The position numbers and the translations under genes were made by a program. The notes under the pieces are model-generated. The model did no database searches. It saw only the letters and a list, made by a program, of their open reading frames with translations, and had not been told where the DNA came from. Below, one piece after another: positions 1-64,000 of a stretch of DNA of 64,000 nt; the stretch's first letter is position 1; the number at the start of each line of letters is the position of its first letter. The DNA is taken from IMG/VR virus record IMGVR_UViG_3300042868_005134, positions 248,001-312,000 of that record; one strand, given 5' to 3'.

Positions 1-637
1 ATTCTTTAAATCTAGCAAGAGTGTTGATTAACATCAAATTTTTATAACTTTCAAAAGCGGCATAGCCCTCGTCCATAAATGTTGGATCTGCTTTAGTTAA
101 CTTTCTCTGTAGACTGTCAGAATATTCCGCATACTCCTGCCAATTTGGAACATAGTCTACTACTGCATCTTCTAATATAATCTCACGTCTGTACATACCA
201 GGAACTGAAAAAAATATTAATTTTGGATTAAGTTTGTGTATATGTTTTTCTAATAGCATTGCCTGTCTATCTATACTCGATCCAGCTGTTGCCAAGTTCC
301 AAAACGGAATTTTTTTACCTGTATAGTCTTTAATTTTGTTTAACAGTACGTTTGACCATACATCTTGAATTTCTAAACCAACTCCTGATGTATGACTACA
401 CCCTAAAAATACTATAGGTAGTTCACTGGTAGTTGTAAATTCGTCGCATCTAAATCTTTGACTATTGTACTTATAACTGTATGTTTTTGATCGTTCCAAT
501 GCCAAGTTGGGGTGTTCTTTTAAATCATGATTTGACCAAAATCGTGGTTCGTCAGTCGCACAAAAAATATGTTCTGAACCACCTTCGTAAAAGCAAACAG
601 TACTGGCGTGATCTAGAAGATGATTTATGCGACTCAT
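1..637 (-). CDS. SGNH/GDSL-like hydrolase-fold protein, 3'-truncated by window edge (absent from ORF track)
   Basis: Manual translation from ATG 637 (ATGA overlap with previous stop): MSRINHLL...VFLGCSHTSGVGL...WNLATAGSSIDRQ...; open to position 1. GCSxTxGxG and NLAxxGSS resemble SGNH blocks I and II. Confidence 0.55.
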   Translation of the reverse strand, partial: MSRINHLLDHASTVCFYEGGSEHIFCATDEPRFWSNHDLKEHPNLALERSKTYSYKYNSQRFRCDEFTTTSELPIVFLGCSHTSGVGLEIQDVWSNVLLNKIKDYTGKKIPFWNLATAGSSIDRQAMLLEKHIHKLNPKLIFFSVPGMYRREIILEDAVVDYVPNWQEYAEYSDSLQRKLTKADPTFMDEGYAAFESYKNLMLINTLARFKE

Positions 638-918
638 TTAACGATTTCTCCAGCAGTTAATCTAACCACCTGAAAATCACCACAATCGAACATCTGATTT
701 AATTTTTTTGCTAGATTGATAGCATGTCCAGGGTTGCTAAATGATACTTTCTTATATTTAGGACCTGGGTAGGATGTAAGGCTGTTAAAGCTCTTTAAAT
801 TGAAAGGTTCGTTTTTGTAAAATACTGCCCAAATAGCATCGGACTCTAAAACTTGTTCGGTTTTATAGTTCTTTTTATTGGTGTATTCTAAAAGTACCTT
901 AGGCTTGGGTCTACTCAT
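634..918 (-). CDS. hypothetical phage protein (94 aa)
   Basis: ORF with AAGGA SD and upstream ATAAATA motif. Confidence 0.8.
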   Translation of the reverse strand: MSRPKPKVLLEYTNKKNYKTEQVLESDAIWAVFYKNEPFNLKSFNSLTSYPGPKYKKVSFSNPGHAINLAKKLNQMFDCGDFQVVRLTAGEIVK

Positions 919-945
919 ATATGCGTCCTTAATATACGCATATAT
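917..945 (-). promoter_or_regulatory. 10-bp hairpin covering SD and start codon of the 634..918 gene
   Basis: + strand ATATATGCGT(917-926) ccttaatat ACGCATATAT(936-945). Confidence 0.6.
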
Positions 946-949
946 TTAT
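943..949 (-). promoter_or_regulatory. putative late promoter ATAAATA
   Basis: Motif 24 nt before ATG 918; recurs before structural genes; resembles T4 late TATAAATA. Confidence 0.55.
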
Positions 950-952
950 CAT

Positions 953-1195
953 CTAGGTAGTGGAAAATCCCCCACCATCCATTTTGATAGTAACTTCGCT
1001 GCCTTGCGCCTGTGCCAATTTGCTTAACAATTCGTCTTGATCTTCTAGCAATTTGGCAGTTATTTCACCTAGACTATAAGCCAGCATCTTTGCTGACTTA
1101 ATGTCTATTTTTACTTCTTTTTGCTGTGCCAATTCAGCACTTTTTACCTGCTGAATAAACTGCTGAATAGGCAGTGTGTTAATTGGATTTGACAT
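953..1195 (-). CDS. hypothetical protein (80 aa)
   Basis: ORF coupled to neighbours. Confidence 0.7.
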   Translation of the reverse strand: MSNPINTLPIQQFIQQVKSAELAQQKEVKIDIKSAKMLAYSLGEITAKLLEDQDELLSKLAQAQGSEVTIKMDGGGFSTT

Positions 1196-1658
1196 TACTT
1201 AGTACCTGTTTCATTTCAAATTCTGTTTTAAAAGGTCCACGGTTCTCGTAGCGTTCAATTGTAATTAGTTTAGGGCAGAAACTTTTAACCCAACCTTTGT
1301 CAAATCGAATAATATAATAACCTGCGCAATACAAACTTTTGCTAGCTTCACTTTTTGTAAACAGGGGCAATTTCTTTTGTACATTATACATGGGATTACA
1401 TGGAGTACAGCTTGTTGGATACCCGTGTACATCTTTGCTTTCATCTTGACTAATAGTAGTTGTAATTTTACCACTAAAAAAATCCTTCCCGAATGCTTTA
1501 ATAAGCTCTTCTTTTTTGCCAAAGAAACTACTGCCGTCTTTGCCACTTAACATATATTTGTTATTTTCTTTCTTGTGTAATGTACCAATCTTTTCTCCGT
1601 CTTGTTCTACAATCCAAAACTTGCCATCTACGATGGGCTTGGCGTGAATTTCTGTCAT
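1179..1658 (-). CDS. hypothetical phage protein (start MTEIHAKP at 1658; alternative 1721)
   Basis: GAGG SD before ATG 1658. Confidence 0.7.
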   Translation of the reverse strand: MTEIHAKPIVDGKFWIVEQDGEKIGTLHKKENNKYMLSGKDGSSFFGKKEELIKAFGKDFFSGKITTTISQDESKDVHGYPTSCTPCNPMYNVQKKLPLFTKSEASKSLYCAGYYIIRFDKGWVKSFCPKLITIERYENRGPFKTEFEMKQVLSNVKSN

Positions 1659-1717
1659 AATATTTTCCTCACAATCTTGTGTTTCATTTGGACATGTATT
1701 TTTATATAAACATATTG

Positions 1718-2680
1718 TCATTTGTATTTTGCCTGAAATGGTTCAGCATACTGCTGAATGCTGTCAATCATACGTTTCATATCGTATAGTTGACAAAATT
1801 TTAATAGTCTAATGCCCACTTGATCAACAGTCTTGGGTACAGCATTAGTTGTAATTGTTTCTTTAATAAAAGACTTAATGTCTTCAGGCTGTGCTTTAAG
1901 GTCGATCAGCTGACGATTACGGTGGTAGTCATCTAGCACCCTGTGTTCACCGCCATTGTGATCAACCCACCTCTGCAACATGAGATTGTTCCACGCGAAG
2001 CCTTTGTTACTGCGGTCCTTAAATGCGTCTTCTAATTTGTTCTTACGAACTTTAGGATAGGCACTAAAGACATTATCGCTACTATCGCCACGCATACACT
2101 TCTCGAACAAAATCCATTCAGGATTAGGAATATCTTTAGGCAAGCCAGTCTTAGTGTCTTTAACCATTTTACCTTTTTTATCAAAGATGCCTTCGATAGT
2201 GGTAAGTGTTTCAGCTACGCCGTTATACTGTTTGACATTGTCGGCAATCAGCTGATGAAAATCGCTGTCTGTTGAAATGATCACGTGGCTATCATCAGGA
2301 TGATCCGCAATGAACCCAGCAATTAAATCGTCTGCTTCTAGCTGACTATGTTGTAATACTGTACAGTTAGTTTTCTCTGTAATGAACTTTTTAAACTCGT
2401 CAAACGCTTCCCAGAACAACTTATCTTCTTCTGCTTCTTTGACAGTCATGGCCGCACGAGTTTCTGCCCTATTAGCCTTGTAGGGCTTGTAATAATCTTT
2501 GCGCCAGCTTCGACCTTCGAGGCAGAAGACCACGTGCTTCCCTTCAAAGTCATTCCATGCTTTTTTGATACTGTTAAATGTGATATGGAATGCCATACCT
2601 ACTTTAATATCGGCATCGCCGCGAATAACGTGTCTAGCACGAAAGAATGTGTTAGCAGTATCAACTAAAATATATGTCAT
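1718..2680 (-). CDS. rnh: RNase H / 5'-3' flap exonuclease (T4 Rnh-like, PIN fold)
   Basis: ILVDTAN, YKANR, LEADDLIA, ISTDSDF, GDSSDN acidic motifs. Confidence 0.9.
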   Translation of the reverse strand: MTYILVDTANTFFRARHVIRGDADIKVGMAFHITFNSIKKAWNDFEGKHVVFCLEGRSWRKDYYKPYKANRAETRAAMTVKEAEEDKLFWEAFDEFKKFITEKTNCTVLQHSQLEADDLIAGFIADHPDDSHVIISTDSDFHQLIADNVKQYNGVAETLTTIEGIFDKKGKMVKDTKTGLPKDIPNPEWILFEKCMRGDSSDNVFSAYPKVRKNKLEDAFKDRSNKGFAWNNLMLQRWVDHNGGEHRVLDDYHRNRQLIDLKAQPEDIKSFIKETITTNAVPKTVDQVGIRLLKFCQLYDMKRMIDSIQQYAEPFQAKYK

Positions 2681-3159
2681 GAAACCTCTGACTTGCCTTT
2701 GGCAATTGGAACTACGTTAATATAACCGGCACCTCTACTAGTGTCCAGACCTTCCTCGCCTAGCATGTTTCTAACAATGTCACGGAACCAACGATCTACA
2801 ATCTCTTCGTCCGGGTCACCATCGAAACCGTATCCAGCTTGTTTCAATTGTAACACAAAAAGTTCATTCCAGTCAAGCTCAAAGAAGCCATTACGGATAT
2901 TATCTTTGTTAACGTGCGTATCCAAAACACTTACCCACGGCTCGCCTTTGGCAGTAGCACGATCTTTTGGTGTCATCTTGGCAACGGCTTCTGCCTTCTG
3001 CGCTGCCTCGGCGGCATCGAGTGCGGTTTTAGCAATCTTGGCAGAATCTTCTGCGGCTTTTAATGACGCTTCTGCTTCCTCTTTAGCCTTGGCCTTTATC
3101 TTATCGATGCCGGTTAAGCGTTCAATTATGTCTGTTATTTTCCCCATCCGTTCCCCCAT
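2677..3159 (-). CDS. hypothetical phage protein
   Basis: ORF, ATGA-coupled to rnh. Confidence 0.7.
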   Translation of the reverse strand: MGERMGKITDIIERLTGIDKIKAKAKEEAEASLKAAEDSAKIAKTALDAAEAAQKAEAVAKMTPKDRATAKGEPWVSVLDTHVNKDNIRNGFFELDWNELFVLQLKQAGYGFDGDPDEEIVDRWFRDIVRNMLGEEGLDTSRGAGYINVVPIAKGKSEVS

Positions 3160-3995
3160 AAGTCTACGTGTAGTCTTGGGCTATAGTAATAGCCTCTTTT
3201 TAATGCTTCGTCGGCAATGTGTATACGATTACCATCATACACACTGACAACACCGCCCACAGGCATAACGTACACCGGTCCTACAAAACCTGCGTCACGA
3301 TATGCCATCACAGCTTGATCAACTTCGTCAAAGTGTTCTAACTGATCCACTACGAATTTCAAATATACAAAACCGTATTGTTGATAGTCTGCTACCACAT
3401 CGGGTTTAACAGCATCATTCCATTTTTCTCCGCTTGCGCTTAATTTAGGACTTACGCTAAATGTAATTTCTCTAAACGAGTGATACCAATTATCTAAAAA
3501 TGTTTTAAATTCTTCATGTAACGGCTGGGTACCGTTTGTTTCAAATGTTAGATTTTTTAAATCCTGCATTTTTGTATGATTCAGTAATGCGGGATATAAC
3601 TGTTGCCAGCCCAGCAAAGGCTCACCGCCTGTGATAACAAGATGTACATCGTTACCGTTGCTTTGTACCCAAGTATTTTTATTAGGTGTTAATCCCAGTA
3701 TCTTAGATACAATCTCGTCAATGGTATAATAAGGACTTAGTTCTTTGAATGCCGGATGCCAACTAGCATAGCTATCACAACCTGTGTTAACTAAGGGTAA
3801 TTGTTCAAATGTTTTGTAAAGGTGAACACTGTTAGCAATAGGTTCTACCTCGTTAGTTAGTTCGCCTTTAGGCATGCCAAATCCAGCACATTTAAAATTA
3901 CATCCGAATGTTCTTAAGAACACACTAGGTACACCAATAAATCTACCTTCGCCTTGTGCTGAATAAAATACCTCACTGATTTTTATCTTGTCCAT
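3135..3995 (-). CDS. queE: 7-carboxy-7-deazaguanine synthase (radical SAM)
   Basis: ISEVFYSAQGEG, VFLRTFGCNFKC...GCDS, VITGGEP, FETNG, VSPKL, PRLHVDLW; start trimmed to MDKIKI. Confidence 0.9.
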   Translation of the reverse strand: MDKIKISEVFYSAQGEGRFIGVPSVFLRTFGCNFKCAGFGMPKGELTNEVEPIANSVHLYKTFEQLPLVNTGCDSYASWHPAFKELSPYYTIDEIVSKILGLTPNKNTWVQSNGNDVHLVITGGEPLLGWQQLYPALLNHTKMQDLKNLTFETNGTQPLHEEFKTFLDNWYHSFREITFSVSPKLSASGEKWNDAVKPDVVADYQQYGFVYLKFVVDQLEHFDEVDQAVMAYRDAGFVGPVYVMPVGGVVSVYDGNRIHIADEALKRGYYYSPRLHVDLWGNGWGK

Positions 3996-4224
3996 CTTCT
4001 TTCTCTTTCTTAAATTCATTGTACGAAGTAGTAATACTATCCCATACTGCCCACTTAAACAACCAAGACAACAAGGATGTTAAACCTAATACTAGCAATA
4101 AAGCACCAATAATTCCAGGTAGTAGAAATCCTATAATAACAGAAGTCATAGCAATAACATAAACCTTTTGCCAAGGTTTCCATTTACTCCATTGCCATAC
4201 TACAAAATTGTAAACGTCTTTCAA
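3973..4224 (-). CDS. hypothetical membrane protein
   Basis: two hydrophobic segments. Confidence 0.7.
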   Translation of the reverse strand: MKDVYNFVVWQWSKWKPWQKVYVIAMTSVIIGFLLPGIIGALLLVLGLTSLLSWLFKWAVWDSITTSYNEFKKEKEDGQDKNQ

Positions 4225-4538
4225 TTTTTTAAACTTTCCAATGTTGCGATTTTGGCAATACGTTCTCCAAAATCTTGATCTTGTGTAATTATGTATGTTT
4301 GATGATCACTGCGATCCTGTCTGCGATCATATCGACTAAATTCTACTATTTTACCACCTATGGCATTATAGACTTTAAAGTGTAGCGTTGGTTCACTATC
4401 GATAGACTGTTTGCTAACAGCTATACCTATACCTATACTACCTTTAGATATTGTGTTATAATGTACTGGTTGTTCTTCCCGTGCGTTTTCCCAATCATCT
4501 CGCACCCATTTAATTACCATTCTTTTAAACCAGTTCAT
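4221..4538 (-). CDS. hypothetical protein
   Basis: coupled ORF. Confidence 0.7.
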   Translation of the reverse strand: MNWFKRMVIKWVRDDWENAREEQPVHYNTISKGSIGIGIAVSKQSIDSEPTLHFKVYNAIGGKIVEFSRYDRRQDRSDHQTYIITQDQDFGERIAKIATLESLKN

Positions 4539-4753
4539 TTACATATCTCCAACCAATTATCTAATTTTTTTGCTGCCTCGTCGAACTCTAAAGCCCACAC
4601 CGTAGCATATATTGTAGCATCTTCTATACGTAAGTCAAATGGTACTACGCCATTAATTCTAAAATCTTCCGGCACTCTAGTAGTAACTTCGAATTCTTGT
4701 AAATTCTTAGCACGACTAATAAAGTGATCCATTATATCTTTAGCTGTTTCCAT
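4535..4753 (-). CDS. hypothetical protein
   Basis: coupled ORF, AGGAG SD. Confidence 0.7.
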   Translation of the reverse strand: METAKDIMDHFISRAKNLQEFEVTTRVPEDFRINGVVPFDLRIEDATIYATVWALEFDEAAKKLDNWLEICK

Positions 4754-4754
4754 A

Positions 4755-5255
4755 TTACTCCTTTGGAAATTCTTGACTAAAAGGCCACGATGTATTTGGA
4801 TCGGGTCTCGGCTTTAGCTTAACATTCTCTTCAATAACTTCACCTGTTATTTCATCACAAAGGCTAACTTGATATGGAGCAATAATATGTACAGCACAAT
4901 CTTCCTCCTGCCAATCATGTTCTCCATCATAGAGCCAACCTGAGCCACCTTCGTAGTAGAGTTCTTTGAGTTCTTGTTGTTCTAATTCTGAAATGTCATC
5001 GCTGAATTCCCACTCGACACTAATGCTGTCATCGAACTCACAACCCCACCCTACATCGGTCTTAGCGTAGGCAACATCATCTCCTTCCCACGGAAGATTA
5101 CAGTCTAAGTCTTCTTCGATAAAGCCTTGACCCCAACGATATGTTTCGTCAATGTTAAACCAACTAATAGATCCATCTTCGTTTTCACGAAACATCTCTA
5201 CGTGATATACAATGCTTTTCTTTTCTAAAGGTTTTATAAGATAAACGTGGCTCAT
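4755..5255 (-). CDS. hypothetical acidic protein
   Basis: coupled ORF. Confidence 0.7.
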   Translation of the reverse strand: MSHVYLIKPLEKKSIVYHVEMFRENEDGSISWFNIDETYRWGQGFIEEDLDCNLPWEGDDVAYAKTDVGWGCEFDDSISVEWEFSDDISELEQQELKELYYEGGSGWLYDGEHDWQEEDCAVHIIAPYQVSLCDEITGEVIEENVKLKPRPDPNTSWPFSQEFPKE

Positions 5256-5425
5256 TTAAACATCCTTGCATCTAAGATAATTGCTGCACCCAAGATTAGC
5301 CATACTATTCCAGGCCAAACACTACCACCGGCGATTGCGGCAATACCAGAACCTAAGTTAACACCACCGACTAGGTAGCCGATCGTTTTACGGTTACGAC
5401 CAAACCATTCAAAAAACTTATTCAT
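5252..5425 (-). CDS. small membrane protein (57 aa, not in ORF track)
   Basis: Manual translation MNKFFEWFGRNRKTIGYLVGGVNLGSGIAAIAGGSVWPGIVWLILGAAIILDARMFK; TAATG and ATGA overlaps. Confidence 0.7.
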   Translation of the reverse strand: MNKFFEWFGRNRKTIGYLVGGVNLGSGIAAIAGGSVWPGIVWLILGAAIILDARMFK

Positions 5426-5538
5426 TATATTTCCTTAATGTAGTATTGTGAAGCAGGGTATGTTTGTTGTAGCCATTCTAACAAGCCTTCTTCGACTGGC
5501 AAGCGAATGCTTTCAAACTTGTTTGTAATATATTTCAT
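5425..5538 (-). CDS. small hypothetical protein (37 aa, not in ORF track)
   Basis: MKYITNKFESIRLPVEEGLLEWLQQTYPASQYYIKEI; ATGA overlap with folE stop. Confidence 0.6.
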   Translation of the reverse strand: MKYITNKFESIRLPVEEGLLEWLQQTYPASQYYIKEI

Positions 5539-6281
5539 CGCGGAGCAAACTCCTGTTGCATCTTAATGTTGTCAAAGAATTCTTTCTTAGTACCCATGTC
5601 TGTATTAAATGCGCCTTTGAGTACTGTAGTCTGTGTCAATGAGCTATGTGCCATAATGCCACGATTCTCACAGCATCCGTGTGTGGCTTGAATATACACT
5701 GCTACGTTTTCTGATTCAGTAGCTTTGCTAATCTCACGGGCAATGTCGTTACAAAGTTCCTCCTGGAGAGTACCGCGTCGAGCACACCACTGAGCGATCC
5801 GTGTGTATTTCGAGAGACCAATAAGTTTATTAGCGGCAATGATACCGATGTAGGCAACCCCAGATACAGGCTGGTGATGATGAGAACACATACTTCGAAG
5901 TTCACTACGTACCACAAGCATACCTTCGTAACGGTCCTCTGAATCATTGGGAAATGCTGTTGCGTCTGGTGCTCTTTCATATCTTCCTGCCATAATTTCA
6001 TTAAAATACATTTTAGCAAGACGTCTTGCGGTGCCTTTACTGTTGGGATCATTCTCGCGATCAATTAGTAACTTATCTAAGATTTGTTCGAATGCCGGTG
6101 TTGCTTCGTCAATTAGTTTTTCTACGTCGCCTTCGTGTAGATAATCACTGATGTTATCGCCAGCCCAAAACCGTTTGTTATCACGTTTCATCTTAAAGCG
6201 AAGATGATCTCCTAGATATGCTTCTTGATAACCGCCATCACCTGCCATTGCGTCAAGTGCTGTTTCTTTTTTATCTGTCAT
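5535..6281 (-). CDS. folE: GTP cyclohydrolase I
   Basis: SMCSHHHQP, IGLSKYTR, LQEEL, HGCCENRG motifs. Confidence 0.93.
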   Translation of the reverse strand: MTDKKETALDAMAGDGGYQEAYLGDHLRFKMKRDNKRFWAGDNISDYLHEGDVEKLIDEATPAFEQILDKLLIDRENDPNSKGTARRLAKMYFNEIMAGRYERAPDATAFPNDSEDRYEGMLVVRSELRSMCSHHHQPVSGVAYIGIIAANKLIGLSKYTRIAQWCARRGTLQEELCNDIAREISKATESENVAVYIQATHGCCENRGIMAHSSLTQTTVLKGAFNTDMGTKKEFFDNIKMQQEFAPR

Positions 6282-6324
6282 TTTATTTTCCTATGTTAAG
6301 GCAGAGGTCATTGCCATTTGTATT

Positions 6325-6354
6325 AGTATACACTATTATTTAGGTTTTTGTCAA
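6325..6354 (-). promoter_or_regulatory. sigma70-type promoter TTGACA-18-TATACT with CTAAATA in spacer, upstream of folE
   Basis: -35 at 6349-6354, -10 at 6325-6330, TAAATA at 6337-6342. Confidence 0.7.
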
Positions 6355-7137
6355 CCTTAGTAATGTATTTTTCTTAACTGCTTCTTTCAAAACATTTAAA
6401 TTTATATCTAGTGTTTCTGCGTACTTTAATAAGGCACTAGTATCTTTGGGAAAACACATACCGCCGAATCCGTTGTACCCATCTGGACCCGGTACTTGGG
6501 TATGGCTGATGTTAATGCGATTGTCTTTGGCAACCATGCCTCGAATTCTATTCCAGTCATGACCTTGCGCTTTTGCCAATTGACACATCTCGTTCATAAA
6601 AACTACCTTGGTTGCTAGAAACGAATTAATAATATATTTTACCATGGCAGCTTCGCCAATAGTACAGAACACTGAATCTACATTTGGTTTGGTATATTTT
6701 ATAACACGTTCTGCTTCTCTTTGATAGGCCAGTGTGCTACCGCCAATAATAGCCCAGTTTTCTTTGGCATAATCCTGAGCAGCATTAGCGGCAGTTAAAA
6801 ATTCAGGCACATGTACTAGATTGGAATATTGGGTTTGTAAATATTCGTATACATTGGGAGTAGCTGTCACTTTTGAAATGATGACCCCTTTAAAGTTTTT
6901 TAAATTAGTCAACGTAGATACTAGGGGCAGAGTATTACAACTTCCATCATCATTCATGGGACTAGGTACACAAACAAACACAGCTTCGGCATCTGTTAAA
7001 TCAGCGTATGTGCTGTTAAAACCTTTACTAGGATCTGTATCGATAATTACCAGGTTGGCAAATCCTTCATAGTTGGAGGCAATAGCACTACCAACAAAGC
7101 CGCATCCCACGATACCAATTTTTGGCAGATCAAACAT
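6340..7137 (-). CDS. ugd: UDP-glucose/GDP-mannose dehydrogenase family protein (short form lacking C-terminal domain)
   Basis: GIVGCGFVG Rossmann, PEFL, KYIINSFLATKVVFMNE, GFGGMCFPKD catalytic Cys; start trimmed to MFDLPK. Confidence 0.85.
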   Translation of the reverse strand: MFDLPKIGIVGCGFVGSAIASNYEGFANLVIIDTDPSKGFNSTYADLTDAEAVFVCVPSPMNDDGSCNTLPLVSTLTNLKNFKGVIISKVTATPNVYEYLQTQYSNLVHVPEFLTAANAAQDYAKENWAIIGGSTLAYQREAERVIKYTKPNVDSVFCTIGEAAMVKYIINSFLATKVVFMNEMCQLAKAQGHDWNRIRGMVAKDNRINISHTQVPGPDGYNGFGGMCFPKDTSALLKYAETLDINLNVLKEAVKKNTLLRLTKT

Positions 7138-7411
7138 TATTTTCTTTCTCCCATTCACCTCTACCATGATCCCAGTGTCGATTATCGTAAAAATTAAAAT
7201 GTACACAATAACCAAACAGGCCTGCTTCTAAGTCTAGTCCCGCATGACTTTGACGTACAGTCCAATTGAACATGAGAGACATTAATGTGAAATCTCGAGT
7301 AACTTCTAATTCAATATGTTTATTTTTAAATGGAGTATTGTATGCACGGCACCACAAATTCTTAAAGGTGTTACTCCAAGGGTTGCGGATGTTAAAGTTA
7401 AATGAAATCAT
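7130..7411 (-). CDS. hypothetical protein
   Basis: coupled ORF. Confidence 0.65.
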   Translation of the reverse strand: MISFNFNIRNPWSNTFKNLWCRAYNTPFKNKHIELEVTRDFTLMSLMFNWTVRQSHAGLDLEAGLFGYCVHFNFYDNRHWDHGRGEWEKENNV

Positions 7412-7590
7412 ATGTAATCTACTGATTTTTTAGTTCGCAGTTTTCTACACTCGGCTTTAACTTCGGCTGGATAGTCGGGATGAAATTCTGACAAACTACA
7501 ATCGTAGATTCTGCCTCCATCATCCGGCACTGTTACTAGTATTAAGAATGCCAATACTAGAAATATTAGTGCTACTACTGCTTGTTTCAT
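7408..7590 (-). CDS. small protein with N-terminal TM/signal segment
   Basis: hydrophobic N-terminus; ATGA overlaps. Confidence 0.65.
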   Translation of the reverse strand: MKQAVVALIFLVLAFLILVTVPDDGGRIYDCSLSEFHPDYPAEVKAECRKLRTKKSVDYI

Positions 7591-7907
7591 GAATTGATAT
7601 CTCCTTGATATCGTGGAATCATATGTATGTGGGGATATTTACCGTCTTGCCCGGCAATATCTCCCACACTTTGAACTAGGTTAAATCCCTGCCACTTTTC
7701 AGATTCGATTCCGTCGTAGCCCCACTTATAGGCTGCTCTGTAAGTTTCGAAGAGACAGTCCATTGATTTTTGGGTAGGCACAAAACACAAATACCCTTCA
7801 CAGGGTGCTGACGGGTCTTTAAAAATCCAAAACTTTGTTGTTCTGTATTCGATTTCTTTCCAAGGAGCGCTGCCATCATTTAGTGCCTTTTCGATATCTG
7901 TTGTCAT
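7587..7907 (-). CDS. HIT-family nucleotide hydrolase (degenerate)
   Basis: FNLVQSVGDIAGQ...YPHIHMIPR. Confidence 0.75.
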   Translation of the reverse strand: MTTDIEKALNDGSAPWKEIEYRTTKFWIFKDPSAPCEGYLCFVPTQKSMDCLFETYRAAYKWGYDGIESEKWQGFNLVQSVGDIAGQDGKYPHIHMIPRYQGDINS

Positions 7908-7913
7908 TACAAT

Positions 7914-8117
7914 TTACGATACTAGACTTTGTGCTAATATTTTAAGTTCGTCATCGGTCATAAAAAACTGATAAGTTGAGGTCATGTCAACTTCTCCGTT
8001 TATATTTTTACATTCTTGTATAAACTCAAGAGCATTTAGTGTAGCTGGGTTTACACATTTCCAGCTTTTAACCCTCAGTCTAAATCCTGCTGTATCTTTA
8101 ATTATGCTTTCTTTCAT
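7914..8117 (-). CDS. hypothetical protein
   Basis: coupled ORF. Confidence 0.65.
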   Translation of the reverse strand: MKESIIKDTAGFRLRVKSWKCVNPATLNALEFIQECKNINGEVDMTSTYQFFMTDDELKILAQSLVS

Positions 8118-8353
8118 TGTAGTGTCCTTTTGTCTTCTCCGGCTAGACTGTTAATAAGTTTTTCAGCCCATTCGGGTTCTTCTTCCAGTAATTCTTCTAA
8201 GTCTACTTGACGACTTTGTTCGAACAGCTCACCTGAATGTGCCATTTTGGTAATTTCAGCAATCATTTCTTCAAGCTCTTCTTGCGAGCCTTCAAAATCG
8301 TCAAAAGCGCCTGGCGCAAATTCGATAGTGAGTGGTTTCTTTTCATCAGTCAT
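8114..8353 (-). CDS. hypothetical acidic protein
   Basis: coupled ORF. Confidence 0.7.
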   Translation of the reverse strand: MTDEKKPLTIEFAPGAFDDFEGSQEELEEMIAEITKMAHSGELFEQSRQVDLEELLEEEPEWAEKLINSLAGEDKRTLQ

Positions 8354-8831
8354 AGTCGCCTTTTATACGTTCAAAAGTTTTATATTTTTCCAAAGCATTG
8401 ATATATTCATCAAACAGTTTCTTTAGCTTAGGATGCTTCTTCTCTAGTATAACATCTCTTTCAGGAATACACAAGACTTTTTCGATTGTGTTTAACCGTT
8501 CTTCTAAATCTCTATCATTTATAACAACTTTGCCTTTGACAGTTAAAGTTGCATCTTTTTCCAAAACAATTTCGTCTTTGCCAGATGGCACAGTCATAAT
8601 AGGTTTGCCATTGCTATTATTAAATTGAGTGCTTGAATTAGTCCAACTAGTACCATTCAATCCGCTTGTTAAAAACTGACCACTGCTGCCACCACCTAGA
8701 CTTGTATTATTAGTAGTATAAACTGTTCCAACTGTTAGTGGTGTTGTAGCAAGTGGTATTGTACCGTAGCCAACACTCACTGTACTGCCAACAAACCCAT
8801 TACTGACGACGTTGTTCAAGGTATTGCTCAT
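8346..8831 (-). CDS. hypothetical protein (S/T/G-rich N-terminus, helical C-terminus)
   Basis: coupled ORF. Confidence 0.7.
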   Translation of the reverse strand: MSNTLNNVVSNGFVGSTVSVGYGTIPLATTPLTVGTVYTTNNTSLGGGSSGQFLTSGLNGTSWTNSSTQFNNSNGKPIMTVPSGKDEIVLEKDATLTVKGKVVINDRDLEERLNTIEKVLCIPERDVILEKKHPKLKKLFDEYINALEKYKTFERIKGDYD

Positions 8832-9279
8832 TGTGTATCCATTTGTTCTTTACAAGAAAGCCCCATTCTCTTTTTTGTGGTCCTGGCATAAACAATGTCC
8901 ACGCCGTTATATTAGGATCAAGCTCAATGCGATGATATGATGTGGCTTTACAAATACGGAAATGTCCAGGCCCCCGCCACTTTGCTATCTCAGTTATCTT
9001 TCGACCGTCTGAATTAAATTGTGGAATCCATTCCCAATAGCCGCCTGACAGTATTAAAGTAAAATAAGGCCATGGATGATCATGTACGTCATCGGGATCC
9101 GATTTAAGAAACTTGTGTAGAAACACATTAAAGGGAAAACGGTTTCTGTCTTTAAGGAAGATATAATAACGTTCGAGATATGGCTCTTCACTAACTCTGT
9201 CCATAATAATTCTTTTTCTGTCATGCTGTTCTAACCAAGCAAAAAACTTATTCTTTATCTTTTGGATTATCATAATCAT
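8800..9279 (-). CDS. cupin-like metal-binding protein
   Basis: VHDHPW...GGYWE...HRIEL (HxH..E..H pattern). Confidence 0.6.
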   Translation of the reverse strand: MIMIIQKIKNKFFAWLEQHDRKRIIMDRVSEEPYLERYYIFLKDRNRFPFNVFLHKFLKSDPDDVHDHPWPYFTLILSGGYWEWIPQFNSDGRKITEIAKWRGPGHFRICKATSYHRIELDPNITAWTLFMPGPQKREWGFLVKNKWIHNEQYLEQRRQ

Positions 9280-9637
9280 CCTTTACAAGTGTATACACTG
9301 TTCGAAAATTTCTTAATGCGATTTCTAGTCCAGGATACTGTTTGCACATATTTTGAACACGTTGCCAGTCCGGAAACAAGTCTACAAATTCTACAGAGCT
9401 TCCCCAACTAATTTGATAATCGGTGTTAAGTGTAATAGTATCGCTAGATAACGTTGTATATGTAACCCCACTTCCACTGCCAGTTATTGATATAGTGTTC
9501 ATATTTGTATCAATATAATAACCAGACGATGCGTGTAAATCAGAAGGTAACTCTATAGTAAACGTGTCTCCCAATGCTATAAAAGACTCAGTTGGCAAGT
9601 CGCTTAATAAGTTCTGTTGCTGAGAAGAATTGCTCAT
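9248..9637 (-). CDS. hypothetical protein
   Basis: coupled ORF. Confidence 0.65.
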   Translation of the reverse strand: MSNSSQQQNLLSDLPTESFIALGDTFTIELPSDLHASSGYYIDTNMNTISITGSGSGVTYTTLSSDTITLNTDYQISWGSSVEFVDLFPDWQRVQNMCKQYPGLEIALRNFRTVYTLVKDDYDNPKDKE

Positions 9638-10688
9638 GTAATACCTCTGTTTGTTTTTTTAATTGTGGCAAAAACTGTTCGTAATGATTCATATACTGTA
9701 TGATTTTATTACACACTGAAGGTCTTGCGAAGTCGTATGCTTCAAAACTTTCAGTCCACTCACTAGGATACTTGAATGTGTCAAATGCCATCTCGCTGTA
9801 GCTTAATCTATCCGGCACCATAGGAATGGCACCTACCACAGCACCTTCGTACCAGCTAATGCCCAGCGTCTCTTGAAGATTTGCACTAAACACTATTTTA
9901 GCACGACCTAACAGTTTGTGATATTCATGTTTGTCTAGTTGCTGATCTTGACAAACGACAAATTCGTATTGAGGTAGGTGCGTAGCCAAGTCACGAAAAA
10001 TGTCAACTTGCTTCTCCGGAGCAATGCGATGAGGAAACAAAATTAGATCACGCTTGGGCGTAGTCCAGTAGTTGTCCAAAGTATCTTGCATATACTCCAT
10101 GGGCCAGCCTGTTCGCACAATCTTTCCATCGGTAATTAAATCAGACTTATCCTCTTCGTGCCACGGATTTTCTGTTTTATAACCATCTTCTAATAAGTTA
10201 TCTACAAACATATCAATATGGAACTTGGTAGCAAAATAGTTGTGATCAAATGCGTGGAAAAAACTCTTCTCAGCATGTCTTACCCATTTCCTCTTACCAA
10301 CAAGACGTCCTAAAAAATCTTGTGGATCATATGATCCAGCATGCCATAAACCATGTGTAACTACCGGAATGCCCAGCAGTTCACTCATGTATTTGAGATT
10401 GATGACGCCAGGGTGCCAAGCATCAGTAAATATAAAATGATCACCAGGGCTAACTGATCCGGAGCAAAATAAGCGACCCATCTGCTCCACTTGACTAGCC
10501 TTGTATATATTAGTGCCGCCAAAGTTGAGAAATGCGCCAGGAGTGGTAGCACTAGGAATGTCCGTAGGACCTGATATAATGTTGACATTGTGTCCTGCCT
10601 TTCGTAAGAGAGCAGGTACATGGCGCTTCCATTGCCCCGTGTACCTTGTCTCTACTGCTTCTAGATCAACGAGAAAAACTTTGCTCAT
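9588..10688 (-). CDS. GT-B glycosyltransferase (GT4-like)
   Basis: ILFPHRIAPEKQ and ETLGISWYE (ExxGxxxxE) motifs; real start MSKVFL at 10688. Confidence 0.75.
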   Translation of the reverse strand: MSKVFLVDLEAVETRYTGQWKRHVPALLRKAGHNVNIISGPTDIPSATTPGAFLNFGGTNIYKASQVEQMGRLFCSGSVSPGDHFIFTDAWHPGVINLKYMSELLGIPVVTHGLWHAGSYDPQDFLGRLVGKRKWVRHAEKSFFHAFDHNYFATKFHIDMFVDNLLEDGYKTENPWHEEDKSDLITDGKIVRTGWPMEYMQDTLDNYWTTPKRDLILFPHRIAPEKQVDIFRDLATHLPQYEFVVCQDQQLDKHEYHKLLGRAKIVFSANLQETLGISWYEGAVVGAIPMVPDRLSYSEMAFDTFKYPSEWTESFEAYDFARPSVCNKIIQYMNHYEQFLPQLKKQTEVLHEQFFSATELIKRLAN

Positions 10689-10953
10689 TGCGTGGACCGC
10701 GATAGTTGTTATTTCCACCGCTTCGATTAAATTCGCCACGCGGCTTGCGAGTACCATCCCATGGCTTCTTTGGACGAGTACTGTAATAGAAATTGTTCCA
10801 AATTTGACTATTACGATTGTAAAGATTTGCCTCGTTAAAGTCACACATCTCGAAACGACAAAAATCGTGAAACTTTTCCAAGTCGTCGAAAATTTTAACA
10901 ATATCAGGACGGTTTTCTAAGTAGTTAACGTCTTTGTAATTATTCTTAGCCAT
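10666..10953 (-). CDS. hypothetical protein with basic G/N/R-rich tail
   Basis: start trimmed to MAKNNY, GGAAAG SD-like. Confidence 0.65.
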   Translation of the reverse strand: MAKNNYKDVNYLENRPDIVKIFDDLEKFHDFCRFEMCDFNEANLYNRNSQIWNNFYYSTRPKKPWDGTRKPRGEFNRSGGNNNYRGPRNEQSFSR

Positions 10954-10966
10954 TATAGCTTTCCTT

Positions 10967-11362
10967 TTAATACTTAATAAATGAACCATTTTCTCCGTCT
11001 TCGGAGACTTCAATCCAAACCTCACGGTCGGGATACCTTTGTGAGACTTGAGCGTGTAAATCATCGCTCATCATTTCGCAACTTTTGTAATCTAGCGACA
11101 AAACACCTTGTGTGCTAGAATACAGTTTTTCAAGCCATCGCTTGAATTGTATAAATTCCACATCTCTGTCATTGTGGGTGACACTAAGCCATACCCTAAA
11201 ATGAAAAATATGGCGATGAGGATTAGCCAAAAACGAAACATCATATTCATCTCCTGTTGCTAAGTTTGGATCTGTTGCGGCTGCTGGATATTTGTGAATA
11301 CCTTCTTTACGAAAGGTTACCCAAATCATTTTGTTAGGTCTAATATCTTGTTTAATAATCAT
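10967..11362 (-). CDS. QueD-like T-fold protein with LxxxHRHxF motif (DpdL-like candidate)
   Basis: FLANPHRHIFHFRV, DRDVEF, SCEM, VSEDGENG; HRH in place of QueD CxxxHGH. Confidence 0.7.
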   Translation of the reverse strand: MIIKQDIRPNKMIWVTFRKEGIHKYPAAATDPNLATGDEYDVSFLANPHRHIFHFRVWLSVTHNDRDVEFIQFKRWLEKLYSSTQGVLSLDYKSCEMMSDDLHAQVSQRYPDREVWIEVSEDGENGSFIKY

Positions 11363-11583
11363 TCTTTTCTGAACCTTGGAGTTAAAATCTCTGCATCAAC
11401 TTTATTTAAAAATTGACAATTTTCTAATCTTACTAACAGTTCATCTAACGAACCAGTATGATCTTCAACTATAACTCTAATTGGTTTAGTAGTGTCTGTT
11501 CTGTCTTCTAGAATGTATGTTAGTTTTCCATTTGCAGCTAAAATTTGCTCGCTGAAATATTCTTGTAAATTAATTAAATTCAT
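11359..11583 (-). CDS. hypothetical protein
   Basis: start trimmed to MNLINL (ATGA overlap). Confidence 0.6.
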   Translation of the reverse strand: MNLINLQEYFSEQILAANGKLTYILEDRTDTTKPIRVIVEDHTGSLDELLVRLENCQFLNKVDAEILTPRFRKE

Positions 11584-12098
11584 GTTGGTGTATCCTGTGT
11601 ATATTGATCCCAATAGGTAAATTTGTCTTTACTCATTAGGCTTTGTAGGTGATGAGTCCATACGCCAGGGTTAGTAGCACCCCAAGTACGATCATCTAGT
11701 TTGAGTGTTGCGTTATAGTTAAGTTGACTAATGTAAGGCAACTTTACACTAATCATAGGAATAAACCTATCTTGTTCGCAGTAACCGCTTTCGATTACGC
11801 CTTCAATATGTTCTACACCGAAGTCTAAAGCGACCCAGTAATTTTCTTTAAGACATCCGAGTATAACTGTATCCCATACCGCATATTCTTCTTGTGTCAT
11901 TGCTTTTGGATTGAAGCTCTGACTAGTACCAAAATAAATTTGCTTAATGTCGATGTCTCTGTTTGCTTGTTGTAGTATTTCCTCTAAAGGAGGAGTGCCA
12001 ACAACAAACAAAGTTTTCATACCATAAGCAATAGTATGCTCGACCTCATACCCTGTAAAGTAAACAACATTCTGTCGTTCTTCAGTGTTTAGTCCCAT
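11580..12098 (-). CDS. hypothetical protein inside the modification cluster (172 aa)
   Basis: globular-looking ORF coupled to MDR gene; no motif recognised. Confidence 0.75.
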   Translation of the reverse strand: MGLNTEERQNVVYFTGYEVEHTIAYGMKTLFVVGTPPLEEILQQANRDIDIKQIYFGTSQSFNPKAMTQEEYAVWDTVILGCLKENYWVALDFGVEHIEGVIESGYCEQDRFIPMISVKLPYISQLNYNATLKLDDRTWGATNPGVWTHHLQSLMSKDKFTYWDQYTQDTPT

Positions 12099-12970
12099 TT
12101 AATATAACCTCTGCTGTAACCGCTTGGACGATCCATACCATCCGCAAACGCTTGCTGCCATTCAGTGTTACGATTGTAACACTTTGTCCAGAAACTATCA
12201 ACCTCAAGATAGCCGTTTTCAATCATGAACACTGCTTCTTTCATACATTGGAAAAATCCATCAGTGCGTGGACTTGGCCGAACTGTAGTACAGGCTTTCC
12301 AAAGTTGAGCTTGAGCTTCCTCACGACTAACTGCTTTGCCAACACCGTCAATAATAAGGGCATTGTTATTTAGGTTGATGTCTATACCTAACGCATATTT
12401 GCCACTCAAGTCGATAACTATATCATAACTTTCGCTAGTACCAATCAATAGTTTATCACCCCACAGTTCCGTATTGCTAGACCCTAGTACATTGATGTCT
12501 TGTTTGCGTAATATCAATCTGTGATAAGCAACCCACGCAAGGAATCCACTACCAATAATCAATATCTTGCCATTTCTTTTATTAATTTCGCCTGCGGCTT
12601 GTTCCACTACATTGATACCGCAAGCAACCGGTTCTAGTATATAGCGAGGATGTGCTTCGGGTACTAGGACATACTCTTTAGATCTTACATTATAAATATC
12701 TGCGTATGCGGGTTCGCCTCGGGTGGCAACAAAGTCTCCAAAGTTGACGTCTTTAATATTAGCACCAATTCCAATAACTTGTCCAAGTCCTTCGTGCCCT
12801 TGCATGTGTAAAGGTAACGGCCCAAAGTCTCCTACCATCATGTCGATATCACTACGACATACACCAGTCATAACACTTCGAACACAAATTTCATCTTCAG
12901 TTAACGGATCTACATGAAATTCGATTTCAGTAAAACTACCATTGCCTGTTGTTTGTAAAATTCTATTCAT
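12089..12970 (-). CDS. zinc-dependent MDR-family dehydrogenase
   Basis: GVCRSD, GHEGLG, LEPVAC, IIGSGFLA; structural-Zn 4-Cys lobe absent. Confidence 0.85.
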   Translation of the reverse strand: MNRILQTTGNGSFTEIEFHVDPLTEDEICVRSVMTGVCRSDIDMMVGDFGPLPLHMQGHEGLGQVIGIGANIKDVNFGDFVATRGEPAYADIYNVRSKEYVLVPEAHPRYILEPVACGINVVEQAAGEINKRNGKILIIGSGFLAWVAYHRLILRKQDINVLGSSNTELWGDKLLIGTSESYDIVIDLSGKYALGIDINLNNNALIIDGVGKAVSREEAQAQLWKACTTVRPSPRTDGFFQCMKEAVFMIENGYLEVDSFWTKCYNRNTEWQQAFADGMDRPSGYSRGYIKWD

Positions 12971-13842
12971 AGTTTTTCTATTTGTTCGTGAATCCACATA
13001 TCTTGCTGATATTGATTGTTCCAGAACTCATTATTATTTAGGTTTTTAACAGCAGTCTCTACCATAGTTTTGTAGGCAGATTCTGGACACAATCCTAGCT
13101 CATGTCTTATGGCACTATTTCTCATGCTAAACGCAATACTACTGTCGTCATGATCTAGATTAGTTTTCCAGTTGGCACTTAGTATCCACGTAATGTTCTT
13201 ATTCTCGAATTCTAAATGACAAAAGTCGTCTACGTCATACGTGCCGGTATGATTGACTACACCGTAATCTGTACTGTCAATATCTTCTAGTTTATAGTTT
13301 TGAAGTGATTGTGCTTTAAGTTTAACACCATGTTTATAGTCTGTTAACGCACAATAGTAACTAAGCATATGAGGAATTAAGTCTCTGCTAACTCCGCCAA
13401 ATGCTAATTCTTTTGTAGTAAACCAACTACCGGGTTGTGGAATACGATTAGCGTTATTCCAACGAACATATACTCGTTCGCTTTGATCAGCTTGACTTTT
13501 GAATAGTTTAATCTCGTCTCTGTACTGATTATTTTTAACCATCATGAAACGTGTGTCGGGAAAGTCTTCTACTAGACAGAACCAACACTTGGCATCTTGT
13601 ACACCTGGCTTTTCAATTAGAACAATTTTACACTTGTTAGCAATAGTTCTTGCTACCAGTTCATGTGTAAAATTTGGTGTACAAATAACGACAATATCAT
13701 ATTCGCCTGTGACAATATCAGCAGTTTTAAATGTTGCGTTCTTTTCCGGATTAGAATCCACAGTATCGATTTCATAGCCGAGGCCGGTGAATACGGAATG
13801 ATATAGTTGTCCTATACCCATTCCTACAATTAAGGCCTTCAT
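12967..13842 (-). CDS. Gfo/Idh/MocA-family oxidoreductase
   Basis: ALIVGMGIG, ICTPNFTH, LIEKPG, GGVSRDLIPH. Confidence 0.85.
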   Translation of the reverse strand: MKALIVGMGIGQLYHSVFTGLGYEIDTVDSNPEKNATFKTADIVTGEYDIVVICTPNFTHELVARTIANKCKIVLIEKPGVQDAKCWFCLVEDFPDTRFMMVKNNQYRDEIKLFKSQADQSERVYVRWNNANRIPQPGSWFTTKELAFGGVSRDLIPHMLSYYCALTDYKHGVKLKAQSLQNYKLEDIDSTDYGVVNHTGTYDVDDFCHLEFENKNITWILSANWKTNLDHDDSSIAFSMRNSAIRHELGLCPESAYKTMVETAVKNLNNNEFWNNQYQQDMWIHEQIEKL

Positions 13843-14090
13843 TCTTTTTTACTTTCTTCGTATTGTTTAAACAATCTAGTAACCGGTTCCATTCGTTCTT
13901 GGAACACATCCGGCGCACCTATGGCCGCACGTTCTAAATCCCATTCACTAGGGAAATGTCGCAAGATACTATATGCTTCTCCGCGAACTTTTTTAGGAAC
14001 TCTAGGATAGTCTTTGGTATTGTGGGCTATATCCTGTAAGAATCTCTTGGCCCACATTACGGAACGATATCTTTCATCTGGTAATGTCAT
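13839..14090 (-). CDS. hypothetical phage protein
   Basis: coupled ORF MTLPDERYRS...LRHFP. Confidence 0.75.
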   Translation of the reverse strand: MTLPDERYRSVMWAKRFLQDIAHNTKDYPRVPKKVRGEAYSILRHFPSEWDLERAAIGAPDVFQERMEPVTRLFKQYEESKKE

Positions 14091-15783
14091 GATGTATTTC
14101 GTTTTCTAGTTGATCTAGTTTGTCAATTTGGTCTTCGGCAAATTCGCCATCTTCACTTGATTGTACACTCTCTTCATCTTCTTCGTCAAATAGATTGGCA
14201 AAGTGTGTGCTAGCATTAACTGTTTTTTTACCAATAGCGCCCCGTGTTCCTGGAATAGCTTGCCAAAATTTATCAAAGCCGTCAATGATAGCATCAGCTG
14301 TTGCTCTATCAGGCGCACTAAAAATAGCATCCACTACGTCTTTAAAGTATACACGTTCGAATCTTTCATCTACTAGCATGGCAGGACATAGACCAGCATC
14401 ATACTGTCGATTAGCTTCTTGTACACTATTCAAATGTAGCCACACATTATGACCCATCATAATTGCGTATGTGAAACTATCCCACGATGTTTTACCTTCT
14501 TTACCTATCTTATTTAGGTCGCCTGGTCCGTAGATACAAATATCTTTAACTTGTACGCCATCCATCAAGGGGCTGGTAGTAAACGATTTAAAGTGTCCAT
14601 CTTGTACAACAACATCCTGAAACAATCTAGTATCTTTACTATACTTCTTATTGTCTAAACTAGGCAACATGCGATATAACCATTTTTGTCTATCTACAAT
14701 TTCAGTTTGTACATAAATCTGTCCGTTGGCAGTGGCAAGGAACGGACTGGCACAGTCAAAGCTGATTGTAAACTTGGGATTGTGGTACTTACGAACAGCA
14801 CGTTGAATGTCTGTCAGCAGTAATGCCCACTCTAATTTACTTGTACCCAAGAAGTGCATCCAGTCTTGATGACCTTCTTCTAGTAATCCATCAAACTTTA
14901 GAGCTACTAGTCTGCGTAGAACTAAATCTACGTCACACATATTCTGTCCACCCATAGCCCAGCCATTAAACGGTCTTTCATATTTTGTTGGATCGCAGAA
15001 GTCTTTCATTTGTTGATACCAATCTTCTGCCTGTGCGTGATTCTCACCTTGTAGAACGTTTAAGAACTTACAAGCACCTGTACGATGTTTGATAAAGTAT
15101 TCATTGTTGTATTTGGTAGCGGCAACAGCTTGTTCATAACTAGCAATGCCACTGTTCTTGGCACCCACTGGACTGCGTCCAACCCATGCTGGAATATCAA
15201 GTACCATGCCGTAATCCATTAAGGCATCCATCCAAGCTAATACTTGTTCACGTTTCTTTTGTGCCGCATCTAGTTTTGCTTGAAAAAGTTTAACATGGTC
15301 AATTTTAGTATACTTGACATTTCCGTTCTTGTCTGTTTTAGGATCACCAGTTGGGTGTAATTGTGGAACAAGTTCAACACCCTTGGCAACTGCTTCTGCC
15401 ATGCGTTGTGCTACTTCCTCACCTACTGGATCGTTCCATTCACCTTCCCACACGCCTTTACCAATTTGGAAACCTCCAGAGTCGCCTAATACCCAACTAG
15501 TTGAGCGATCTCTATTGCGAAACATATCTTCGCTTGGATCTGGCTTAGTCAAGTCTAAGTTAGCGTGTCCAGCTGAATACAAACAATGGTCAAAGTAAAA
15601 TGTCGCATTGGGATTCAAATAGTTCATGGCTTCAATGCCTAGTGGTCCAAAGCTGGCAGGTATGCGAGCAGGGTCTACATAGTTATTGTAGCGTTGCTTT
15701 CCGATATACGTACTATAAAAGCCAGATGTTGCCGGCAAAAAGTAGGCATAATCATTTTGATGTGCGGTTAAATTTTTATTCAT
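14074..15783 (-). CDS. dpdA: TGT-fold 7-deazaguanine DNA transglycosylase (DpdA-like)
   Basis: LGDSGGFQ, MVLDIP, LNVLQG, GWAMGG, MHFLG, SFDCASP motifs; no tRNA-TGT CxCxxC Zn site; linked to folE/queE. Confidence 0.8.
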   Translation of the reverse strand: MNKNLTAHQNDYAYFLPATSGFYSTYIGKQRYNNYVDPARIPASFGPLGIEAMNYLNPNATFYFDHCLYSAGHANLDLTKPDPSEDMFRNRDRSTSWVLGDSGGFQIGKGVWEGEWNDPVGEEVAQRMAEAVAKGVELVPQLHPTGDPKTDKNGNVKYTKIDHVKLFQAKLDAAQKKREQVLAWMDALMDYGMVLDIPAWVGRSPVGAKNSGIASYEQAVAATKYNNEYFIKHRTGACKFLNVLQGENHAQAEDWYQQMKDFCDPTKYERPFNGWAMGGQNMCDVDLVLRRLVALKFDGLLEEGHQDWMHFLGTSKLEWALLLTDIQRAVRKYHNPKFTISFDCASPFLATANGQIYVQTEIVDRQKWLYRMLPSLDNKKYSKDTRLFQDVVVQDGHFKSFTTSPLMDGVQVKDICIYGPGDLNKIGKEGKTSWDSFTYAIMMGHNVWLHLNSVQEANRQYDAGLCPAMLVDERFERVYFKDVVDAIFSAPDRATADAIIDGFDKFWQAIPGTRGAIGKKTVNASTHFANLFDEEDEESVQSSEDGEFAEDQIDKLDQLENEIHHDITR

Positions 15784-15970
15784 CTGTTAAGTAATCGTTA
15801 TGCTCTTCGATCCTCCAAATATGGATGTTTTGAGGTACGTTGCCTTTCTTCTCAACGTACCCAATCCTAACATCCACATTTAATGTTCCAAGATCGGACA
15901 TAAGCTCATTAACTTCTTTTACAAGGTCCTTGAGCTTAATGACTTTTGACTTTACATTGTCGTCTTTCAT
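15776..15970 (-). CDS. hypothetical protein
   Basis: coupled ORF. Confidence 0.65.
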   Translation of the reverse strand: MKDDNVKSKVIKLKDLVKEVNELMSDLGTLNVDVRIGYVEKKGNVPQNIHIWRIEEHNDYLTDE

Positions 15971-16698
15971 TTGCTCTGTGCTGGCAATATATAGTTGTAT
16001 TCAACCATGCCACTATCCACAGTAATCATCATGGCGCCAGCATCACTAATCTTCATGGTCTTGTCGCCTGCTAATCCTAGAATTTGCATAACCTGTTGTA
16101 CAGGCCAAGACCAGGTGCCCTTCAGTTTTCCACCTGCCGGAGATTGGAATGTGAATTTGCCTGCGTGTGTGCTAGCATCGCCAAAGCTAACAATTAAATC
16201 GCTGTTTTCTGTTTTAACTTGGAATACAGTTTCTTCTGAGTGTGCTTGACTTTGGAACTTTAAACGTTGGATGCTGGCAACTGCTGGCTGAAACTCAATA
16301 TCCCAAGCCGCACCTTTAAACTTTACAGTCTTGAGTTTTTCGTTAATAATCTCTGTACTCATGAAACGGTAGTCATTGTGAAAGTCGCCAGTGGCGTTTT
16401 CAAAATGCATAGTAGTTGGGATTTCTGCTCCGTTGCGTTGTTGTCGCACAACTTCAATCTTGGCATTGTCTTTGTACTCTGGACACTTCAAGTGAATGTT
16501 AAGTTTGTCCAAGTTGGGCATACCAAACGTGCCTTGAAATTCTTCAACTGGCATGTGAGTTTTTGCTGTTAAAATAACACTACGGTCTTCGGCCATAGAT
16601 TCAATGTTAGTTTCTTCAATTGTTCCTGAGATTTTAATGATAGGTAAAAATCCTAGAGCGTGTGTATGTGTTACGATGTCTTGTAAAATGTCTTTCAT
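15967..16698 (-). CDS. DNA polymerase sliding clamp (gp45/PCNA-like)
   Basis: 243 aa, adjacent to polymerase, C-terminal YNYILPA; clamp loader present at 37777. Confidence 0.65.
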   Translation of the reverse strand: MKDILQDIVTHTHALGFLPIIKISGTIEETNIESMAEDRSVILTAKTHMPVEEFQGTFGMPNLDKLNIHLKCPEYKDNAKIEVVRQQRNGAEIPTTMHFENATGDFHNDYRFMSTEIINEKLKTVKFKGAAWDIEFQPAVASIQRLKFQSQAHSEETVFQVKTENSDLIVSFGDASTHAGKFTFQSPAGGKLKGTWSWPVQQVMQILGLAGDKTMKISDAGAMMITVDSGMVEYNYILPAQSK

Positions 16699-16715
16699 AA
16701 TGATTCCTTTGTGTT

Positions 16716-16744
16716 AGTATATAGGTATTTAGGTCAGAAGTCAA
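16716..16744 (-). promoter_or_regulatory. sigma70-type promoter TTGACT-17-TATACT with CTAAATA in spacer
   Basis: -35 16739-16744, -10 16716-16721, TAAATA 16726-16731. Confidence 0.75.
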
Positions 16745-19400
16745 ATAATTTATTAAAAGTATTTGTCTGTTCGGTTGATCTGACGTCCCAATTAAGAACG
16801 CCAATTAAATTTGATAGTTTATTATCAATAATTGTATTTTCCATTTCTTCGTGATTAAAAGGTAAGTCTTTAAACCACTGTGGCAAACGCAATTCATCTA
16901 CGGGATAGGCTACACTGGTAAATCCTAGCGGATTATCTTTCAGTTTACAAACAATGACTTTGGCACCGTCTGTAATCCCCATTGAATATTTGTCTCCAAA
17001 CATTCGTTTTAGTGTATTCCAGTTAATACTTGCTCTGACATGCCCTGGCATATTTGCCTTGCCTGCTTTGGCTTCTTTGTTTTGATAGTCTGTAATGTTG
17101 TTGGCACGTTTGGGACTACCTTTCTCCCACCCTGGACGTACTTTAAAGTTGGTTCTAAAGTCAGTGATAAAATCTAATACATCACGTTCCGCTTCTCCAG
17201 TTAGAACTTTTTCCAATACATCGCTTAAGAAGTTTTGAATAAATTCAGGAGTATCACTGCGCTTGAGATCCAATCCCATGGCTTTGATTTTACCAGGCTT
17301 GTCATCTACGTCAAGGCGCTTGCCTTCTTTATCATAGTACAGCACAGCATAACGTTTCTTAGTAATGAACAAACCTTTACTAGCAACAAGCTCACGACCT
17401 GCTTTGATAACTTCCCCACGACTTTTAGGACAATGAAACGAGTCCTGCATAAACTTGGGAAATGTATTGTTAACCTCATTGCTCACTTGGTCATACAACT
17501 GTATTACAGTTTCTTTTGACCACGGGATTTGACCCGAGTCGATATCTTTCTTAAGCGTCTTATAAGCACTAAAATAACAACTATCAGTATCACCGTATAT
17601 AATAGCTTTTCCACGATAATCAAACTCCCCAGTAATAATCTCATTAACTTTGCCAGCCATGTGCTTAACAATCTGACGACCTGTCAATGTAGTGCTTTGT
17701 CCAATACGTTTGTCATAGAATCGACAATGCGGATTAAGAATAGCACCGTACAAACTGTTCAGGTTAATCTTCTTGACCAGCTGACGTTTATCCCAATATT
17801 CTTCTTCTACCTTATTAGCTGCCTTAATAGCATCTTTAAGTTTGGCCTGCATGTCTTTACGTTCACTATACCAACGCTTTAGCAAGCCTGGAATAATACC
17901 TTCTTTTTCATAAGTGAAGATTGTACCATTGGCACTGATCAACAAACTGGCATTGCTTTCAAAAATCATCTTGTACACTTCTGCCGCACTCAGTAACTCA
18001 CTGCGACCATCTTCCCAGTCCACAGTAATTTCTGTGCCAATTTCTTTATTCATAATGGCAGTATATTCTACACTACCAAACATACCTTCCCATGCTGCCG
18101 CAAAGCTCTTGCCTTTGTTTACAAGATTATCAATATACTCCTGTGTTTTTTCTTGCCGCAGTTGACCCACAATAGTTTCGGGCCCCATGTTCAATGCTCT
18201 AATAGCACTGGGATACAGACTGTTAATGTCCAAGGAGCCAATCCATTCGTGTATGCCTTCTTTGGGATAGGCAACATAGGCTCCAGCGGCACCTTCATTT
18301 TCTTCATTGTCATTTCTGCGTATCTTGTTGGGCACTTGAAAGCCACGACGATGTGCTTCGTTAATAATGGCCTGTTCAGTTACAGCCACAGCACCCATAG
18401 TTGTTTGGATCAACACAGTACATTCGTGTGCCAATGTATTAGCAAGATCCAAGAACTTTAACTTCTTATCTAGTTTATCCAACAAGGCAGTATCCTGTCT
18501 GTTGTAAACAACAAACTTACGGAAGTCATTATTGTATAGTTGATCCAGGGTGCCTTCGTAGACAGTTTTAGTTTCGCCAATTTCCATCTCACCAATAGCA
18601 TCTAGTCGATAAGTGTGGCGTTCTTCATATGTGTATTTGCGGTACAGTTCAAGACTGTCCAAGTGTACACGACCAATTAGGTCATATGTTGTGGCGGTTT
18701 TACCATACTTTTCAAATTCACGTTTCTTGGGATATTGATCCCATAGACACATTCTGCGTGTGTCATCTTTACTGAGCACTTTAGTAATACGATTGACAGT
18801 GTAGGGCATATCAAAGCCTTCGCTGTTCCAACCGCTGAGAACATCAGCATCTTGTATTAGATTTAAGAATGTGTCTAGTAAATCTGCTTCGTTGTCAAAG
18901 ATATGTGTGTTTGGTAAATCTTTAACAAGTTCTTCGCCTTGAGCTACAGTCATGCCTTTTGGAGGCATAGCAAGACATACCAGTGTATCTAACCACTGTA
19001 AGTGAACAGCAATCGCAGTAATTGGCATGAACGCATCGTCTGGACTTGCGTAGCCGCGTTCCGGATCAAAGTCCACTTCAATGTCCCAGAAAGCGACATT
19101 TAGCTTGGGTGCGTCTTGATTTATGTAATTTTCACTTAGACATGCCACGACGGGATTGATATCCGCTTCGTAGAGTTTCTTTCCATTGTTTATTTTTAAC
19201 TCTTTATGGAAATCTTTAGAGTTTCTACAGACAATGCGACTTAGTGGATCACCGTAAATTGATTGAAATTTACCACGGGAATCTTCGTAATAGAAAGTAT
19301 AACGTACAGGGAATTCTTTGAACTCTCTGTTACCGTCTTTGTTTCTTTCTACCACTCGCACAATGTCAGCATTTCTATCAAAGTATGCGTCAACGTACAA
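16734..19400 (-). CDS. family B DNA polymerase (gp43-like), TTG start
   Basis: Exo WDIE, WNSEGFD, YNRQD; Pol SLDINSLYPS, KINLNSLYG, YGDTDS; AGGAG-7nt-TTG at 19400. Confidence 0.95.
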   Translation of the reverse strand: MYVDAYFDRNADIVRVVERNKDGNREFKEFPVRYTFYYEDSRGKFQSIYGDPLSRIVCRNSKDFHKELKINNGKKLYEADINPVVACLSENYINQDAPKLNVAFWDIEVDFDPERGYASPDDAFMPITAIAVHLQWLDTLVCLAMPPKGMTVAQGEELVKDLPNTHIFDNEADLLDTFLNLIQDADVLSGWNSEGFDMPYTVNRITKVLSKDDTRRMCLWDQYPKKREFEKYGKTATTYDLIGRVHLDSLELYRKYTYEERHTYRLDAIGEMEIGETKTVYEGTLDQLYNNDFRKFVVYNRQDTALLDKLDKKLKFLDLANTLAHECTVLIQTTMGAVAVTEQAIINEAHRRGFQVPNKIRRNDNEENEGAAGAYVAYPKEGIHEWIGSLDINSLYPSAIRALNMGPETIVGQLRQEKTQEYIDNLVNKGKSFAAAWEGMFGSVEYTAIMNKEIGTEITVDWEDGRSELLSAAEVYKMIFESNASLLISANGTIFTYEKEGIIPGLLKRWYSERKDMQAKLKDAIKAANKVEEEYWDKRQLVKKINLNSLYGAILNPHCRFYDKRIGQSTTLTGRQIVKHMAGKVNEIITGEFDYRGKAIIYGDTDSCYFSAYKTLKKDIDSGQIPWSKETVIQLYDQVSNEVNNTFPKFMQDSFHCPKSRGEVIKAGRELVASKGLFITKKRYAVLYYDKEGKRLDVDDKPGKIKAMGLDLKRSDTPEFIQNFLSDVLEKVLTGEAERDVLDFITDFRTNFKVRPGWEKGSPKRANNITDYQNKEAKAGKANMPGHVRASINWNTLKRMFGDKYSMGITDGAKVIVCKLKDNPLGFTSVAYPVDELRLPQWFKDLPFNHEEMENTIIDNKLSNLIGVLNWDVRSTEQTNTFNKLFDF

Positions 19401-19413
19401 ATTTTTTCTCCTA

Positions 19414-19459
19414 TGCGATTTAAGGCTCGCAAATACCAACGGATCAGTTATGGCTGATC
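19414..19459 (-). promoter_or_regulatory. two hairpins in polymerase leader (candidate translational operator)
   Basis: UGCGA-GCCUUAAA-UCGCA (19414-19431) abutting SD; GAUCAG-6nt-CUGAUC (19442-19459). Confidence 0.5.
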
Positions 19460-19470
19460 AAACCCTTCTC

Positions 19471-19758
19471 TTACATATTTATAAGTCTAATATAGCCCAC
19501 TATGTCAATAGTGACTAACAGTATATAGTTGGCAACCATGCCTGTACTCTTGCGAGTCCAAGCGGCCCATCCAAAGATAGCACATTGTACAATGAATATT
19601 GGGTATAGATAAAAGAACAGTGGATCGGTTGCCCCGGCTGCTAGCGTTAGCGAACACCCGAGGCTCATAAACCATGCTGTGATTTCCAATGTAAATCGGG
19701 TGGGCCATTCTCTGTAGTCTCGCCTTGCCCAATTAAAAATGCCTTTTAAAAAATCCAT
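19471..19758 (-). CDS. small 3-TM membrane protein
   Basis: three hydrophobic segments in 95 aa. Confidence 0.7.
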   Translation of the reverse strand: MDFLKGIFNWARRDYREWPTRFTLEITAWFMSLGCSLTLAAGATDPLFFYLYPIFIVQCAIFGWAAWTRKSTGMVANYILLVTIDIVGYIRLINM

Positions 19759-20024
19759 TAATCTTTCGGCAAGCGTCCAGTTACACCAAGAATCATTTCA
19801 ATTTCGTTCCAATCATTTTCATGATCTCGCCAATTGTCTTTGTGAGCAATGGTTATGGCTTTGTTAATAATGCTGGGTTTTACATCAAGTTCTTCTGCTA
19901 CTGCTTTAACAGTTTCTTTTAAACCTTCTTTGAGATCTTCAATTTCTCTCAAAACAGTCGAACCTTCGTTAATCAAACGTTCTAATTTGGCTTTTTCCTC
20001 AGGTCCATACATGCGTGTTGACAT
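19758..20024 (-). CDS. DsbA/GapR-like small dsDNA-binding protein
   Basis: helical LERLINE...EIEDLKEGLKETVKAVAEELDVKPSIINKAI pattern; family call tentative. Confidence 0.5.
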   Translation of the reverse strand: MSTRMYGPEEKAKLERLINEGSTVLREIEDLKEGLKETVKAVAEELDVKPSIINKAITIAHKDNWRDHENDWNEIEMILGVTGRLPKD

Positions 20025-20044
20025 TTAACTCTCCTTAAAATGTA

Positions 20045-20073
20045 ATTATACAGTAGTTATCGTTGTAAGTCAA
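20045..20073 (-). promoter_or_regulatory. sigma70 promoter TTGACT-17-TATAAT driving the polymerase operon
   Basis: -35 20068-20073, -10 20045-20050. Confidence 0.85.
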
Positions 20074-20103
20074 CAACACCAAAATTAATATTGTTCAAAC
20101 ACA

Positions 20104-20132
20104 TTGACTGTCTAGCTCGAAAATAGTATAAT
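20104..20132 (+). promoter_or_regulatory. sigma70 promoter TTGACT-17-TATAAT (divergent), 6 nt before ATG
   Basis: -35 20104-20109, -10 20127-20132. Confidence 0.85.
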
Positions 20133-20138
20133 AACGCT

Positions 20139-20465
20139 ATGAAGAAACTTTTATTACTGTCAATGTTTGCCGCTCAATTGGCCAGTGCTCAGACTTTTCA
20201 CGATTGGGATAACCCCAGTAAAAAGTTTGACCTTGGTAATACTACTAAATCATTTAACATCACTGTTAAGTCGACAGATGATGTACAAAAGATATGCGAA
20301 GCAGAAAGTAAGAATAGAGGCCACGGCGGCTTTGGGTTTCAAGTAAACAGTTGTGCCTTTTGGAACACTGAACAAACTGAGTGTACTATCGTAACACCCA
20401 AACGATCCAGCATGCACTTGCTAGGACACGAATTGCTACATTGCCTAAAAGGTAACTGGCATTAA
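20139..20465 (+). CDS. secreted small HExxH protein (putative zinc peptidase)
   Basis: signal peptide MKKLLLLSMFAAQLASA; LGHELLHC. Confidence 0.75.
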   Translation: MKKLLLLSMFAAQLASAQTFHDWDNPSKKFDLGNTTKSFNITVKSTDDVQKICEAESKNRGHGGFGFQVNSCAFWNTEQTECTIVTPKRSSMHLLGHELLHCLKGNWH

Positions 20466-20466
20466 A

Positions 20467-20486
20467 AAAGCGCCTTGCGGCGCTTT
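20467..20486. terminator. intrinsic terminator between convergent genes
   Basis: AAAGCGCC-TTGC-GGCGCTTT; GCAA loop and U6 tail on minus strand. Confidence 0.85.
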
Positions 20487-20487
20487 A

Positions 20488-22908
20488 TTAGAATCGGAAA
20501 GCTGATCTAATTCGTTTAAGAATTTCGTCGTCTTCGGATTTAACATCTTCGAAAGTTGACCTATCAACATTGGGAGCACCTGCTGAAATTGGACCTGAAG
20601 ATGGCCTTGTTCTGCTCCTATCTCTGGCATCGCCTTGAGCTTTAATTAATGCCGCAGCCGCTTCTGGATATGCTGGATCCCCAGGGTTTACGACCTTACC
20701 ATTGAATGTGATAGGACCATCTGGTTTGCCCATTCGTAAAGTACCATCTACAGATTGTTTAGATTGAGTACTTGTACTTGTGTTTGTACTTGTTCCGCTT
20801 GTACTTGCGGGTACGCCAGCTGCCGGACTTGCTGCCTGATTGCTAGTACTAGCTGCAGCCACTTTATCTAATCCTTTTAACGCACTTTCTAATCGTGTTT
20901 TTAGTTCAGGAGGTAACTGAGCCATCATGTCAGTATTTTTCTGATATTGTAATATTACAGCCATGTGCTTCTTGATAAGTTCTTGATCAGCAGGATCCAT
21001 CGAAGGAAGTTCATCGTCCTTGAATGTATCATACAAAGCCTTGCCCACATCGTATGCGGTCCATGCTGCCATGCCTGCTCCTACTATCAGTGCCGCAGGC
21101 CCAGCCAACGCAGAGGCTCCAGCCCGCGCCGCAATTTTCCTGCCAATACCCGAGGCCCCGCCCAGCTTGCTGGTAAACTTAGCTAACTTACCTGGTGCAG
21201 TAGGCGACCCAGATCGGCCTCCTAGTCCAAAAGGATCATTGGCGCGACTAAGAGCAGGATTAGGGTTTCGAGCCATTGCCATTCTAGCTTGTGTGCCAGC
21301 ATCACGTACTCGACCGCCTGAATTGGGCGGCACATATATGTCTGCTTCAACTAGTAGACTCCAAATCTCCATTTGTTCTTGTAATGTAAAATTAGAAATA
21401 TTTTCTAGAACTAGCGCATCGTCAGGATGTATACTTTCTGATTTGATTTTATTTTTTGCGAGAATGGCTTCGATTGCCTTGATTGAATTTTCTAATTCTG
21501 TAGTATTAGTTGTGTTTACTTTAGATCCTGCGCTTTGACCTGCACCAGCTGTAGGTTTTGCTCCACCCACTGGATTACCAGTCTTAGGATCATACCCTAA
21601 CGCAGTCATTCTTTTAACAAACTCTGGGTTTCCTAAACTTACTGTACCGGGGCCTTGACCCGGCTTAACATTATAGGCATAAGCCAATCCTGCAATGTTT
21701 GCGTACTCGTCTGTACTAACCTTGCCGCTTAAACTTCTAATAGCCGCTGTAGTTAATGGACCGTCTTTTCCATCTAAATCTAACTTTTGTCCGTGTTTTG
21801 TATTTAGGTAGTGCTGTATAGCTTTAGTTCCAGGATTGGCCGGTCCTACTTTACCTGCTGCAGGACTTGCGGATTGTCCACCTGGTTTTGTAGTACTCCC
21901 TGCTGCGTTAGCAGACATGGCTTTACCTAGTTCAGCATCGGTACGATCTACATTATCACCGTATTCTTTTTCTCGAGCCGCCTGTGCGTTAGCAGACATG
22001 GCTTTACCTAGTTCAGCATCGGTACGATCTACATTATCACCGTATTCTTTTTCTCGAGCCGCCTGTGCGTTAGCAGACATGGCTTTACCCAGTTCAGCGT
22101 CATCTCTATCTGCTTGATTAGGATCAACTTTTTGACCAGTTGGCGCTGCCAGTTTATCCACGGCCTTTTGTGCGGCACCTAATGCTTGTATAACAGCTGG
22201 ATCATCTATATCTGCCAGTTCTGCCATTAACGATTTAATTTCAGCAACTTCACTTTGATACTTACCCGCTGTTACACCTGTTGCTGGATTTCTAACAGGT
22301 TCGCCTGTGCCCAGTGTCACTTTTTCGTACAACTCATAGCTAAAACTTTCAACTAGTGTACGGGATATAGATCCGTCGAATGAAATAGACTCCATAGTGC
22401 TGCCACTAATCTTGGCCACTAGGTCATTTAATCTTTTTAATCTAGGAGCAACAAACGCATCACTGCTTTGTTTACCCTGTACATTGGCACTTTGTTGTTT
22501 TACAGCACTTGATGCTTTGTCGTTGGCAGCTTGCGAATCTTTGTCTAGGCCAAATTTACCTGTACCTATTAAGCCACCTAGTGCTGAAGTCTTTGCTGTA
22601 CCTGGTACTAATCCTAGTTTTGCCAATGATTGTGTATCAGCTTCTCTTGCTGTTGCGGAAATGTCATAGTTACTCTGCCCACGATCGCCCGATGGCATAC
22701 TCTGTTTTCTAACAAAGTATCCGCTTACAGGATCATACAGACCGGGCAGGTTTTCCTTCCATGCTAGGTCGTTTAAAATACCAGCACGTTTTTGTTCGTC
22801 TTTTTCTTGGCCAACAGCAGCCTGTATGTCTTTCATAGTTATGGCTTCATTTAAAATCTGTCTAGATTCAATCTTGTCCATTCTAGCTATAAGTGCTTTC
22901 AAGTCCAT
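20488..22908 (-). CDS. large low-complexity probable virion/ejection protein with peptidoglycan-binding-like domain and 27-aa repeat
   Basis: AIQHYLN...LDGKDGPLTTAAI (PG-binding-like); hydrophobic GAxLAGPAALIVGAG stretch; many hydrophobic-x-E sites. Confidence 0.7.
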   Translation of the reverse strand: MDLKALIARMDKIESRQILNEAITMKDIQAAVGQEKDEQKRAGILNDLAWKENLPGLYDPVSGYFVRKQSMPSGDRGQSNYDISATAREADTQSLAKLGLVPGTAKTSALGGLIGTGKFGLDKDSQAANDKASSAVKQQSANVQGKQSSDAFVAPRLKRLNDLVAKISGSTMESISFDGSISRTLVESFSYELYEKVTLGTGEPVRNPATGVTAGKYQSEVAEIKSLMAELADIDDPAVIQALGAAQKAVDKLAAPTGQKVDPNQADRDDAELGKAMSANAQAAREKEYGDNVDRTDAELGKAMSANAQAAREKEYGDNVDRTDAELGKAMSANAAGSTTKPGGQSASPAAGKVGPANPGTKAIQHYLNTKHGQKLDLDGKDGPLTTAAIRSLSGKVSTDEYANIAGLAYAYNVKPGQGPGTVSLGNPEFVKRMTALGYDPKTGNPVGGAKPTAGAGQSAGSKVNTTNTTELENSIKAIEAILAKNKIKSESIHPDDALVLENISNFTLQEQMEIWSLLVEADIYVPPNSGGRVRDAGTQARMAMARNPNPALSRANDPFGLGGRSGSPTAPGKLAKFTSKLGGASGIGRKIAARAGASALAGPAALIVGAGMAAWTAYDVGKALYDTFKDDELPSMDPADQELIKKHMAVILQYQKNTDMMAQLPPELKTRLESALKGLDKVAAASTSNQAASPAAGVPASTSGTSTNTSTSTQSKQSVDGTLRMGKPDGPITFNGKVVNPGDPAYPEAAAALIKAQGDARDRSRTRPSSGPISAGAPNVDRSTFEDVKSEDDEILKRIRSAFRF
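21904..22098 (-). repeat. 81-bp in-frame tandem repeat, about 2.4 copies
   Basis: tgcgttagcagacatggc starts at 21904, 21985, 22066; encodes DRTDAELGKAMSANAQAAREKEYGDNV. Confidence 0.9.
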
Positions 22909-22930
22909 ATCAATTCCTAATAATATACAT

Positions 22931-23026
22931 GCTCACTTCTAGTGTGCCTTCCGGGGCACGACTCCCAAACACTCTAGGGCAGCAGCCGCCCCACACCAGT
23001 AACGCATAACGTCCTAAGGTAGTGTG
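22931..23026 (-). ncRNA. candidate structured RNA element (unassigned)
   Basis: 96-nt intergenic stretch, 56/96 GC, three consecutive stems, ends about 22 nt before ATG 22908. Confidence 0.45.
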
Positions 23027-23452
23027 TTACTTGGGCACACAGTTTGGAACTGTCTTGCCACCTTTTTTCTTTGTACCTACAGGCTTGTAGCCTTTCCAAC
23101 AAGGATTGTCCTTGGGATCTTTTAATCCTTCGATTACCTTGCTTGCTAATTTTGTTGCTTTCTGTTTAGTTCGATCCGCACTTTCGGCAAATTCTTGCTC
23201 AACAGTTTTAAAATACTTACCAATCATGCTGGGCTTTGCGCCCACTGCCACATTCAATACTGGACTAGTAACAGTTTCTCTTGCTACTGGTTTGCTATGA
23301 TACACAGCAATACTTTCTGCTTGCGTCAATCGATTTGAAGGGCCTTGCCCTTCTTTAATTACAGATACAAAACGTTTCATATCGTTAACGCCAACTACCG
23401 CAGGTTTTGAATCCACGCGGTCCAGCGTTTGTAGAATTTTCTTCATGTCCAT
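23027..23452 (-). CDS. probable head-internal protein
   Basis: C-terminal PCWKGYKPVGTKKKGGKTVPNCVPK module; IKE/G, FAE/S, VIE/G sites. Confidence 0.6.
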   Translation of the reverse strand: MDMKKILQTLDRVDSKPAVVGVNDMKRFVSVIKEGQGPSNRLTQAESIAVYHSKPVARETVTSPVLNVAVGAKPSMIGKYFKTVEQEFAESADRTKQKATKLASKVIEGLKDPKDNPCWKGYKPVGTKKKGGKTVPNCVPK

Positions 23453-23460
23453 GATACTAA

Positions 23461-24705
23461 TTAACGTTTAATGCCTGCGGCAGTAAGTGCATCGGCTCTA
23501 TCTTTATAACCTTTAACACCTGGCTTAATATCTTTAGCTGACTTGCCAATAGCAGCTTTTACTTTAGGGGAAGCATCGCTTGCGTTAACATGCTTCATCG
23601 TAGTTTTTTCTTGATGACTGGCTTCATACATACTGCCACATTCTTTCATACCATGTATTGGACAGCTTTTGCCTCTAGCAGTGTGATTACATTTGCCTTC
23701 GCCAAGTGCCGCACTTGCTCCTGCTTTCTTTAGATCTTGCGGTGTGGCTCTCATACCGGGAACAGTAGTTTTAGCAGTAGCAGCAATACCAGATCGCTGT
23801 GGCGCACCACTTATTGCGGTTTCTTTAACTTTAGCAAATGGATTTTTCTTTTTGTCAGCAATAGCCTTCTTCATTGGCTCTTTCTTGTTGCCGTCTTTAT
23901 CCATATCTAAGAAGTCTGGCTTCTTGCCTTCTTTAAATGTTGGATTGGTTGGCCCTGGAGTTTTAGCACTCCAACGCTTGCCTTTGTGTGGACCCGAAGT
24001 TACAACAGGATACTGACCGTCTTTGCCTTTTGGTGGAGGAGCACTAGCACCATCTGGATTCATAGGAGCCATCGATTCTTTTACTTCTTTATCTCTGTTG
24101 TCAAATTTCTCGCTGTCTTTCATGCCCCATGTTTTGGCACTCTTTGGACTTTGCTTTAGTTTTGGAGACTGTGATTTCTTCTCAGCGGCTGATTGTCCTT
24201 TAGCATGGCTTGCTTTGCCTTTGCCTGATTTCTGTTCAGATTCGCCGTCATCTTTGTAACTGGTATTAGTGTGCTTAACACCTGTTGATGTTTTTTCTAG
24301 TTCACCAGTGCGAGTCTTTTTCTTATCGCCTACTTTAGCTTTGTCATCGAAAGTTTCGTCTAAATCTTTTTGATTTTTTTCTTTTAACTTTTCTAACTTA
24401 ACTTTAGCTTCGGTTAGTTTCTTTTTGAATTCTTTGCGTACAGCTTCGGTGTACATGTCAGAATTTTCAATTTTGCTACCGTACTCACTAAACTTCATTT
24501 CGTATTCTAAATAGTGAAAAACGCTGGCAACATAATCAGCTGCTTTAGTAATTTTAGCTTGTACCCAACCTTCAAGTTGGTCACCATCTTGGATCATTTT
24601 AAATAGCTTGAAGCTATAGTTGGCTGTCTTGTAAAGATCGGCCCTGGCCATTGCGGCTTCTTGATCATCTGGATGAGGGTGATTCATCATATTCATTCCT
24701 GGCAT
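23461..24705 (-). CDS. K/E-rich probable prohead core/internal protein
   Basis: low complexity; KPDFLDMDKDGNKKEPMKKA and CNHTARGKSCPIHGMKEC modules separated by xxE sites; late promoter upstream. Confidence 0.6.
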   Translation of the reverse strand: MPGMNMMNHPHPDDQEAAMARADLYKTANYSFKLFKMIQDGDQLEGWVQAKITKAADYVASVFHYLEYEMKFSEYGSKIENSDMYTEAVRKEFKKKLTEAKVKLEKLKEKNQKDLDETFDDKAKVGDKKKTRTGELEKTSTGVKHTNTSYKDDGESEQKSGKGKASHAKGQSAAEKKSQSPKLKQSPKSAKTWGMKDSEKFDNRDKEVKESMAPMNPDGASAPPPKGKDGQYPVVTSGPHKGKRWSAKTPGPTNPTFKEGKKPDFLDMDKDGNKKEPMKKAIADKKKNPFAKVKETAISGAPQRSGIAATAKTTVPGMRATPQDLKKAGASAALGEGKCNHTARGKSCPIHGMKECGSMYEASHQEKTTMKHVNASDASPKVKAAIGKSAKDIKPGVKGYKDRADALTAAGIKR

Positions 24706-24728
24706 AGTAGTAAACTCCGTTGTTCTAA

Positions 24729-24735
24729 TATTTAT
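24729..24735 (-). promoter_or_regulatory. putative late promoter ATAAATA
   Basis: 23 nt before ATG 24705. Confidence 0.55.
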
Positions 24736-24971
24736 CGTTTTATTGCAGGTCCGCCGAACAAACTAACTCCTGTAGCCTTGTTGGGATCAACTGCTTTTAC
24801 CTTGGGTTGCGGCGGTGCTTTTGTGCCGCTTTTTCCAGGGCTTCCTATATAGCTTCTTTTACCCCGGGCTGGACCTGGACTAATGTGTGGATTTACCACT
24901 GTGCCTATGTTAGCAGTACTTGTAGCACCTGCTGTAGCACTTTCTTTCATGGTTATTTCACGTATTTTCAT
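24732..24971 (-). CDS. small basic probable internal protein
   Basis: MKIREITMKE/SA leader. Confidence 0.65.
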   Translation of the reverse strand: MKIREITMKESATAGATSTANIGTVVNPHISPGPARGKRSYIGSPGKSGTKAPPQPKVKAVDPNKATGVSLFGGPAIKR

Positions 24972-24972
24972 A

Positions 24973-25605
24973 TCAAGACTCGAATAAATCCAATGCTATA
25001 TTCCAATGCGCCACACGATCTTCTAGACCAATAGTTCCACCGTTAATACGTTTACTTAACAACACAATGTCACCCTTGTCACAAATAGCGTTAAGTCCAT
25101 TCTTGTGCCAAAACCAGCAGGCACTCAGTGTGGCATAAGCTGGTTGTCTTAGCAAATCTGGATTTTCTATTAGACAATCGTCGCCAAACAACTCTCTGCT
25201 ACAACGTGTATAGTTATCACGCCCTGTGATTTGTAGTATGCCACGTCCTCTAAACTTCCAACCATCACCACTTTGTTCGTTTCCGTTGGCCATACGACTA
25301 GCATATATACGATTGGCAATCATTTCAGGTTTGCGTTCATATTGTGCTGCCAGAGCATCTGTTGGAAAGTACTTGCCAAATAAACCACGTAGTCCCTTGG
25401 CACTGTAGTTTAAGTTTTCCTGTAGCACAGTGAAGTCTAAACTTTCGTGTTGACATTGTGCGATGAATCCTGCCACGCGAGCAGGTGTTGTAATTTCAAA
25501 TGCTGGAAAGTGTTCAGCAAATGCTTCATACCACATTTGTGGATTTTTATTTTTATGTATACACTCAGCTAATTTTTCTGGTGTAAATTCAAATTCAAAA
25601 CTCAT
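24973..25605 (-). CDS. glycoside hydrolase family 19 endolysin
   Basis: FIAQCQHES, ENLNYS, GRGILQITGRDNY, RINGGTIGLEDR; start trimmed to MSFEF. Confidence 0.9.
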   Translation of the reverse strand: MSFEFEFTPEKLAECIHKNKNPQMWYEAFAEHFPAFEITTPARVAGFIAQCQHESLDFTVLQENLNYSAKGLRGLFGKYFPTDALAAQYERKPEMIANRIYASRMANGNEQSGDGWKFRGRGILQITGRDNYTRCSRELFGDDCLIENPDLLRQPAYATLSACWFWHKNGLNAICDKGDIVLLSKRINGGTIGLEDRVAHWNIALDLFES

Positions 25606-26312
25606 TTTTCTCTCCCTGATTTCATATTGGCCATCCAATGGGCTAGTTGACCTTTTCTGCCACCTTGCTTGGCAACCTTGCGTAATGTACTTATGCTAGC
25701 CTTGGTTGGAACTCCGTGACGTTTGCTGTCACCTTTGTCTTGCGGATTTTTGCCATCCGCAAAGTTTTCTTCCAAGTCAACAGCATCATCTTTAAAAAAT
25801 TCTGGATACTTTTTATTAAAGTGTCTCATTATTATGGCAGCTTGAGCATTTGCTTCGTTTTCTATTTCGCTACCAGTACCGCCGCTATTGACATCTAGTC
25901 TGTGTTCTGTATTTTGTTTAAAGTGTATAAGTTCGTGTGCCAGTGTTCTTAATATATCCAATGCGTGTCTGTTTTCTATAGCTAGATAGATTATTTGTTC
26001 ACTGTCATCGTATTTTCCAAAAGTGGGTTGCTCGTGATCTATAATAATCTTTTCTAATTTGATTTTAGGCAACTTCTTTAATGCCAGTGCATGCATGGCC
26101 AAGGGTAAAAATTTTGTAAATGCAGTCATCAACTGCGGTTTGTTATCTGTATCTTCAGACACTCCACTGTATCCTGCGTCTGCGCCGTAACTGCCAGCAG
26201 GCCCAGGACCTGCTACAGGTTTCTTAGGAGTAATATAGGCCTTGGGTTTTTTATTATATTTCTTGGCTCTAACACCTTTTTTATGTTCGTCTACGATTTG
26301 GTGAGCTTTCAT
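25602..26312 (-). CDS. HExxH metallopeptidase-like protein (IrrE/ImmA-like) with low-complexity flanks
   Basis: LRTLAHELIHFKQ...EIENEANAQA. Confidence 0.7.
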   Translation of the reverse strand: MKAHQIVDEHKKGVRAKKYNKKPKAYITPKKPVAGPGPAGSYGADAGYSGVSEDTDNKPQLMTAFTKFLPLAMHALALKKLPKIKLEKIIIDHEQPTFGKYDDSEQIIYLAIENRHALDILRTLAHELIHFKQNTEHRLDVNSGGTGSEIENEANAQAAIIMRHFNKKYPEFFKDDAVDLEENFADGKNPQDKGDSKRHGVPTKASISTLRKVAKQGGRKGQLAHWMANMKSGREK

Positions 26313-26605
26313 CGGGGTTGCTCTCCAGTCATATAGGGCAAACTAAACCATAACTTGAACCATTCAGCATCACCGGGTCTAATATTGTTCTTACGCATTA
26401 TTTCAGCTTTCTCTGTGCCGCTTTGACCAAACGATTCGCCATAGCTGACCTGTTGCCCACGATATTCATGTAGTCTGGCTTGACCGCCAAGGCCGCCAAG
26501 GCCTGATAAAATTTTAAGTTCTTGTATGGGGTCAGCAGGATCAAGATAGCAGTCATCAGGACTGTCTCGATTCAAGTCATGGCTAGTGACCTTGTACTGC
26601 TTCAT
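26309..26605 (-). CDS. hypothetical phage protein
   Basis: coupled ORF ending EWFKLWFSLPYMTGE. Confidence 0.7.
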   Translation of the reverse strand: MKQYKVTSHDLNRDSPDDCYLDPADPIQELKILSGLGGLGGQARLHEYRGQQVSYGESFGQSGTEKAEIMRKNNIRPGDAEWFKLWFSLPYMTGEQPR

Positions 26606-27036
26606 TTTAGCGTGGCCTTTAACATCCAGCCGTGTTTGCGATGTGCGTCCATTCTTCCAGCAACAAAATCACTGAAGCCATGTTCGCCCATTTGTTCGCT
26701 TAGGTCGAACACCATCTTTAAAATTTTAACTATTTTTTCGTTATCAGTTAACAATTCAATAACCATTTGTTTGCTATCTAGGATTTCTGTTTCGTCTTCG
26801 ATTTGCGTCAGCATACTGAATCGTTGTAGACTAGATGGTGCGTAAGTGCCTAGTGCTCTTAGTTCTTCGGCAAACGTATCAATGCTGCCATAAACTTCTT
26901 GATAGATCCTTCCAAACAATGAATGAAACGATTCGAAAAACATTCCTTCAACGTTCCAATGAAAGTTTTGTGCTTTTAAGAAAAAGCTAAATTCAGTGGC
27001 AAATGCTATCTTAGCCGCCTTTTGTAATTCTTCCAT
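26602..27036 (-). CDS. dps: Dps / ferritin-like DNA protection protein
   Basis: KAQNFHWNVEG, FHSLF, IDTFAEELRALG, HRKHGWML. Confidence 0.92.
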   Translation of the reverse strand: MEELQKAAKIAFATEFSFFLKAQNFHWNVEGMFFESFHSLFGRIYQEVYGSIDTFAEELRALGTYAPSSLQRFSMLTQIEDETEILDSKQMVIELLTDNEKIVKILKMVFDLSEQMGEHGFSDFVAGRMDAHRKHGWMLKATLK

Positions 27037-27038
27037 TA

Positions 27039-27896
27039 TTATTTCCTTGTCTTTTTAAATCTTTTGAATATGTGAAACTTTTCGCTAACTGGCTGCGTCT
27101 TAGGTTCTTCTTTCTTAGGAGGATTTAACAATTCCTGTCCACGCTTGCGACTTGCCGCACTTTTAGCTTGTTGACGATCCCATGCTTTACTTAGTTTAGC
27201 GGCAGCACTCATGCGAGCAGTCTCCGACATGTCTCGCTCAGGTTCTTTTGTTTTCTTTACAGGTTTAGCTTTTTCTTTATCTGCTTTTAGTTTGGCCTTG
27301 CTGGCCTTGTCAGCTTCCTTGGCCGCCGCCTGATCCAAGTATGGAGTTAAGAAATGTTTAACAACGTCAAAGAAAGGACGACCAGCAACACGAGTATCAG
27401 CAGGAACTCCAGCAGCACGTTCAAATGCTGCTCGGTCATTGGCTGCTACTGCTGCACGTAAATCTGTTGCGCTGGATATACGTGCCGCTGGTTCCCACAC
27501 AATGTCTCTAAACTTGTAATAGCCGTGAGGACCTTCTTTACCATTAGACTTTTGTAATGCTGGCACAAATACTTTTGAATCGTTTTCATCAGTTACAACA
27601 TGTAGCGTCACAGCACCGTGATTTTTGTAAACCATTGATGCTAAAGTGAACCAACTTTGTTCCGCTACTAGATGCCCTTCGATTTCAGGCATGATAGTTT
27701 TCATTGCGTCAATCTTTACATTAAAAGGCAATGGGTCTTTTGGGCCTTGTGTGCTTTGATTAGTACCAATATACCATTCATCAAATTTAGATGCGGTGCT
27801 CCAGGCAGCTTTGTGGCCTTGATGTGGTGGATTAAATCGACCGAATATAATGCCCACGGACTTGTTTCTTGATTCGAATAGTTCTCTTAGTTTCAT
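27039..27896 (-). CDS. HIGH-superfamily nucleotidyltransferase (cytidylyltransferase-like)
   Basis: IIFGRFNPPHQGH, KDPLPF, ISSATDLR. Confidence 0.8.
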   Translation of the reverse strand: MKLRELFESRNKSVGIIFGRFNPPHQGHKAAWSTASKFDEWYIGTNQSTQGPKDPLPFNVKIDAMKTIMPEIEGHLVAEQSWFTLASMVYKNHGAVTLHVVTDENDSKVFVPALQKSNGKEGPHGYYKFRDIVWEPAARISSATDLRAAVAANDRAAFERAAGVPADTRVAGRPFFDVVKHFLTPYLDQAAAKEADKASKAKLKADKEKAKPVKKTKEPERDMSETARMSAAAKLSKAWDRQQAKSAASRKRGQELLNPPKKEEPKTQPVSEKFHIFKRFKKTRK

Positions 27897-27897
27897 C

Positions 27898-28239
27898 TTA
27901 ATTCTCGTCGTAGCGACCGTCTTCTACGTTTTTTGTTTCTTGCTCGTGTAACGCATTACAAATACCTTCGCACATGTCTTTTTCAAGATCCGGCTCTAGT
28001 CCTTCTACTTTAAAAGTGCTTTGATATGATTCGTAGGCTTTTTTAACCAGTCCTTCGAAAGCTCTTGGATGTACCGACTTTCCTGATTCTACATATTCTT
28101 TAAATTTGTTCATTACAGGAAAGTATTCCTTACGATAAAACTGAGGGTCGTTTTGCATAAAACAAACCAGATCATCTTTAAGATCGTAGCCTAATTGCTT
28201 CTTGTTAGAATCTGCGGGTAATAAATCGTTAATTTCCAT
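27898..28239 (-). CDS. hypothetical phage protein
   Basis: ORF; no clear SD. Confidence 0.7.
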   Translation of the reverse strand: MEINDLLPADSNKKQLGYDLKDDLVCFMQNDPQFYRKEYFPVMNKFKEYVESGKSVHPRAFEGLVKKAYESYQSTFKVEGLEPDLEKDMCEGICNALHEQETKNVEDGRYDEN

Positions 28240-28282
28240 AGCTGTGTACCAAATTTAGCAGGGACAGCTTGTACTCATGAGA

Positions 28283-28319
28283 AGTCCCCTATCTCGTGTA
28301 TTTATCGAAATAGGGGACT
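28283..28319 (-). promoter_or_regulatory. 10-bp hairpin with ATAAATA late motif in its loop
   Basis: AGTCCCCTAT(28283-28292)/ATAGGGGACT(28310-28319); ATAAATA 28299-28305. Confidence 0.55.
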
Positions 28320-28322
28320 GGC

Positions 28323-28964
28323 TTAGGCTTTAATTACAGACTCTATCTTTGCTATTGACTCACCCATAAACATCCTGACCATGGTCAGTGTTTGATCGCC
28401 TTTGACGTAAAAGTAGCTGCCGCCCCAACTTGTGTTACGGGACAAACTGCGTTTAGCTGTTGGCGTCAGCTTTATCTTCTTGTTATTTTTACACCACTCT
28501 ACAAAATTTGTATGATTTTGTTTAGTTTTACCCAGGAAAATTTTGTAATCAAAGTCTAGTTTTTTTACAATTACTGTATTGTTTGCTAATTCGGGATTAG
28601 CTTTGTTTGGTACACTGATGTATTTTACACGATCCGGATCAATTGATGCTAATTTTTCTAAGTTAACAGATACGTTTGTATAGACATTAATTAATGGGTG
28701 TTCTATTCGCAATTCGTAATCGGACAGCTTGAACATAACATTGTGTAATGTTTTACAATACTCTAAATCCTTGGGTGTTTTGATCTTGAGCCAGACTGGG
28801 TATTGTTCGGGGTCCGCTAGTTCGCCAAATTTACTTGACACAAATGTCAAATCATTGCCTCTAAACCAATTGGCCACTGGACAAACAAGTACAATTTTGT
28901 ACTTGTACTTGTTCATAAAGAGCTTGGTAGTATCTTTAATCTTGACTGATTTTGGCAGTTTCAC
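28323..28964 (-). CDS. hypothetical phage protein
   Basis: ORF overlapping clpA end. Confidence 0.7.
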   Translation of the reverse strand: MKLPKSVKIKDTTKLFMNKYKYKIVLVCPVANWFRGNDLTFVSSKFGELADPEQYPVWLKIKTPKDLEYCKTLHNVMFKLSDYELRIEHPLINVYTNVSVNLEKLASIDPDRVKYISVPNKANPELANNTVIVKKLDFDYKIFLGKTKQNHTNFVEWCKNNKKIKLTPTAKRSLSRNTSWGGSYFYVKGDQTLTMVRMFMGESIAKIESVIKA

Positions 28965-31200
28965 TTAGTGGAATCCTTGCTACCTTTGGCTTGGCAATCA
29001 ACAACAAGTTATCGTTTTCAACAACAATACTCAATGCCCCGCCGCCCTTTAGCTCTCCAAACAACATTAGTTTAGCAAGTGGCCGCTTGATTTCTTTATC
29101 GATTACTCGCTGTAATGGCCTTGCGCCCATCTTGGCATCAAAACCTTTTTCAATCAACCAATCAATTGCGTCATCACTAATCTTGATGCGAATAGCTTTT
29201 TCTTTGATTTGTCCTTTAAGCTCAACCATGAACTTACCAACAATTTTAATCATTGTTTCTTTAGTCAGCTTGCCAAACGTAACAACACCATCCAACCGAT
29301 TACGGAATTCTGGAGCAAAGAATTTCTTAAGATCTGTATCGCTGTAATCTTTATCTTGCTTACCAAAGCCAATGGCATTCTTCTCACTTGCTTGTGCGCC
29401 AGCATTTGTGGTAATAATAAGAATTAGATTACGACAATCTGCTTGTTTTCCATTTGAACCTGTGATAAAACCATTGTCCATCATCTGTAACAAGATTGTT
29501 GACACATCTGGGTGACTTTTTTCAATTTCGTCTAACAGTAATACACAGTTGGGACTTTCTTGAATTTTTGTAATCAGCAATCCAGCATTTTCTTCAAAGC
29601 CCACATACCCAGGTGGACTGCCAATCAACTTGGAAAGACTATGCTTTTCTTGATATTCACTCATGTCAAAGCGGACAAGTTTAGTACCCAAGTGCTTGGC
29701 CAGTGCCTTGGCTGTTTCAGTTTTACCTGTACCAGTTGGTCCCATGAACACAAAGCTACCCACCGGTTTGTTTTCACTCTTCAATCCCGCCCGGGCAACT
29801 AGAATCTTGTCTACAATTTCTGTAATAGCAGAATCTTGTCCGTACACTTCTTGTTTCAATTGACTTTCCAGGTTAGCAAGATTTCCAGCTTCCTGTTCTG
29901 CGATTTGCTCTTCAGGTATTTGAATCAGCTTTGCCATTTCAAACTGTATGCTTGCTTCGTTGACAACTCGTTCATCGGCCAGCTTCAAATTAAATCTTGA
30001 GCAAGCTAAATCAATCAAGTCAATGGCCTTGTCGGGCAACTTCTTATCTGTTTGATATTTAACACTCAATTTGATTGAGGCCTGTAGTGCATCATCTTTA
30101 ATTTTAACATTATGATGTTGCTCATAATATTTCTTAATACCCTTAAGGATTTGTAATGTTACTTCTGGTGTAGGCTCGTCGACAGTAATGCGTTGGAAAC
30201 GGCGCATTAACGCACGATCCTTTTCAAAGTACTTGCGATATTCTTCCCATGTGGTGCTGGCAATAACTTTGATGTTGCCCTTACTCAACGCAGGTTTCAT
30301 CATGTTGGCAAGATCATTTGATCCATTGCTGGCACTGCCAGCACCACTAATCATGTGTGCCTCGTCGATAAACAACACTGTCTTACCTTTCTTGCTTAAC
30401 CCTTTAAGCACAGCTTTAAATCGTTCTTCAAAGTCTCCACGATACTTACTACCTGCTAACATTGCGCTAATATCTAAGTTGTATACGCTGTAGTCTTTCA
30501 AGAAGTCAGGAACTGCTCCGTTTACAATGTTGTGAGCAAGACCTTCAGCAATGGCAGTCTTACCAACACCGGGATCACCCACAAGGATCACGTTGCTCTT
30601 ACTGCGCCTTCCTAATGCTAGGGCAATATTTTCTAATTCATCTATTCGACCAATAACAGGATCTACTTTGCCTTTTTTAACTTGTTCATTTAAATTTGTA
30701 GTAAATGCTTTTAGTGCTCGATCACTTTGTGTATCTTTAGGTTCGTTTTCTTCTTCCAACGGGGTTTCCACTTCATTATTAAGGTAATCTGCAAACTTGT
30801 CTTTGTCAATGTTTGCTTGCTGGATATAATAGTTACTCCAACTGCGCTTCTCACTCATCATGGCAAGAAATACATCGGTAGGTTCGATACGTTGTCTACC
30901 GTTGAATAACACCTGTGTAAACGCACGATTAAGTACACGTTCCACAGTTTGTGTTTTGCGAGGCTTGATGTCAGTGGTTACACCAATTATTTCGTCGCAT
31001 TTGGTCTTGAGATAATGTTCCAGATTCTTTTTAATATAATCCGGATCGGCTCCGTAACCTGTTACACAGTTGGTAAAACTTTCTTCACAGAGCATGGCAA
31101 ACAGCAAATGCTCAATGGTAAGATACTCGTGTTTTAATTTTTTGGCAACATCTATTGCTTTTTCAAACACTAGTTGTAATTCGGTGCTGGGTTCTACCAT
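28936..31200 (-). CDS. clpA: ATP-dependent Clp protease ATP-binding subunit ClpA
   Basis: HEYLTIEHLL N-domain, GDPGVGKT and GPTGTGKT Walker A, DEAH/DEIEK, IGF loop, GARPL; no ClpB M-domain. Confidence 0.93.
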   Translation of the reverse strand: MVEPSTELQLVFEKAIDVAKKLKHEYLTIEHLLFAMLCEESFTNCVTGYGADPDYIKKNLEHYLKTKCDEIIGVTTDIKPRKTQTVERVLNRAFTQVLFNGRQRIEPTDVFLAMMSEKRSWSNYYIQQANIDKDKFADYLNNEVETPLEEENEPKDTQSDRALKAFTTNLNEQVKKGKVDPVIGRIDELENIALALGRRSKSNVILVGDPGVGKTAIAEGLAHNIVNGAVPDFLKDYSVYNLDISAMLAGSKYRGDFEERFKAVLKGLSKKGKTVLFIDEAHMISGAGSASNGSNDLANMMKPALSKGNIKVIASTTWEEYRKYFEKDRALMRRFQRITVDEPTPEVTLQILKGIKKYYEQHHNVKIKDDALQASIKLSVKYQTDKKLPDKAIDLIDLACSRFNLKLADERVVNEASIQFEMAKLIQIPEEQIAEQEAGNLANLESQLKQEVYGQDSAITEIVDKILVARAGLKSENKPVGSFVFMGPTGTGKTETAKALAKHLGTKLVRFDMSEYQEKHSLSKLIGSPPGYVGFEENAGLLITKIQESPNCVLLLDEIEKSHPDVSTILLQMMDNGFITGSNGKQADCRNLILIITTNAGAQASEKNAIGFGKQDKDYSDTDLKKFFAPEFRNRLDGVVTFGKLTKETMIKIVGKFMVELKGQIKEKAIRIKISDDAIDWLIEKGFDAKMGARPLQRVIDKEIKRPLAKLMLFGELKGGGALSIVVENDNLLLIAKPKVARIPLSETAKISQD

Positions 31201-31696
31201 TACGTTTCCTCTGTTTTTTAATTGCTAAATCTAGCTTTAATTTACTTACTTTTGATGTAAAACATATACCATCTAGATGATCTAACTCGTGTAGGAAACA
31301 TCTGGCATCAATGCTATCAAGTCTTATTATACAGGTATTTTTATCCCTGTCAAGGAATTCGACTACAATATGGTATGGTCGTTTAACTGTAAAGAACAAT
31401 CCAGGATAGCTTAAACATCCTTCTTCGTCTTGTTCTAGCTCGTCACTCACGGCAATAATTTTGGGATTAAACACTGCAAATGGAGTAGTAACATTGGCCA
31501 AGTGTCTAGTCATTATCACAAACACTCTAGCTTCCACGCCTACTTGGCAGGCAGCAAGTCCTATGCCATTGTTTTCGTACATTATTCTAACCATTTCTTC
31601 TTCTAGAAGATGTGGATCCATTACTGGATTTTCAAAGTCGAAATTGGGTAATACTTTATCAAGTATTGGATTTGGATGTGTTATTAATTTCAGCAT
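31163..31696 (-). CDS. def: peptide deformylase
   Basis: GIGLAACQ, EGCLS, HELDH. Confidence 0.93.
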   Translation of the reverse strand: MLKLITHPNPILDKVLPNFDFENPVMDPHLLEEEMVRIMYENNGIGLAACQVGVEARVFVIMTRHLANVTTPFAVFNPKIIAVSDELEQDEEGCLSYPGLFFTVKRPYHIVVEFLDRDKNTCIIRLDSIDARCFLHELDHLDGICFTSKVSKLKLDLAIKKQRKRNGRTQHRITTSV

Positions 31697-32513
31697 GGAT
31701 TTTTTCTAATTTATCTTTTAGTATAGTGTCTGTTACAACGGGAACATTTAATCTTGTGTGAACAATCAAGTTTCCTTTATAACCACTATTTACGTTCCTA
31801 AACCCCATGCCTCTAGATAAAAACTCAGTGCCTGGCTGAACACCTGCTTGTATATTAATACGCACAATGTTGTCATCCAATGTAGTAATATTTTTTGTAC
31901 ATCCAATCATTGCTTCGATAGGGCTGATATCTAAGAACGCAACCAAGTCGTCACCGCGCCTATCGTAATCTTGACTGGCTTCTACCATTATAGTTACGTT
32001 GAGATCACCTTTTGGCAAGTTAGGTATGGAATCATCGCCCATACCTCCATACCTAATCACTTGACCGCTTTCTATGCCGGCAGGCACTTTGATCACGACG
32101 TTTTGATTTTTACCGGAAGGCAATGCGTAATTGGCCTCCATGTCGGCGCCGGTGTACGACTGTTTAAAAGAAACAGTACATCTAATATTTAGATCTCTGT
32201 TCTTTTGTCGAACACGTTGTTGTCTGCCAAACATATCTGCGAAAGGATGTTGTCCTCCAAACATTTGGGCAAATGGATCGAATGGGTTGCCTGTGTGGAA
32301 ATGGAACTGTGTTCCTCCACCTCTGCGCTCGGCATCGTACTGCGATCTCTTGTGGGGATCGCATAGTGTGTCATAGGCTTGACTGATAGATTGAAAAGTA
32401 GTAGTGTCACCGCCACGATCGGGATGATGTTTCATAGCCAATTTTTTGTAGGCTTTTTTTATTTCATCATCACTTGCCGTTTCGGTAACACCTAAAGTTG
32501 AATAATAGTCCAT
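31659..32513 (-). CDS. dnaJ: DnaJ class II co-chaperone
   Basis: J domain with HPD, G/F region, C-terminal domains, no Zn finger. Confidence 0.9.
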   Translation of the reverse strand: MDYYSTLGVTETASDDEIKKAYKKLAMKHHPDRGGDTTTFQSISQAYDTLCDPHKRSQYDAERRGGGTQFHFHTGNPFDPFAQMFGGQHPFADMFGRQQRVRQKNRDLNIRCTVSFKQSYTGADMEANYALPSGKNQNVVIKVPAGIESGQVIRYGGMGDDSIPNLPKGDLNVTIMVEASQDYDRRGDDLVAFLDISPIEAMIGCTKNITTLDDNIVRINIQAGVQPGTEFLSRGMGFRNVNSGYKGNLIVHTRLNVPVVTDTILKDKLEKIHAEINNTSKSNT

Positions 32514-32518
32514 AGTAC

Positions 32519-32547
32519 ATTATATAGCACACAGACTAAAAAGTCAA
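32519..32547 (-). promoter_or_regulatory. sigma70 promoter TTGACT-17-TATAAT, 5 nt before dnaJ ATG
   Basis: -35 32542-32547, -10 32519-32524. Confidence 0.8.
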
Positions 32548-33111
32548 CTATTCTCTTGGCGGCATGTAGTCGTCATCAACCGGACCAATATTAGCAGGCT
32601 TACCTACTGTGGGCATTGGCTTACCTACCGGTGTTGTCCCCCAACTCGGTGCTGGTGCGTAATTTGTGCCTGCTGTTGAAGGTGCGCTTCCAAACCCGCC
32701 TCCGCTAAAGCTACTTGGTGCTGTAGAACCAAAACCGCCGGAGTTGCTGGAGCCTCCTGATTGTGGTTGGCCAAATGTTGAAGGCCCGCCCTGAAATCCT
32801 GTTGTTGATGTTTGTATTCCGCCATTGTTGGCTCCGCCTAGTTTTTCTTGTGTACGACCAAAGGCCGCAATACCTAATACTGCACCCATGGCAATGTGGA
32901 ATAGTCCAGCACCTTGAAGTGTCAGTGGCATCCATTGAGTAATTGGAGATTTAGTTGCTGTTTGTAGCAACGACCATAGGATTGGAAATATAACCATGTC
33001 CATCATACAGACTAACATGTACATCCAACCCATAGCTGGCCGCCATTTTGAATTCATCCAATCTTCTTTTTTTGTCTCGCTTGCGCTTAAAACTTTAACT
33101 TCTTCTGACAT
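32548..33111 (-). CDS. holin-like protein (3TM holin type) with G/S/P-rich tail
   Basis: WRPAMGWMYMLVCMMDMVIFP, FHIAMGAVLGIAAFGR; start trimmed to MSEEV. Confidence 0.7.
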   Translation of the reverse strand: MSEEVKVLSASETKKEDWMNSKWRPAMGWMYMLVCMMDMVIFPILWSLLQTATKSPITQWMPLTLQGAGLFHIAMGAVLGIAAFGRTQEKLGGANNGGIQTSTTGFQGGPSTFGQPQSGGSSNSGGFGSTAPSSFSGGGFGSAPSTAGTNYAPAPSWGTTPVGKPMPTVGKPANIGPVDDDYMPPRE

Positions 33112-33133
33112 GGTTTTCGCTCCTATTTGTCTT

Positions 33134-33250
33134 TTATTTCTTAGCAATCATTGTTTGAATTTTTTCCTGAATTGCTTTAGCCCAGAAAGGCTGCGGAAAA
33201 TTCCATCCTACAAATGCTCCAACGGCTACCCATAATAAAATATCTAACAT
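33134..33250 (-). CDS. small membrane peptide (38 aa, not in ORF track)
   Basis: MLDILLWVAVGAFVGWNFPQPFWAKAIQEKIQTMIAKK; GGAG SD. Confidence 0.65.
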   Translation of the reverse strand: MLDILLWVAVGAFVGWNFPQPFWAKAIQEKIQTMIAKK

Positions 33251-33260
33251 AACCTTCTCC

Positions 33261-33824
33261 TTAGAAAAACAAATACAATCCATTAAGACTTAATAATATT
33301 CCGAATGCTGCCACAGCAAAACTTCCCCAGAACATGGCCACACTAACCGCAAGAATACTTGCTGATAGAACAACGATTGCTAACTGGTAGGCTGTACTTG
33401 CGTACCCAATCCAAGGCGATGACTTTTTAGCTTCTTCGCGAGCTGCTTCCATTTCTCTTGCTTTGACGGCAATTTCTTTCTTGTCAGCATCCATGCGTTC
33501 TTTCTCTGCCATGAACTCTGCTTTAATTTTTGGATCAGCTGTTGTCTTAGCGGCAATTTCGTAGCTGACGCCCCGACCTGCTTTGGCTTGATACTGTGCC
33601 CAGGTGTTGTTAGCACCCAGTGTATTGTTTAATACTGTGCTGGATAGTTTGCCACCGTACCATGCGTTAACTGCTAGTAACAAAGCAAATATGCTAATAA
33701 CCATACCTGCTTTGTCTTTTAATTTTGCTTCACGTTCGCTACGTGAACCTACTGGCGGCTTGGCCGCATCTGGATCTTTTGGTGTTTTGTTTACTAAATT
33801 TAATACTGAATCTATTAATGCCAT
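33261..33824 (-). CDS. DUF4337-like membrane protein
   Basis: TM, WAQYQAK coiled coil, two TM; family call from memory. Confidence 0.6.
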   Translation of the reverse strand: MALIDSVLNLVNKTPKDPDAAKPPVGSRSEREAKLKDKAGMVISIFALLLAVNAWYGGKLSSTVLNNTLGANNTWAQYQAKAGRGVSYEIAAKTTADPKIKAEFMAEKERMDADKKEIAVKAREMEAAREEAKKSSPWIGYASTAYQLAIVVLSASILAVSVAMFWGSFAVAAFGILLSLNGLYLFF

Positions 33825-33852
33825 TTTATCCTTCTCCTGATTAATATACTAC

Positions 33853-33859
33853 TATTTAA
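33853..33859 (-). promoter_or_regulatory. putative late promoter TTAAATA
   Basis: 28 nt before ATG 33824. Confidence 0.5.
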
Positions 33860-34081
33860 TCAAAATCCGAATAAGTTCTTCTTTGGCTCTGTTAAGAACT
33901 TCTCTGCGATTGAAGCACCTTTAGCCCTGACGTGCGGATCTGGACTATGTAACATTTCGTTAATTAACGCAGTCTTGGCCATTTTATCCATAGTTTGATC
34001 TCTGGAAACAGACTTTTGAACTTCTAGATTAGTGGCGCATCCTGTTAATAATACTAGGGAGATAATTAATGCAATTTTCAT
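33860..34081 (-). CDS. small lipoprotein
   Basis: MKIALIISLVLLTGC lipobox. Confidence 0.7.
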   Translation of the reverse strand: MKIALIISLVLLTGCATNLEVQKSVSRDQTMDKMAKTALINEMLHSPDPHVRAKGASIAEKFLTEPKKNLFGF

Positions 34082-34365
34082 TTTATGCTCTCGTATATTT
34101 TCTTTTGTGTATCGTACCACTCTTGCCACCCTTCCACTTTAGTTGAGCATTCGTAATACAACGAATAATTGTGTATTACAACTTTTAACATTTCTGTAAT
34201 AGCCACTTTGTCACCGTCAATCTTTCTTAACTGTTCACACTTGTCTTTTAATACTTGAGGTGCTTCGGGAAACTTGGGTTTAACTGGAACAGTAGTAGTA
34301 CACCCTGTTGCCAGAAATGCCAACGTTATAAAAAGAGCAAGAAAAAATAATTTTATCAATTTCAT
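34078..34365 (-). CDS. o-spanin (Rz1-like lipoprotein)
   Basis: lipobox LATGC, Pro-rich linker, follows i-spanin. Confidence 0.75.
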   Translation of the reverse strand: MKLIKLFFLALFITLAFLATGCTTTVPVKPKFPEAPQVLKDKCEQLRKIDGDKVAITEMLKVVIHNYSLYYECSTKVEGWQEWYDTQKKIYESIK

Positions 34366-34838
34366 TTCTTACCCTCTGCTGCCTTGTTCAATTCAGTTGC
34401 TTGGTTATGTAGATCAATTATTTCTTTAGGTACAGGGCACTGCTCTATGTACTTGATAATTTCTTCTTTTTTAACAACTTCTCTATCTAGATACTGGGTA
34501 ATGTATTCTGTCTTACCTTTAATAACTTTAGTTTTTTCAACTACTTTTGATTCAACTATTGTGTTAGTTTCTTGAGATTTTTGTTCAGCAGCTTTGACTT
34601 GTGCTTCTAGTTCTCTAATTTTTACTTGCCATTTTTCTTCGTTGCTGGCAGCACCTAAACACCATACACTTAACACTACAGCTAGTATACCGCTTATTTG
34701 AACAGGCAACTTATAATTTTTAATAAAAGGTACAGATCCTAGCACGAAACTTGCTAGTATTGCCAAACTACCAGCTATCAATAATGTGGACCAAAACCAG
34801 TCGGGTAGCAATCCTAACATCCAAGTTATTTGCATCAT
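34362..34838 (-). CDS. i-spanin (Rz-like)
   Basis: N-terminal TM segments then coiled coil; 4-nt overlap with o-spanin. Confidence 0.7.
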   Translation of the reverse strand: MMQITWMLGLLPDWFWSTLLIAGSLAILASFVLGSVPFIKNYKLPVQISGILAVVLSVWCLGAASNEEKWQVKIRELEAQVKAAEQKSQETNTIVESKVVEKTKVIKGKTEYITQYLDREVVKKEEIIKYIEQCPVPKEIIDLHNQATELNKAAEGKK

Positions 34839-35575
34839 TAGATTTTCTCCAGGGCCACCGCGTTGCCTTCATTTTCAAAAATAAATGTATTACCGATTTT
34901 AGTAATATTATAATTTCCTATTACTTTTGTTAGATAGAGTATTTCGGCAATATCTGAATTTTCTATCATCATACGTCCTTGTACACTTTCGTAAACATCC
35001 TTACGTGGTCCCCAATTCTTAATTCGCATGGTCAATGGTGCAGTATATTTTTTAGAAAACGTAATACCGTCTGTATCTACATCTATACTTTCTAGATAAC
35101 TTTTGTTAAAGAAGTTGGTAAAATTATTGACGCGACTTTCATGAATACGCATATCATATTCGTCAGGCGTGTTGGGAATAGTTTCTATCAAACTTTGCTC
35201 ATCTACTGGTAGAGAGTGAAAACTTTTGTGATACCTAAACTTAAATTTGTCGATGCCTGTTAGCTTACCTACCCCGTCAAGGATTTCCATAATCTGTTCG
35301 CCTATACGTCGACCACGTTCGATCTCCACGAACACTTTGTATTTGCCATCGCTTAATTCGCCCGGTGTTGCGTCAGCATCCAATACGAAATCGTAGCCAC
35401 GCTCTACAAAATTTACTAGGTCTTTAGCAGGCTCATGATCCTCCACGGTAAAGCTAACAACCACAATGTCTTTGTCGCTGCCCATTTTGCTAGCATAGCT
35501 ATCAATTTCAAATATGTTGTCAACAAGATTTCGTAAATCTTCTTGACGTAGGTCTTCGTTAAACTGCTGGGACAC
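34838..35575 (-). CDS. hypothetical phage protein
   Basis: 245-aa ORF. Confidence 0.75.
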   Translation of the reverse strand: MSQQFNEDLRQEDLRNLVDNIFEIDSYASKMGSDKDIVVVSFTVEDHEPAKDLVNFVERGYDFVLDADATPGELSDGKYKVFVEIERGRRIGEQIMEILDGVGKLTGIDKFKFRYHKSFHSLPVDEQSLIETIPNTPDEYDMRIHESRVNNFTNFFNKSYLESIDVDTDGITFSKKYTAPLTMRIKNWGPRKDVYESVQGRMMIENSDIAEILYLTKVIGNYNITKIGNTFIFENEGNAVALEKI

Positions 35576-36116
35576 TTGGAGCTCCTCCTGCTACTGGCGC
35601 TGCTGGTGCGGCGGGTTCTACTTGTGCGTTATCTGCCGGTTCTGATGGAGCAGGCAGTTGACCTTCTGTTTTGCCTATGCCCATGTGTTCTCTCATCTTG
35701 GTCATATAACCGTTGAAGGTATCTTCGACTAGTTTTCGTGGCATAACAATTTCTACCAACCATACTGGCTTACGGTCCAATTTACCCTTCTGGGTATTAG
35801 GTCGCAAGTCATCTGGCGTTTTAACTTGCCTAGGCTCTAGTAACATTGATTTTTTGTATCGAACTTTACAACCGTAGTCCAGCAATCGTTTGCCTGCCAT
35901 AGGGTCGGGCATTTTGTCCATGGGCCACATAAAGCTGGCACTGATCCAGTGCCTCTCTAAAATAGGGCCTTCCGCAAGTTCGCCGTCTTGCCAATTTTTA
36001 TATACGTACATATCCATTTCGTCAAGCACTCTTTCGAAATCCTTGAGTTGGCCTAAACTGGTATTAGCAGAATAGATGGACTCTACGTTTTTAATAACGT
36101 CTAAAATATCAAGCAT
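35559..36116 (-). CDS. hypothetical phage protein with P/A-rich tail
   Basis: ORF preceded by ATAAATA. Confidence 0.75.
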   Translation of the reverse strand: MLDILDVIKNVESIYSANTSLGQLKDFERVLDEMDMYVYKNWQDGELAEGPILERHWISASFMWPMDKMPDPMAGKRLLDYGCKVRYKKSMLLEPRQVKTPDDLRPNTQKGKLDRKPVWLVEIVMPRKLVEDTFNGYMTKMREHMGIGKTEGQLPAPSEPADNAQVEPAAPAAPVAGGAPSVPAV

Positions 36117-36141
36117 ATTTCTTCCTAGAAACTTCTACACT

Positions 36142-36148
36142 TATTTAT
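36142..36148 (-). promoter_or_regulatory. putative late promoter ATAAATA
   Basis: 25 nt before ATG 36116. Confidence 0.5.
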
Positions 36149-36193
36149 CGAAGCGTAAATCATATCTTATCATATTACTTTTTGCCAAAAGTC

Positions 36194-36238
36194 TTAAATA
36201 CTATGCGGGACTGTAGGAAATGGTCCCTACAGTCCTGC
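36194..36238 (+). promoter_or_regulatory. TTAAATA motif followed by 13-bp leader hairpin upstream of phoH
   Basis: TTAAATA 36194-36200; GCGGGACTGTAGG-8nt-CCTACAGTCCTGC 36205-36238. Confidence 0.55.
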
Positions 36239-36261
36239 TTTACTAAAGTGGGAGAAACTTA

Positions 36262-36981
36262 ATGAGTAAAAACCGAGTGAAGAAACGTTTTACCTCGAAT
36301 GTTAACGTGATTGATTTCCATACACATGCGCCTCAAAAGAAGCATAGAGTAACGCTGTTGCCACGCAACAGAAACCAAGAGAATTATCTACACCAGCTAC
36401 AAGACGACAGCAAAAGCATTGTTTTTGCCATCGGCCCAGCCGGCACGGGTAAAACTCTACTTGCTGTACAAAATGGTATTAAAATGTACCAGGAAGGCCT
36501 AGTGGATAAAATCATAGTGACCAGACCCGCAGTTTCCGTCGATGAAGATTTAGGATTCTTGCCAGGCACGCTAAATGAAAAAATGGCACCTTGGACTAGA
36601 CCTATATTCGATGTGTTAGGTGAATATTATCAACAAAAGGATATAGAAAATATGCTTTATGAAGGCATAATTGAAATAAGCCCACTCGCATACATGCGCG
36701 GCCGCACGTTTAAGAATGCTTACGTTATAGCGGACGAGATGCAGAATGCAACTCAAAATCAAATGAAAATGCTATTAACTCGACTCGGTGAAAATAGCAG
36801 AATGGTTGTGACAGGCGATTTAGCACAGGCAGATCGTGTCAAAGATAACGGTCTTGTAGACTTCTGTAACTTGCTTAAAGCACACCCACGGTTAACTCAT
36901 ATAGAAGTAGTGAGGTTTGATCACAAAGACATCGAACGTCATGATGCTGTAAGAGAAGTACTTTCAGTATACGGAGATTAA
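36262..36981 (+). CDS. phoH: PhoH-like ATPase
   Basis: GPAGTGKT, TRPAV, GFLPG, YMRGRTF, DEMQN, LLTRLG, GDLAQ. Confidence 0.95.
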   Translation: MSKNRVKKRFTSNVNVIDFHTHAPQKKHRVTLLPRNRNQENYLHQLQDDSKSIVFAIGPAGTGKTLLAVQNGIKMYQEGLVDKIIVTRPAVSVDEDLGFLPGTLNEKMAPWTRPIFDVLGEYYQQKDIENMLYEGIIEISPLAYMRGRTFKNAYVIADEMQNATQNQMKMLLTRLGENSRMVVTGDLAQADRVKDNGLVDFCNLLKAHPRLTHIEVVRFDHKDIERHDAVREVLSVYGD

Positions 36982-37006
36982 AAAAAGGACCTTCGGGTCC
37001 TTTTTT
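36981..37006. terminator. bidirectional intrinsic terminator with cUUCGg loop
   Basis: AAAAAAGGACC-TTCG-GGTCCTTTTTT between convergent genes. Confidence 0.9.
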
Positions 37007-37007
37007 G

Positions 37008-37460
37008 TTATTCTACTTGTGTGATCTCTACGCCTGATTTTTCGAGAAACGCGATGCCACCAGTATCCCGATAAGAGTTACGATATAGAACGTGCCCAAT
37101 ACCGCTTTGGTATATAAGTTTGGCACACTCCATACATGGAGCATGGGTAATAAACATAGTAGCGCCCAGACCACTGTTTGTACTTTTAGCCAATTTGGCA
37201 ATCGCATTAGATTCCGCATGTAATACCTCTGGTTTAGTTTTTAATCGGTGAGAGATGATAGCGCCTGGAAATCCCGCATAACTATCTACAATCTCAACCT
37301 CGCAGTTGTTGTCCCAACCTGCGGGCATGCCATTATAGCCGTAACTGATCACGCTGTCATCCTTTACAATGACTGCACCTACTTTGAGTCTTTCTGCGTG
37401 ACTAAGTTGGGCTGTGCGTTCTGCCCAATCCATATACAAGTCTATGAACTTTTGTTTCAT
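37008..37460 (-). CDS. dCMP deaminase
   Basis: GYNG, HAESNA, PCMEC. Confidence 0.92.
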
Positions 37461-37780
37461 TCTTCTAGCAGGTCAAGTTTGTTAGGCTTATCTTTCCACT
37501 CGGCAGCATCGGGCAGTGCCTCTTTCTTTTTAGTAATGTTAGGCCACTTTTTACTCAAACGCCTATTCAAGTCAGTCCATACTATGACATTTATAGTAGT
37601 GTCGTTGTCAGGCACAATAGCGTCAACAGGACACTCTGGTACACATACCGCACAATCAATACACTCATCGGGGTTAATTGCTAGAAAATTAGGGCCTTCG
37701 TAAAAACAGTCAACAGGGCATACTTCTACACAATCGGTATGTTTACATTTAATACAATTTTCAGTTACTAAGTAAGTCAT
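37457..37780 (-). CDS. fdxA: 7Fe ferredoxin (FdxA-type)
   Basis: [18 protein letters not shown] and [12 protein letters not shown]. Confidence 0.9.
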
Positions 37781-38703
37781 TCGTTAATCCTTGCCAATCT
37801 AATAAGTGTTGCTGATAGGTTAATTTCGGCATCGCTTACCAAAGCATGATCCACTAGCCCTTGCTTGATAATCAACACGGCGCTGTCTCTCGTATGGTCG
37901 TCTTTGCCAAACAATTCAATGTTGTCATACATCCAGCGATAAATTTCTTCCATCTCTTCGGGACGAGCTTGGCTACACAAGATTTTACGTGCTTCATTAA
38001 TCTTACCTTTCTTGAAAAGTGTGACCATTTCAATTCTGTAATCAAGTGTGCTTTCATCTGCCTCAGCACTTTGTAATTTTCCGTCTAAACTATTCATTTG
38101 TATATTGTTAATACATTTACGAAGGTCTGGATATGTTGCCTTAACAAACGTATCCAGTGTGTCTAAATCAAACTCGACGTTTTCTTCTACAAGAATAGTG
38201 GCTGCTCTGGCTGTAAATTCTGTAATATCAGTTTTTTCAATATGTAATTTTTGGCATCTGCTGTGTAGAGGTGTAATGATACGATTCGGATAGTTACAAG
38301 TTAGAATAAATCTAACGCTGTGACTGTAATCTTCCATCAAGTTACGTAACGCAGGCTGTACGCTAGTTGGATTAAGATAGTCTGCTTCGTCCAGTATGAC
38401 CACTTTGAAATCGCCAAAGGGCATTGTTTGACAGAAACCTTCTAGCTTATCTCGCAACCAATCAATCTTTCTACCGTCTTTACTGGCGTTCACTGACATC
38501 ACATCAGTATCTTGTACATCCAGCATGTTAACAAGAATTTTTGCCAAGGTAGTTTTGCCCACACCGGCATTTCCGCTAAACAGCAAATGCGGTATACTGC
38601 CTTCCTTAATCCAGTTTTCTATCTGTGCTTTTTGATGTTCATCTTTAAACACGTATCCGTCTAGCGTATTAGGACGGTATTTTTCAACCCATAGTTCTTT
38701 CAT
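37777..38703 (-). CDS. clamp loader AAA+ subunit (gp44/RFC-like)
   Basis: [23 protein letters not shown]. Confidence 0.92.
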
Positions 38704-38837
38704 TCTTCGACCTTTGTAAATTCATAAACATCACAGGAGCGTATTTTATACACCACAAACTGTGTAGCATCGCGTAGCGTGGGAAACAACTTCGTCGTTC
38801 TCGTTCCGCCAATCATATAATACTTCACTCTCCACAT
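38700..38837 (-). CDS. small hypothetical protein (45 aa, not in ORF track)
   Basis: [45 protein letters not shown]; overlaps at both ends. Confidence 0.6.
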   Translation of the reverse strand: MWRVKYYMIGGTRTTKLFPTLRDATQFVVYKIRSCDVYEFTKVEE

Positions 38838-39004
38838 TAAACCAACTCTTCAACAATGCCAAGTATCTCTGCCATAATAAGACAAACACCTGCCATTAGT
38901 AAATTGCCTGTAATCAAACAGCCGCCTGCTACAATACGAATGGCACTCTTTACAAGACTAACATAAAAATGTCCCTTGCTTGTATCTTTGGGTTGTATTT
39001 CCAT
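38837..39004 (-). CDS. small membrane protein (55 aa, not in ORF track)
   Basis: MEIQPKDTSKGHFYVSLVKSAIRIVAGGCLITGNLLMAGVCLIMAEILGIVEELV; AGGA SD. Confidence 0.65.
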   Translation of the reverse strand: MEIQPKDTSKGHFYVSLVKSAIRIVAGGCLITGNLLMAGVCLIMAEILGIVEELV

Positions 39005-39006
39005 TT

Positions 39007-39249
39007 TTAATCCTTTAAAATTTCATCTACAATTATATCACTGCCCGGGAACGTAGTTACATGATATTCAGTTTCTCCTATTAAGAAATAACTAGTCCAA
39101 CTGCGTTGATTGTTTGTTTCTTTGAAAGGCTCCATTACCGATAACAGTAATAGAATTTGTTCCTTTTCTTTGCCCTCTAATGTTTTAGTAGGTGGGCCCA
39201 AAACTTTGCGTAAAAACGCTTGGGCTTGTTCTTGAGACATTTCTTTCAT
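39007..39249 (-). CDS. hypothetical protein
   Basis: ORF directly behind a sigma70 promoter. Confidence 0.7.
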   Translation of the reverse strand: MKEMSQEQAQAFLRKVLGPPTKTLEGKEKEQILLLLSVMEPFKETNNQRSWTSYFLIGETEYHVTTFPGSDIIVDEILKD

Positions 39250-39255
39250 TCTCTT

Positions 39256-39284
39256 ATTATACAGAAAAAGAAAGGGTCTGTCTA
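39256..39284 (-). promoter_or_regulatory. sigma70 promoter TAGACA-17-TATAAT, 6 nt before ATG
   Basis: -35 39279-39284 lies in terminator loop; -10 39256-39261. Confidence 0.65.
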
Positions 39285-39292
39285 GACCCTTT
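39271..39292 (-). terminator. intrinsic terminator
   Basis: AAAGGGTCT-4nt-AGACCCTTT then CTTTTT on minus strand. Confidence 0.7.
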
Positions 39293-39295
39293 GAG

Positions 39296-39652
39296 TTATT
39301 TGCTCACAAAAGGAGCCAACTCCGGCGGCACCCACCCTATGGGTTTCAATACCTTACCGTCTTCTCGTTTACGCACTTTACCAGTGTCTCGATCAATTTT
39401 GGCAAAGTTAGTAGTCATAACTTCTTTCCATGCGCCTTCAGCATCCCACCCAGCACTGTGGATAGCACCAATGGTAACAACTAAAATATCAATAAGTGCA
39501 TCTAGTGTTTCAACATCGTTAGGCGCATCTTTGAGTTCTTTGTATTCCTCATCGATCAAATCCATATACATGTCAAACTGTGCTTGATCTCCGGTGACAC
39601 TTTGATCGCAAGCCCGCATAAACTTTTCTTGATCTCTAAAAGGATTTGTCAT
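39296..39652 (-). CDS. all-alpha NTP pyrophosphohydrolase (MazG/PRA-PH-like)
   Basis: IDEEYKEL, DALIDILVV, NFAKI, REDGKVLKP. Confidence 0.85.
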   Translation of the reverse strand: MTNPFRDQEKFMRACDQSVTGDQAQFDMYMDLIDEEYKELKDAPNDVETLDALIDILVVTIGAIHSAGWDAEGAWKEVMTTNFAKIDRDTGKVRKREDGKVLKPIGWVPPELAPFVSK

Positions 39653-40038
39653 CTTGTTATAAAGTCTTCTGGTTTGATATTGCTAGTTGGACTAGAATCA
39701 AATTCTTCACCAATGTATAAATCGTTAGGTTTTTCATCTGTTTGAAGCATAATTGAAACAGGCTCTACACGTCTGATAACAATCTCTACTCCGCTATCGT
39801 CTACTTTAACACCGCGAGTCCACCGCCCATGTTCCACAAGAATCCATTCGCCTACTTGTACATCTAGTTGTGCTGGACCAACAGCCCACACTTTAGCCCA
39901 TCTAGGTTTGATGCCGTGTGCTTTACCGTCATCACTTTGAATAACAATACCACTGGCTGTGGTCTGTTCTTCAAAACTCATGTCTGTTACCAATACATTA
40001 TCGTGTAGTGGTCTCAGTTTTCCTTTTACAACATTCAT
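39649..40038 (-). CDS. groES: co-chaperonin GroES (gp31-like)
   Basis: LRPLHDNVLV, TTASGIVI, VWAVGP, VQVGEWIL. Confidence 0.85.
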   Translation of the reverse strand: MNVVKGKLRPLHDNVLVTDMSFEEQTTASGIVIQSDDGKAHGIKPRWAKVWAVGPAQLDVQVGEWILVEHGRWTRGVKVDDSGVEIVIRRVEPVSIMLQTDEKPNDLYIGEEFDSSPTSNIKPEDFITR

Positions 40039-40047
40039 GTAAGCCTC

Positions 40048-40257
40048 TTATTCGTCTTTGGGTTGTGGACGGCCAGTATAATATTCTGCCATAACATCTT
40101 CACGTTTGCGAACAATTTTACCGCCAGGCCCAATTTCATCACCGCGGGCATTTACACGGGCATTGCCCACAGCAAGAACAGTTTCGTTTCTATTGCGTAG
40201 TTTATCAAGGTCAATTTCTCTGCCCTGCATAGTTCTATAAGTTTGTCTTTGTGCCAT
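40048..40257 (-). CDS. hypothetical phage protein
   Basis: GGAGAG SD; ATAAGTA variant motif upstream. Confidence 0.7.
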   Translation of the reverse strand: MAQRQTYRTMQGREIDLDKLRNRNETVLAVGNARVNARGDEIGPGGKIVRKREDVMAEYYTGRPQPKDE

Positions 40258-40282
40258 AATAGCTCTCCTGTTATATATGTAC

Positions 40283-40783
40283 TTATCTCAAAAATTCTCG
40301 CCAGTCCAAATCGTATTTGACACTGTCGATTTTGTGTACGCCTATCAAAAATAGCGCATAACTGGCCACGCTACTTCCTCTACCCACACCCCATAATACA
40401 TTTTTACCATGTAATGTATCTACTACATATTTAAGTACACGCAGAATATCTATCATGTTTCTTGATTGAAATTCTTGTAATTCTTCAATAAGGCGCGGGT
40501 AGTTTTGTTTAGGGCACAGATTTACTAGGAACCCTTCTATATCCATGTTTCGATATTCGCTGGGCATAAACCAATCAGTTTGGCACATTGCGTCAAATTG
40601 TGCTTGATCAACATCTAGTTGTTCAAACAATTTTAAGTTTAGTTCAGAATGTGTTTTCAGCTGTTGTGTACTGGCTGTTTTTTCTATCAGGATTTCTGAA
40701 AGGTAATCTACCTTATTAGAGTATATTAAATCAAATATATCTTTTTCTTGATAGATTACGTTGCCTAGTTGGTCATATTGCAT
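40283..40783 (-). CDS. mini protein homologous to a DNA polymerase III alpha (DnaE) fragment
   Basis: RLIEELQEF...WGVGRGSSVASYALFLIGVHKIDSVKYDLDWREFLR matches DnaE GxGRGS...GITxIDPxxYxLxFERFL. Confidence 0.75.
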   Translation of the reverse strand: MQYDQLGNVIYQEKDIFDLIYSNKVDYLSEILIEKTASTQQLKTHSELNLKLFEQLDVDQAQFDAMCQTDWFMPSEYRNMDIEGFLVNLCPKQNYPRLIEELQEFQSRNMIDILRVLKYVVDTLHGKNVLWGVGRGSSVASYALFLIGVHKIDSVKYDLDWREFLR

Positions 40784-40789
40784 GCCACT

Positions 40790-40818
40790 AGTTTAGCTGA
40801 CTTTGATCAAATTGTCAA
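40790..40818 (-). promoter_or_regulatory. sigma70 promoter TTGACA-17-TAAACT, 6 nt before ATG
   Basis: -35 40813-40818, -10 40790-40795. Confidence 0.7.
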
Positions 40819-41026
40819 GATCTTTATCTCTCTTTTGATAAGTTTGTTCCCATTGTCTTGCTCTGCGCATGGCAAGTTCTGTTTTATACAAATCGATAAA
40901 AATGGCAATTTGCTGTTTTACCGAAGGGTTTTGAGCCTGCCAATATTTTCTACTTAGCTCTTGAAGTTTTTCTTCAACTTCGGTATCTTTCAGTGTGCTA
41001 AAATCTTCTGCTAATGGATGTATCAT
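40793..41026 (-). CDS. hypothetical helical protein
   Basis: coupled ORF. Confidence 0.7.
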   Translation of the reverse strand: MIHPLAEDFSTLKDTEVEEKLQELSRKYWQAQNPSVKQQIAIFIDLYKTELAMRRARQWEQTYQKRDKDLDNLIKVS

Positions 41027-43023
41027 GCAAAAATTACTCCATTATTACCAACACATACCCATTTATTACTAATGTATGTCATAGTACACCCTTGCCCAGC
41101 AGCACTAAATGTCATTGTACCTGCACCTCCCCACACGGGATTTGTAACAGTGATAACCATATTCCCGCCGGCCGCTATCATGGCAAATTGTATAGTTCTT
41201 CCATTGCCACTTGCTAGTAGTGTAGCAGTCTCTGCTCCAACTGTGGAGAAATAAATAATTTCAGCTCTTGGATCAACAACTCCGCCTCCCTCCAGATCCT
41301 GGGCGTCGAGTACATCTAATATATTTTGTATGATCCAATTCGTGCCGTCGCTTACCAATGTTATTGTAGAGAAGCTGGATGCACACGTTAAATTAGTTGC
41401 AACTCCGTCTATTAGTTTTCCATTCCTGTTTATAGTAATAAAATTAGTAGATGCGTTTCCGTTGTCAGCAAATGATACAAAATCTCCAGCAACAGTAGTA
41501 GACGGTAATGTGATAGTAAACGGACCACCACTACTATCACCAATTATACGTTGATTAGGCATCGCAGTGTAATTTTTTCTCACTAATACCTTTGTTTCTG
41601 AGCTGCCAATCGGAATCTGTGTTTCTCCGCCTAGCTTACTAGTATCAATCATTGTGCCAGTTTCATCGCCATATACATATAAGTTTGGTGTTTCAGTACT
41701 AACAACAATTTGAATATACGAACCTGGTAGACCGGCTGTGCCTACAACAGTAACACCTGTACTATATAAATTAACAGTTGCTGGTACTGCAGTATCCGGA
41801 GTTGTGGAAAATCTTAAAGGTCCTCCTGAATTACTACCGTCGCTCAAGTTAAATTTATATGTAAAACCTGGTACTAATTTTAATCCAGCACTAGTAATTT
41901 TATCGCCGTCTATAAAAAATATTTCTTGAATACCAGAACCATCGTCATCGATAGTAACAGCATATTCTTTAAAATTATTGCTGTCAATGGTTATAGTATT
42001 TGTGTCTGATCTAGTTATTGTTGTTCCATATCCACTAGCAAATTTAATACTGTCAGTACCACTGCCAGAGCCGCCAGCATCTAAATCTAAATTGGCGCCA
42101 CCAGTTATTGTGCTAGCTTTAATGCTGTATGTGGTGTCAGTGTTGACAGTTTGATTAATCCAAGTTGTGTCGAAGTCTGTGTTTGATATTTTAGACAATA
42201 CTTGTCCGGTTGTGCCTCCTGTGGCTACACCTGTGCCCGCGCCGCTAGTAATACTAGCAGTAAGGTCGCTACTGTTTACCCACTGACCTCCTATGTATTT
42301 TAACACTTGTCCTGAAGAAGGTGTAATAATAGATACATTACTTAAATTATTTAAACTTAAATTTATATTGCTGTTAACCCAAGATGTTCCGTTAAATGAT
42401 AATATTTGCCCTAATGTACTTCCAGATAACGTAACATCTAATAAATCATTAATAGTAGTAGGAGATACGCCATCGGCCGCTAATTCGACAACATAAACAT
42501 CAACGCCCGCATTTATAGTCCATACTTCAAATACTCTCGAAGCGGATAGGTCTGTCCCAGTGGCAATTGGATTAGTTAAACTTCCCATGAATCGTACAGC
42601 ACCGCCGCCGCTTGTGGCAAAGTTGAAGTAATAATTAGTGCCATTACTTCTAATAGAAACTTTTATTCTTCCATATAGTCCGTTACTCGGCCAATCTTGA
42701 AAAGTTAGTAAATGTGATCCTACTATTGTTATTTCGTGATACTCCCCGTCTGCTAAACTTACATTAGTAGACGACGTACTGGTAGTTGTGTACACACTGC
42801 CATATAATTGATTGGTTACTGCGTTAGAAATAACGTTTCCGTTAAAATCGTTATCGTCGTTGAGTTTGGCAGTGTTGGTCTGTAATTCAGTAATCTCGGC
42901 ATTGGCAGTGGCCAAGCCATCTCTAATAATACTAAAGTTATCTCTGAATCCCTGACTGTCGTTGTCTACTCCGGCTACAGGAAAATCTGCGTCGATGGTA
43001 GCTGATACTATTGCGCTGGTCAT
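41023..43023 (-). CDS. virion structural protein (baseplate/fibre-associated)
   Basis: FPVAGVDNDSQGFRDNF N-terminus; fibre-type LNDLLDV and GGTTGQVLSK modules. Confidence 0.7.
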   Translation of the reverse strand: MTSAIVSATIDADFPVAGVDNDSQGFRDNFSIIRDGLATANAEITELQTNTAKLNDDNDFNGNVISNAVTNQLYGSVYTTTSTSSTNVSLADGEYHEITIVGSHLLTFQDWPSNGLYGRIKVSIRSNGTNYYFNFATSGGGAVRFMGSLTNPIATGTDLSASRVFEVWTINAGVDVYVVELAADGVSPTTINDLLDVTLSGSTLGQILSFNGTSWVNSNINLSLNNLSNVSIITPSSGQVLKYIGGQWVNSSDLTASITSGAGTGVATGGTTGQVLSKISNTDFDTTWINQTVNTDTTYSIKASTITGGANLDLDAGGSGSGTDSIKFASGYGTTITRSDTNTITIDSNNFKEYAVTIDDDGSGIQEIFFIDGDKITSAGLKLVPGFTYKFNLSDGSNSGGPLRFSTTPDTAVPATVNLYSTGVTVVGTAGLPGSYIQIVVSTETPNLYVYGDETGTMIDTSKLGGETQIPIGSSETKVLVRKNYTAMPNQRIIGDSSGGPFTITLPSTTVAGDFVSFADNGNASTNFITINRNGKLIDGVATNLTCASSFSTITLVSDGTNWIIQNILDVLDAQDLEGGGVVDPRAEIIYFSTVGAETATLLASGNGRTIQFAMIAAGGNMVITVTNPVWGGAGTMTFSAAGQGCTMTYISNKWVCVGNNGVIFA

Positions 43024-46000
43024 GTTATTGTGGTCCTATCGTTTCTAAATACTAGATATTTATCTGTATATTCACCAGTAACAGAATCTATTGTGTATCT
43101 GTCTATGGTGTAATCTAAATTCTTAAAATCAAATGTTGTAGTTTTTATGTAATTTTCAATGTTTAGCAAAACAGTATCTGCGCCGCCCGGCTTACAATAG
43201 CACAAAGGAACGGCCGCTACGTAGTTGATTTCTGTAGTTTTGCCCAGTTGAATACTGCGCATCCATAATGGCAAATAGTTACGCTCGGTGGCAGTATTCT
43301 CCATATTTTGAATCCTGTAACGCCATAAGCTAATACTGCTAGGGAATCTAATGCCAGTACCCGGATCTCCGGCAAATACATCGTTCCTATCCAATGTTAC
43401 ATTGAATGGAATTGGACGATGCCAAAACGCAGTATCTTTATTAAAATCTGGACCAATATAAAATTCATTGTTTTGATCCACTGTGATGTCTATGTTACTT
43501 CTACTATATTTGATAGTTGAAGGCAAATGATCTTTTCCTTTTTCCAACGGATCTAACATTTCTACATAGATAATCTCATACACTATGGTATTTGTGCCTG
43601 GTATTTTTGCCACTGCCTTTTTAAGTTCGCCAAAGGTAAATCGTTTTGTCTTATGGTTTCGTCCCATGGCACTGATATATTCAACTGCCTGCTTGGTTTC
43701 AATTCCTGCGTACACTAACATTTTTAAATCAGTTTGTATGCCAAAATATGGATCGCTTGGTCGATATATTACCGACTGATCAAACACTTCGCCGTCAGTT
43801 ATAAAATCTCTAAATATTGATCTTTGATTCAATTTCAAGAATGGTTTTGCTGTTAAATTGCTGTAGTAGGTATTGTTAGGTGTGTTAACTGTCAACGTAA
43901 ATGTTCTAGTTATAGCACTGTAACCCAGTTGGTCTCTAGCCCTTATAGTAAATGTATAACTTCTATCTAGTGTAGTATCGTCTGAATCTAAACTTAGGTT
44001 AAGACTGCCAACACGGTCAAATGTGGTAAGTGTTTTGTCTCTTTCAGGAAATTTATACACACTCCATTTTGTGAGATCTGTACTGAACAATGCGCTGCTA
44101 GTGTGAGCCGTAATACATTTGTAAAATGTAGGTAAATTATACGTTGTTCCTGACGCTGGCTTCATTCCTATACTAGTACCCTTATTTGGATAGTTAAAAT
44201 AATTTAACGGAATGATCAATGTCTGTCCTGCGTAAACACCTGGTGAAGTTTCAATACTAATTAACCCACTACCAAATGTTCCAGGTGTAGCATAATAATT
44301 TAAGGTAATTGTACTTGAGTTAGAGATAGTGGCAAAATATCTGCCGTTATAATTGCTATTACTATTGCCGTTGATTCTATACCAAAATTCTAAACCTGTA
44401 GATGTGGTAAATGTTAAATCGTTGACAACATCAAGACCACCAAGGTGCGCACCGCTGACAGTTATCCGATCTCCTGGAAGATAGCCAAAACCTGGATCAA
44501 CTAAAATCACTGTGACTAGTCCAGTATAATTTGTACTGCCATTAGAGCCTTTTTCTATTTTGAATCGTGCACCAGTACCACTACCAGTTGTAGAAGCAGC
44601 AGGAACATCGTTATAAACAAACGGAACAATACTACTACTAGTTCCTTTTATTAAAGTAAAAACCGGAGCAAGTGGAGTTAATTTTTGTGTAGGAATTGTA
44701 AATGCTACTTTAACAGATTCACTCATGATAAATGTCAAATCGTTTGTGGGACTTGTGCCACCTAACAAATTACCTACTATTTTAATTTGATCGCCGGTAC
44801 TATATCCTGACCCAGGACTTATCATTTTGATGGTTGTTACACTATTATAACCTGTTAAACTACTACGTTTAATTACGGTAAATGTTGCACCTGCGCCACC
44901 ACCCGTAACTGCTACACTGGCAACACCTGTGTATGTTCCATCAATCGCTACACTCACTCCTGAAATATTAGTATATACATCGTCGGATGTTGTTAAAGTA
45001 GATCCAGTTAATTCAATAGCGGCAATAGTGACACTAACAGCATCATAATAGTTAAAGTTTAAATCGTCACTGACAATTTCCACTAAATCGCCAGTGACAA
45101 AATTGTGATCTAAACTGGTAACTACTGTTGCGGTATTACGACGTCTTGTTAATGATTTAATTCCGCGGATGTTATTTTGTTTAACAACAGTGTTTATTTG
45201 ATAGCTACTGCTTGGCTTCCATAAACTTCTATAGCGTATTTGATTGGTAAGTTGATTTACCTTACCTACCACTTCTCCGTCTAGATTTAAAGTTAAGCCA
45301 GGCGGCAGTTTGCCATCTTCTAGTGTATATAGAATGGCAGATCCACTAAAGGTACTACTGGCAACTATGCTAAGTGTGCTAACATACCCGCTGTCAATGT
45401 TTCCTAGATTTTCAGGACTGGTCCAGTTCATGACACTTTCCACTTCGCCCAAGATGTCCACAGTAAATACTCGACGACTTACTGCTTGTTCTGATCCTTG
45501 TCCAAATCTAATAGCCTTGATGGTAAATTGATATGTTAAAGTGATAGCAGGTTGGTATGGAACAGTGCCAAATACTTCACCGGTAGTTTGGTCAAATATC
45601 ATACCTGTTGGTAGAACGCTATCAGTACCTATGAACACAGAACTACCATTAGTTACCGTTACTTCTAGAGCAGGACTAACAGTCAAGCGATAGATATCCC
45701 CACCCAGCACATCAACATCTGTTATAGTATAAATTTCTTCTGTGGCACCTGTAAATTCCCCGTTGAATGAAAATTTATATCCCACTTGCGGTACTCCGTC
45801 AGCTCGTTCTATTCTAACAGCAGTCTGTCCTAGTCTATTGTCATTGGCTGTTTCTCTTATACAGATTGCGCTTATTAACGCATTGATGTCTGAGTAATCG
45901 TACGTTACAGGTCCTAGATCACTAAAGCCTTCGTATATATCTATTTTAAATGTTTGATAGTTATTGGCTCTTCGCAAACCGAGATACTGGGGTGTTGTGA

Positions 46001-46829
46001 ATATAGGAGCACGTACATAGGACACATCGGCAGTGTACGCACCGGTACCCGCAGCTTCAATGACATTGTCGCTTCTAAAGAAATCATCGCCTACTACAAA
46101 AATTCTAAATTTTCGTTTGGCCACACTGTCGCCATCTGTAACTGTTGCTATAAATTCGTAATTTCGATTTAGCTTGCGTGGTCTTCCGGTAGGTACACTA
46201 AAGTCAAACACAGTTAAATCAAATACGTAAGTGTCGTATCCGTTAGTACTTCTATAGCCAAAGTCGTAGGCTACATTGTCATACAAGTCTGTGTCGAAAG
46301 GACCGTTGCCAGCAGCTAACGGAATAGACAATAACGGTTGAACAAAGCCTGTAATTCTTCCGCTTTCTGTTAAAATTAAACCTGGTGGCAACTCTCCCTC
46401 GTCGCTGGCAATAAAGAATTTAAGTTGCTGGCCAGCGGCCGTATCGGTATCTGTGACAACTAATTGAAAATCGATATAACTACTATCTAAAATATAATAT
46501 GCATCGTTGGCACCGATGGGCAATGCACCAGCAGGAGTTAACCAATTGGGTTCATCGGACCCAACTACTGTAATTGTAAAAGTTCTATCCGCAAATTCAC
46601 TACTGCTACTTGCTCTAATAACAAATTTAAATTCTGTTGTTCTAGGTATTTCGTAAGGTGTTCCTACCAAGTTGCTGCCTTGAATACGCATACCCGGCGG
46701 AATCTTTCCTGTTATTTTTTGAAAAGTTATGCCAACACTAGAGCTTATAGGCAGTGCTATACTTACTGTTTGTCTTTCATTGATTGTCCCTAAACTGTAT
46801 CCAGAAGGTTGAGTCCACGTTAATGCCAT
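43020..46829 (-). CDS. large baseplate wedge-like protein with Ig-like repeats
   Basis: repeated LPPGLxLxxxGxIxG Ig-type motifs; late promoter; structural context. Confidence 0.65.
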   Translation of the reverse strand: MALTWTQPSGYSLGTINERQTVSIALPISSSVGITFQKITGKIPPGMRIQGSNLVGTPYEIPRTTEFKFVIRASSSSEFADRTFTITVVGSDEPNWLTPAGALPIGANDAYYILDSSYIDFQLVVTDTDTAAGQQLKFFIASDEGELPPGLILTESGRITGFVQPLLSIPLAAGNGPFDTDLYDNVAYDFGYRSTNGYDTYVFDLTVFDFSVPTGRPRKLNRNYEFIATVTDGDSVAKRKFRIFVVGDDFFRSDNVIEAAGTGAYTADVSYVRAPIFTTPQYLGLRRANNYQTFKIDIYEGFSDLGPVTYDYSDINALISAICIRETANDNRLGQTAVRIERADGVPQVGYKFSFNGEFTGATEEIYTITDVDVLGGDIYRLTVSPALEVTVTNGSSVFIGTDSVLPTGMIFDQTTGEVFGTVPYQPAITLTYQFTIKAIRFGQGSEQAVSRRVFTVDILGEVESVMNWTSPENLGNIDSGYVSTLSIVASSTFSGSAILYTLEDGKLPPGLTLNLDGEVVGKVNQLTNQIRYRSLWKPSSSYQINTVVKQNNIRGIKSLTRRRNTATVVTSLDHNFVTGDLVEIVSDDLNFNYYDAVSVTIAAIELTGSTLTTSDDVYTNISGVSVAIDGTYTGVASVAVTGGGAGATFTVIKRSSLTGYNSVTTIKMISPGSGYSTGDQIKIVGNLLGGTSPTNDLTFIMSESVKVAFTIPTQKLTPLAPVFTLIKGTSSSIVPFVYNDVPAASTTGSGTGARFKIEKGSNGSTNYTGLVTVILVDPGFGYLPGDRITVSGAHLGGLDVVNDLTFTTSTGLEFWYRINGNSNSNYNGRYFATISNSSTITLNYYATPGTFGSGLISIETSPGVYAGQTLIIPLNYFNYPNKGTSIGMKPASGTTYNLPTFYKCITAHTSSALFSTDLTKWSVYKFPERDKTLTTFDRVGSLNLSLDSDDTTLDRSYTFTIRARDQLGYSAITRTFTLTVNTPNNTYYSNLTAKPFLKLNQRSIFRDFITDGEVFDQSVIYRPSDPYFGIQTDLKMLVYAGIETKQAVEYISAMGRNHKTKRFTFGELKKAVAKIPGTNTIVYEIIYVEMLDPLEKGKDHLPSTIKYSRSNIDITVDQNNEFYIGPDFNKDTAFWHRPIPFNVTLDRNDVFAGDPGTGIRFPSSISLWRYRIQNMENTATERNYLPLWMRSIQLGKTTEINYVAAVPLCYCKPGGADTVLLNIENYIKTTTFDFKNLDYTIDRYTIDSVTGEYTDKYLVFRNDRTTIT

Positions 46830-46846
46830 TTCAGCTCCGTTTTATG

Positions 46847-46853
46847 TATTTAA
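46847..46853 (-). promoter_or_regulatory. putative late promoter TTAAATA
   Basis: 17 nt before ATG 46829. Confidence 0.55.
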
Positions 46854-46873
46854 CCAAAAAACAGAACTTATGT

Positions 46874-49498
46874 TTAACCAAATCTAAAAATTCTAGGTCT
46901 GGGCCAGGCCATACCGGAGGATGGTCGTACACCTTGCGATAGTTTAGGCACTGTTTGCCCTTCTGTAGGACGTTCTTTTTTATAATATAAGTATAGATTA
47001 GGTGCTCCTTGAAGATCCCTAATATCAGTTGGGCCGCCAGTGGTTGCGCTTACCTGTCCTTGTTTTGCGACGCCTGTAATATAGGCCTTTGCTTGAACTT
47101 GATTCCAATGCGGGTTTTGTTCTAAAACACAAGCCAGCACCCCACACACATTAGGGCTTGCCATACTGGTTCCACTAATTTTACCCAGTAGGTATGAGCC
47201 ATTTCTGCTATCGCCTATACCACTTAGATACGCACTGATAATATTAGTACCTGGTGCCCAAATGTCCACACCAGGGCCACAATCACTATAATAACTCTTT
47301 TGGTCACTGCTGTTTACATCTATTGCTCCCACACATATATTTGGGATAGCAGTATCGTTGGCAGTGGGGCTGGTGCCGCGCATATAGTAATAGGGATTAG
47401 CAACACTGGCTGGATATCTACTGGCCATTTCAAATGTGTTGTCCCAATCTAAACCACCTGGTACATCATGTTTCCATAATCCGTTGCCAGCTGCCCCTAC
47501 CATGATAACACCTTCTGCTATAGCATCTACTATGTCGGCATCACATCCTGGTACACGAGAAGGAATACGTTGCCCCGATATAAATCCCCAACCGTTCAAT
47601 TGTTCTGTGGTAAATCCACCACCCACAGTTTTTCTAGCATTGGCACCCAACTGAAGATCAATTTGACTGGGTGTTGCTTCGTAAAAAACAAATTCGTTAA
47701 CCATGTTTGGACTACCAACAGTGCCACCAGTTGAAGCTGTACCTTCAAGTCTTACTCTGTATGTTCTATTGGGCGAAGTACCTTCGACACCGTAATAAAT
47801 TCTTTGTACACTATTGTCGGCACACGACCACATAATCTTTGGAAGATTTGGACTTGCTGGACCAAGGCCAGCATATAAAGTTGAGCCACTGCCGAATGTA
47901 ACATAATGATTAGTGCTAACATAGATAGTGCTATATGTGTTACCTAAAAATGTAATACTGAACGGCAACACCAACGTCCAGTAGCCATCATCATTATTTC
48001 CGCTAGTTGGTGTAGTACTGCTGGCTAAAGAAGCTGCATCTAATAAGCTATTAGTTATTTCTGTAACAGTTGCCGCAGAACCAGTTGACGTAGTGTTTAC
48101 CAACAAACTCATGGCAACGGCAATAGTGGGAGTTTCTGCGTTAGCTAGATCTAGTGTTGTATCAAATATAATGGTATATACGTCAGTTTCCGCTAAACTA
48201 AAATCTTCTCTAATATCAGTTTCTACTGCTATGTCAGTGAACGGACCTTGGGTGAAGGTATCAACTACACTGTTATCAGATTTTTTAATAGTAATGCTGC
48301 TTGTTAAACTAACTGTGCCACTAAAACATTCAGAAGCAACATTGTTTATTAAACTGATATCTGCAGGTCCTTGAACTGTAACAGAATAGCTGGAATCGGG
48401 CTCACTAAACGTAGTTAAGTAAGTTTGCTGTCCTTCTTGCGACCAACTAACAGGTTTAGTTAAAATGCTGCCTCCAGGGGGCGTATACGGGCCTGTAGTT
48501 GTAATTCTATTTCCAAAATTTTCAAATCCCAATAACACAGCCAATCTTTCATTAGAGTTACAAACGCCGCTATATCCAGTATAGGTAGTAGCACCACTTG
48601 GCGTATATCTTGATCCCCTGTAGGTAACTGCTGTAATATCAGTCATACTCCATTCGCTGGGGAAAATACTTTCTCCCCAACTGTTGTTACATATAGTTGG
48701 ATTACGTCTTCCAGTTGCTGGATTTACGCTTTTAGCTTTGTGAAATTCTTTTATGTAACCGAATACGTAACTAAAGTCTCCGCTATCACCTGCATCATAA
48801 TAAATGTTATAGATGTTGGAGTCTCTTGCCCATCCTTGAGTATTACCAGCAACTGTGCCGCTTACGTGTACACTATGACTGTGCGTGGCATTACTGTATG
48901 TTCCAGGAGCTGTTCCTCTCACAGCAAGATTGTGTTGAAACCAATTGTAGTTCAACATTCGTGAGCCGCCAGTACCGTTGGCGTTAACAGCATATTCTGG
49001 ATGTGCGCTATCTGGATTACCAGCGTCTACAATAACTACATCTACATTTTTTCCTGTTGATGTTATTTGTACTGTGGCTGTTTGGTTGGCAGTCCCGTCA
49101 CTGCCCCAGCCTGATCTATTAGCGCCTTCTGTACAGCGTAACAGTGCCCAATTCAACATGTTACTAGATGTAGTTCCTGATTTATTCCAAAAACTACTAG
49201 TCTGTGTTGTGGTGGCAAATGTGCCAGGCTTCATGCCTAGATATCTAGAATGTATTGACACACTTTCAACTCTAAAATCTTGTTTTAGGTCTAATGCTTC
49301 CCATTCGGTTAGCATATAGTGTGTGCTTCTGCTAAACGGTTTTTGATCTACGCAAGAAACTGCACGCTCAGGCGCTGCACTTCCTTCGAATCTACCATAG
49401 TCTGCCATCTCGGCATAAAATGAATCAAGATCATCGCTACTTTTCAAAGTAACAATATACTCTTTTGTTTCTGTATATTTTTTAATAGAGTCTGTCAT
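46874..49498 (-). CDS. subtilisin-like S8 serine protease with large internal insert
   Basis: VDVVIVD (Asp), HSVHVSGT (His), NNSWG, AAGN, GTSMASP (Ser); I9-like prodomain. Confidence 0.88.
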   Translation of the reverse strand: MTDSIKKYTETKEYIVTLKSSDDLDSFYAEMADYGRFEGSAAPERAVSCVDQKPFSRSTHYMLTEWEALDLKQDFRVESVSIHSRYLGMKPGTFATTTQTSSFWNKSGTTSSNMLNWALLRCTEGANRSGWGSDGTANQTATVQITSTGKNVDVVIVDAGNPDSAHPEYAVNANGTGGSRMLNYNWFQHNLAVRGTAPGTYSNATHSHSVHVSGTVAGNTQGWARDSNIYNIYYDAGDSGDFSYVFGYIKEFHKAKSVNPATGRRNPTICNNSWGESIFPSEWSMTDITAVTYRGSRYTPSGATTYTGYSGVCNSNERLAVLLGFENFGNRITTTGPYTPPGGSILTKPVSWSQEGQQTYLTTFSEPDSSYSVTVQGPADISLINNVASECFSGTVSLTSSITIKKSDNSVVDTFTQGPFTDIAVETDIREDFSLAETDVYTIIFDTTLDLANAETPTIAVAMSLLVNTTSTGSAATVTEITNSLLDAASLASSTTPTSGNNDDGYWTLVLPFSITFLGNTYSTIYVSTNHYVTFGSGSTLYAGLGPASPNLPKIMWSCADNSVQRIYYGVEGTSPNRTYRVRLEGTASTGGTVGSPNMVNEFVFYEATPSQIDLQLGANARKTVGGGFTTEQLNGWGFISGQRIPSRVPGCDADIVDAIAEGVIMVGAAGNGLWKHDVPGGLDWDNTFEMASRYPASVANPYYYMRGTSPTANDTAIPNICVGAIDVNSSDQKSYYSDCGPGVDIWAPGTNIISAYLSGIGDSRNGSYLLGKISGTSMASPNVCGVLACVLEQNPHWNQVQAKAYITGVAKQGQVSATTGGPTDIRDLQGAPNLYLYYKKERPTEGQTVPKLSQGVRPSSGMAWPRPRIFRFG

Positions 49499-49503
49499 GG
49501 CGT

Positions 49504-51798
49504 TTAAGATTTGTAAATTTTAATTCTCGGAAACACCATGCCACTAGCAGGTCTGGGTTTACAATTAATTTTAGGAAATGTATTACCTGATGTAGCACGT
49601 TCCACCTTATGAAAAAGTATTCGATTGTTTCCGCCTTGTAAACTATTAGAATCTGTGAACCCGCCACCACTGTCTGCCATCTTTCCACTTTGAGCATAAC
49701 CTGTAATATAATTTTTAGCATCTGCTTGGTTCATTCGAGGATATGTTTCTAATGCCACCGCTAGCACTCCAGCAACTTGCGCCGCGGCCATGCTAGTACC
49801 ATTATACTTTTGATAATTGTCTCCACCCTCAACTACAATTCCTGCAGTATTTCCGCCGCTTCCTCCGGTGCCATCGTATACACTACTGATAACATTTTTT
49901 CCGGCAGCATATAAATCTACTCGAGGTCCAGTATTACTTGCTTGTGTTTTATTTTCGTTGCTGGTACTATCCAATGCTCCCACTATAATTATATCAGTAC
50001 TGGCCGCGTTAGGACTAGAACCTCTATGATAGTAAATGGCTTCTCCGTTGTCTAAATAATAATTATTGTAATCTAGACCAGACGGTGTATCTAATTTAAA
50101 ACTGCCATTACCTGCCGAACCTACAAAAACTATACCATCGTTTATACAGTCAACCACATCAGCATCCATGCTGGCATCTCTATAAGGTGCAGCATCGCCA
50201 CCTTGCATAATACCATATTGTTCTAATTGCGCCGGTGAAAACTCTCCACGGAACGCAGCATTTTGATCCACGTGTACATCAATTTGATTAGGTGTTGCTT
50301 CGTAAAATGTCATTTCCCACAACATGGTAGGACTGCCTAATACTCCTCCATTTGCTCCATCGTGTCCTTCGAATCTGATTACGAATGTTCTGCTTCCACT
50401 GGTACCCTTGGTGCCGTACCATAGTCGTTGGCAGCTTCTATCTCCACCACTAATGATTATTTTTCTTGTAGTGGGCCTATTTGCACCTGGGTCAACTTTG
50501 TAGCAATCAGACGCTGGGTTGCCGCCAAAAGTAACAAAACTATTAGAACTCACATGAACATTTTGACTACTGCCAGTTTGGCTTGGCCCATAGTTATTAG
50601 TACCACTATTACTAAAATATGTAATATCGAAAGGCAACGGCAATGCCCAATAGGCATCGTCATAGATATCCACACCATTCGCATCACTGCCAGTGGGCAC
50701 ACCTGCGTTGGTTAGTCCACTAGTTCCTTGCATATTTTTAGTTATGCTGACAACACTAGCGGCAGTAGCGCTAGTGTTAGTTATTCTGTTGCCGCCATTG
50801 GATAAATTAGCCAGTGTTGATGCTCTGGCAGAGGCAGTACATACTCCGCTGTAACCTGTATCTAAAGGGGTATTTCCTAAACCGTCAGGTGTTACAAACG
50901 AACCCCTGTAATAAATTTTACTAATAATTGAATCATTACCGCCGGTGAACGTATTACGCACAGTTGGACTAATGCCAAGGCCCCAGCTGTTGTTAACTAT
51001 GGTTGGGTTACGTCTTCCAGTTGTTGTATTTACACTTTTAGCATTATGGAATGCTCTTATATAATCAAATATATAATCTGAAGGCGTGTACAATCCTGGA
51101 TCTAAATTTCCTTGATCGTGCCTAAAATTGTATATGTCAGCATCTCTAGCCCAACCTTGTGTATCACCACCTATAATACCTGCAACGTGTGTTGCGTGAT
51201 TGTTTGTTCCTGCGTATCCGTCACCGGGTACAGTTTCGTAATAGTTGTAGGTAGCATCAGGATTTGCACTCCATACACTTAAATTATGATTGGCAAACCA
51301 ATCATACTGTTGTGCTCGGCCGACAAACTCGCCGTGACTGGGATCGATAATCTGATCCACTACAACAACATCTACGTTTTTTCCTGTACCTGATGTCACA
51401 GCGGTAGCAGTTTCGTCGCCTTGTGATCCTTCTGAACCCCAGCCAACAATATTGTTGGCAATAGTGGATCTGTACAATCCCCAATTTCGATTGCCTATAG
51501 CGATAGTTTCACTTCTACTCCAAGTGGCAGTTTGACTTGAATGTAGTACAGCCTTGGCGCCCATTAACTTCGACTTTAAGGTCACTGCTTCAACTCTTGG
51601 ATCATTGCGTAGTTGATCAGCTTCGTCTACTGACAAACGATAATGTGTATTTCTACTAATGGGTCGTCGATTCACACACTCCGCTATTCTTGAAGGGACA
51701 TTGTTGGTAGTCCCTTCAGTTTCCATCTCAGAATAAAATTGTTCTAGGTCATCTTTATTTCTGAGCGTTACAATAAACTCTCTGAAAATTGCTGGCAT
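49504..51798 (-). CDS. subtilisin-like S8 serine protease (paralogue) with internal insert
   Basis: VDVVVVD, HATHVAGI, NNSWG, SAGN, GTSMAAA. Confidence 0.88.
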   Translation of the reverse strand: MPAIFREFIVTLRNKDDLEQFYSEMETEGTTNNVPSRIAECVNRRPISRNTHYRLSVDEADQLRNDPRVEAVTLKSKLMGAKAVLHSSQTATWSRSETIAIGNRNWGLYRSTIANNIVGWGSEGSQGDETATAVTSGTGKNVDVVVVDQIIDPSHGEFVGRAQQYDWFANHNLSVWSANPDATYNYYETVPGDGYAGTNNHATHVAGIIGGDTQGWARDADIYNFRHDQGNLDPGLYTPSDYIFDYIRAFHNAKSVNTTTGRRNPTIVNNSWGLGISPTVRNTFTGGNDSIISKIYYRGSFVTPDGLGNTPLDTGYSGVCTASARASTLANLSNGGNRITNTSATAASVVSITKNMQGTSGLTNAGVPTGSDANGVDIYDDAYWALPLPFDITYFSNSGTNNYGPSQTGSSQNVHVSSNSFVTFGGNPASDCYKVDPGANRPTTRKIIISGGDRSCQRLWYGTKGTSGSRTFVIRFEGHDGANGGVLGSPTMLWEMTFYEATPNQIDVHVDQNAAFRGEFSPAQLEQYGIMQGGDAAPYRDASMDADVVDCINDGIVFVGSAGNGSFKLDTPSGLDYNNYYLDNGEAIYYHRGSSPNAASTDIIIVGALDSTSNENKTQASNTGPRVDLYAAGKNVISSVYDGTGGSGGNTAGIVVEGGDNYQKYNGTSMAAAQVAGVLAVALETYPRMNQADAKNYITGYAQSGKMADSGGGFTDSNSLQGGNNRILFHKVERATSGNTFPKINCKPRPASGMVFPRIKIYKS

Positions 51799-51799
51799 A

Positions 51800-54700
51800 T
51801 CATGCTTCTAGTTGTAGTACAGTTAATGTAACTGTGATAGTTCTAGTAGTTCCACTCTTATTTGTTACAGCAATTGGAATACTAGCTAGTGGAGTTCCTT
51901 CGTTGTTAAAGCCTATTGTTCCAGGGCTAATTAACACTGTTTGGGCTGCACTAGTAGTAATAACTTCGGCAATAACTCCACTACCTGGTGTTGGATCAAC
52001 ACCTTCAGCTCTACTAGAATCAGCACTTCTACTGGCTGTATCGGTATAAATTCTCACCCATGCTGGTTGATCTACTAATATTTTAAGTAGAGCATAAGAT
52101 TTATGTCCTGTGACGGCAACGTTGCCAGTGGCTGCATCAGCTAGAGAAGCAGTTGTTCCAATTACATCGGCGCGAGTGGCCATGCTGCCACCTCCGCCAC
52201 TGCTGGCAATGGTAATAGTGTTAGCGTCTGTGCGTGTTACTGTGACATTGGTACCTGCAGCTATGGTTAAGTTGTCTGTACTGGTATCTGAACCTGTGAG
52301 TCTTATGTTTGCACCACCTGATACTGTTTCAGCGCTGATGCCATAAGTCACGCCACCGCCTGATACTGTGCCTGGTTCCCAATTGCTGCGCACACTGTTC
52401 CATACCAATGCCTGACCGTTAGACGGAGCGGCCGTAGAAGTGTCAACATCACTCAGTGCGTTGATACTAGTGGCTGAATATGCTGCTGGCACATCGCTGG
52501 CATTGGCTAATGCGTTCCATGTGGTGCTATGTGCAAAATACATTTTGCCATCTGCGTGACTGTGCGCAATAGCACCGTGATAGGTAGTAGCATTAGGGAA
52601 GGCTGTTTGATCAGCATAGTAAAATGGTATCACTGATCCTACACCTGGTGCTGTGATTGCTCCAGTATCACTCACTGTGACCAAACTGGTCTGACTTAAT
52701 TTTCCAGTTGTTCCATCAAATCTCACTAGAGCATTGTCTGTGGCACTGGCTGGACCCACCATGTCACCGGCCGATGCTGTGCCTGGCAACCATTTGCTAC
52801 CAGCAGAATTCCAAACAAGTGTCTGACCATTTGTGGGCGCACTGGTAGTTGTGTCAACGTCGCTTAGAGCATCGATACTGGTCGAAGCGTAGGCTGCAGG
52901 TATACTAGGAGTTCCGCTAAGGTCGCTGTATGCTCCTGTAGTTGCCACTGTTGACAATGTAGGAGTTCCGCTAAGATCAGCGTATGCGCCACTAGTAGCC
53001 ACAGTTGACACTGTAGTCCACTCTGTATTATAATCGGTGCCATCTATTTTCGATAATACTTGACCAACTGTTCCGCCTGTAGGTACACCTTGGCCGTTAG
53101 TACCTGCCGGTCCTTGGAACACTCCAAGATCAACCCATGCAGAACCACTATAGCTCCATAAGTGAGTTGGGCTTGGACTTAATACAACATACGCATCACC
53201 TAACGTCATTCCTGTTAACGCTAGTAGTGCAGTATTATCTGCAACTGTTCCTTTAATTACAATACTGCCAATTGGTGCGCCGTTCACTGTAGAACCGCCA
53301 GGCAAGTTAATTGTTGTTCCCACCGCAGTAATTAATCCGCCGCCACTACCACCACTACTACCAATTCTTAAACCATTACTAGTTCCATCAATTGCGACTG
53401 TATTAAAAAATCGAGCTGTACGATCTGAATTTAATCGTAATACTTCTTGCATTGTACCAGATGAACTAGCTACTTGTAATTTTAATACACCGGGGATTAT
53501 TCCTGTAGAAATGGTTCCTGTAGCTTCCGCTTTAATTTGCGCAATTCTTACATCGAAATTATATGCGGTAACAGTGCCGGCTCCTGCTTCGGAAGTAATA
53601 TCAGGGCCAGGTGAAGTAACAGTAAAGCTAGTAGAACTAGGTACAGTTAATGTTGTAATGTTAATTAAGTTAACACTTGAGTTAGTTGTGCATACAATAG
53701 TAACAGCCCAACTAGTTGGTCCTAGACTACTAGTCGTCATGCCATGTGACCCGCTAGTGGTAACAGTTAGTATACCAGCTGTTCTGGAAATATTAGTGAT
53801 AGTTGATGTTGGAGCATATCCGTCAAATCCTGACCATCTGATAGAATATATATTATCTCCAGTTAACATAGGAGTTGGTGTTCCATCAACTGAACTAATT
53901 CTTTGTAATACTAATCCTGGAAGAGTAGATGCACTTGGACTATACGATCTAAGAGTTAAAACTGGTGTGCCGCCTGCGACTGGAGCACCGTTATCTGTAA
54001 CAATTAACGAACTTCTACCTTGCCCAGGCGCACCACCAATACTAATACTTGATCCTGACAATCTAATGCTTGGCCCAACTAAATCGAGTTGCGAAGAAGC
54101 TGATACAGTAATACCGTTAGTATTTGGGGTAACACTACCTTTACCCACACCTAACACTTTATAATTGACACGACCTTCTACATATAGTGAGCTACCAGCA
54201 GCATCGTATGTTAAGAATCCGTTAGAACCCTTAACCGTAGTTCCTGGAATTTCGTAAAATGCTAAATCTAGCCCAAGACCTGATTGAACACGGCCGCTGG
54301 TGGAATTTATAGTAATAGTCCCGGCATCAGTTCTTTCAACAGAAATATCAGTGCCACTAGCCAACTTAACATCGTCTGTGCTAGAATTACTTCCTGTTAA
54401 GCGTAAGTTGGCGCCGCCAGTTGCTGTTTCTGAACTTATAGCATAAGTTGTATCAACAACATCATTTGTAATTAAGATAGTACTAGCGTCTGTTCGAGAT
54501 ACGGTAATACCAGTTCCGCTGTCAATTTTAACATCGTCTGTCACCATGTCACTGCCAGTTAAACGTAAGTTGGCGCCGCCAGTTGCTGTTTCTGCACCTA
54601 CACTATATGTTGTGCCTCCACCACCTGCATCAGCTGCCGGCGCCCATGCTGAACCGTTCCATTTTAGAACTTGTCCTGAGCTTGGAGTGTCGCTTGTTAC

Positions 54701-54895
54701 ATCCGCTAGATCTGCTAGGTTAACGGGAATAGTTCCCACAGCATAGCTTAAACTAGTCCACGGAGTAGTGCCGTTACCAATTTTAAATCTACCGGTATTT
54801 GTTTCAAATCCTGGTTCGCCTGCTGCTAAGACAACAGTACCTGATGCTGTCCACTCTAAAGCAGTTCCTTTTCTCAATATAATTTGTTGGGGCAT
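51800..54895 (-). CDS. tail fibre protein with Mtd_N-like N-terminal domain
   Basis: IILRKGTALEW...GEPGFETNTGRFKIGNGTTPWTSL; internal repeats; short GPAG collagen-like stretch. Confidence 0.75.
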   Translation of the reverse strand: MPQQIILRKGTALEWTASGTVVLAAGEPGFETNTGRFKIGNGTTPWTSLSYAVGTIPVNLADLADVTSDTPSSGQVLKWNGSAWAPAADAGGGGTTYSVGAETATGGANLRLTGSDMVTDDVKIDSGTGITVSRTDASTILITNDVVDTTYAISSETATGGANLRLTGSNSSTDDVKLASGTDISVERTDAGTITINSTSGRVQSGLGLDLAFYEIPGTTVKGSNGFLTYDAAGSSLYVEGRVNYKVLGVGKGSVTPNTNGITVSASSQLDLVGPSIRLSGSSISIGGAPGQGRSSLIVTDNGAPVAGGTPVLTLRSYSPSASTLPGLVLQRISSVDGTPTPMLTGDNIYSIRWSGFDGYAPTSTITNISRTAGILTVTTSGSHGMTTSSLGPTSWAVTIVCTTNSSVNLINITTLTVPSSTSFTVTSPGPDITSEAGAGTVTAYNFDVRIAQIKAEATGTISTGIIPGVLKLQVASSSGTMQEVLRLNSDRTARFFNTVAIDGTSNGLRIGSSGGSGGGLITAVGTTINLPGGSTVNGAPIGSIVIKGTVADNTALLALTGMTLGDAYVVLSPSPTHLWSYSGSAWVDLGVFQGPAGTNGQGVPTGGTVGQVLSKIDGTDYNTEWTTVSTVATSGAYADLSGTPTLSTVATTGAYSDLSGTPSIPAAYASTSIDALSDVDTTTSAPTNGQTLVWNSAGSKWLPGTASAGDMVGPASATDNALVRFDGTTGKLSQTSLVTVSDTGAITAPGVGSVIPFYYADQTAFPNATTYHGAIAHSHADGKMYFAHSTTWNALANASDVPAAYSATSINALSDVDTSTAAPSNGQALVWNSVRSNWEPGTVSGGGVTYGISAETVSGGANIRLTGSDTSTDNLTIAAGTNVTVTRTDANTITIASSGGGGSMATRADVIGTTASLADAATGNVAVTGHKSYALLKILVDQPAWVRIYTDTASRSADSSRAEGVDPTPGSGVIAEVITTSAAQTVLISPGTIGFNNEGTPLASIPIAVTNKSGTTRTITVTLTVLQLEA

Positions 54896-54917
54896 GTTAA
54901 AAATCCTCTATCGTTGT

Positions 54918-54924
54918 TATTTAT
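54918..54924 (-). promoter_or_regulatory. putative late promoter ATAAATA
   Basis: 22 nt before ATG 54895. Confidence 0.55.
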
Positions 54925-54935
54925 GCGTTTTTGAG

Positions 54936-55511
54936 TTATGGCGTGCCGCCATCGATAACCACAGTGAAAGTGGAACCTGGACCACCACCATCCAATACTA
55001 CATCAAATACTGTGGAACTTGGGCCGCCACCATCAATTATGCTGGTTGAGCTGTCTGTAATGCCGACGCTTACCGTGACAGCTGGAGTAATGCTGTTTAA
55101 GGTTACTGTGAATGTTTCCGCGCCTTCTGTGGTAAAATCATTGGCTACAGCAATCACCAGCGAGGCAGTATTAGAGTTAACAGTAAATGACCCTGTTAAA
55201 ATAGCCAATCCTAAATCTGCTGCAGTAATCCCTGTTCCTGTAATGGTATATGGCACACTGGTACCATTATTTACATTAGTTGTAGTCAGTGTAATAGTTA
55301 CACTCGCGCCTTCGCTCACTGTGGCGCTACTTCTAGTTAGAGCATATGTAGGGGTAGTAGGAGCAGTGCCTCCAGATAATAAATTGCCGCCAGCTGTTAC
55401 ACCGTCGCCTACATAGATTAACTTTGTATCGGTAACATAGATAAGCTCACCTTCTTCTGGTGTAAAACTTAATCTATCTGTTTCAAGACCTCGTCTTAAT
55501 AATAATGACAT
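54936..55511 (-). CDS. fibre-associated protein (Mtd_N-like plus Calx-beta/Ig-like)
   Basis: LLLRRG...GELIYVTDTKLIYVGDG; EGAETFTVTL. Confidence 0.7.
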   Translation of the reverse strand: MSLLLRRGLETDRLSFTPEEGELIYVTDTKLIYVGDGVTAGGNLLSGGTAPTTPTYALTRSSATVSEGASVTITLTTTNVNNGTSVPYTITGTGITAADLGLAILTGSFTVNSNTASLVIAVANDFTTEGAETFTVTLNSITPAVTVSVGITDSSTSIIDGGGPSSTVFDVVLDGGGPGSTFTVVIDGGTP

Positions 55512-55527
55512 TGTTTTCCCCTAATCC

Positions 55528-56517
55528 TTAAAATGAACCTAAGTCCAATGTAAACCCACTAGGGTTTGTAAATGATCCAAAATCTAAATCTCCGCTAGAG
55601 CCACCGCCGGTAGAATTAATAGTTACATCACCCAATCCACTAATTGGACTAATAGTTACATTTGAGCCCGCTATAATTCTACTTACGCCTGACGTAATGG
55701 TATTTGGTGTCCACGCACTACCGTTCCACACCAGAGACTGTCCAATTGTGGGTGTTGCGCTGGAAACGTCAGCAAGATCTTCTAAATTGTGATTGCCAAT
55801 TGAGCTTACTGTTCCAGTCACATTGCCAATTAGCGACGAACCTGCCGTAGCAGTTACCACTCCAGTTACATTACCAGTTAAGTTTCCTTGAATGCCGTTG
55901 GACACAGTTAAATCTGTATCAACTAGCACACCGTTTGCGCTTGTTAGTATTAACTGCAAATCAGAATCAATAACAAGTCCGTCGCCTACGGCTGTGGAAA
56001 TATTATTAATGCCAGATGATATTTTGTTGTTACCACTGAACGTTAGGCCGTTGACACTTACACTATTGTAATTGGAAGTAACAGTGTTGTAGGCTTCTAT
56101 AACTAAACTATTATTTCGTACAACAATGTTGCCAGTGAATTCATCAGCAATTACCACACCGTCGATATCAATACTGCCAGTTCCTATAACATTAAAGTTG
56201 TTTAGGTCTAGATTGCCGCCTAGTTGTGGACTTGTATCTTCGACTAAGTTGTTTATGCTGTCTGGAGTGGCAATGCTAATATCATTGGCATTTTGTGTAA
56301 CTGTGATGTTGATGCCAGCATTGATTTTACGCAGTTGAAGATTTTTAGCTACTTTATCTTTAAATATTTCAGCGCCTAAACCTAGGTTAACAGCACTGAC
56401 AACACGGGTAAGATCTAGCTCTTCGGTATTGCTATTTACTTTGATAAATGCCGTGCGTAAATCATCGCCGGTGCCGTCGTTAGCATATGAACCTAGATTA
56501 ACTGTTTGAATTGTCAT
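55528..56517 (-). CDS. baseplate/tail-fibre connector with T4 gp9/gp10-like N-terminus
   Basis: VNLGSYANDGTGDDLRTAFIKVNSN; DTSPQLGGNLD. Confidence 0.75.
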   Translation of the reverse strand: MTIQTVNLGSYANDGTGDDLRTAFIKVNSNTEELDLTRVVSAVNLGLGAEIFKDKVAKNLQLRKINAGINITVTQNANDISIATPDSINNLVEDTSPQLGGNLDLNNFNVIGTGSIDIDGVVIADEFTGNIVVRNNSLVIEAYNTVTSNYNSVSVNGLTFSGNNKISSGINNISTAVGDGLVIDSDLQLILTSANGVLVDTDLTVSNGIQGNLTGNVTGVVTATAGSSLIGNVTGTVSSIGNHNLEDLADVSSATPTIGQSLVWNGSAWTPNTITSGVSRIIAGSNVTISPISGLGDVTINSTGGGSSGDLDFGSFTNPSGFTLDLGSF

Positions 56518-56535
56518 AATTCGTTCTCTTTAGTA

Positions 56536-56542
56536 TATTTAG
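56536..56542 (-). promoter_or_regulatory. putative late promoter CTAAATA overlapping desaturase stop
   Basis: 18 nt before ATG 56517. Confidence 0.55.
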
Positions 56543-57246
56543 CTGGTTCGCACTTTTGCTAAACCTAGACAACTTAATATACGTATATAAAACCATCCTA
56601 TGTCAAATTCATACCATTTCTGACTAAATTTGGGATTTGCTATATCTGCATGGTGATTGTTATGTAGTTCTTCGCCGCCAATCCATATGCCCCATGGCAT
56701 TAAATTTGTACTTTTATCGTTAGTGTTAGTATTGCGATAACCCCACCAGTGCGCCATTCCGTTGATAAATCCAGCAGCCCAAAATGGAATCCACAACATT
56801 TGTACACCCCACACTAGAAATCCCCATGGCCCAAATAATACGAGATCTACGATCAACATTAAGAGAATGCCAAGGCGATGGTGGGGTGTATAAAGTTTAC
56901 GTTCGATCCAGTCTTTGGGTGTGCCCATTCCGTATTTCATAACCATGGCCGCATCACTGCCTGCACGATTGTAATACTTGACTCCGCCAAATACTAGATT
57001 CCAAATGCCGTATACGTGTGGGCTATGCGGATCACCTTCAACGTCAGTGTTCTGATGATGCTTGCGATGTACTGCTACCCACTGCTTGGTAGTCATGCCT
57101 GTAGTCAGCCACAACCAAAAACGCATGGCATGTGCCAACACAGGATGGAACTCAACACCTCTATGACTTTGACTACGATGTAGGTACAACGTGACACTCA
57201 CTATAGTCAAGTGCGTCATTAAAAGTGTGATTAAGATTATCTCCAT
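56539..57246 (-). CDS. membrane fatty-acid desaturase (delta-9 type)
   Basis: His boxes HRSQSH, HRKHH, HNNHH; TM segments; start trimmed to MEIIL. Confidence 0.92.
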   Translation of the reverse strand: MEIILITLLMTHLTIVSVTLYLHRSQSHRGVEFHPVLAHAMRFWLWLTTGMTTKQWVAVHRKHHQNTDVEGDPHSPHVYGIWNLVFGGVKYYNRAGSDAAMVMKYGMGTPKDWIERKLYTPHHRLGILLMLIVDLVLFGPWGFLVWGVQMLWIPFWAAGFINGMAHWWGYRNTNTNDKSTNLMPWGIWIGGEELHNNHHADIANPKFSQKWYEFDIGWFYIRILSCLGLAKVRTS

Positions 57247-57248
57247 TA

Positions 57249-60200
57249 TTAATCCCACGCTCCGCCACTTTGTTGCCAAGCACCGTCTGTAAAGATTAAA
57301 GTACAGATGCCACCGATATTACTATAATAACCCTCACCGGAATTTTCGTATATTCTGAATGGCAATAATGTGCCAACGCCTATATTACGACTATTGGCAA
57401 CTAATACACTTACGTTGGCCTCAACAACACCATTTTGTGCCACTAGGTACATGATTTGTCCTTCAACACCATCAGCTAGAGTATAAACACCTTCTGACAG
57501 TTTGTTAATAGTCTTAGTTAGGTCTATGGCAGTGGCTGCGATAACGTTGGTCAATGTGGCCACAGTAAATGTAGTGTCATCAACTCCCATTGTTCCACCT
57601 AGTGATCCACCACCTAATACTGTTCCATAATCGCCAACGCTGAGATTAACAGCACTATCAGTAACCACAGCACTAATGTCGCCGTTAGCTGCCACTGTGA
57701 TGTCAAGTGTAAATCCTGTACCAAATACTACACCAAGTACTGTGCCTACGTTTAGGTTAATATTGTTGCTAGGTGATATGGTGACTGTTGCGGCTTCACC
57801 TTTGCCTACATCTTCAGCTACTGGACCATTCTTGGCCACAGTGGTAACACCAGGGTAGGCAGTAGTCTGAACTGTATCATCTGGGAATGTTAATCCACCA
57901 TCACCTTTTAAAGTCCAACTTTCAAGTCCTGCTGTCAATACAACATCACTGGCAATGTCAGCCACATACCAAGTCCAGTTGCCACCGCCCGATATTCCCA
58001 TGTCAGCATAAGGAACAGTTAGTACATCACCGCCACCAGATTCGCCACCGCCTGTGTGACCAGAGCCACCGTTGACCACTACAAATGCTGGAGCATGATA
58101 GTCTTCGCCATTTGTATTCCAAGTGACATTGACTACAATATCAGTTCCAGGAACAGCATAGTTGGATATGGGTGCTGGCGGTAATGAGGCAAAAGATGTA
58201 TTCAAAATACTGGAAGCACTTTGTATTACTATTACATTCGCCGCGGCACCTGTAGCAGGAGTAACTTCTCCTACACTGCTATTTTTTGGTAATGTCAGTG
58301 TACCATCTGTGCCAAAGGTCCAAGTCTTGTACGATTCCGCAAATGAAACTGTTTTTGGTCCATCATCAAATCCTGCGGTAATATCTTGGGCAACAAGAAT
58401 TATCCACCTGTCGGTGTTGGTATCTTCTTGGATATCTGTGATTGTAGCAGTTATTGGCGTTCCCCATGCTGTGGTCACAGTACCGCCTATATGAACAGTT
58501 GTACCCAAGGCAGGGTATATATTGGAGTCAATAAACAAACGCCAAACGCCACCCGGTGGTACAAGCTCATCTACAGTGGCTACAACGACACCACTTACTA
58601 GTGGATTTCCTATTTTTATAGATGTATCGTCTACGTTTTTAATGGTGTTTTGGGGGAATGTTGTAGTACCATCTGTGCCAAATCTCCATACATGCTGAGC
58701 ACCACCATCATTGTCGTTAGCACCAATCTCAACACCGTATGCGGCACTTCCTTGATATGACTCAGAGCGTTGAAGAACATAGTTGAAGTCATCACCAAAG
58801 TACAAGTCCATGCTATTTTGACCAGTGCCTTTCATAACGTGGAAGTGAGTCGTGCCGCCCGGTTCTGGTAGTGCGCCGAACTCTAATGTGCCACGGCTAG
58901 TACTCATAGTGACAACACCGTTGTTGTCTATACCAACTGAGTATTGGCCGTTGTCTATACTGTTGATAGTGCCAATGCTACCTTGTGTGTACAGTGTACC
59001 GACTAGGTCACTGGTAAGATCAAAGTCTGGATCAAAATCAGTTATGGTAAACGCACTGGCATAGTTGATGTCTGTTTTGGCAGCGTTAACCACTGCGATA
59101 TTGCTGGCAGACTCATCCAATAGTCCGCTAAATGTAGCAGCCTTAAAGTCATAGTCTCCGGCCGCAAATACCGTTCCGTCACTAGTAAACTGTGCCACAA
59201 TGGCGTGGCTAACTGTGCCACCTGGATCACCGTAGCCTCCGCCTACTGCTACATAACCTGATTTAACTGCCAGATTACTGCCACCTCCTTGTGGACCGAA
59301 CCAAACGCCACCACTAAATGTCCAAGTGGTTGTGTTGTCCAACAATCTCTGCCATACCACAGTACCGTCTAGATTATACTTGGCAATGACCATGCTGTAG
59401 TCGCTAGTATTGTTATTGCCAGTTATTGCCGATAGGTATAGACAATCGTCAGGACCAACTACAATACTGTTAGCAAAATCATCACAATCGCCTACTACCT
59501 TACGTGTCCATTGTTTAACACCTAGGCTGTTAAACTTGATGATGATCATGGCGTTGTCATCATCAAACAGTTGAGGTCCTTCATAGACATAGTTTCCGCA
59601 AACATAGATGTTGCCTTCACTGTCTATATCAGCATCTGCTCCCTTACAGTTAAATCCTGCGTCAACTTGTATGGCTCGCTGCCATTGTATTGCACCATCG
59701 CTATCGTACTTAACAACTAACATACGATCGTCATACTCGTTAGCAGCCAGTGAGCCAACTTTAACAACCATGTCGTCTACACCTGTTACTCCACCAAATG
59801 CAGAGCCGTTGAGGGTAACGAGAGTTCCGTCTACTGTACGACCACCCACAAGGTCAACAATGTTGGTAAATGTTGGAACGCCATCAGTAAAATCAACGCT
59901 GAAGGTAAACTCACCACCAGTTGCGCTAGCACCCAGTGTCCAGTTGGGATTGCTTGCTGGCACAGTATACAGGGTGGCCGCCGCATCGATGAGACCCAGT
60001 TGATCCATGTAGCCTACAGTGACTACTTCATTGGTTGGACCAACAGCCATGCCATAGGCTTGTTCACCACCTTGTCCATTCAGTGCTCTTGACCAAGTGA
60101 TTGCTCCAGTACTAGCGTTGATTTTACTAGTGACTATTTGACTGTCTGTGCCGTTATCGGCATAACCAACTACAATAGGACTACCATCCGATGCCACATC

Positions 60201-61139
60201 AACTACTGAGTTGGTGTTATCGTCACCAACATTGTACTTCTTGCTCCATACTACATTGCCATCTAGTTGACTAAGTTTAGTTAAAATAGCAGTTTCAGAT
60301 TCTGTATCATCGGCAACACCTGCAACATAGATAAACCCATTAACATTGTCCACTGCCATGCCCCAGCCGTCAGTTGTTGTGGCACCTTGAAAGGCCATAC
60401 TCCAAATCTTTGTGCCAAGAGAATCAAATCTTGCCACACTATTGAATCGACCGCTAGCGATAGTATCATGATTGATTAAGGCAACAATGTCACCGTTGGC
60501 CAAATATTCAACACTTGCGGCCATCTCTGGTACATCAGCAGGTGCTCCTGCTGCGGTTTCAAAATCCTGTACCCACACATTAAGGTTGTTGCCAGGGTAG
60601 GCAGTGGTCTGTACTGTGCTGTCAGGGAATGTAATGTGACCAGCTTGATCAAACATCCAAGTTTTTGATCCCAGAGTATTCTCAGCGGTAATGGTCACTG
60701 ACTTATCATCATCACTTACGCTGACATTATTCTGCTCACCGCCTAAGATTAGATTAGCACTACTTTGATCTATTGTACCACCAGCACGAATGTGTATGTG
60801 ATTGGGGCCAGTGGGATCTATGACGAGATATCGATGGTCGCCGTAGTCACCTTCAAATTCATCGTTACCGCGGTATAGAACAGCGTCTGGGATCAGTTTG
60901 ATAGTGTCTAAACCTTCGCCATCACCGCTGTCGGCATTTCCGCCGTAGAATATACCTTTGCTTAATACTTTACTTCTTATGTTTTGTCTAACACCGTCAA
61001 ACATCAAAAGTTCTAAGTTGCCATTATCGGTATTTTCATAAACCCCAAGTTCACCGCGAGGGCGAATTTCACTACTACTGTTGTTGTTGGCGTTGTCGCC
61101 TTCAATCTTGCTTGTTACTATTTTGCGTACTGTTGTCAT
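57249..61139 (-). CDS. large tail fibre/adhesin with beta-propeller-like repeats
   Basis: repeated AKY/KFxxxGxxxWxR blades; WxFxxxGxxTFP junction motifs. Confidence 0.7.
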   Translation of the reverse strand: MTTVRKIVTSKIEGDNANNNSSSEIRPRGELGVYENTDNGNLELLMFDGVRQNIRSKVLSKGIFYGGNADSGDGEGLDTIKLIPDAVLYRGNDEFEGDYGDHRYLVIDPTGPNHIHIRAGGTIDQSSANLILGGEQNNVSVSDDDKSVTITAENTLGSKTWMFDQAGHITFPDSTVQTTAYPGNNLNVWVQDFETAAGAPADVPEMAASVEYLANGDIVALINHDTIASGRFNSVARFDSLGTKIWSMAFQGATTTDGWGMAVDNVNGFIYVAGVADDTESETAILTKLSQLDGNVVWSKKYNVGDDNTNSVVDVASDGSPIVVGYADNGTDSQIVTSKINASTGAITWSRALNGQGGEQAYGMAVGPTNEVVTVGYMDQLGLIDAAATLYTVPASNPNWTLGASATGGEFTFSVDFTDGVPTFTNIVDLVGGRTVDGTLVTLNGSAFGGVTGVDDMVVKVGSLAANEYDDRMLVVKYDSDGAIQWQRAIQVDAGFNCKGADADIDSEGNIYVCGNYVYEGPQLFDDDNAMIIIKFNSLGVKQWTRKVVGDCDDFANSIVVGPDDCLYLSAITGNNNTSDYSMVIAKYNLDGTVVWQRLLDNTTTWTFSGGVWFGPQGGGSNLAVKSGYVAVGGGYGDPGGTVSHAIVAQFTSDGTVFAAGDYDFKAATFSGLLDESASNIAVVNAAKTDINYASAFTITDFDPDFDLTSDLVGTLYTQGSIGTINSIDNGQYSVGIDNNGVVTMSTSRGTLEFGALPEPGGTTHFHVMKGTGQNSMDLYFGDDFNYVLQRSESYQGSAAYGVEIGANDNDGGAQHVWRFGTDGTTTFPQNTIKNVDDTSIKIGNPLVSGVVVATVDELVPPGGVWRLFIDSNIYPALGTTVHIGGTVTTAWGTPITATITDIQEDTNTDRWIILVAQDITAGFDDGPKTVSFAESYKTWTFGTDGTLTLPKNSSVGEVTPATGAAANVIVIQSASSILNTSFASLPPAPISNYAVPGTDIVVNVTWNTNGEDYHAPAFVVVNGGSGHTGGGESGGGDVLTVPYADMGISGGGNWTWYVADIASDVVLTAGLESWTLKGDGGLTFPDDTVQTTAYPGVTTVAKNGPVAEDVGKGEAATVTISPSNNINLNVGTVLGVVFGTGFTLDITVAANGDISAVVTDSAVNLSVGDYGTVLGGGSLGGTMGVDDTTFTVATLTNVIAATAIDLTKTINKLSEGVYTLADGVEGQIMYLVAQNGVVEANVSVLVANSRNIGVGTLLPFRIYENSGEGYYSNIGGICTLIFTDGAWQQSGGAWD

Positions 61140-61154
61140 TTTATTCGCCCTTGA

Positions 61155-64000
61155 TTAATCGTAATATTCTGAACCGTAGAACACTGTAGCGGTCCACTGT
61201 ATTTTTAATGTATGATTGTCACCATCTAATCGACGATACTGAATTTCGCCTTCGTTGGGCACAAACCACAGGTCATCATTTTCACCATCCTCGCCGCCAC
61301 TTTGTACTTCGGTGTGAGTAATATGTTCTTCACCATCGTCATCTACTATGTGTATGGTTCCTATCCAAGTAGCATCACCGGTGTAAGCGTGATATTTGAT
61401 AACGGCACCTCGGAAGTTGCTACCGCCACTAGGTAAGTCGTCTTTATCCCACCAAGTCACCGGAGCACCGCCTGTAAGTATTCTATAGTAAACTGTGTCA
61501 CCTTGGGCAACTGGTAATCTAACGCCGTTGTCAAAGTAAATGGTTACATTATCGTTGTCCCAGCTGGTGGCTGTTCCAGTAGCCCAATCGTCTTCGTTTA
61601 ACGAAACTTGTACACGATAATAAACATTGCCGTTCGCCAATGCTATAAGAGCATCACGTGCTGCACCTACAGCACTGAGACCAACATAACCAGTATTATT
61701 TGAATTATTACTGAATACTGTAGTTGTAACTGTGTCGTCTGTTGTTCTCGAAGTCACACTAACTTGCTTGTAGCCATATACTTCTTCAATTCTGCGTTCG
61801 CCTGGCGAACGAAGTTTAACACGGCCTATACCTTCTGCAGAAGTTAGTCGTGTACCGTCTCGGAATCTAATACCTGTCTCTAAGCTATCTAAGTCCAACT
61901 CTTGACGAGTATAACTGGCGCCGCCACCTTGATTGTTATTAGTCCAACTTAAAAACTCTATGGCCCAATATTTGTCAGTGGTGGTATCAAGCATAATCAT
62001 CTTGGCGCCTGGTATGTTGGCAAAGTTTCCGCCCCAGATGCTTTCTAATGGTCTGTATGTTCTTGACTCAACATTGCTGAAATCATCCCAGCCGTCGTTG
62101 TTCCATAAACTGCCTGTGGGAGTATTAGTACCGTGCTCTTCATCTTCTAATGCGTTATACAGCCAACCTTGATCGTCTTTAGTGATGTGTAGTCCTTCAC
62201 TGATCTCGTCAATTTCGTCACCGTAGTCGGTTCTAGTAAATGTTATCAACGGACCTGCGTATGGATCACCTATGATGTTGATATGTGACACCGCATTGTC
62301 AAAAGTCTGAGCGGCTATGTTTGGTCCATAGATATTACCGCTGATTATTGCGCTGCCAGAGTCTGGACCGCTACCACTAGTACCAATAGTAGTACTTGAG
62401 TTGCCGGTAACAAACAATCCAAATATACTGTCTCGGTAAACAAAACTATATGATGATCCTGTGCCAAATGCTGCTGCACCGTCGACTACAGTATTTCCAC
62501 CGTTATAGGCAATCTCATTTAGGTATGAACTGTTAATATAGTTGCCGCTGTCGTACTCATCTTCGCCACCATCACTGATATTGTTGTTTCTCCATACTAC
62601 TGGAGCAGTTCCTGAACTGGTACTGCCATATGCTTCGCCGAGGCCGCTAATGCTGTTAACTGTTATAGTAATGTTGTTGGCAGGTGTTGTACCACCAGTA
62701 ATGTTGGCTCCCAGCAAGGTTATCACATCACCTACTACATAGTTAGTTCCGTAACTGCTTATGCCGACATAAGTTTCATATTTGTACACAACGGCCACGC
62801 TAAATCCGCTACCTACATTATAGTTGGTGCCTGTGACTGGTCCGTAAGTAAAAAATTCAGTACCTGCGGCTACGCCTTCCACACTCCAGTTCAATATCCC
62901 TTCTGAATCAACGCTGTTTACAGTTATGATACAGTCGTTAACACCGTCAACGCCACCTAATGCACTACCTAAAATCTTGATCTTGTGTCCTGGTAGATAG
63001 TTAATGCCACCACTTATCACACCAGAACCGTTGTAAGTGCCATCGCCTAAGTCTTGAATCTCAAATATCGCACCACTACCTTCTCTAACTGTAGTTGGGC
63101 CGCCATCGATTACGTTTATATTATTTTCAAAGAATTCAAAGTTAGTGGCTACGCCGCCCACTGCTGTGACTAGGTCTGCGTAGGCAGCGTCAAATGCTGC
63201 CTTCATTTGATCCACTGTGCGGAATTCGCCTTCTGTCCCTTCAAACAAGATCACAGTATCTATAACTTCTTCGGCAAATGCTGTAATGTCGCTAAGTGGT
63301 TTAGCCCCGTTGACATCGCCTATGATGACAAACATTGCCAGTATATCACTAGAGCCTACACCTGACACTTGGAAGAAATCATCGTTGCTGTCATCTGTGA
63401 TAGTGGTAGTTGTGGCCGCTGGTTTGTGTATGACTACTTTGGTAACATTTCGTGTGCTACTTTGACCGGTGTTAGTATGGAAACCACCGTAGGAAACTTG
63501 TAGTCCCTTGTAATCTGTGCCAGTCTCTGCTGGTACTGTGACTGTGGGCAATCCTTCGCCGCCACCCAATACCGAGTTACCTGCGCTGTCTTTAATATCG
63601 CCGCCTACCGGTAATGTTAAATCACCATCTGCGCCAAACGTCCAACCGTGAGCAGTAGGAGTAGGACCACTGTAGGTATATATTTGAATATCTTTGTCAA
63701 CAGCACCGTCTATGATAAATGCATCTGTTCCGTCAGCGGTGGCAATTGTGGTGCCTTGTGGGAATGTTAATGCACCACTGTTGTTAAATGTCCAAGTATG
63801 AGCATCTGTACTGTAGTTTGTGGCAATAGTAGCGCCATTGTTGTCAACCCACACCCACGAATCTTCATCCTTGCCTGCTGGGCTTGCTGGGCCTGCTGTG
63901 ATACCAGCATAGTTGCCTGCTATGGTTTTTAGTGTAGCACCGTTGATGATACTCTGATCTGGCAATACAACAACACCTGTGGTAGTTAGTTCTAGTCTAT
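61155..64000 (-). CDS. tail fibre/adhesin-like protein, 5'-truncated by window edge
   Basis: frame stays open beyond 63965 to the edge (RLELTTTGVVVLP...); G/T/N-rich, WTFxxxGxLTFP motifs. Confidence 0.7.
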   Translation of the reverse strand, partial: RLELTTTGVVVLPDQSIINGATLKTIAGNYAGITAGPASPAGKDEDSWVWVDNNGATIATNYSTDAHTWTFNNSGALTFPQGTTIATADGTDAFIIDGAVDKDIQIYTYSGPTPTAHGWTFGADGDLTLPVGGDIKDSAGNSVLGGGEGLPTVTVPAETGTDYKGLQVSYGGFHTNTGQSSTRNVTKVVIHKPAATTTTITDDSNDDFFQVSGVGSSDILAMFVIIGDVNGAKPLSDITAFAEEVIDTVILFEGTEGEFRTVDQMKAAFDAAYADLVTAVGGVATNFEFFENNINVIDGGPTTVREGSGAIFEIQDLGDGTYNGSGVISGGINYLPGHKIKILGSALGGVDGVNDCIITVNSVDSEGILNWSVEGVAAGTEFFTYGPVTGTNYNVGSGFSVAVVYKYETYVGISSYGTNYVVGDVITLLGANITGGTTPANNITITVNSISGLGEAYGSTSSGTAPVVWRNNNISDGGEDEYDSGNYINSSYLNEIAYNGGNTVVDGAAAFGTGSSYSFVYRDSIFGLFVTGNSSTTIGTSGSGPDSGSAIISGNIYGPNIAAQTFDNAVSHINIIGDPYAGPLITFTRTDYGDEIDEISEGLHITKDDQGWLYNALEDEEHGTNTPTGSLWNNDGWDDFSNVESRTYRPLESIWGGNFANIPGAKMIMLDTTTDKYWAIEFLSWTNNNQGGGASYTRQELDLDSLETGIRFRDGTRLTSAEGIGRVKLRSPGERRIEEVYGYKQVSVTSRTTDDTVTTTVFSNNSNNTGYVGLSAVGAARDALIALANGNVYYRVQVSLNEDDWATGTATSWDNDNVTIYFDNGVRLPVAQGDTVYYRILTGGAPVTWWDKDDLPSGGSNFRGAVIKYHAYTGDATWIGTIHIVDDDGEEHITHTEVQSGGEDGENDDLWFVPNEGEIQYRRLDGDNHTLKIQWTATVFYGSEYYD

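Follow-up and report, generated by a model that had tools for sequence, protein, structure and literature searches.

A conserved structured RNA motif with a predicted pseudoknot in uncultured lake-water jumbo phages

A GC-rich intergenic region on the minus strand of a 64,000-nt stretch of viral DNA (hereafter the window, positions 248,001 to 312,000 of the 383,411-bp IMG/VR record IMGVR_UViG_3300042868_005134) was found to hold one copy of a strongly conserved RNA structure, which occurs once per genome in over a hundred uncultured lake-water jumbo phages and matches no catalogued RNA family. About 126-128 distinct homologs from viral contigs show strong covariation in four helices, three loops and the 3' tail are almost invariant, and the middle loop is predicted to pair with the tail, which would give an H-type pseudoknot. 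The genomic context fits the tail of the upstream message and not a switch for the gene that follows.

The region had been described in an earlier note as a multi-stem element, and this observation is confirmed here, since the sequence and the stems are present and the element is conserved far beyond chance. The interpretation given in that note is only partly supported: a genuine, conserved phage RNA motif that is neither a tRNA nor a simple terminator was correctly proposed, and so probably was the pseudoknot, but a leader controlling the 806-aa "virion protein" is not supported.

Identification of the element and its homologs

The element lies between a 141-aa ORF and an 806-aa ORF that starts 118 nt after the end of the former (Table 1). 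Its GC content is 0.58, compared to 0.41 in both flanks and in the whole window. No tRNA or tmRNA gene was detected in the window with ARAGORN, and no terminator-like or sigma70-like site was identified on the minus strand at the motif. The minimum free energy of the gene-strand RNA (-32.9 kcal/mol) was no better than the mean of dinucleotide shuffles (-34.7 kcal/mol; z = +0.46, and z = +0.34 in a second test), and therefore the case rests on the comparison with homologs and not on folding energy. The opposite strand (window 22909-23030, plus strand) did fold better than shuffles (z = -2.33, 2 of 200 shuffles as good). This was not tested across the family, and the result is discounted because wobble usage, gene orientation and the tail pairing favor the gene strand (see below).

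To test whether the element belongs to a described RNA family, which the earlier note had named as an outcome that would overturn its proposal, the 4,227 models of Rfam 15 were searched. No family matched anywhere in the window at the gathering threshold, a local scan at E up to 10 gave only a chance HIV_GSL3 hit outside the motif, and ten diverse copies searched at E up to 5 gave no hit on the motif.

The same note had held that a lack of conserved, covarying homologs would count against the element. Homologous regions were collected, first by searching viral contigs with the 806-aa protein and without any nucleotide pattern. This gave 16 loci. Loci whose protein is only 63-70% identical carry the intergenic element with two or three substitutions, whereas more distant loci (54-58% identity over the N-terminus) have a different upstream gene but a recognizably homologous element, and two loci lack it. 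Three pattern scans based on the conserved blocks then gave 50, at least 119 and 23 viral loci, which hold about 126-128 distinct versions (individual loci are referred to below by L numbers). Because the search patterns demanded some of the conserved blocks, part of the invariance within each set is by ascertainment, but each block was nonetheless conserved in the sets that did not demand it. The conservation of the motif is far above that of the neighboring genes: the DNA polymerases of these loci are 56-100% identical (median 67%), and the roughly 35 invariant nucleotides of the motif are therefore under strong selection.

A covariance model was built from 23 minimal forms. It found exactly one hit in each of 100 loci (907 kb searched), including the window copy, which was not in the seed, at 32.7 bits and E = 6e-7. 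The window copy was also the only hit in the whole 383-kb genome, so that a repeated element could be excluded.

Table 1. Features of the motif and its surroundings in the window. Coordinates are those of the window and all features are on the minus strand.
Feature	Position	Sequence or remark	Support
Upstream ORF, 141 aa	23452-23027		
C-terminus of the 141-aa ORF	23034-23105	...DNPCWKGYKPVGTKKKGGKTVPNCVPK	
Upstream stop codon	23027-23029	UAA, directly abutting the motif	
Whole motif	23026-22930		
P1, 5' strand	23020-23026	CACACUA	MFE fold; all 5 pairs of helix 1 have changes on both sides (CG/AU/UA/GC swaps)
L1, enclosed by P1	23011-23019	CCUUAGGAC	Invariant or nearly invariant columns in 128 distinct copies; also conserved in copies collected without requiring it in the pattern
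Optional P2 insert	22999-23010	Weak 3-bp hairpin ACG/CGU; 5' strand 23012-23010 overlaps the AC of L1, 3' strand 23004-23002	Absent from 32 minimal forms of 80-84 nt; ACG/CGU becomes ACC/GGU in relatives
P1, 3' strand	22992-22998	UGGUGUG	G to A in L004/L006 turns a G-U pair into A-U
P3 hairpin	22977-22991	4-bp stem GGGC/GCCC	99.3% of cells paired; GC, CG and AU swaps at three of the four pairs; 15-mer expected 0.04 times per window
L3, loop of P3	22987-22981	GGCUGCU (7 nt)	Invariant
L3 plus its closing pair	22979-22987	CGGCUGCUG	Invariant
P4, 5' strand (outer helix of the third hairpin)	22970-22976	UAGAGUG	Pairs with 22946-22940 with one A.A mismatch; all four pairs of helix 3 covary
P5 hairpin	22954-22966	GGG-AGUCGUG-CCC; loop L5 is a minority variant of the consensus AUUCGCUAC	All three pairs of helix 4 covary, 93.1% paired; AGUCGUG also in L018/L036/L044 and L187
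P4, 3' strand	22940-22946	CACACUA	As for the P4 5' strand
3' tail	22930-22939	GAAGUGAGCA	AGU(G)AGC complementary to GCUGCU of L3
AT-rich spacer, outside the motif	22906-22929	AGGA (22918-22915), ATG (22908-22906); sequence after the tail AUGUAUAUUAUU	Conservation stops after GAGCA in all alignments
Downstream ORF, 806 aa	22908-20488	No Pfam or PHROG match	
dsbA-like gene	20024-19758	86 aa	PF11126, phrog_639
95-aa ORF	19758-19471		
Family-B DNA polymerase gene	19439-16734		

Covariation-supported fold and the predicted pseudoknot

The core of the motif is about 65 nt and copies reach 80-109 nt with inserts. Many copies carry the extra P2 hairpin within P1. P3 swaps freely between GGGC/GCCC, GGCC/GGCC, GCCC/GGGC, CGCC/GGCG and AGGC/GCCU, P4 is of variable sequence, and P5 closes the loop AUUCGCUAC. 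In the model alignment 89.8% of cells formed standard pairs, compared to 54.5% in column shuffles (0 of 500 reached the observed value) and 35-47% when the 3' partners were slid by 1-3 columns. The covariation score was 0.806, compared to 0.22 in shuffles and at most 0.15 with slid partners. Changes on both sides were observed in 15 of 16 pairs, but this measure is uninformative against column shuffles (14.6 pairs; 315 of 500 reached the observed value), while slid partners gave 5-9 pairs. The alignment was fitted to the model, which inflates these figures somewhat, but the margin is large. Of the two competing 3' hairpins in the earlier note, the family keeps the one given there as the alternative (P5) and does not support GUGCC/GGCAC, and the outer helix P4 had been missed. 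In the window copy the 5' strand of P1 and the 3' strand of P4 are the same heptamer, so that the 3' strand of P1 and the 5' strand of P4 could swap partners. This is not seen in most relatives (L004 has CACACUU).

The pairing of GCU with AGC suggested in the earlier note is supported and extends to six pairs. RNAalifold, run on the plain MAFFT alignment, predicted that GCUGCU of L3 pairs with AGU(G)AGC of the tail. P3, the first stem of such a pseudoknot, is supported by covariation (Table 1). For the second stem 99.2% of cells were paired, but both halves are almost invariant and standard covariation statistics are silent, so that these counts do not settle whether the helix forms. The informative cases are the rare variants of L3. 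All 112 distinct versions with GGCUGCU keep the tail AGUGAGC. Of the 11 versions with GGCUACU, two have AGUAGC (six perfect pairs), two AGUGGC (six pairs, one G-U), three AGUGUAGC, three the unchanged AGUGAGC (G-U becomes A-U) and one AGUGUGC (one pair lost), so that eight have changed tails and most of those still pair. Two versions with GGCUUCU have an unchanged tail, which gives a U.U mismatch. The pseudoknot is therefore taken as likely but not proven. It would make P3 and the loop-tail helix a classical H-type pseudoknot, with P4-P5 inserted in the long loop and two or three A's in front of the second strand.

To determine whether the motif acts as RNA, and on which strand, wobble pairs were counted. 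In the helices 70 G-U/U-G cells were found against 34 A-C/C-A cells, and all conserved neighboring genes lie on the same strand as the motif. Lake metatranscriptome libraries contain the region. One 542-nt contig runs from the upstream gene through the motif into the downstream gene, and a high-depth contig of another phage matches only the conserved 5' half. These contigs show presence, but not RNA ends, strand or the absence of DNA. A role of the motif as DNA, such as a replication origin or a single-strand initiation signal whose hairpins form in displaced single-stranded DNA, would agree with its single copy and its position next to promoters and near replication genes, and structured single-strand origins with several hairpins exist in other phages and plasmids. 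However, this reading is considered very unlikely, as the wobble usage favors the gene strand, pseudoknot-type tail pairing is typical of RNA, no GC-skew inflection was found at the site and the sequence is present in RNA libraries. In addition, T4-type origins consist of a promoter plus an unwinding element and not of structured hairpins.

Genomic context and distribution

An ORF of at least 80 codons ends next to the motif in 101 of 126 versions. In 76 of these the stop lies 7-17 nt before CUUAGGAC, that is 0-6 nt before P1, and in 20 the stop is the UAG inside L1 itself. The stops fall in all three frames (39/34/22), and the in-frame continuation meets another stop inside the motif in 80 of 101 loci, which rules out a readthrough or frameshift signal. 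Upstream genes vary and include a ferritin/Dps-like protein in 36 loci and proteins ending in the CWKGYKPVG...VPNCV motif, as in the window. The DNA encoding this C-terminal peptide in the window is 78-82% identical to hypothetical genes of the Synechococcus myophages S-CAM1, S-BM3 and Sf-CH11. The same peptide motif ends several proteins of unrelated length upstream of the RNA motif in other loci, and occurs internally in L023.

Downstream, NATAAATA, the T4-type late-promoter word, was found within 60 nt in 36 of 126 versions, compared to 0.7% of background windows. The word, (N)ATAAATA in T4 and cyanomyophages, lies 0-27 nt after the tail (0-16 nt in all but one), and in 11 versions it starts at the base after GAGC, so that the tail DNA overlaps the late promoter region. 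A further 24 versions have a sigma70-like promoter (TTGAC-N16-19-TAnnnT) followed by a ribosome-binding site. In these 60 of 126 versions the downstream transcripts would not contain the motif. In L142 (2293-2393, minus strand) a canonical intrinsic terminator (GCCCC-UUUC-GGGGC followed by UUUUU) lies 13 nt after the tail, and in this phage the motif is therefore inside the 3' UTR of the upstream transcript. Tight spacing to the stop codon and the promoter could, however, simply reflect genome compaction.

Within 5 kb downstream, 92 of 126 versions have the 86-aa gene that matches Phage_DsbA (PF11126, 25.4 bits against a cut-off of 25) and phrog_639, and 62 of 126 have the family-B DNA polymerase. 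In the window the 806-aa gene is inserted between the motif and these genes. A mobile element was rejected, because the position is syntenic and the motif is single-copy. The order dsbA-like gene, 95-aa ORF and DNA polymerase in the window is similar to that in Sinorhizobium phage Phosso (DNA binding protein, 95-aa hypothetical, DNA polymerase), which lacks the RNA motif.

These data argue against a ligand-sensing riboswitch or a protein-bound translational operator of the following gene, as proposed in the earlier note for the 806-aa gene. The loop conservation and the predicted pseudoknot with an embedded hairpin do resemble riboswitch aptamers such as preQ1-II, and in the window and some relatives the tail lies only 10-30 nt before the ribosome-binding site of the next ORF. 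However, the downstream genes are heterogeneous (the 806-aa family, dsbA-like genes and others), the 806-aa gene is absent from most loci, there is no promoter upstream of the motif, where an ORF ends instead, promoters often follow it, the tail does not overlap any ribosome-binding site and there is no terminator-type expression platform. A riboswitch or operator is thus regarded as improbable, although ligand binding and protein binding were not tested. The window copy has no recognizable promoter between the motif and the ORF and is here also physically the 5' leader of the 806-aa gene, so that a cis effect on that gene cannot be excluded. As the 806-aa protein also has a poor Atlas model in addition to lacking a family match, its designation as a virion protein has no basis.

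A generic 3'-end element without a specific partner, such as a stack of hairpins acting as a barrier to 3'-to-5' exonucleases, a processing site, an unusual terminator or an insulator between transcription units, would fit the position after the stop codon and before promoters and the GC-rich sequence in an AT-rich genome. By eye, an estimated quarter to a third of copies are followed by a run of U, which was not counted. This possibility is nevertheless considered unlikely. Barriers and terminators do not need about 35 invariant loop and tail nucleotides held across phages whose DNA polymerases are only 56-67% identical, there is no consistent U-tract, L142 has its own terminator, and the motif is single-copy, whereas terminators and REP-like elements recur many times per genome. 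A simple terminator, which had likewise been named in advance as an identity that would refute the element, is not what is found at the window copy.

The DNA polymerase encoded in the window is closest to those of Sinorhizobium phage Phosso (47%), Agrobacterium phage Atu_ph07 (45%) and the Rak2-like Escherichia coli jumbo phages (43%). The covariance model found nothing in the whole genomes of Phosso and Atu_ph07, the nearest cultured relatives, nor in MaAM05, and blastn against 50,697 cultured phage records gave one chance hit inside a CDS. To test for a host-derived sequence or attachment site, one genome for each of about 185,000 prokaryote species was scanned with two patterns, which gave 0 and 1 hits. 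The single hit (L198, NZ_JBBAKG010000001.1, motif at about 4110-4200, minus strand) is on a phage-like 183-kb contig of a Haliscomenobacter MAG with the phage gene order: motif, sigma70-like promoter, dsbA-like gene and a 933-aa ORF at the position of the DNA polymerase, which was not searched. It is probably a jumbo-phage contig binned into the MAG, and so a weak hint at a Bacteroidota host. Here the upstream ORF runs into the motif and stops at a UAG in the P2 loop. DNA runs that contain the phage are all lake-water metagenomes.

Interpretation and comparison with known RNAs

The motif is, with high confidence, one member of a previously uncatalogued family of structured RNAs, specific to an uncultured clade of lake-water T4-like jumbo phages, with one copy per genome. 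The fold, except for the pseudoknot, is shown by covariation, whereas the way the RNA is made is inferred from context and its mode of action is a proposal for which no direct evidence on RNA ends, stability or a partner was obtained. In this view, the RNA is transcribed on the gene strand as the 3' end of the upstream gene's message, starting a few bases after the stop codon and ending just before the promoter or ribosome-binding site of the next unit, usually upstream of the dsbA-like/DNA-polymerase module. Hairpin P1 presents L1, hairpin P3 carries the invariant loop GGCUGCU, the composite hairpin P4-P5 presents AUUCGCUAC (AGUCGUG in the window), and the tail AAAGUGAGCA would pair back onto the P3 loop to form a pseudoknot that encloses P4-P5. 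The core would be a self-contained RNA module, survive as a stable 3'-terminal or excised small RNA and use its three invariant loops to bind a conserved partner, which could be a phage or host protein or an RNA. Invariant loops on variable helices, the single copy and the predicted pseudoknot argue for a specific tertiary fold with a specific partner or chemistry and against a generic hairpin barrier. A probability of about 0.9 is given to the structural family and roughly 0.35-0.45 to the mechanism, and the explanation as a whole (about 0.45) is tentative.

A new class of small self-cleaving ribozyme is an alternative, which would cut the polycistronic transcript at the boundary between the upstream gene and the next unit, for instance at the 5' edge of the motif next to the conserved (G)AAC, and give the upstream mRNA a defined end just past its stop codon. 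The compact core with a predicted pseudoknot, the invariant nucleotides concentrated in loops and tail, the intergenic sense-strand location and the position where one message should end and another begin agree with this, and small ribozymes with pseudoknots (twister, pistol, hatchet, HDV-like) occur in phage and metagenome intergenic regions. The pistol P1 loop (UUAGGG...) resembles L1 (UUAGGAC) and pairs downstream. However, no ribozyme model in Rfam showed similarity even at E up to 5-10, L1 has no conserved complementary partner in the motif, by inspection and without a tool test the helix order does not fit the HDV-like topology, and new ribozyme classes are rare among orphan motifs. The RNA-library contig that runs uncut through the motif is weak evidence against cleavage, which was not assayed. 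A ribozyme is therefore thought unlikely. That the motif is the first representative of a new functional RNA class, either a self-cleaving ribozyme or a ligand- or protein-sensing aptamer, with which jumbo phages would set the boundary of the transcription unit in front of their replication genes, is likewise improbable but not excluded.

The motif is like the orphan structured RNA motifs from metagenomes and phages (Weinberg et al., 2017, PMC5737381; the 10,006 candidates from IMG/VR and RNA viruses of Fremin et al., 2023, PMC10690425) in that it was found only by comparative analysis of uncultured viral contigs and has covarying helices, conserved loops and no known function. Literature searches by sequence strings and by topic found no description of the motif, although it may be listed as one of the unnamed "DNAVirus_N" candidates of the latter survey, which was not checked; its text describes candidates upstream of gp20 and gp32, not this context. 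The motif is rated as a new RNA class of unknown function. The T4 gene 32 translational operator, for which no Rfam model exists either (PMC10690425), is an H-type pseudoknot in an intergenic region of the replication gene block of a T4-like phage. That operator lies in the 5' leader of gene 32 and nucleates gp32 binding on an unstructured tract, whereas the present motif follows a stop codon, often precedes promoters, is not located directly upstream of a gp32 gene but is flanked by dsbA-like, DNA polymerase and unrelated genes, and is larger, with three hairpins and invariant loops. The predicted topology is also like that of the preQ1-II riboswitch, in which a hairpin loop pairs with a 3' tail, an extra hairpin sits in between and an A-rich stretch precedes the tail strand, but there is no sequence or model match, the tail holds no Shine-Dalgarno sequence and no consistent downstream gene was observed.

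Structured RNAs with this much invariant sequence and covariation have often turned out to be riboswitches, ribozymes or parts of ribonucleoproteins. The motif is confined to an uncultured lineage of 200-400-kb T4-like lake phages and sits at a fixed place next to the replication module. If its partner or chemistry can be found, it would add an RNA component to jumbo-phage biology, where almost all known regulation is protein-based, and a compact 65-nt pseudoknot fold for structural study. The covariance model is, in practice, a specific marker for this phage clade in lake metagenomes and metatranscriptomes.

Base-pairing partners for L1 and L5 were also sought by eye (L1 with L5, with the tail and with the 3' strand of P4), as were anticodon-loop, T-loop, CsrA-site and Shine-Dalgarno resemblances, and none was conserved enough to claim. 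The invariant CGGCUGCUG is the exact complement of nucleotides 519-527 (CAGCAGCCG) of the 530 loop of E. coli 16S rRNA, but a 9-mer match of this kind has roughly a 1-in-5 chance and may be coincidence. Two versions, L147 (6135-6243, plus strand) and L130 (2443-2550, plus strand), carry a long insert in which CCUAAGG pairs perfectly with the normally unpaired L1, CCUUAGG. In L130, L1 is CCUUGGG, which still pairs through a G-U. This suggests that L1 is built to base-pair with a (U)CCUAAGG-like sequence.

What the first reader, a model, noticed from the sequence alone, without database searches (positions are those of the whole stretch)
46874..51798. Twin subtilases in the tail module with swappable inserts in the substrate-binding loop
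Seen: two tandem paralogues with prodomain and full Asp/His/Ser triad. Each has a several-hundred-residue insert between NNSWG and the oxyanion A/SAGN, containing a nidogen(NIDO)-like DDxYWxLxLPFxITF...VSxNxxVTFG segment. The 874-aa copy has an extra sub-domain. They lie between fibre and baseplate genes. Established: this loop lines the subtilisin S1/S4 sites. Inference: virion-borne proteases with an adhesin-like targeting domain, for cutting S-layer or biofilm protein or maturing fibres.
Basis: partly seen in the sequence, partly recalled or inferred. Interest (0 to 1): 0.6.

Follow-up and report, generated by a model that had tools for sequence, protein, structure and literature searches.

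The report
Twin phage subtilases with nested binding domains
A 383-kb T4-like phage from lake water carries, inside its tail-fibre gene cluster, two neighbouring subtilisin-type protease genes with intact catalytic residues, each interrupted beside the substrate groove by a nidogen-like beta-sandwich domain (one also by a TNF/C1q-like domain); they are most likely enzymes carried on the virus particle, but this has not been tested for this phage.

Summary
ORFs 49504-51798(-) (764 aa) and 46874-49498(-) (874 aa) are tandem paralogues (about 40% identity). Both are Pfam Peptidase_S8, split in two, with Asp/His/Asn/Ser intact. Neither has a signal peptide.

An AlphaFold model (pLDDT 87) shows an I9-like propeptide and a proteinase-K-like core. 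An all-beta insert sits right after the NNSWG substrate-binding strand.

The insert core is a divergent NIDO-superfamily domain. Pfam's NIDO model does not hit it directly. A profile of the domain does reach a Pfam-positive NIDO protein (E 3e-6; hhalign 97%), and fold and language-model neighbours carry PF06119.

The extra piece in the 874-aa copy is a TNF/C1q-like jelly roll. It is the most variable region among orthologues.

More than 1,000 metagenomic relatives keep the triad. They gain and lose cassettes at three loops.

T4-like cyanophages carry a version without the insert. One such homologue is annotated as a mass-spectrometry-detected virion protein.

Virion carriage, activity and substrate are all inferred for this phage. 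I rate it a new variant of a known kind, of moderate interest.

The parts
49504..51798 (-). P0002, a 764-aa subtilase (upstream twin). Catalytic residues D148, H201, N564, S669. No signal peptide.
51559..51798 (-). P0002 aa 1-80: I9-like propeptide (beta-alpha-beta-beta-alpha-beta), followed by a low-pLDDT linker at aa 80-86.
   Evidence: Model secondary structure. Foldseek alignments extend over pro-subtilisin, ProN-Tk-SP and CspB. No Pfam I9 hit.
50170..50979 (-). P0002 aa 274-543: all-beta insert between NNSWG and the helix that precedes SAGN.
50257..50886 (-). P0002 aa 305-514: NIDO-like domain, cleanly absent from the cyanophage Sf-FR1 homologue.
49507..49596 (-). P0002 aa 735-764: conserved 30-residue C-terminal tail, disordered in the monomer model. 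Invariant R734, G738, P742, R749, P750, G753, P757, R758. Candidate docking peptide (inference).
46874..49498 (-). P0001, an 874-aa subtilase (downstream twin). Catalytic residues D158, H208, N672, S778.
47546..48673 (-). P0001 aa 276-651: composite insert, modelled alone at pLDDT 86.
48089..48439 (-). P0001 aa 354-470: extra TNF/C1q-like jelly-roll sub-domain nested in the insert (slot B). It is the most variable region among orthologues.
   Evidence: VIA-align Z 8-9.2 over model residues 79-195. Mean pairwise identity 56% against 70-78% elsewhere.
47624..48088 (-). P0001 aa 471-625: NIDO-like core.
51800..54895 (-). Upstream 1031-aa fibre-like protein (P0281). It has an Mtd_N N-terminus. Its C-terminal domain (aa 814-1015) is homologous to the C-terminus of Sf-FR1 gp191, the gene immediately upstream of the cyanophage subtilase, so this is a conserved neighbour.
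43020..46829 (-). Downstream 1269-aa He_PIG (Ig-like) protein. The same neighbour follows the twin subtilases in the related contig L006.
41023..43023 (-). 666-aa protein with tail-fibre PHROG matches.

Best explanation
The two genes encode catalytically competent, proteinase-K-like subtilases made without a signal peptide in the infected cell.

Proposed steps:
1. Each folds with an I9-like propeptide that is probably autocleaved (inferred from the family's known behaviour).
2. Each is then mounted on the tail-fibre/baseplate periphery of the virion, probably through the conserved 30-residue C-terminal tail (inferred).
3. Beta-sandwich binding modules grafted into surface loops hold a host cell-surface protein or glycoprotein against the active site. 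These modules are a NIDO-superfamily domain directly after the substrate-binding strand, plus a TNF/C1q-like jelly roll in the 874-aa copy.
4. The particle can thus cut through a proteinaceous layer (S-layer, sheath or pilus). This would be the protein counterpart of polysaccharide depolymerase tailspikes (inferred).
5. Two paralogues with different modules would give two specificities.

Shown here: gene structure, the paralogy, the triad and its conservation, the fold, the insert position in the sequence, the kinship of the insert domains, the cassette variability, the conserved tail-fibre neighbourhood, and a virion annotation for a distant homologue.

Not shown: virion carriage in this phage, activity, and substrate.
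For: - S8 membership and triad. D, H and S are invariant in 60 diverse relatives, and the oxyanion Asn is present in 57 of 60.
- High-confidence model with a proteinase-K-like core, TM by target 0.84-0.86.
- No N-terminal signal sequence.
- The insert starts right after NNSWG, equivalent to subtilisin 123-127. P0001 residues 646-673 align to the subtilisin segment PSGSAALK...AAAGNS.
- NIDO kinship: the profile hits a protein that passes Pfam NIDO at 30.2 bits against a cut-off of 25. That hit has E 3.2e-6 in 5.8 billion sequences, and hhalign gives 97% over 108 columns covering the NIDO match. Atlas fold and language-model neighbours carry PF06119, including bacterial S8+NIDO proteins.
- The same domain occurs in phage RCC1, Laminin_G_3 and giant repeat proteins.
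- TNF/C1q-like sub-domain with matches to the PRD1 P5, PM2 P1, cyanopodophage needle and A-1(L) fibre domains. It is the fastest-evolving region.
- Cassette gain and loss at three loops: at least 6, 4 and 9 changes on a 63-row tree.
- Gene order Mtd_N fibre(s), twin S8, He_PIG protein is conserved in contig L006. The upstream partner domain is conserved next to the cyanophage Sf-FR1 subtilase.
That paper identified virion proteins by mass spectrometry of CsCl-purified particles (PMC9602691).
- Contigs covering 27 of 30 bins of both genes are present in a freshwater metatranscriptome.
Against: - There are no proteomic or structural data for this phage.
- The S-SCSM1 homologue is only about 31% identical. 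It lacks the insert and is fused to an 820-aa C-terminal extension, so the detected peptides may come from that part.
- The RNA-library contigs could be carried-over DNA.
- A complex prediction of P0002 with the upstream fibre's C-terminal domain gave no verdict.
- One sub-clade (P0020, P0024, P0032) has lost the oxyanion Asn. This hints that full catalytic power is not always needed.
- The host and its surface are unknown. The genome has no psbA.
- I found no characterised phage S8 surface-protein-cutting enzyme as a precedent in the paper library.
Confidence: 0.45

Rival explanations
1. Scaffold or adhesin reading. The proteins are virion receptor-binding components. Catalysis serves only to remove or clip their own propeptide. 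After that, the subtilase fold is a rigid platform that displays the NIDO-like, TNF-like and other cassettes. This would resemble PCSK9 or the CspC/CspA pseudoproteases, which act by binding.
For: - There are three loops with repeatedly exchanged cassettes.
- The TNF-like sub-domain is the most variable part.
- The oxyanion Asn is lost in one sub-clade while D/H/S stay.
- PCSK9 and Csp structures are among the Foldseek matches.
- The CspB paper shows that a subtilase can keep its propeptide bound and has a stabilising inserted jelly roll (PMC3567191).
Against: - The triad is invariant in 60 of 60 relatives and the oxyanion Asn is kept in 57 of 60.
- The substrate-strand motif (S271, W272) is invariant.
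- The insert sits next to the substrate groove rather than on a distal face, which fits substrate handling.
Confidence: 0.25
2. Morphogenetic protease reading. The twins process or chaperone the giant fibre proteins encoded around them during assembly. They are absent from the finished particle or present only in traces.
For: - The genes are tightly packed in one operon-like unit with fibre genes.
- The neighbourhood with the Mtd_N fibre and the He_PIG giant protein is conserved.
- The proteins are made in the cytoplasm without a signal peptide.
Against: - A homologue is annotated as a virion protein.
- Binding-type cassettes that evolve fast fit an external, changing target better than a conserved viral substrate.
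- T4-like fibre assembly is known to use chaperones, not S8 proteases (background knowledge).
Confidence: 0.15
3. Non-structural reading. The proteins are intracellular host-takeover or lysis-phase proteases that merely sit in the fibre cluster.
For: - There is no signal peptide.
- The genome also carries other proteases, for example a ClpA-like AAA+ protein at 28936-31200.
Against: - Synteny with fibre genes is conserved across distant phages.
- The S-SCSM1 homologue is annotated as a virion protein.
- The inserted domains are extracellular or adhesin-type.
Confidence: 0.1

Closest known systems
Cyanophage 'subtilisin-like serine protease' / PHROG 9158 (Synechococcus phages Sf-FR1, S-CREM1, S-H38, S-WAM2, S-RSM4; S-SCSM1 ORF228)
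   Same: These are true homologues at 31-48% identity over the propeptide, both catalytic halves and the C-terminal tail. They sit in the structural/fibre region and next to a homologous upstream partner domain.
   Different: The cyanophage proteins are about 550-570 aa and single-copy. They lack the roughly 210-aa NIDO-like domain: the Sf-FR1 alignment jumps from P0002 residue 304 to 515. S-SCSM1 instead has an 820-aa C-terminal extension. In the tree, Sf-FR1 nests with the P0001-type clade, so its insert-less state may be a secondary loss. The root is weak.
Proteinase K / aqualysin-type S8A subtilases
   Same: They share the catalytic fold (TM by target 0.84-0.86), the D-H-S order, the oxyanion Asn and an N-terminal propeptide.
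   Different: The window proteins have no signal peptide. They carry a 270-376-aa insert after the Ser125-Gly127-equivalent strand and a conserved C-terminal tail. They are phage-encoded within a fibre cluster.
Clostridial Csp germination subtilases (CspB, CspC, CspA)
   Same: The subtilase domain is interrupted by a beta jelly-roll insertion, the propeptide matters for function, and paralogues work together (PMC3567191; PMC12880746 listed). They are among the Foldseek matches.
   Different: The Csp insert is about 130 aa and is not NIDO-like. Whether it sits at the same loop was not tested. Csp proteins are spore proteins and two of them are pseudoproteases, whereas here the triad is intact.
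Bacterial S8 + NIDO proteins (Atlas cluster, mostly Myxococcota) and NIDO (PF06119) proteins in general
   Same: These combine a subtilase with a nidogen-like domain. They are fold neighbours of the insert (TM by query 0.37 and 0.58). Profile-level homology to a PF06119-positive protein was found.
   Different: Pfam's NIDO model does not detect the phage domain. I did not establish whether the bacterial proteins carry NIDO as an internal insert or as an appended domain. NIDO itself has no established function.
Virion-associated depolymerase tailspikes
   Same: The proposed logic matches: an enzyme on the fibre or baseplate with swappable specificity modules that clears a surface layer.
   Different: Known depolymerases act on polysaccharides with beta-helix folds. 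This would act on protein with an S8 fold. Function is untested.

Membership tests
Peptidase S8 (subtilase) | Pfam PF00082 match above the gathering score | tested here: met
   P0001 scores 77.5 bits and P0002 scores 86.2 bits against a cut-off of 21.8.
Peptidase S8 (subtilase) | Catalytic Asp, His and Ser in that order, plus the oxyanion-hole Asn | tested here: met
   P0001 has D158, H208, N672 and S778. P0002 has D148, H201, N564 and S669. D, H and S are invariant in 60 relatives.
Peptidase S8 (subtilase) | Alpha/beta subtilisin fold | tested here: met
   The AF2 model has pLDDT 87. Foldseek to proteinase K, aqualysin and keratinase gives TM by target 0.84-0.86 and E down to 7e-13.
Peptidase S8 (subtilase) | Proteolytic activity and autoprocessing | not testable with these tools
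   This needs expression and an assay with a Ser-to-Ala control.
Inhibitor_I9-type propeptide | Sequence match to PF05922 | tested here: not met
   The N-terminal 285-300 aa give no hit at E <= 10.
Inhibitor_I9-type propeptide | Beta-alpha-beta-beta-alpha-beta domain ahead of the catalytic domain | tested here: met
   Model elements E6-12, H15-25, E41-43, E50-55, H57-63 and E69-74, then a linker.
NIDO (PF06119) domain | Direct match to the Pfam model | tested here: not met
   The inserts alone give no hit at E <= 10. A six-frame search of the genome gives none. None of 45 close domain relatives has one.
NIDO (PF06119) domain | Profile-level homology to a protein that passes the Pfam NIDO threshold | tested here: met
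   Profile A5 hits P0311 at E 3.2e-6. P0311 scores 30.2 bits for NIDO against a cut-off of 25, at residues 91-143. hhalign gives 97% probability and E 8.5e-11 over P0311 residues 68-184.
NIDO (PF06119) domain | Shared fold with NIDO-bearing proteins | tested here: inconclusive
   Atlas TM by query is 0.37-0.39 for the 376-aa model and 0.56-0.60 for the domain. Language-model scores are 0.82-0.83, which the tool rates as a lead only. No solved NIDO structure was matched.
TNF/C1q-like jelly roll (extra sub-domain of P0001) | Compact jelly-roll fold similar to TNF, C1q and phage receptor-binding heads | tested here: inconclusive
   Z is 8-9.2, rmsd about 3-3.8 A, with 100-116 residues aligned. 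The tool warns that Z near 8 can reflect a common arrangement.
TNF/C1q-like jelly roll (extra sub-domain of P0001) | Trimer formation | not tested
   No oligomer prediction was run.
PA-domain subtilases (plant SBT3, C5a peptidase type) | PA domain present, inserted after the oxyanion Asn | tested here: not met
   There is no PA Pfam hit. The insert here lies before the oxyanion Asn. The PA position is from background knowledge.
Virion-associated enzyme | Detected in purified particles | not testable with these tools
   The only support is indirect: the S-SCSM1 homologue is annotated as a virion protein from mass spectrometry.

The most novel reading that the evidence does not exclude
The twins could belong to an undescribed class of phage host-range determinants: virion-mounted 'protein depolymerases'. 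In this reading one conserved subtilase chassis has three loop slots around the active site. These slots take exchangeable binding cassettes (NIDO-like, TNF-like and others) that retarget the enzyme to different host surface proteins. The tandem pair would give one particle two specificities, or would work as a heterodimer.
Probability: 0.3. Interest if true: 0.75.

Novelty: new variant of a known kind. Interest (0 to 1): 0.5.

Why it matters
Phage enzymes that clear polysaccharide capsules are well known and widely used. An equivalent that cuts surface proteins is not established.

This family is large: more than 1,000 metagenomic members, plus homologues in many cultured marine cyanophages. 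It keeps its catalytic residues, sits among fibre genes and shuffles binding cassettes. If it is a virion-borne protease, it would add a new way for phages to breach S-layers or sheaths and a new axis of host-range evolution. It would also offer a naturally modular protease scaffold.

The work also gives the function-less NIDO domain a microbial context that could be tested. The cultured cyanophage homologues make the virion question directly testable.

Tried and rejected
- Megablast of the locus against 50,697 phage records found no match. Only protein-level relatives exist.
- The Pfam NIDO model found nothing on the inserts or on the genome. There was no NIDO hit in 45 close domain relatives, and none in the first word-indexed profile search.
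- The domain profile against PDB sequences gave only chance-level hits.
- Foldseek of the insert against PDB gave only generic beta-sandwich matches with low TM.
- Complex prediction of P0002 with the C-terminal domain of the upstream fibre (P0281 residues 800-1031) scored 0.21 against a mark of 0.32. That is no verdict, so it counts neither for nor against binding.
- A psbA search to test for a cyanobacterial host found nothing.
- Pfam on long relatives (P0048, P0060, P0082, P0030) did not name the slot A or slot C cassettes.
- Paper searches for phage subtilase/virion and for NIDO/bacteriophage found no characterisation of this family.
- I rejected the idea that the whole insert is hypervariable. 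Its length is constant within each paralogue class (250-272 aa or 377-391 aa).
Full report
**What is there**

The window is bases 248001-312000 of a single 383,411-bp virus record that CheckV rates as complete. The finding's coordinates coincide with two complete minus-strand ORFs: P0002 (49504-51798, 764 aa) and P0001 (46874-49498, 874 aa). They are 5 nt apart, and P0002 begins 1 nt after the stop of the upstream 1031-aa gene.

The two proteins align over their N-terminal 340 residues and C-terminal 430 residues at 39-41% identity (E 6e-67 and 5e-85). P0001 has an extra block at about residues 336-445. No further copy exists in the genome.

Both pass Pfam Peptidase_S8, as two separated stretches. 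Both match PHROG 9158 (unknown function) strongly. Catalytic residues are D158/H208/N672/S778 in P0001 and D148/H201/N564/S669 in P0002. Neither N-terminus looks like a signal peptide.

**Fold**

An AlphaFold2 model of P0002, built on 60 homologues, has mean pLDDT 87. It shows four parts:
- a beta-alpha-beta-beta-alpha-beta unit at residues 6-74, followed by a low-confidence linker; this is the topology of subtilase I9 propeptides, although Pfam I9 does not hit;
- a catalytic core that superposes on proteinase K, aqualysin and a Meiothermus keratinase (TM by target 0.84-0.86);
- an all-beta region at about residues 285-540;
- a 30-residue C-terminal tail that is disordered in the model yet has eight invariant residues and exactly the same length in all 60 sequences.

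**Where the insert sits**

NNSWG corresponds to the subtilisin Asn123-Gly127 segment, whose backbone forms one wall of the S1-S4 groove (established knowledge). P0001 residues 646-673 align to subtilisin PSGSAALK...AAAGNS. The Pfam alignment likewise breaks between model positions 119 and about 128-142. The insert therefore leaves the core immediately after the substrate-binding strand.

I could not measure the three-dimensional placement, because model coordinates are not exposed.

**What the insert is**

The cyanophage Sf-FR1 homologue (570 aa) aligns to P0002 residues 1-304 and 515-760 as one contiguous protein. The acquired unit is therefore P0002 305-514 (about 210 aa), nested in a short family-specific excursion.

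Pfam's NIDO model does not detect it, either on the excised inserts at E <= 10 or in a six-frame search of the genome. Three other lines link it to NIDO:
- A profile of the domain finds 3,720 proteins at E <= 1e-3. When that profile is widened with distant members, it reaches protein P0311 at E 3.2e-6 in a 5.8-billion-sequence database.
- P0311 passes Pfam NIDO (30.2 bits against a cut-off of 25, residues 91-143). hhalign of the phage-domain profile against it gives 97% probability and E 8.5e-11 over residues 68-184. The DD...LPF...Y...YV.TN motif and the downstream IYY..GT.PNR / FE..YE blocks line up.
- ESM-Atlas fold and language-model neighbours include clusters annotated PF06119, among them bacterial S8+NIDO proteins.

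I conclude that the core is a divergent member of the NIDO superfamily.

The domain is a mobile module. It also occurs in phage RCC1-repeat, Laminin_G_3 and sialidase-N-like proteins, and up to ten times in giant proteins of 1,400-4,400 aa. In this genome only the two subtilases carry it.

**The extra sub-domain**

A separate model of P0001 276-651 (pLDDT 86) was searched exhaustively against PDB representatives. Residues 79-195 of that model (P0001 354-470) match TNF/C1q-type jelly rolls at Z 8-9.2. The matches include IBDV VP2, a cyanopodophage needle, PRD1 P5, PM2 P1, the cyanophage A-1(L) short-fibre binding domain and the Tk-SP jelly roll. Z near 8 is borderline by the tool's own guidance, so the fold class is likely but kinship is not shown.

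Among 31 P0001-type orthologues this sub-domain is the least conserved region. Its mean pairwise identity is 56%, against 70-78% for the catalytic halves, the flank and the NIDO core.

**The family and the 'swappable' claim**

P0002 has more than 1,152 relatives at E <= 1e-5, ranging from 731 to 1,084 aa and almost all unnamed metagenomic proteins. In a 60-sequence alignment, D, H and S are invariant. The oxyanion Asn is present in 57 of 60; one sub-clade has Ala or Pro there.

The distance between NNSWG and A/SAGN falls into two tight classes, 250-272 aa and 377-391 aa. So the large insert is not freely exchanged.

Length variation is concentrated at three loops:

| Slot | Position (P0002 numbering) | Size classes (aa) |
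|---|---|---|
| A | between the catalytic Asp and His | about 47, 120, 208 |
| B | inside the N-terminal part of the insert; holds the TNF-like unit | about 75, 164, 205, 260 |
| C | just before the catalytic Ser | about 45, 122, 205 |

On a maximum-likelihood tree built without those columns, the slot states need at least 6, 4 and 9 changes respectively. One member inside the P0001-type clade (P0094) lacks the slot B unit.

**Context**

The transcription order on the minus strand is:
1. two large unannotated proteins
2. a fatty-acid-desaturase-like protein
3. a 329-aa protein
4. a 191-aa Mtd_N protein
5. the 1031-aa Mtd_N fibre-like protein
6. P0002
7. P0001
8. a 1269-aa He_PIG protein
9. a 666-aa tail-fibre-PHROG protein
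10. replication genes

A related 84-kb contig keeps the same order: Mtd_N, Mtd_N, a 976-aa S8, an 885-aa S8, He_PIG and a DNA_pol3_alpha fragment. The twin arrangement is therefore ancestral to this group.

The C-terminal domain of the upstream fibre (residues 814-1015) is homologous to the C-terminus of the gene directly upstream of the Sf-FR1 subtilase. This is a conserved gene pair across distant phages.

The genome has a T4-type major capsid protein, DNA polymerase and clamp loader, and no psbA. The locus is present in 23 lake-water DNA runs. Related contigs (90-99% alike) covering 27 of 30 bins of both genes occur in one freshwater metatranscriptome. That is compatible with expression but does not prove it.

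**Virion association**

In Synechococcus phage S-SCSM1 the subtilase forms the N-terminal ~585 residues of ORF228. That ORF is annotated 'baseplate wedge subunit (virion protein)'. The paper states that virion proteins were identified by mass spectrometry of CsCl-purified particles (PMC9602691).

This is the only experimental support, and it is indirect. Identity is about 31%, the protein has no insert, and the peptides may come from the fused C-terminal extension. The fusion nevertheless suggests that the subtilase C-terminus is physically joined to structural parts. That fits the conserved C-terminal tail of the stand-alone proteins acting as a docking peptide (inference).

A complex prediction with the upstream fibre domain gave no verdict.

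**Mechanism and rivals**

The best-supported reading (confidence about 0.45) is that these are zymogen-type subtilases assembled onto the fibre/baseplate periphery. Their grafted binding modules would present a host surface protein to the active site.

The main rival (0.25) is a PCSK9- or Csp-like scaffold in which catalysis serves only self-processing. This is favoured by the cassette display and by the loss of the oxyanion Asn in one sub-clade. It is disfavoured by the universal retention of the triad and of the substrate strand.

A morphogenetic protease role (0.15) and a non-structural role (0.1) are less consistent with the virion annotation and with the adhesin-type modules.

**Novelty**

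The catalytic family is known, and cyanophage homologues are already annotated as subtilisin-like proteases. The following are not described in the literature I could search:
- the nested NIDO-superfamily insert beside the substrate groove;
- the TNF-like unit nested inside it;
- the three-slot cassette system;
- the conserved tandem pair.

I rate this a new variant of a known kind, interest about 0.5.

Noticed in passing
window 49507-49596 and 46877-46969 (-): Both subtilases end in a 30-residue tail with the same length in all 60 relatives and eight invariant residues (R, G, P, R, P, G, P, R pattern). It is disordered in the monomer model. It looks like a docking peptide for an unknown partner.
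   Followed up: partly
relatives P0020, P0024, P0032 (alignment A1, column of P0002 N564): One sub-clade has Ala or Pro in place of the oxyanion-hole Asn while keeping Asp, His and Ser. These may be members with weakened catalysis.
   Followed up: partly
One lies between the catalytic Asp and His, the other just before the catalytic Ser. Pfam names none of these cassettes.
   Followed up: partly
window 56539-57279 (-): A fatty-acid-desaturase-family protein (Pfam FA_desaturase, E 7e-11) is encoded inside the fibre gene cluster.
   Followed up: no
window 40283-40783 (-); L006 17403-17906: A stand-alone 166-aa ORF matches only a fragment of the DNA polymerase III alpha NTPase domain (PHROG 11127). 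It is conserved at the same position in the related contig.
   Followed up: no
window 51800-54895 (-) and 54936-55511 (-): Two neighbouring proteins start with the Mtd_N domain of the Bordetella phage tropism determinant. I did not check whether a diversity-generating retroelement exists in the genome.
   Followed up: no
proteins P0123 (4359 aa) and P0124 (1437 aa), on contigs of 66-265 kb: The NIDO-like domain of the insert occurs up to ten times in tandem in giant unnamed metagenomic proteins. It also occurs fused to RCC1, Laminin_G_3 and LCCL domains.
   Followed up: partly
tree: The insert-less cyanophage Sf-FR1 protein groups with the P0001-type clade (SH-aLRT 100) rather than outside both paralogue groups. 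Its lack of the NIDO-like domain may be a secondary deletion. The rooting rests on one very long branch.
   Followed up: partly
window 28936-31200 (-): A 754-aa ClpA/ClpB-like AAA+ 'ATP-dependent protease' protein (PHROG 4871, E 3e-251) is encoded in the replication region.
   Followed up: no
window 46874-51798, run X24: A freshwater metatranscriptome holds contigs of a related strain (90-99% alike) over most of both genes. DNA carry-over was not excluded.
   Followed up: partly
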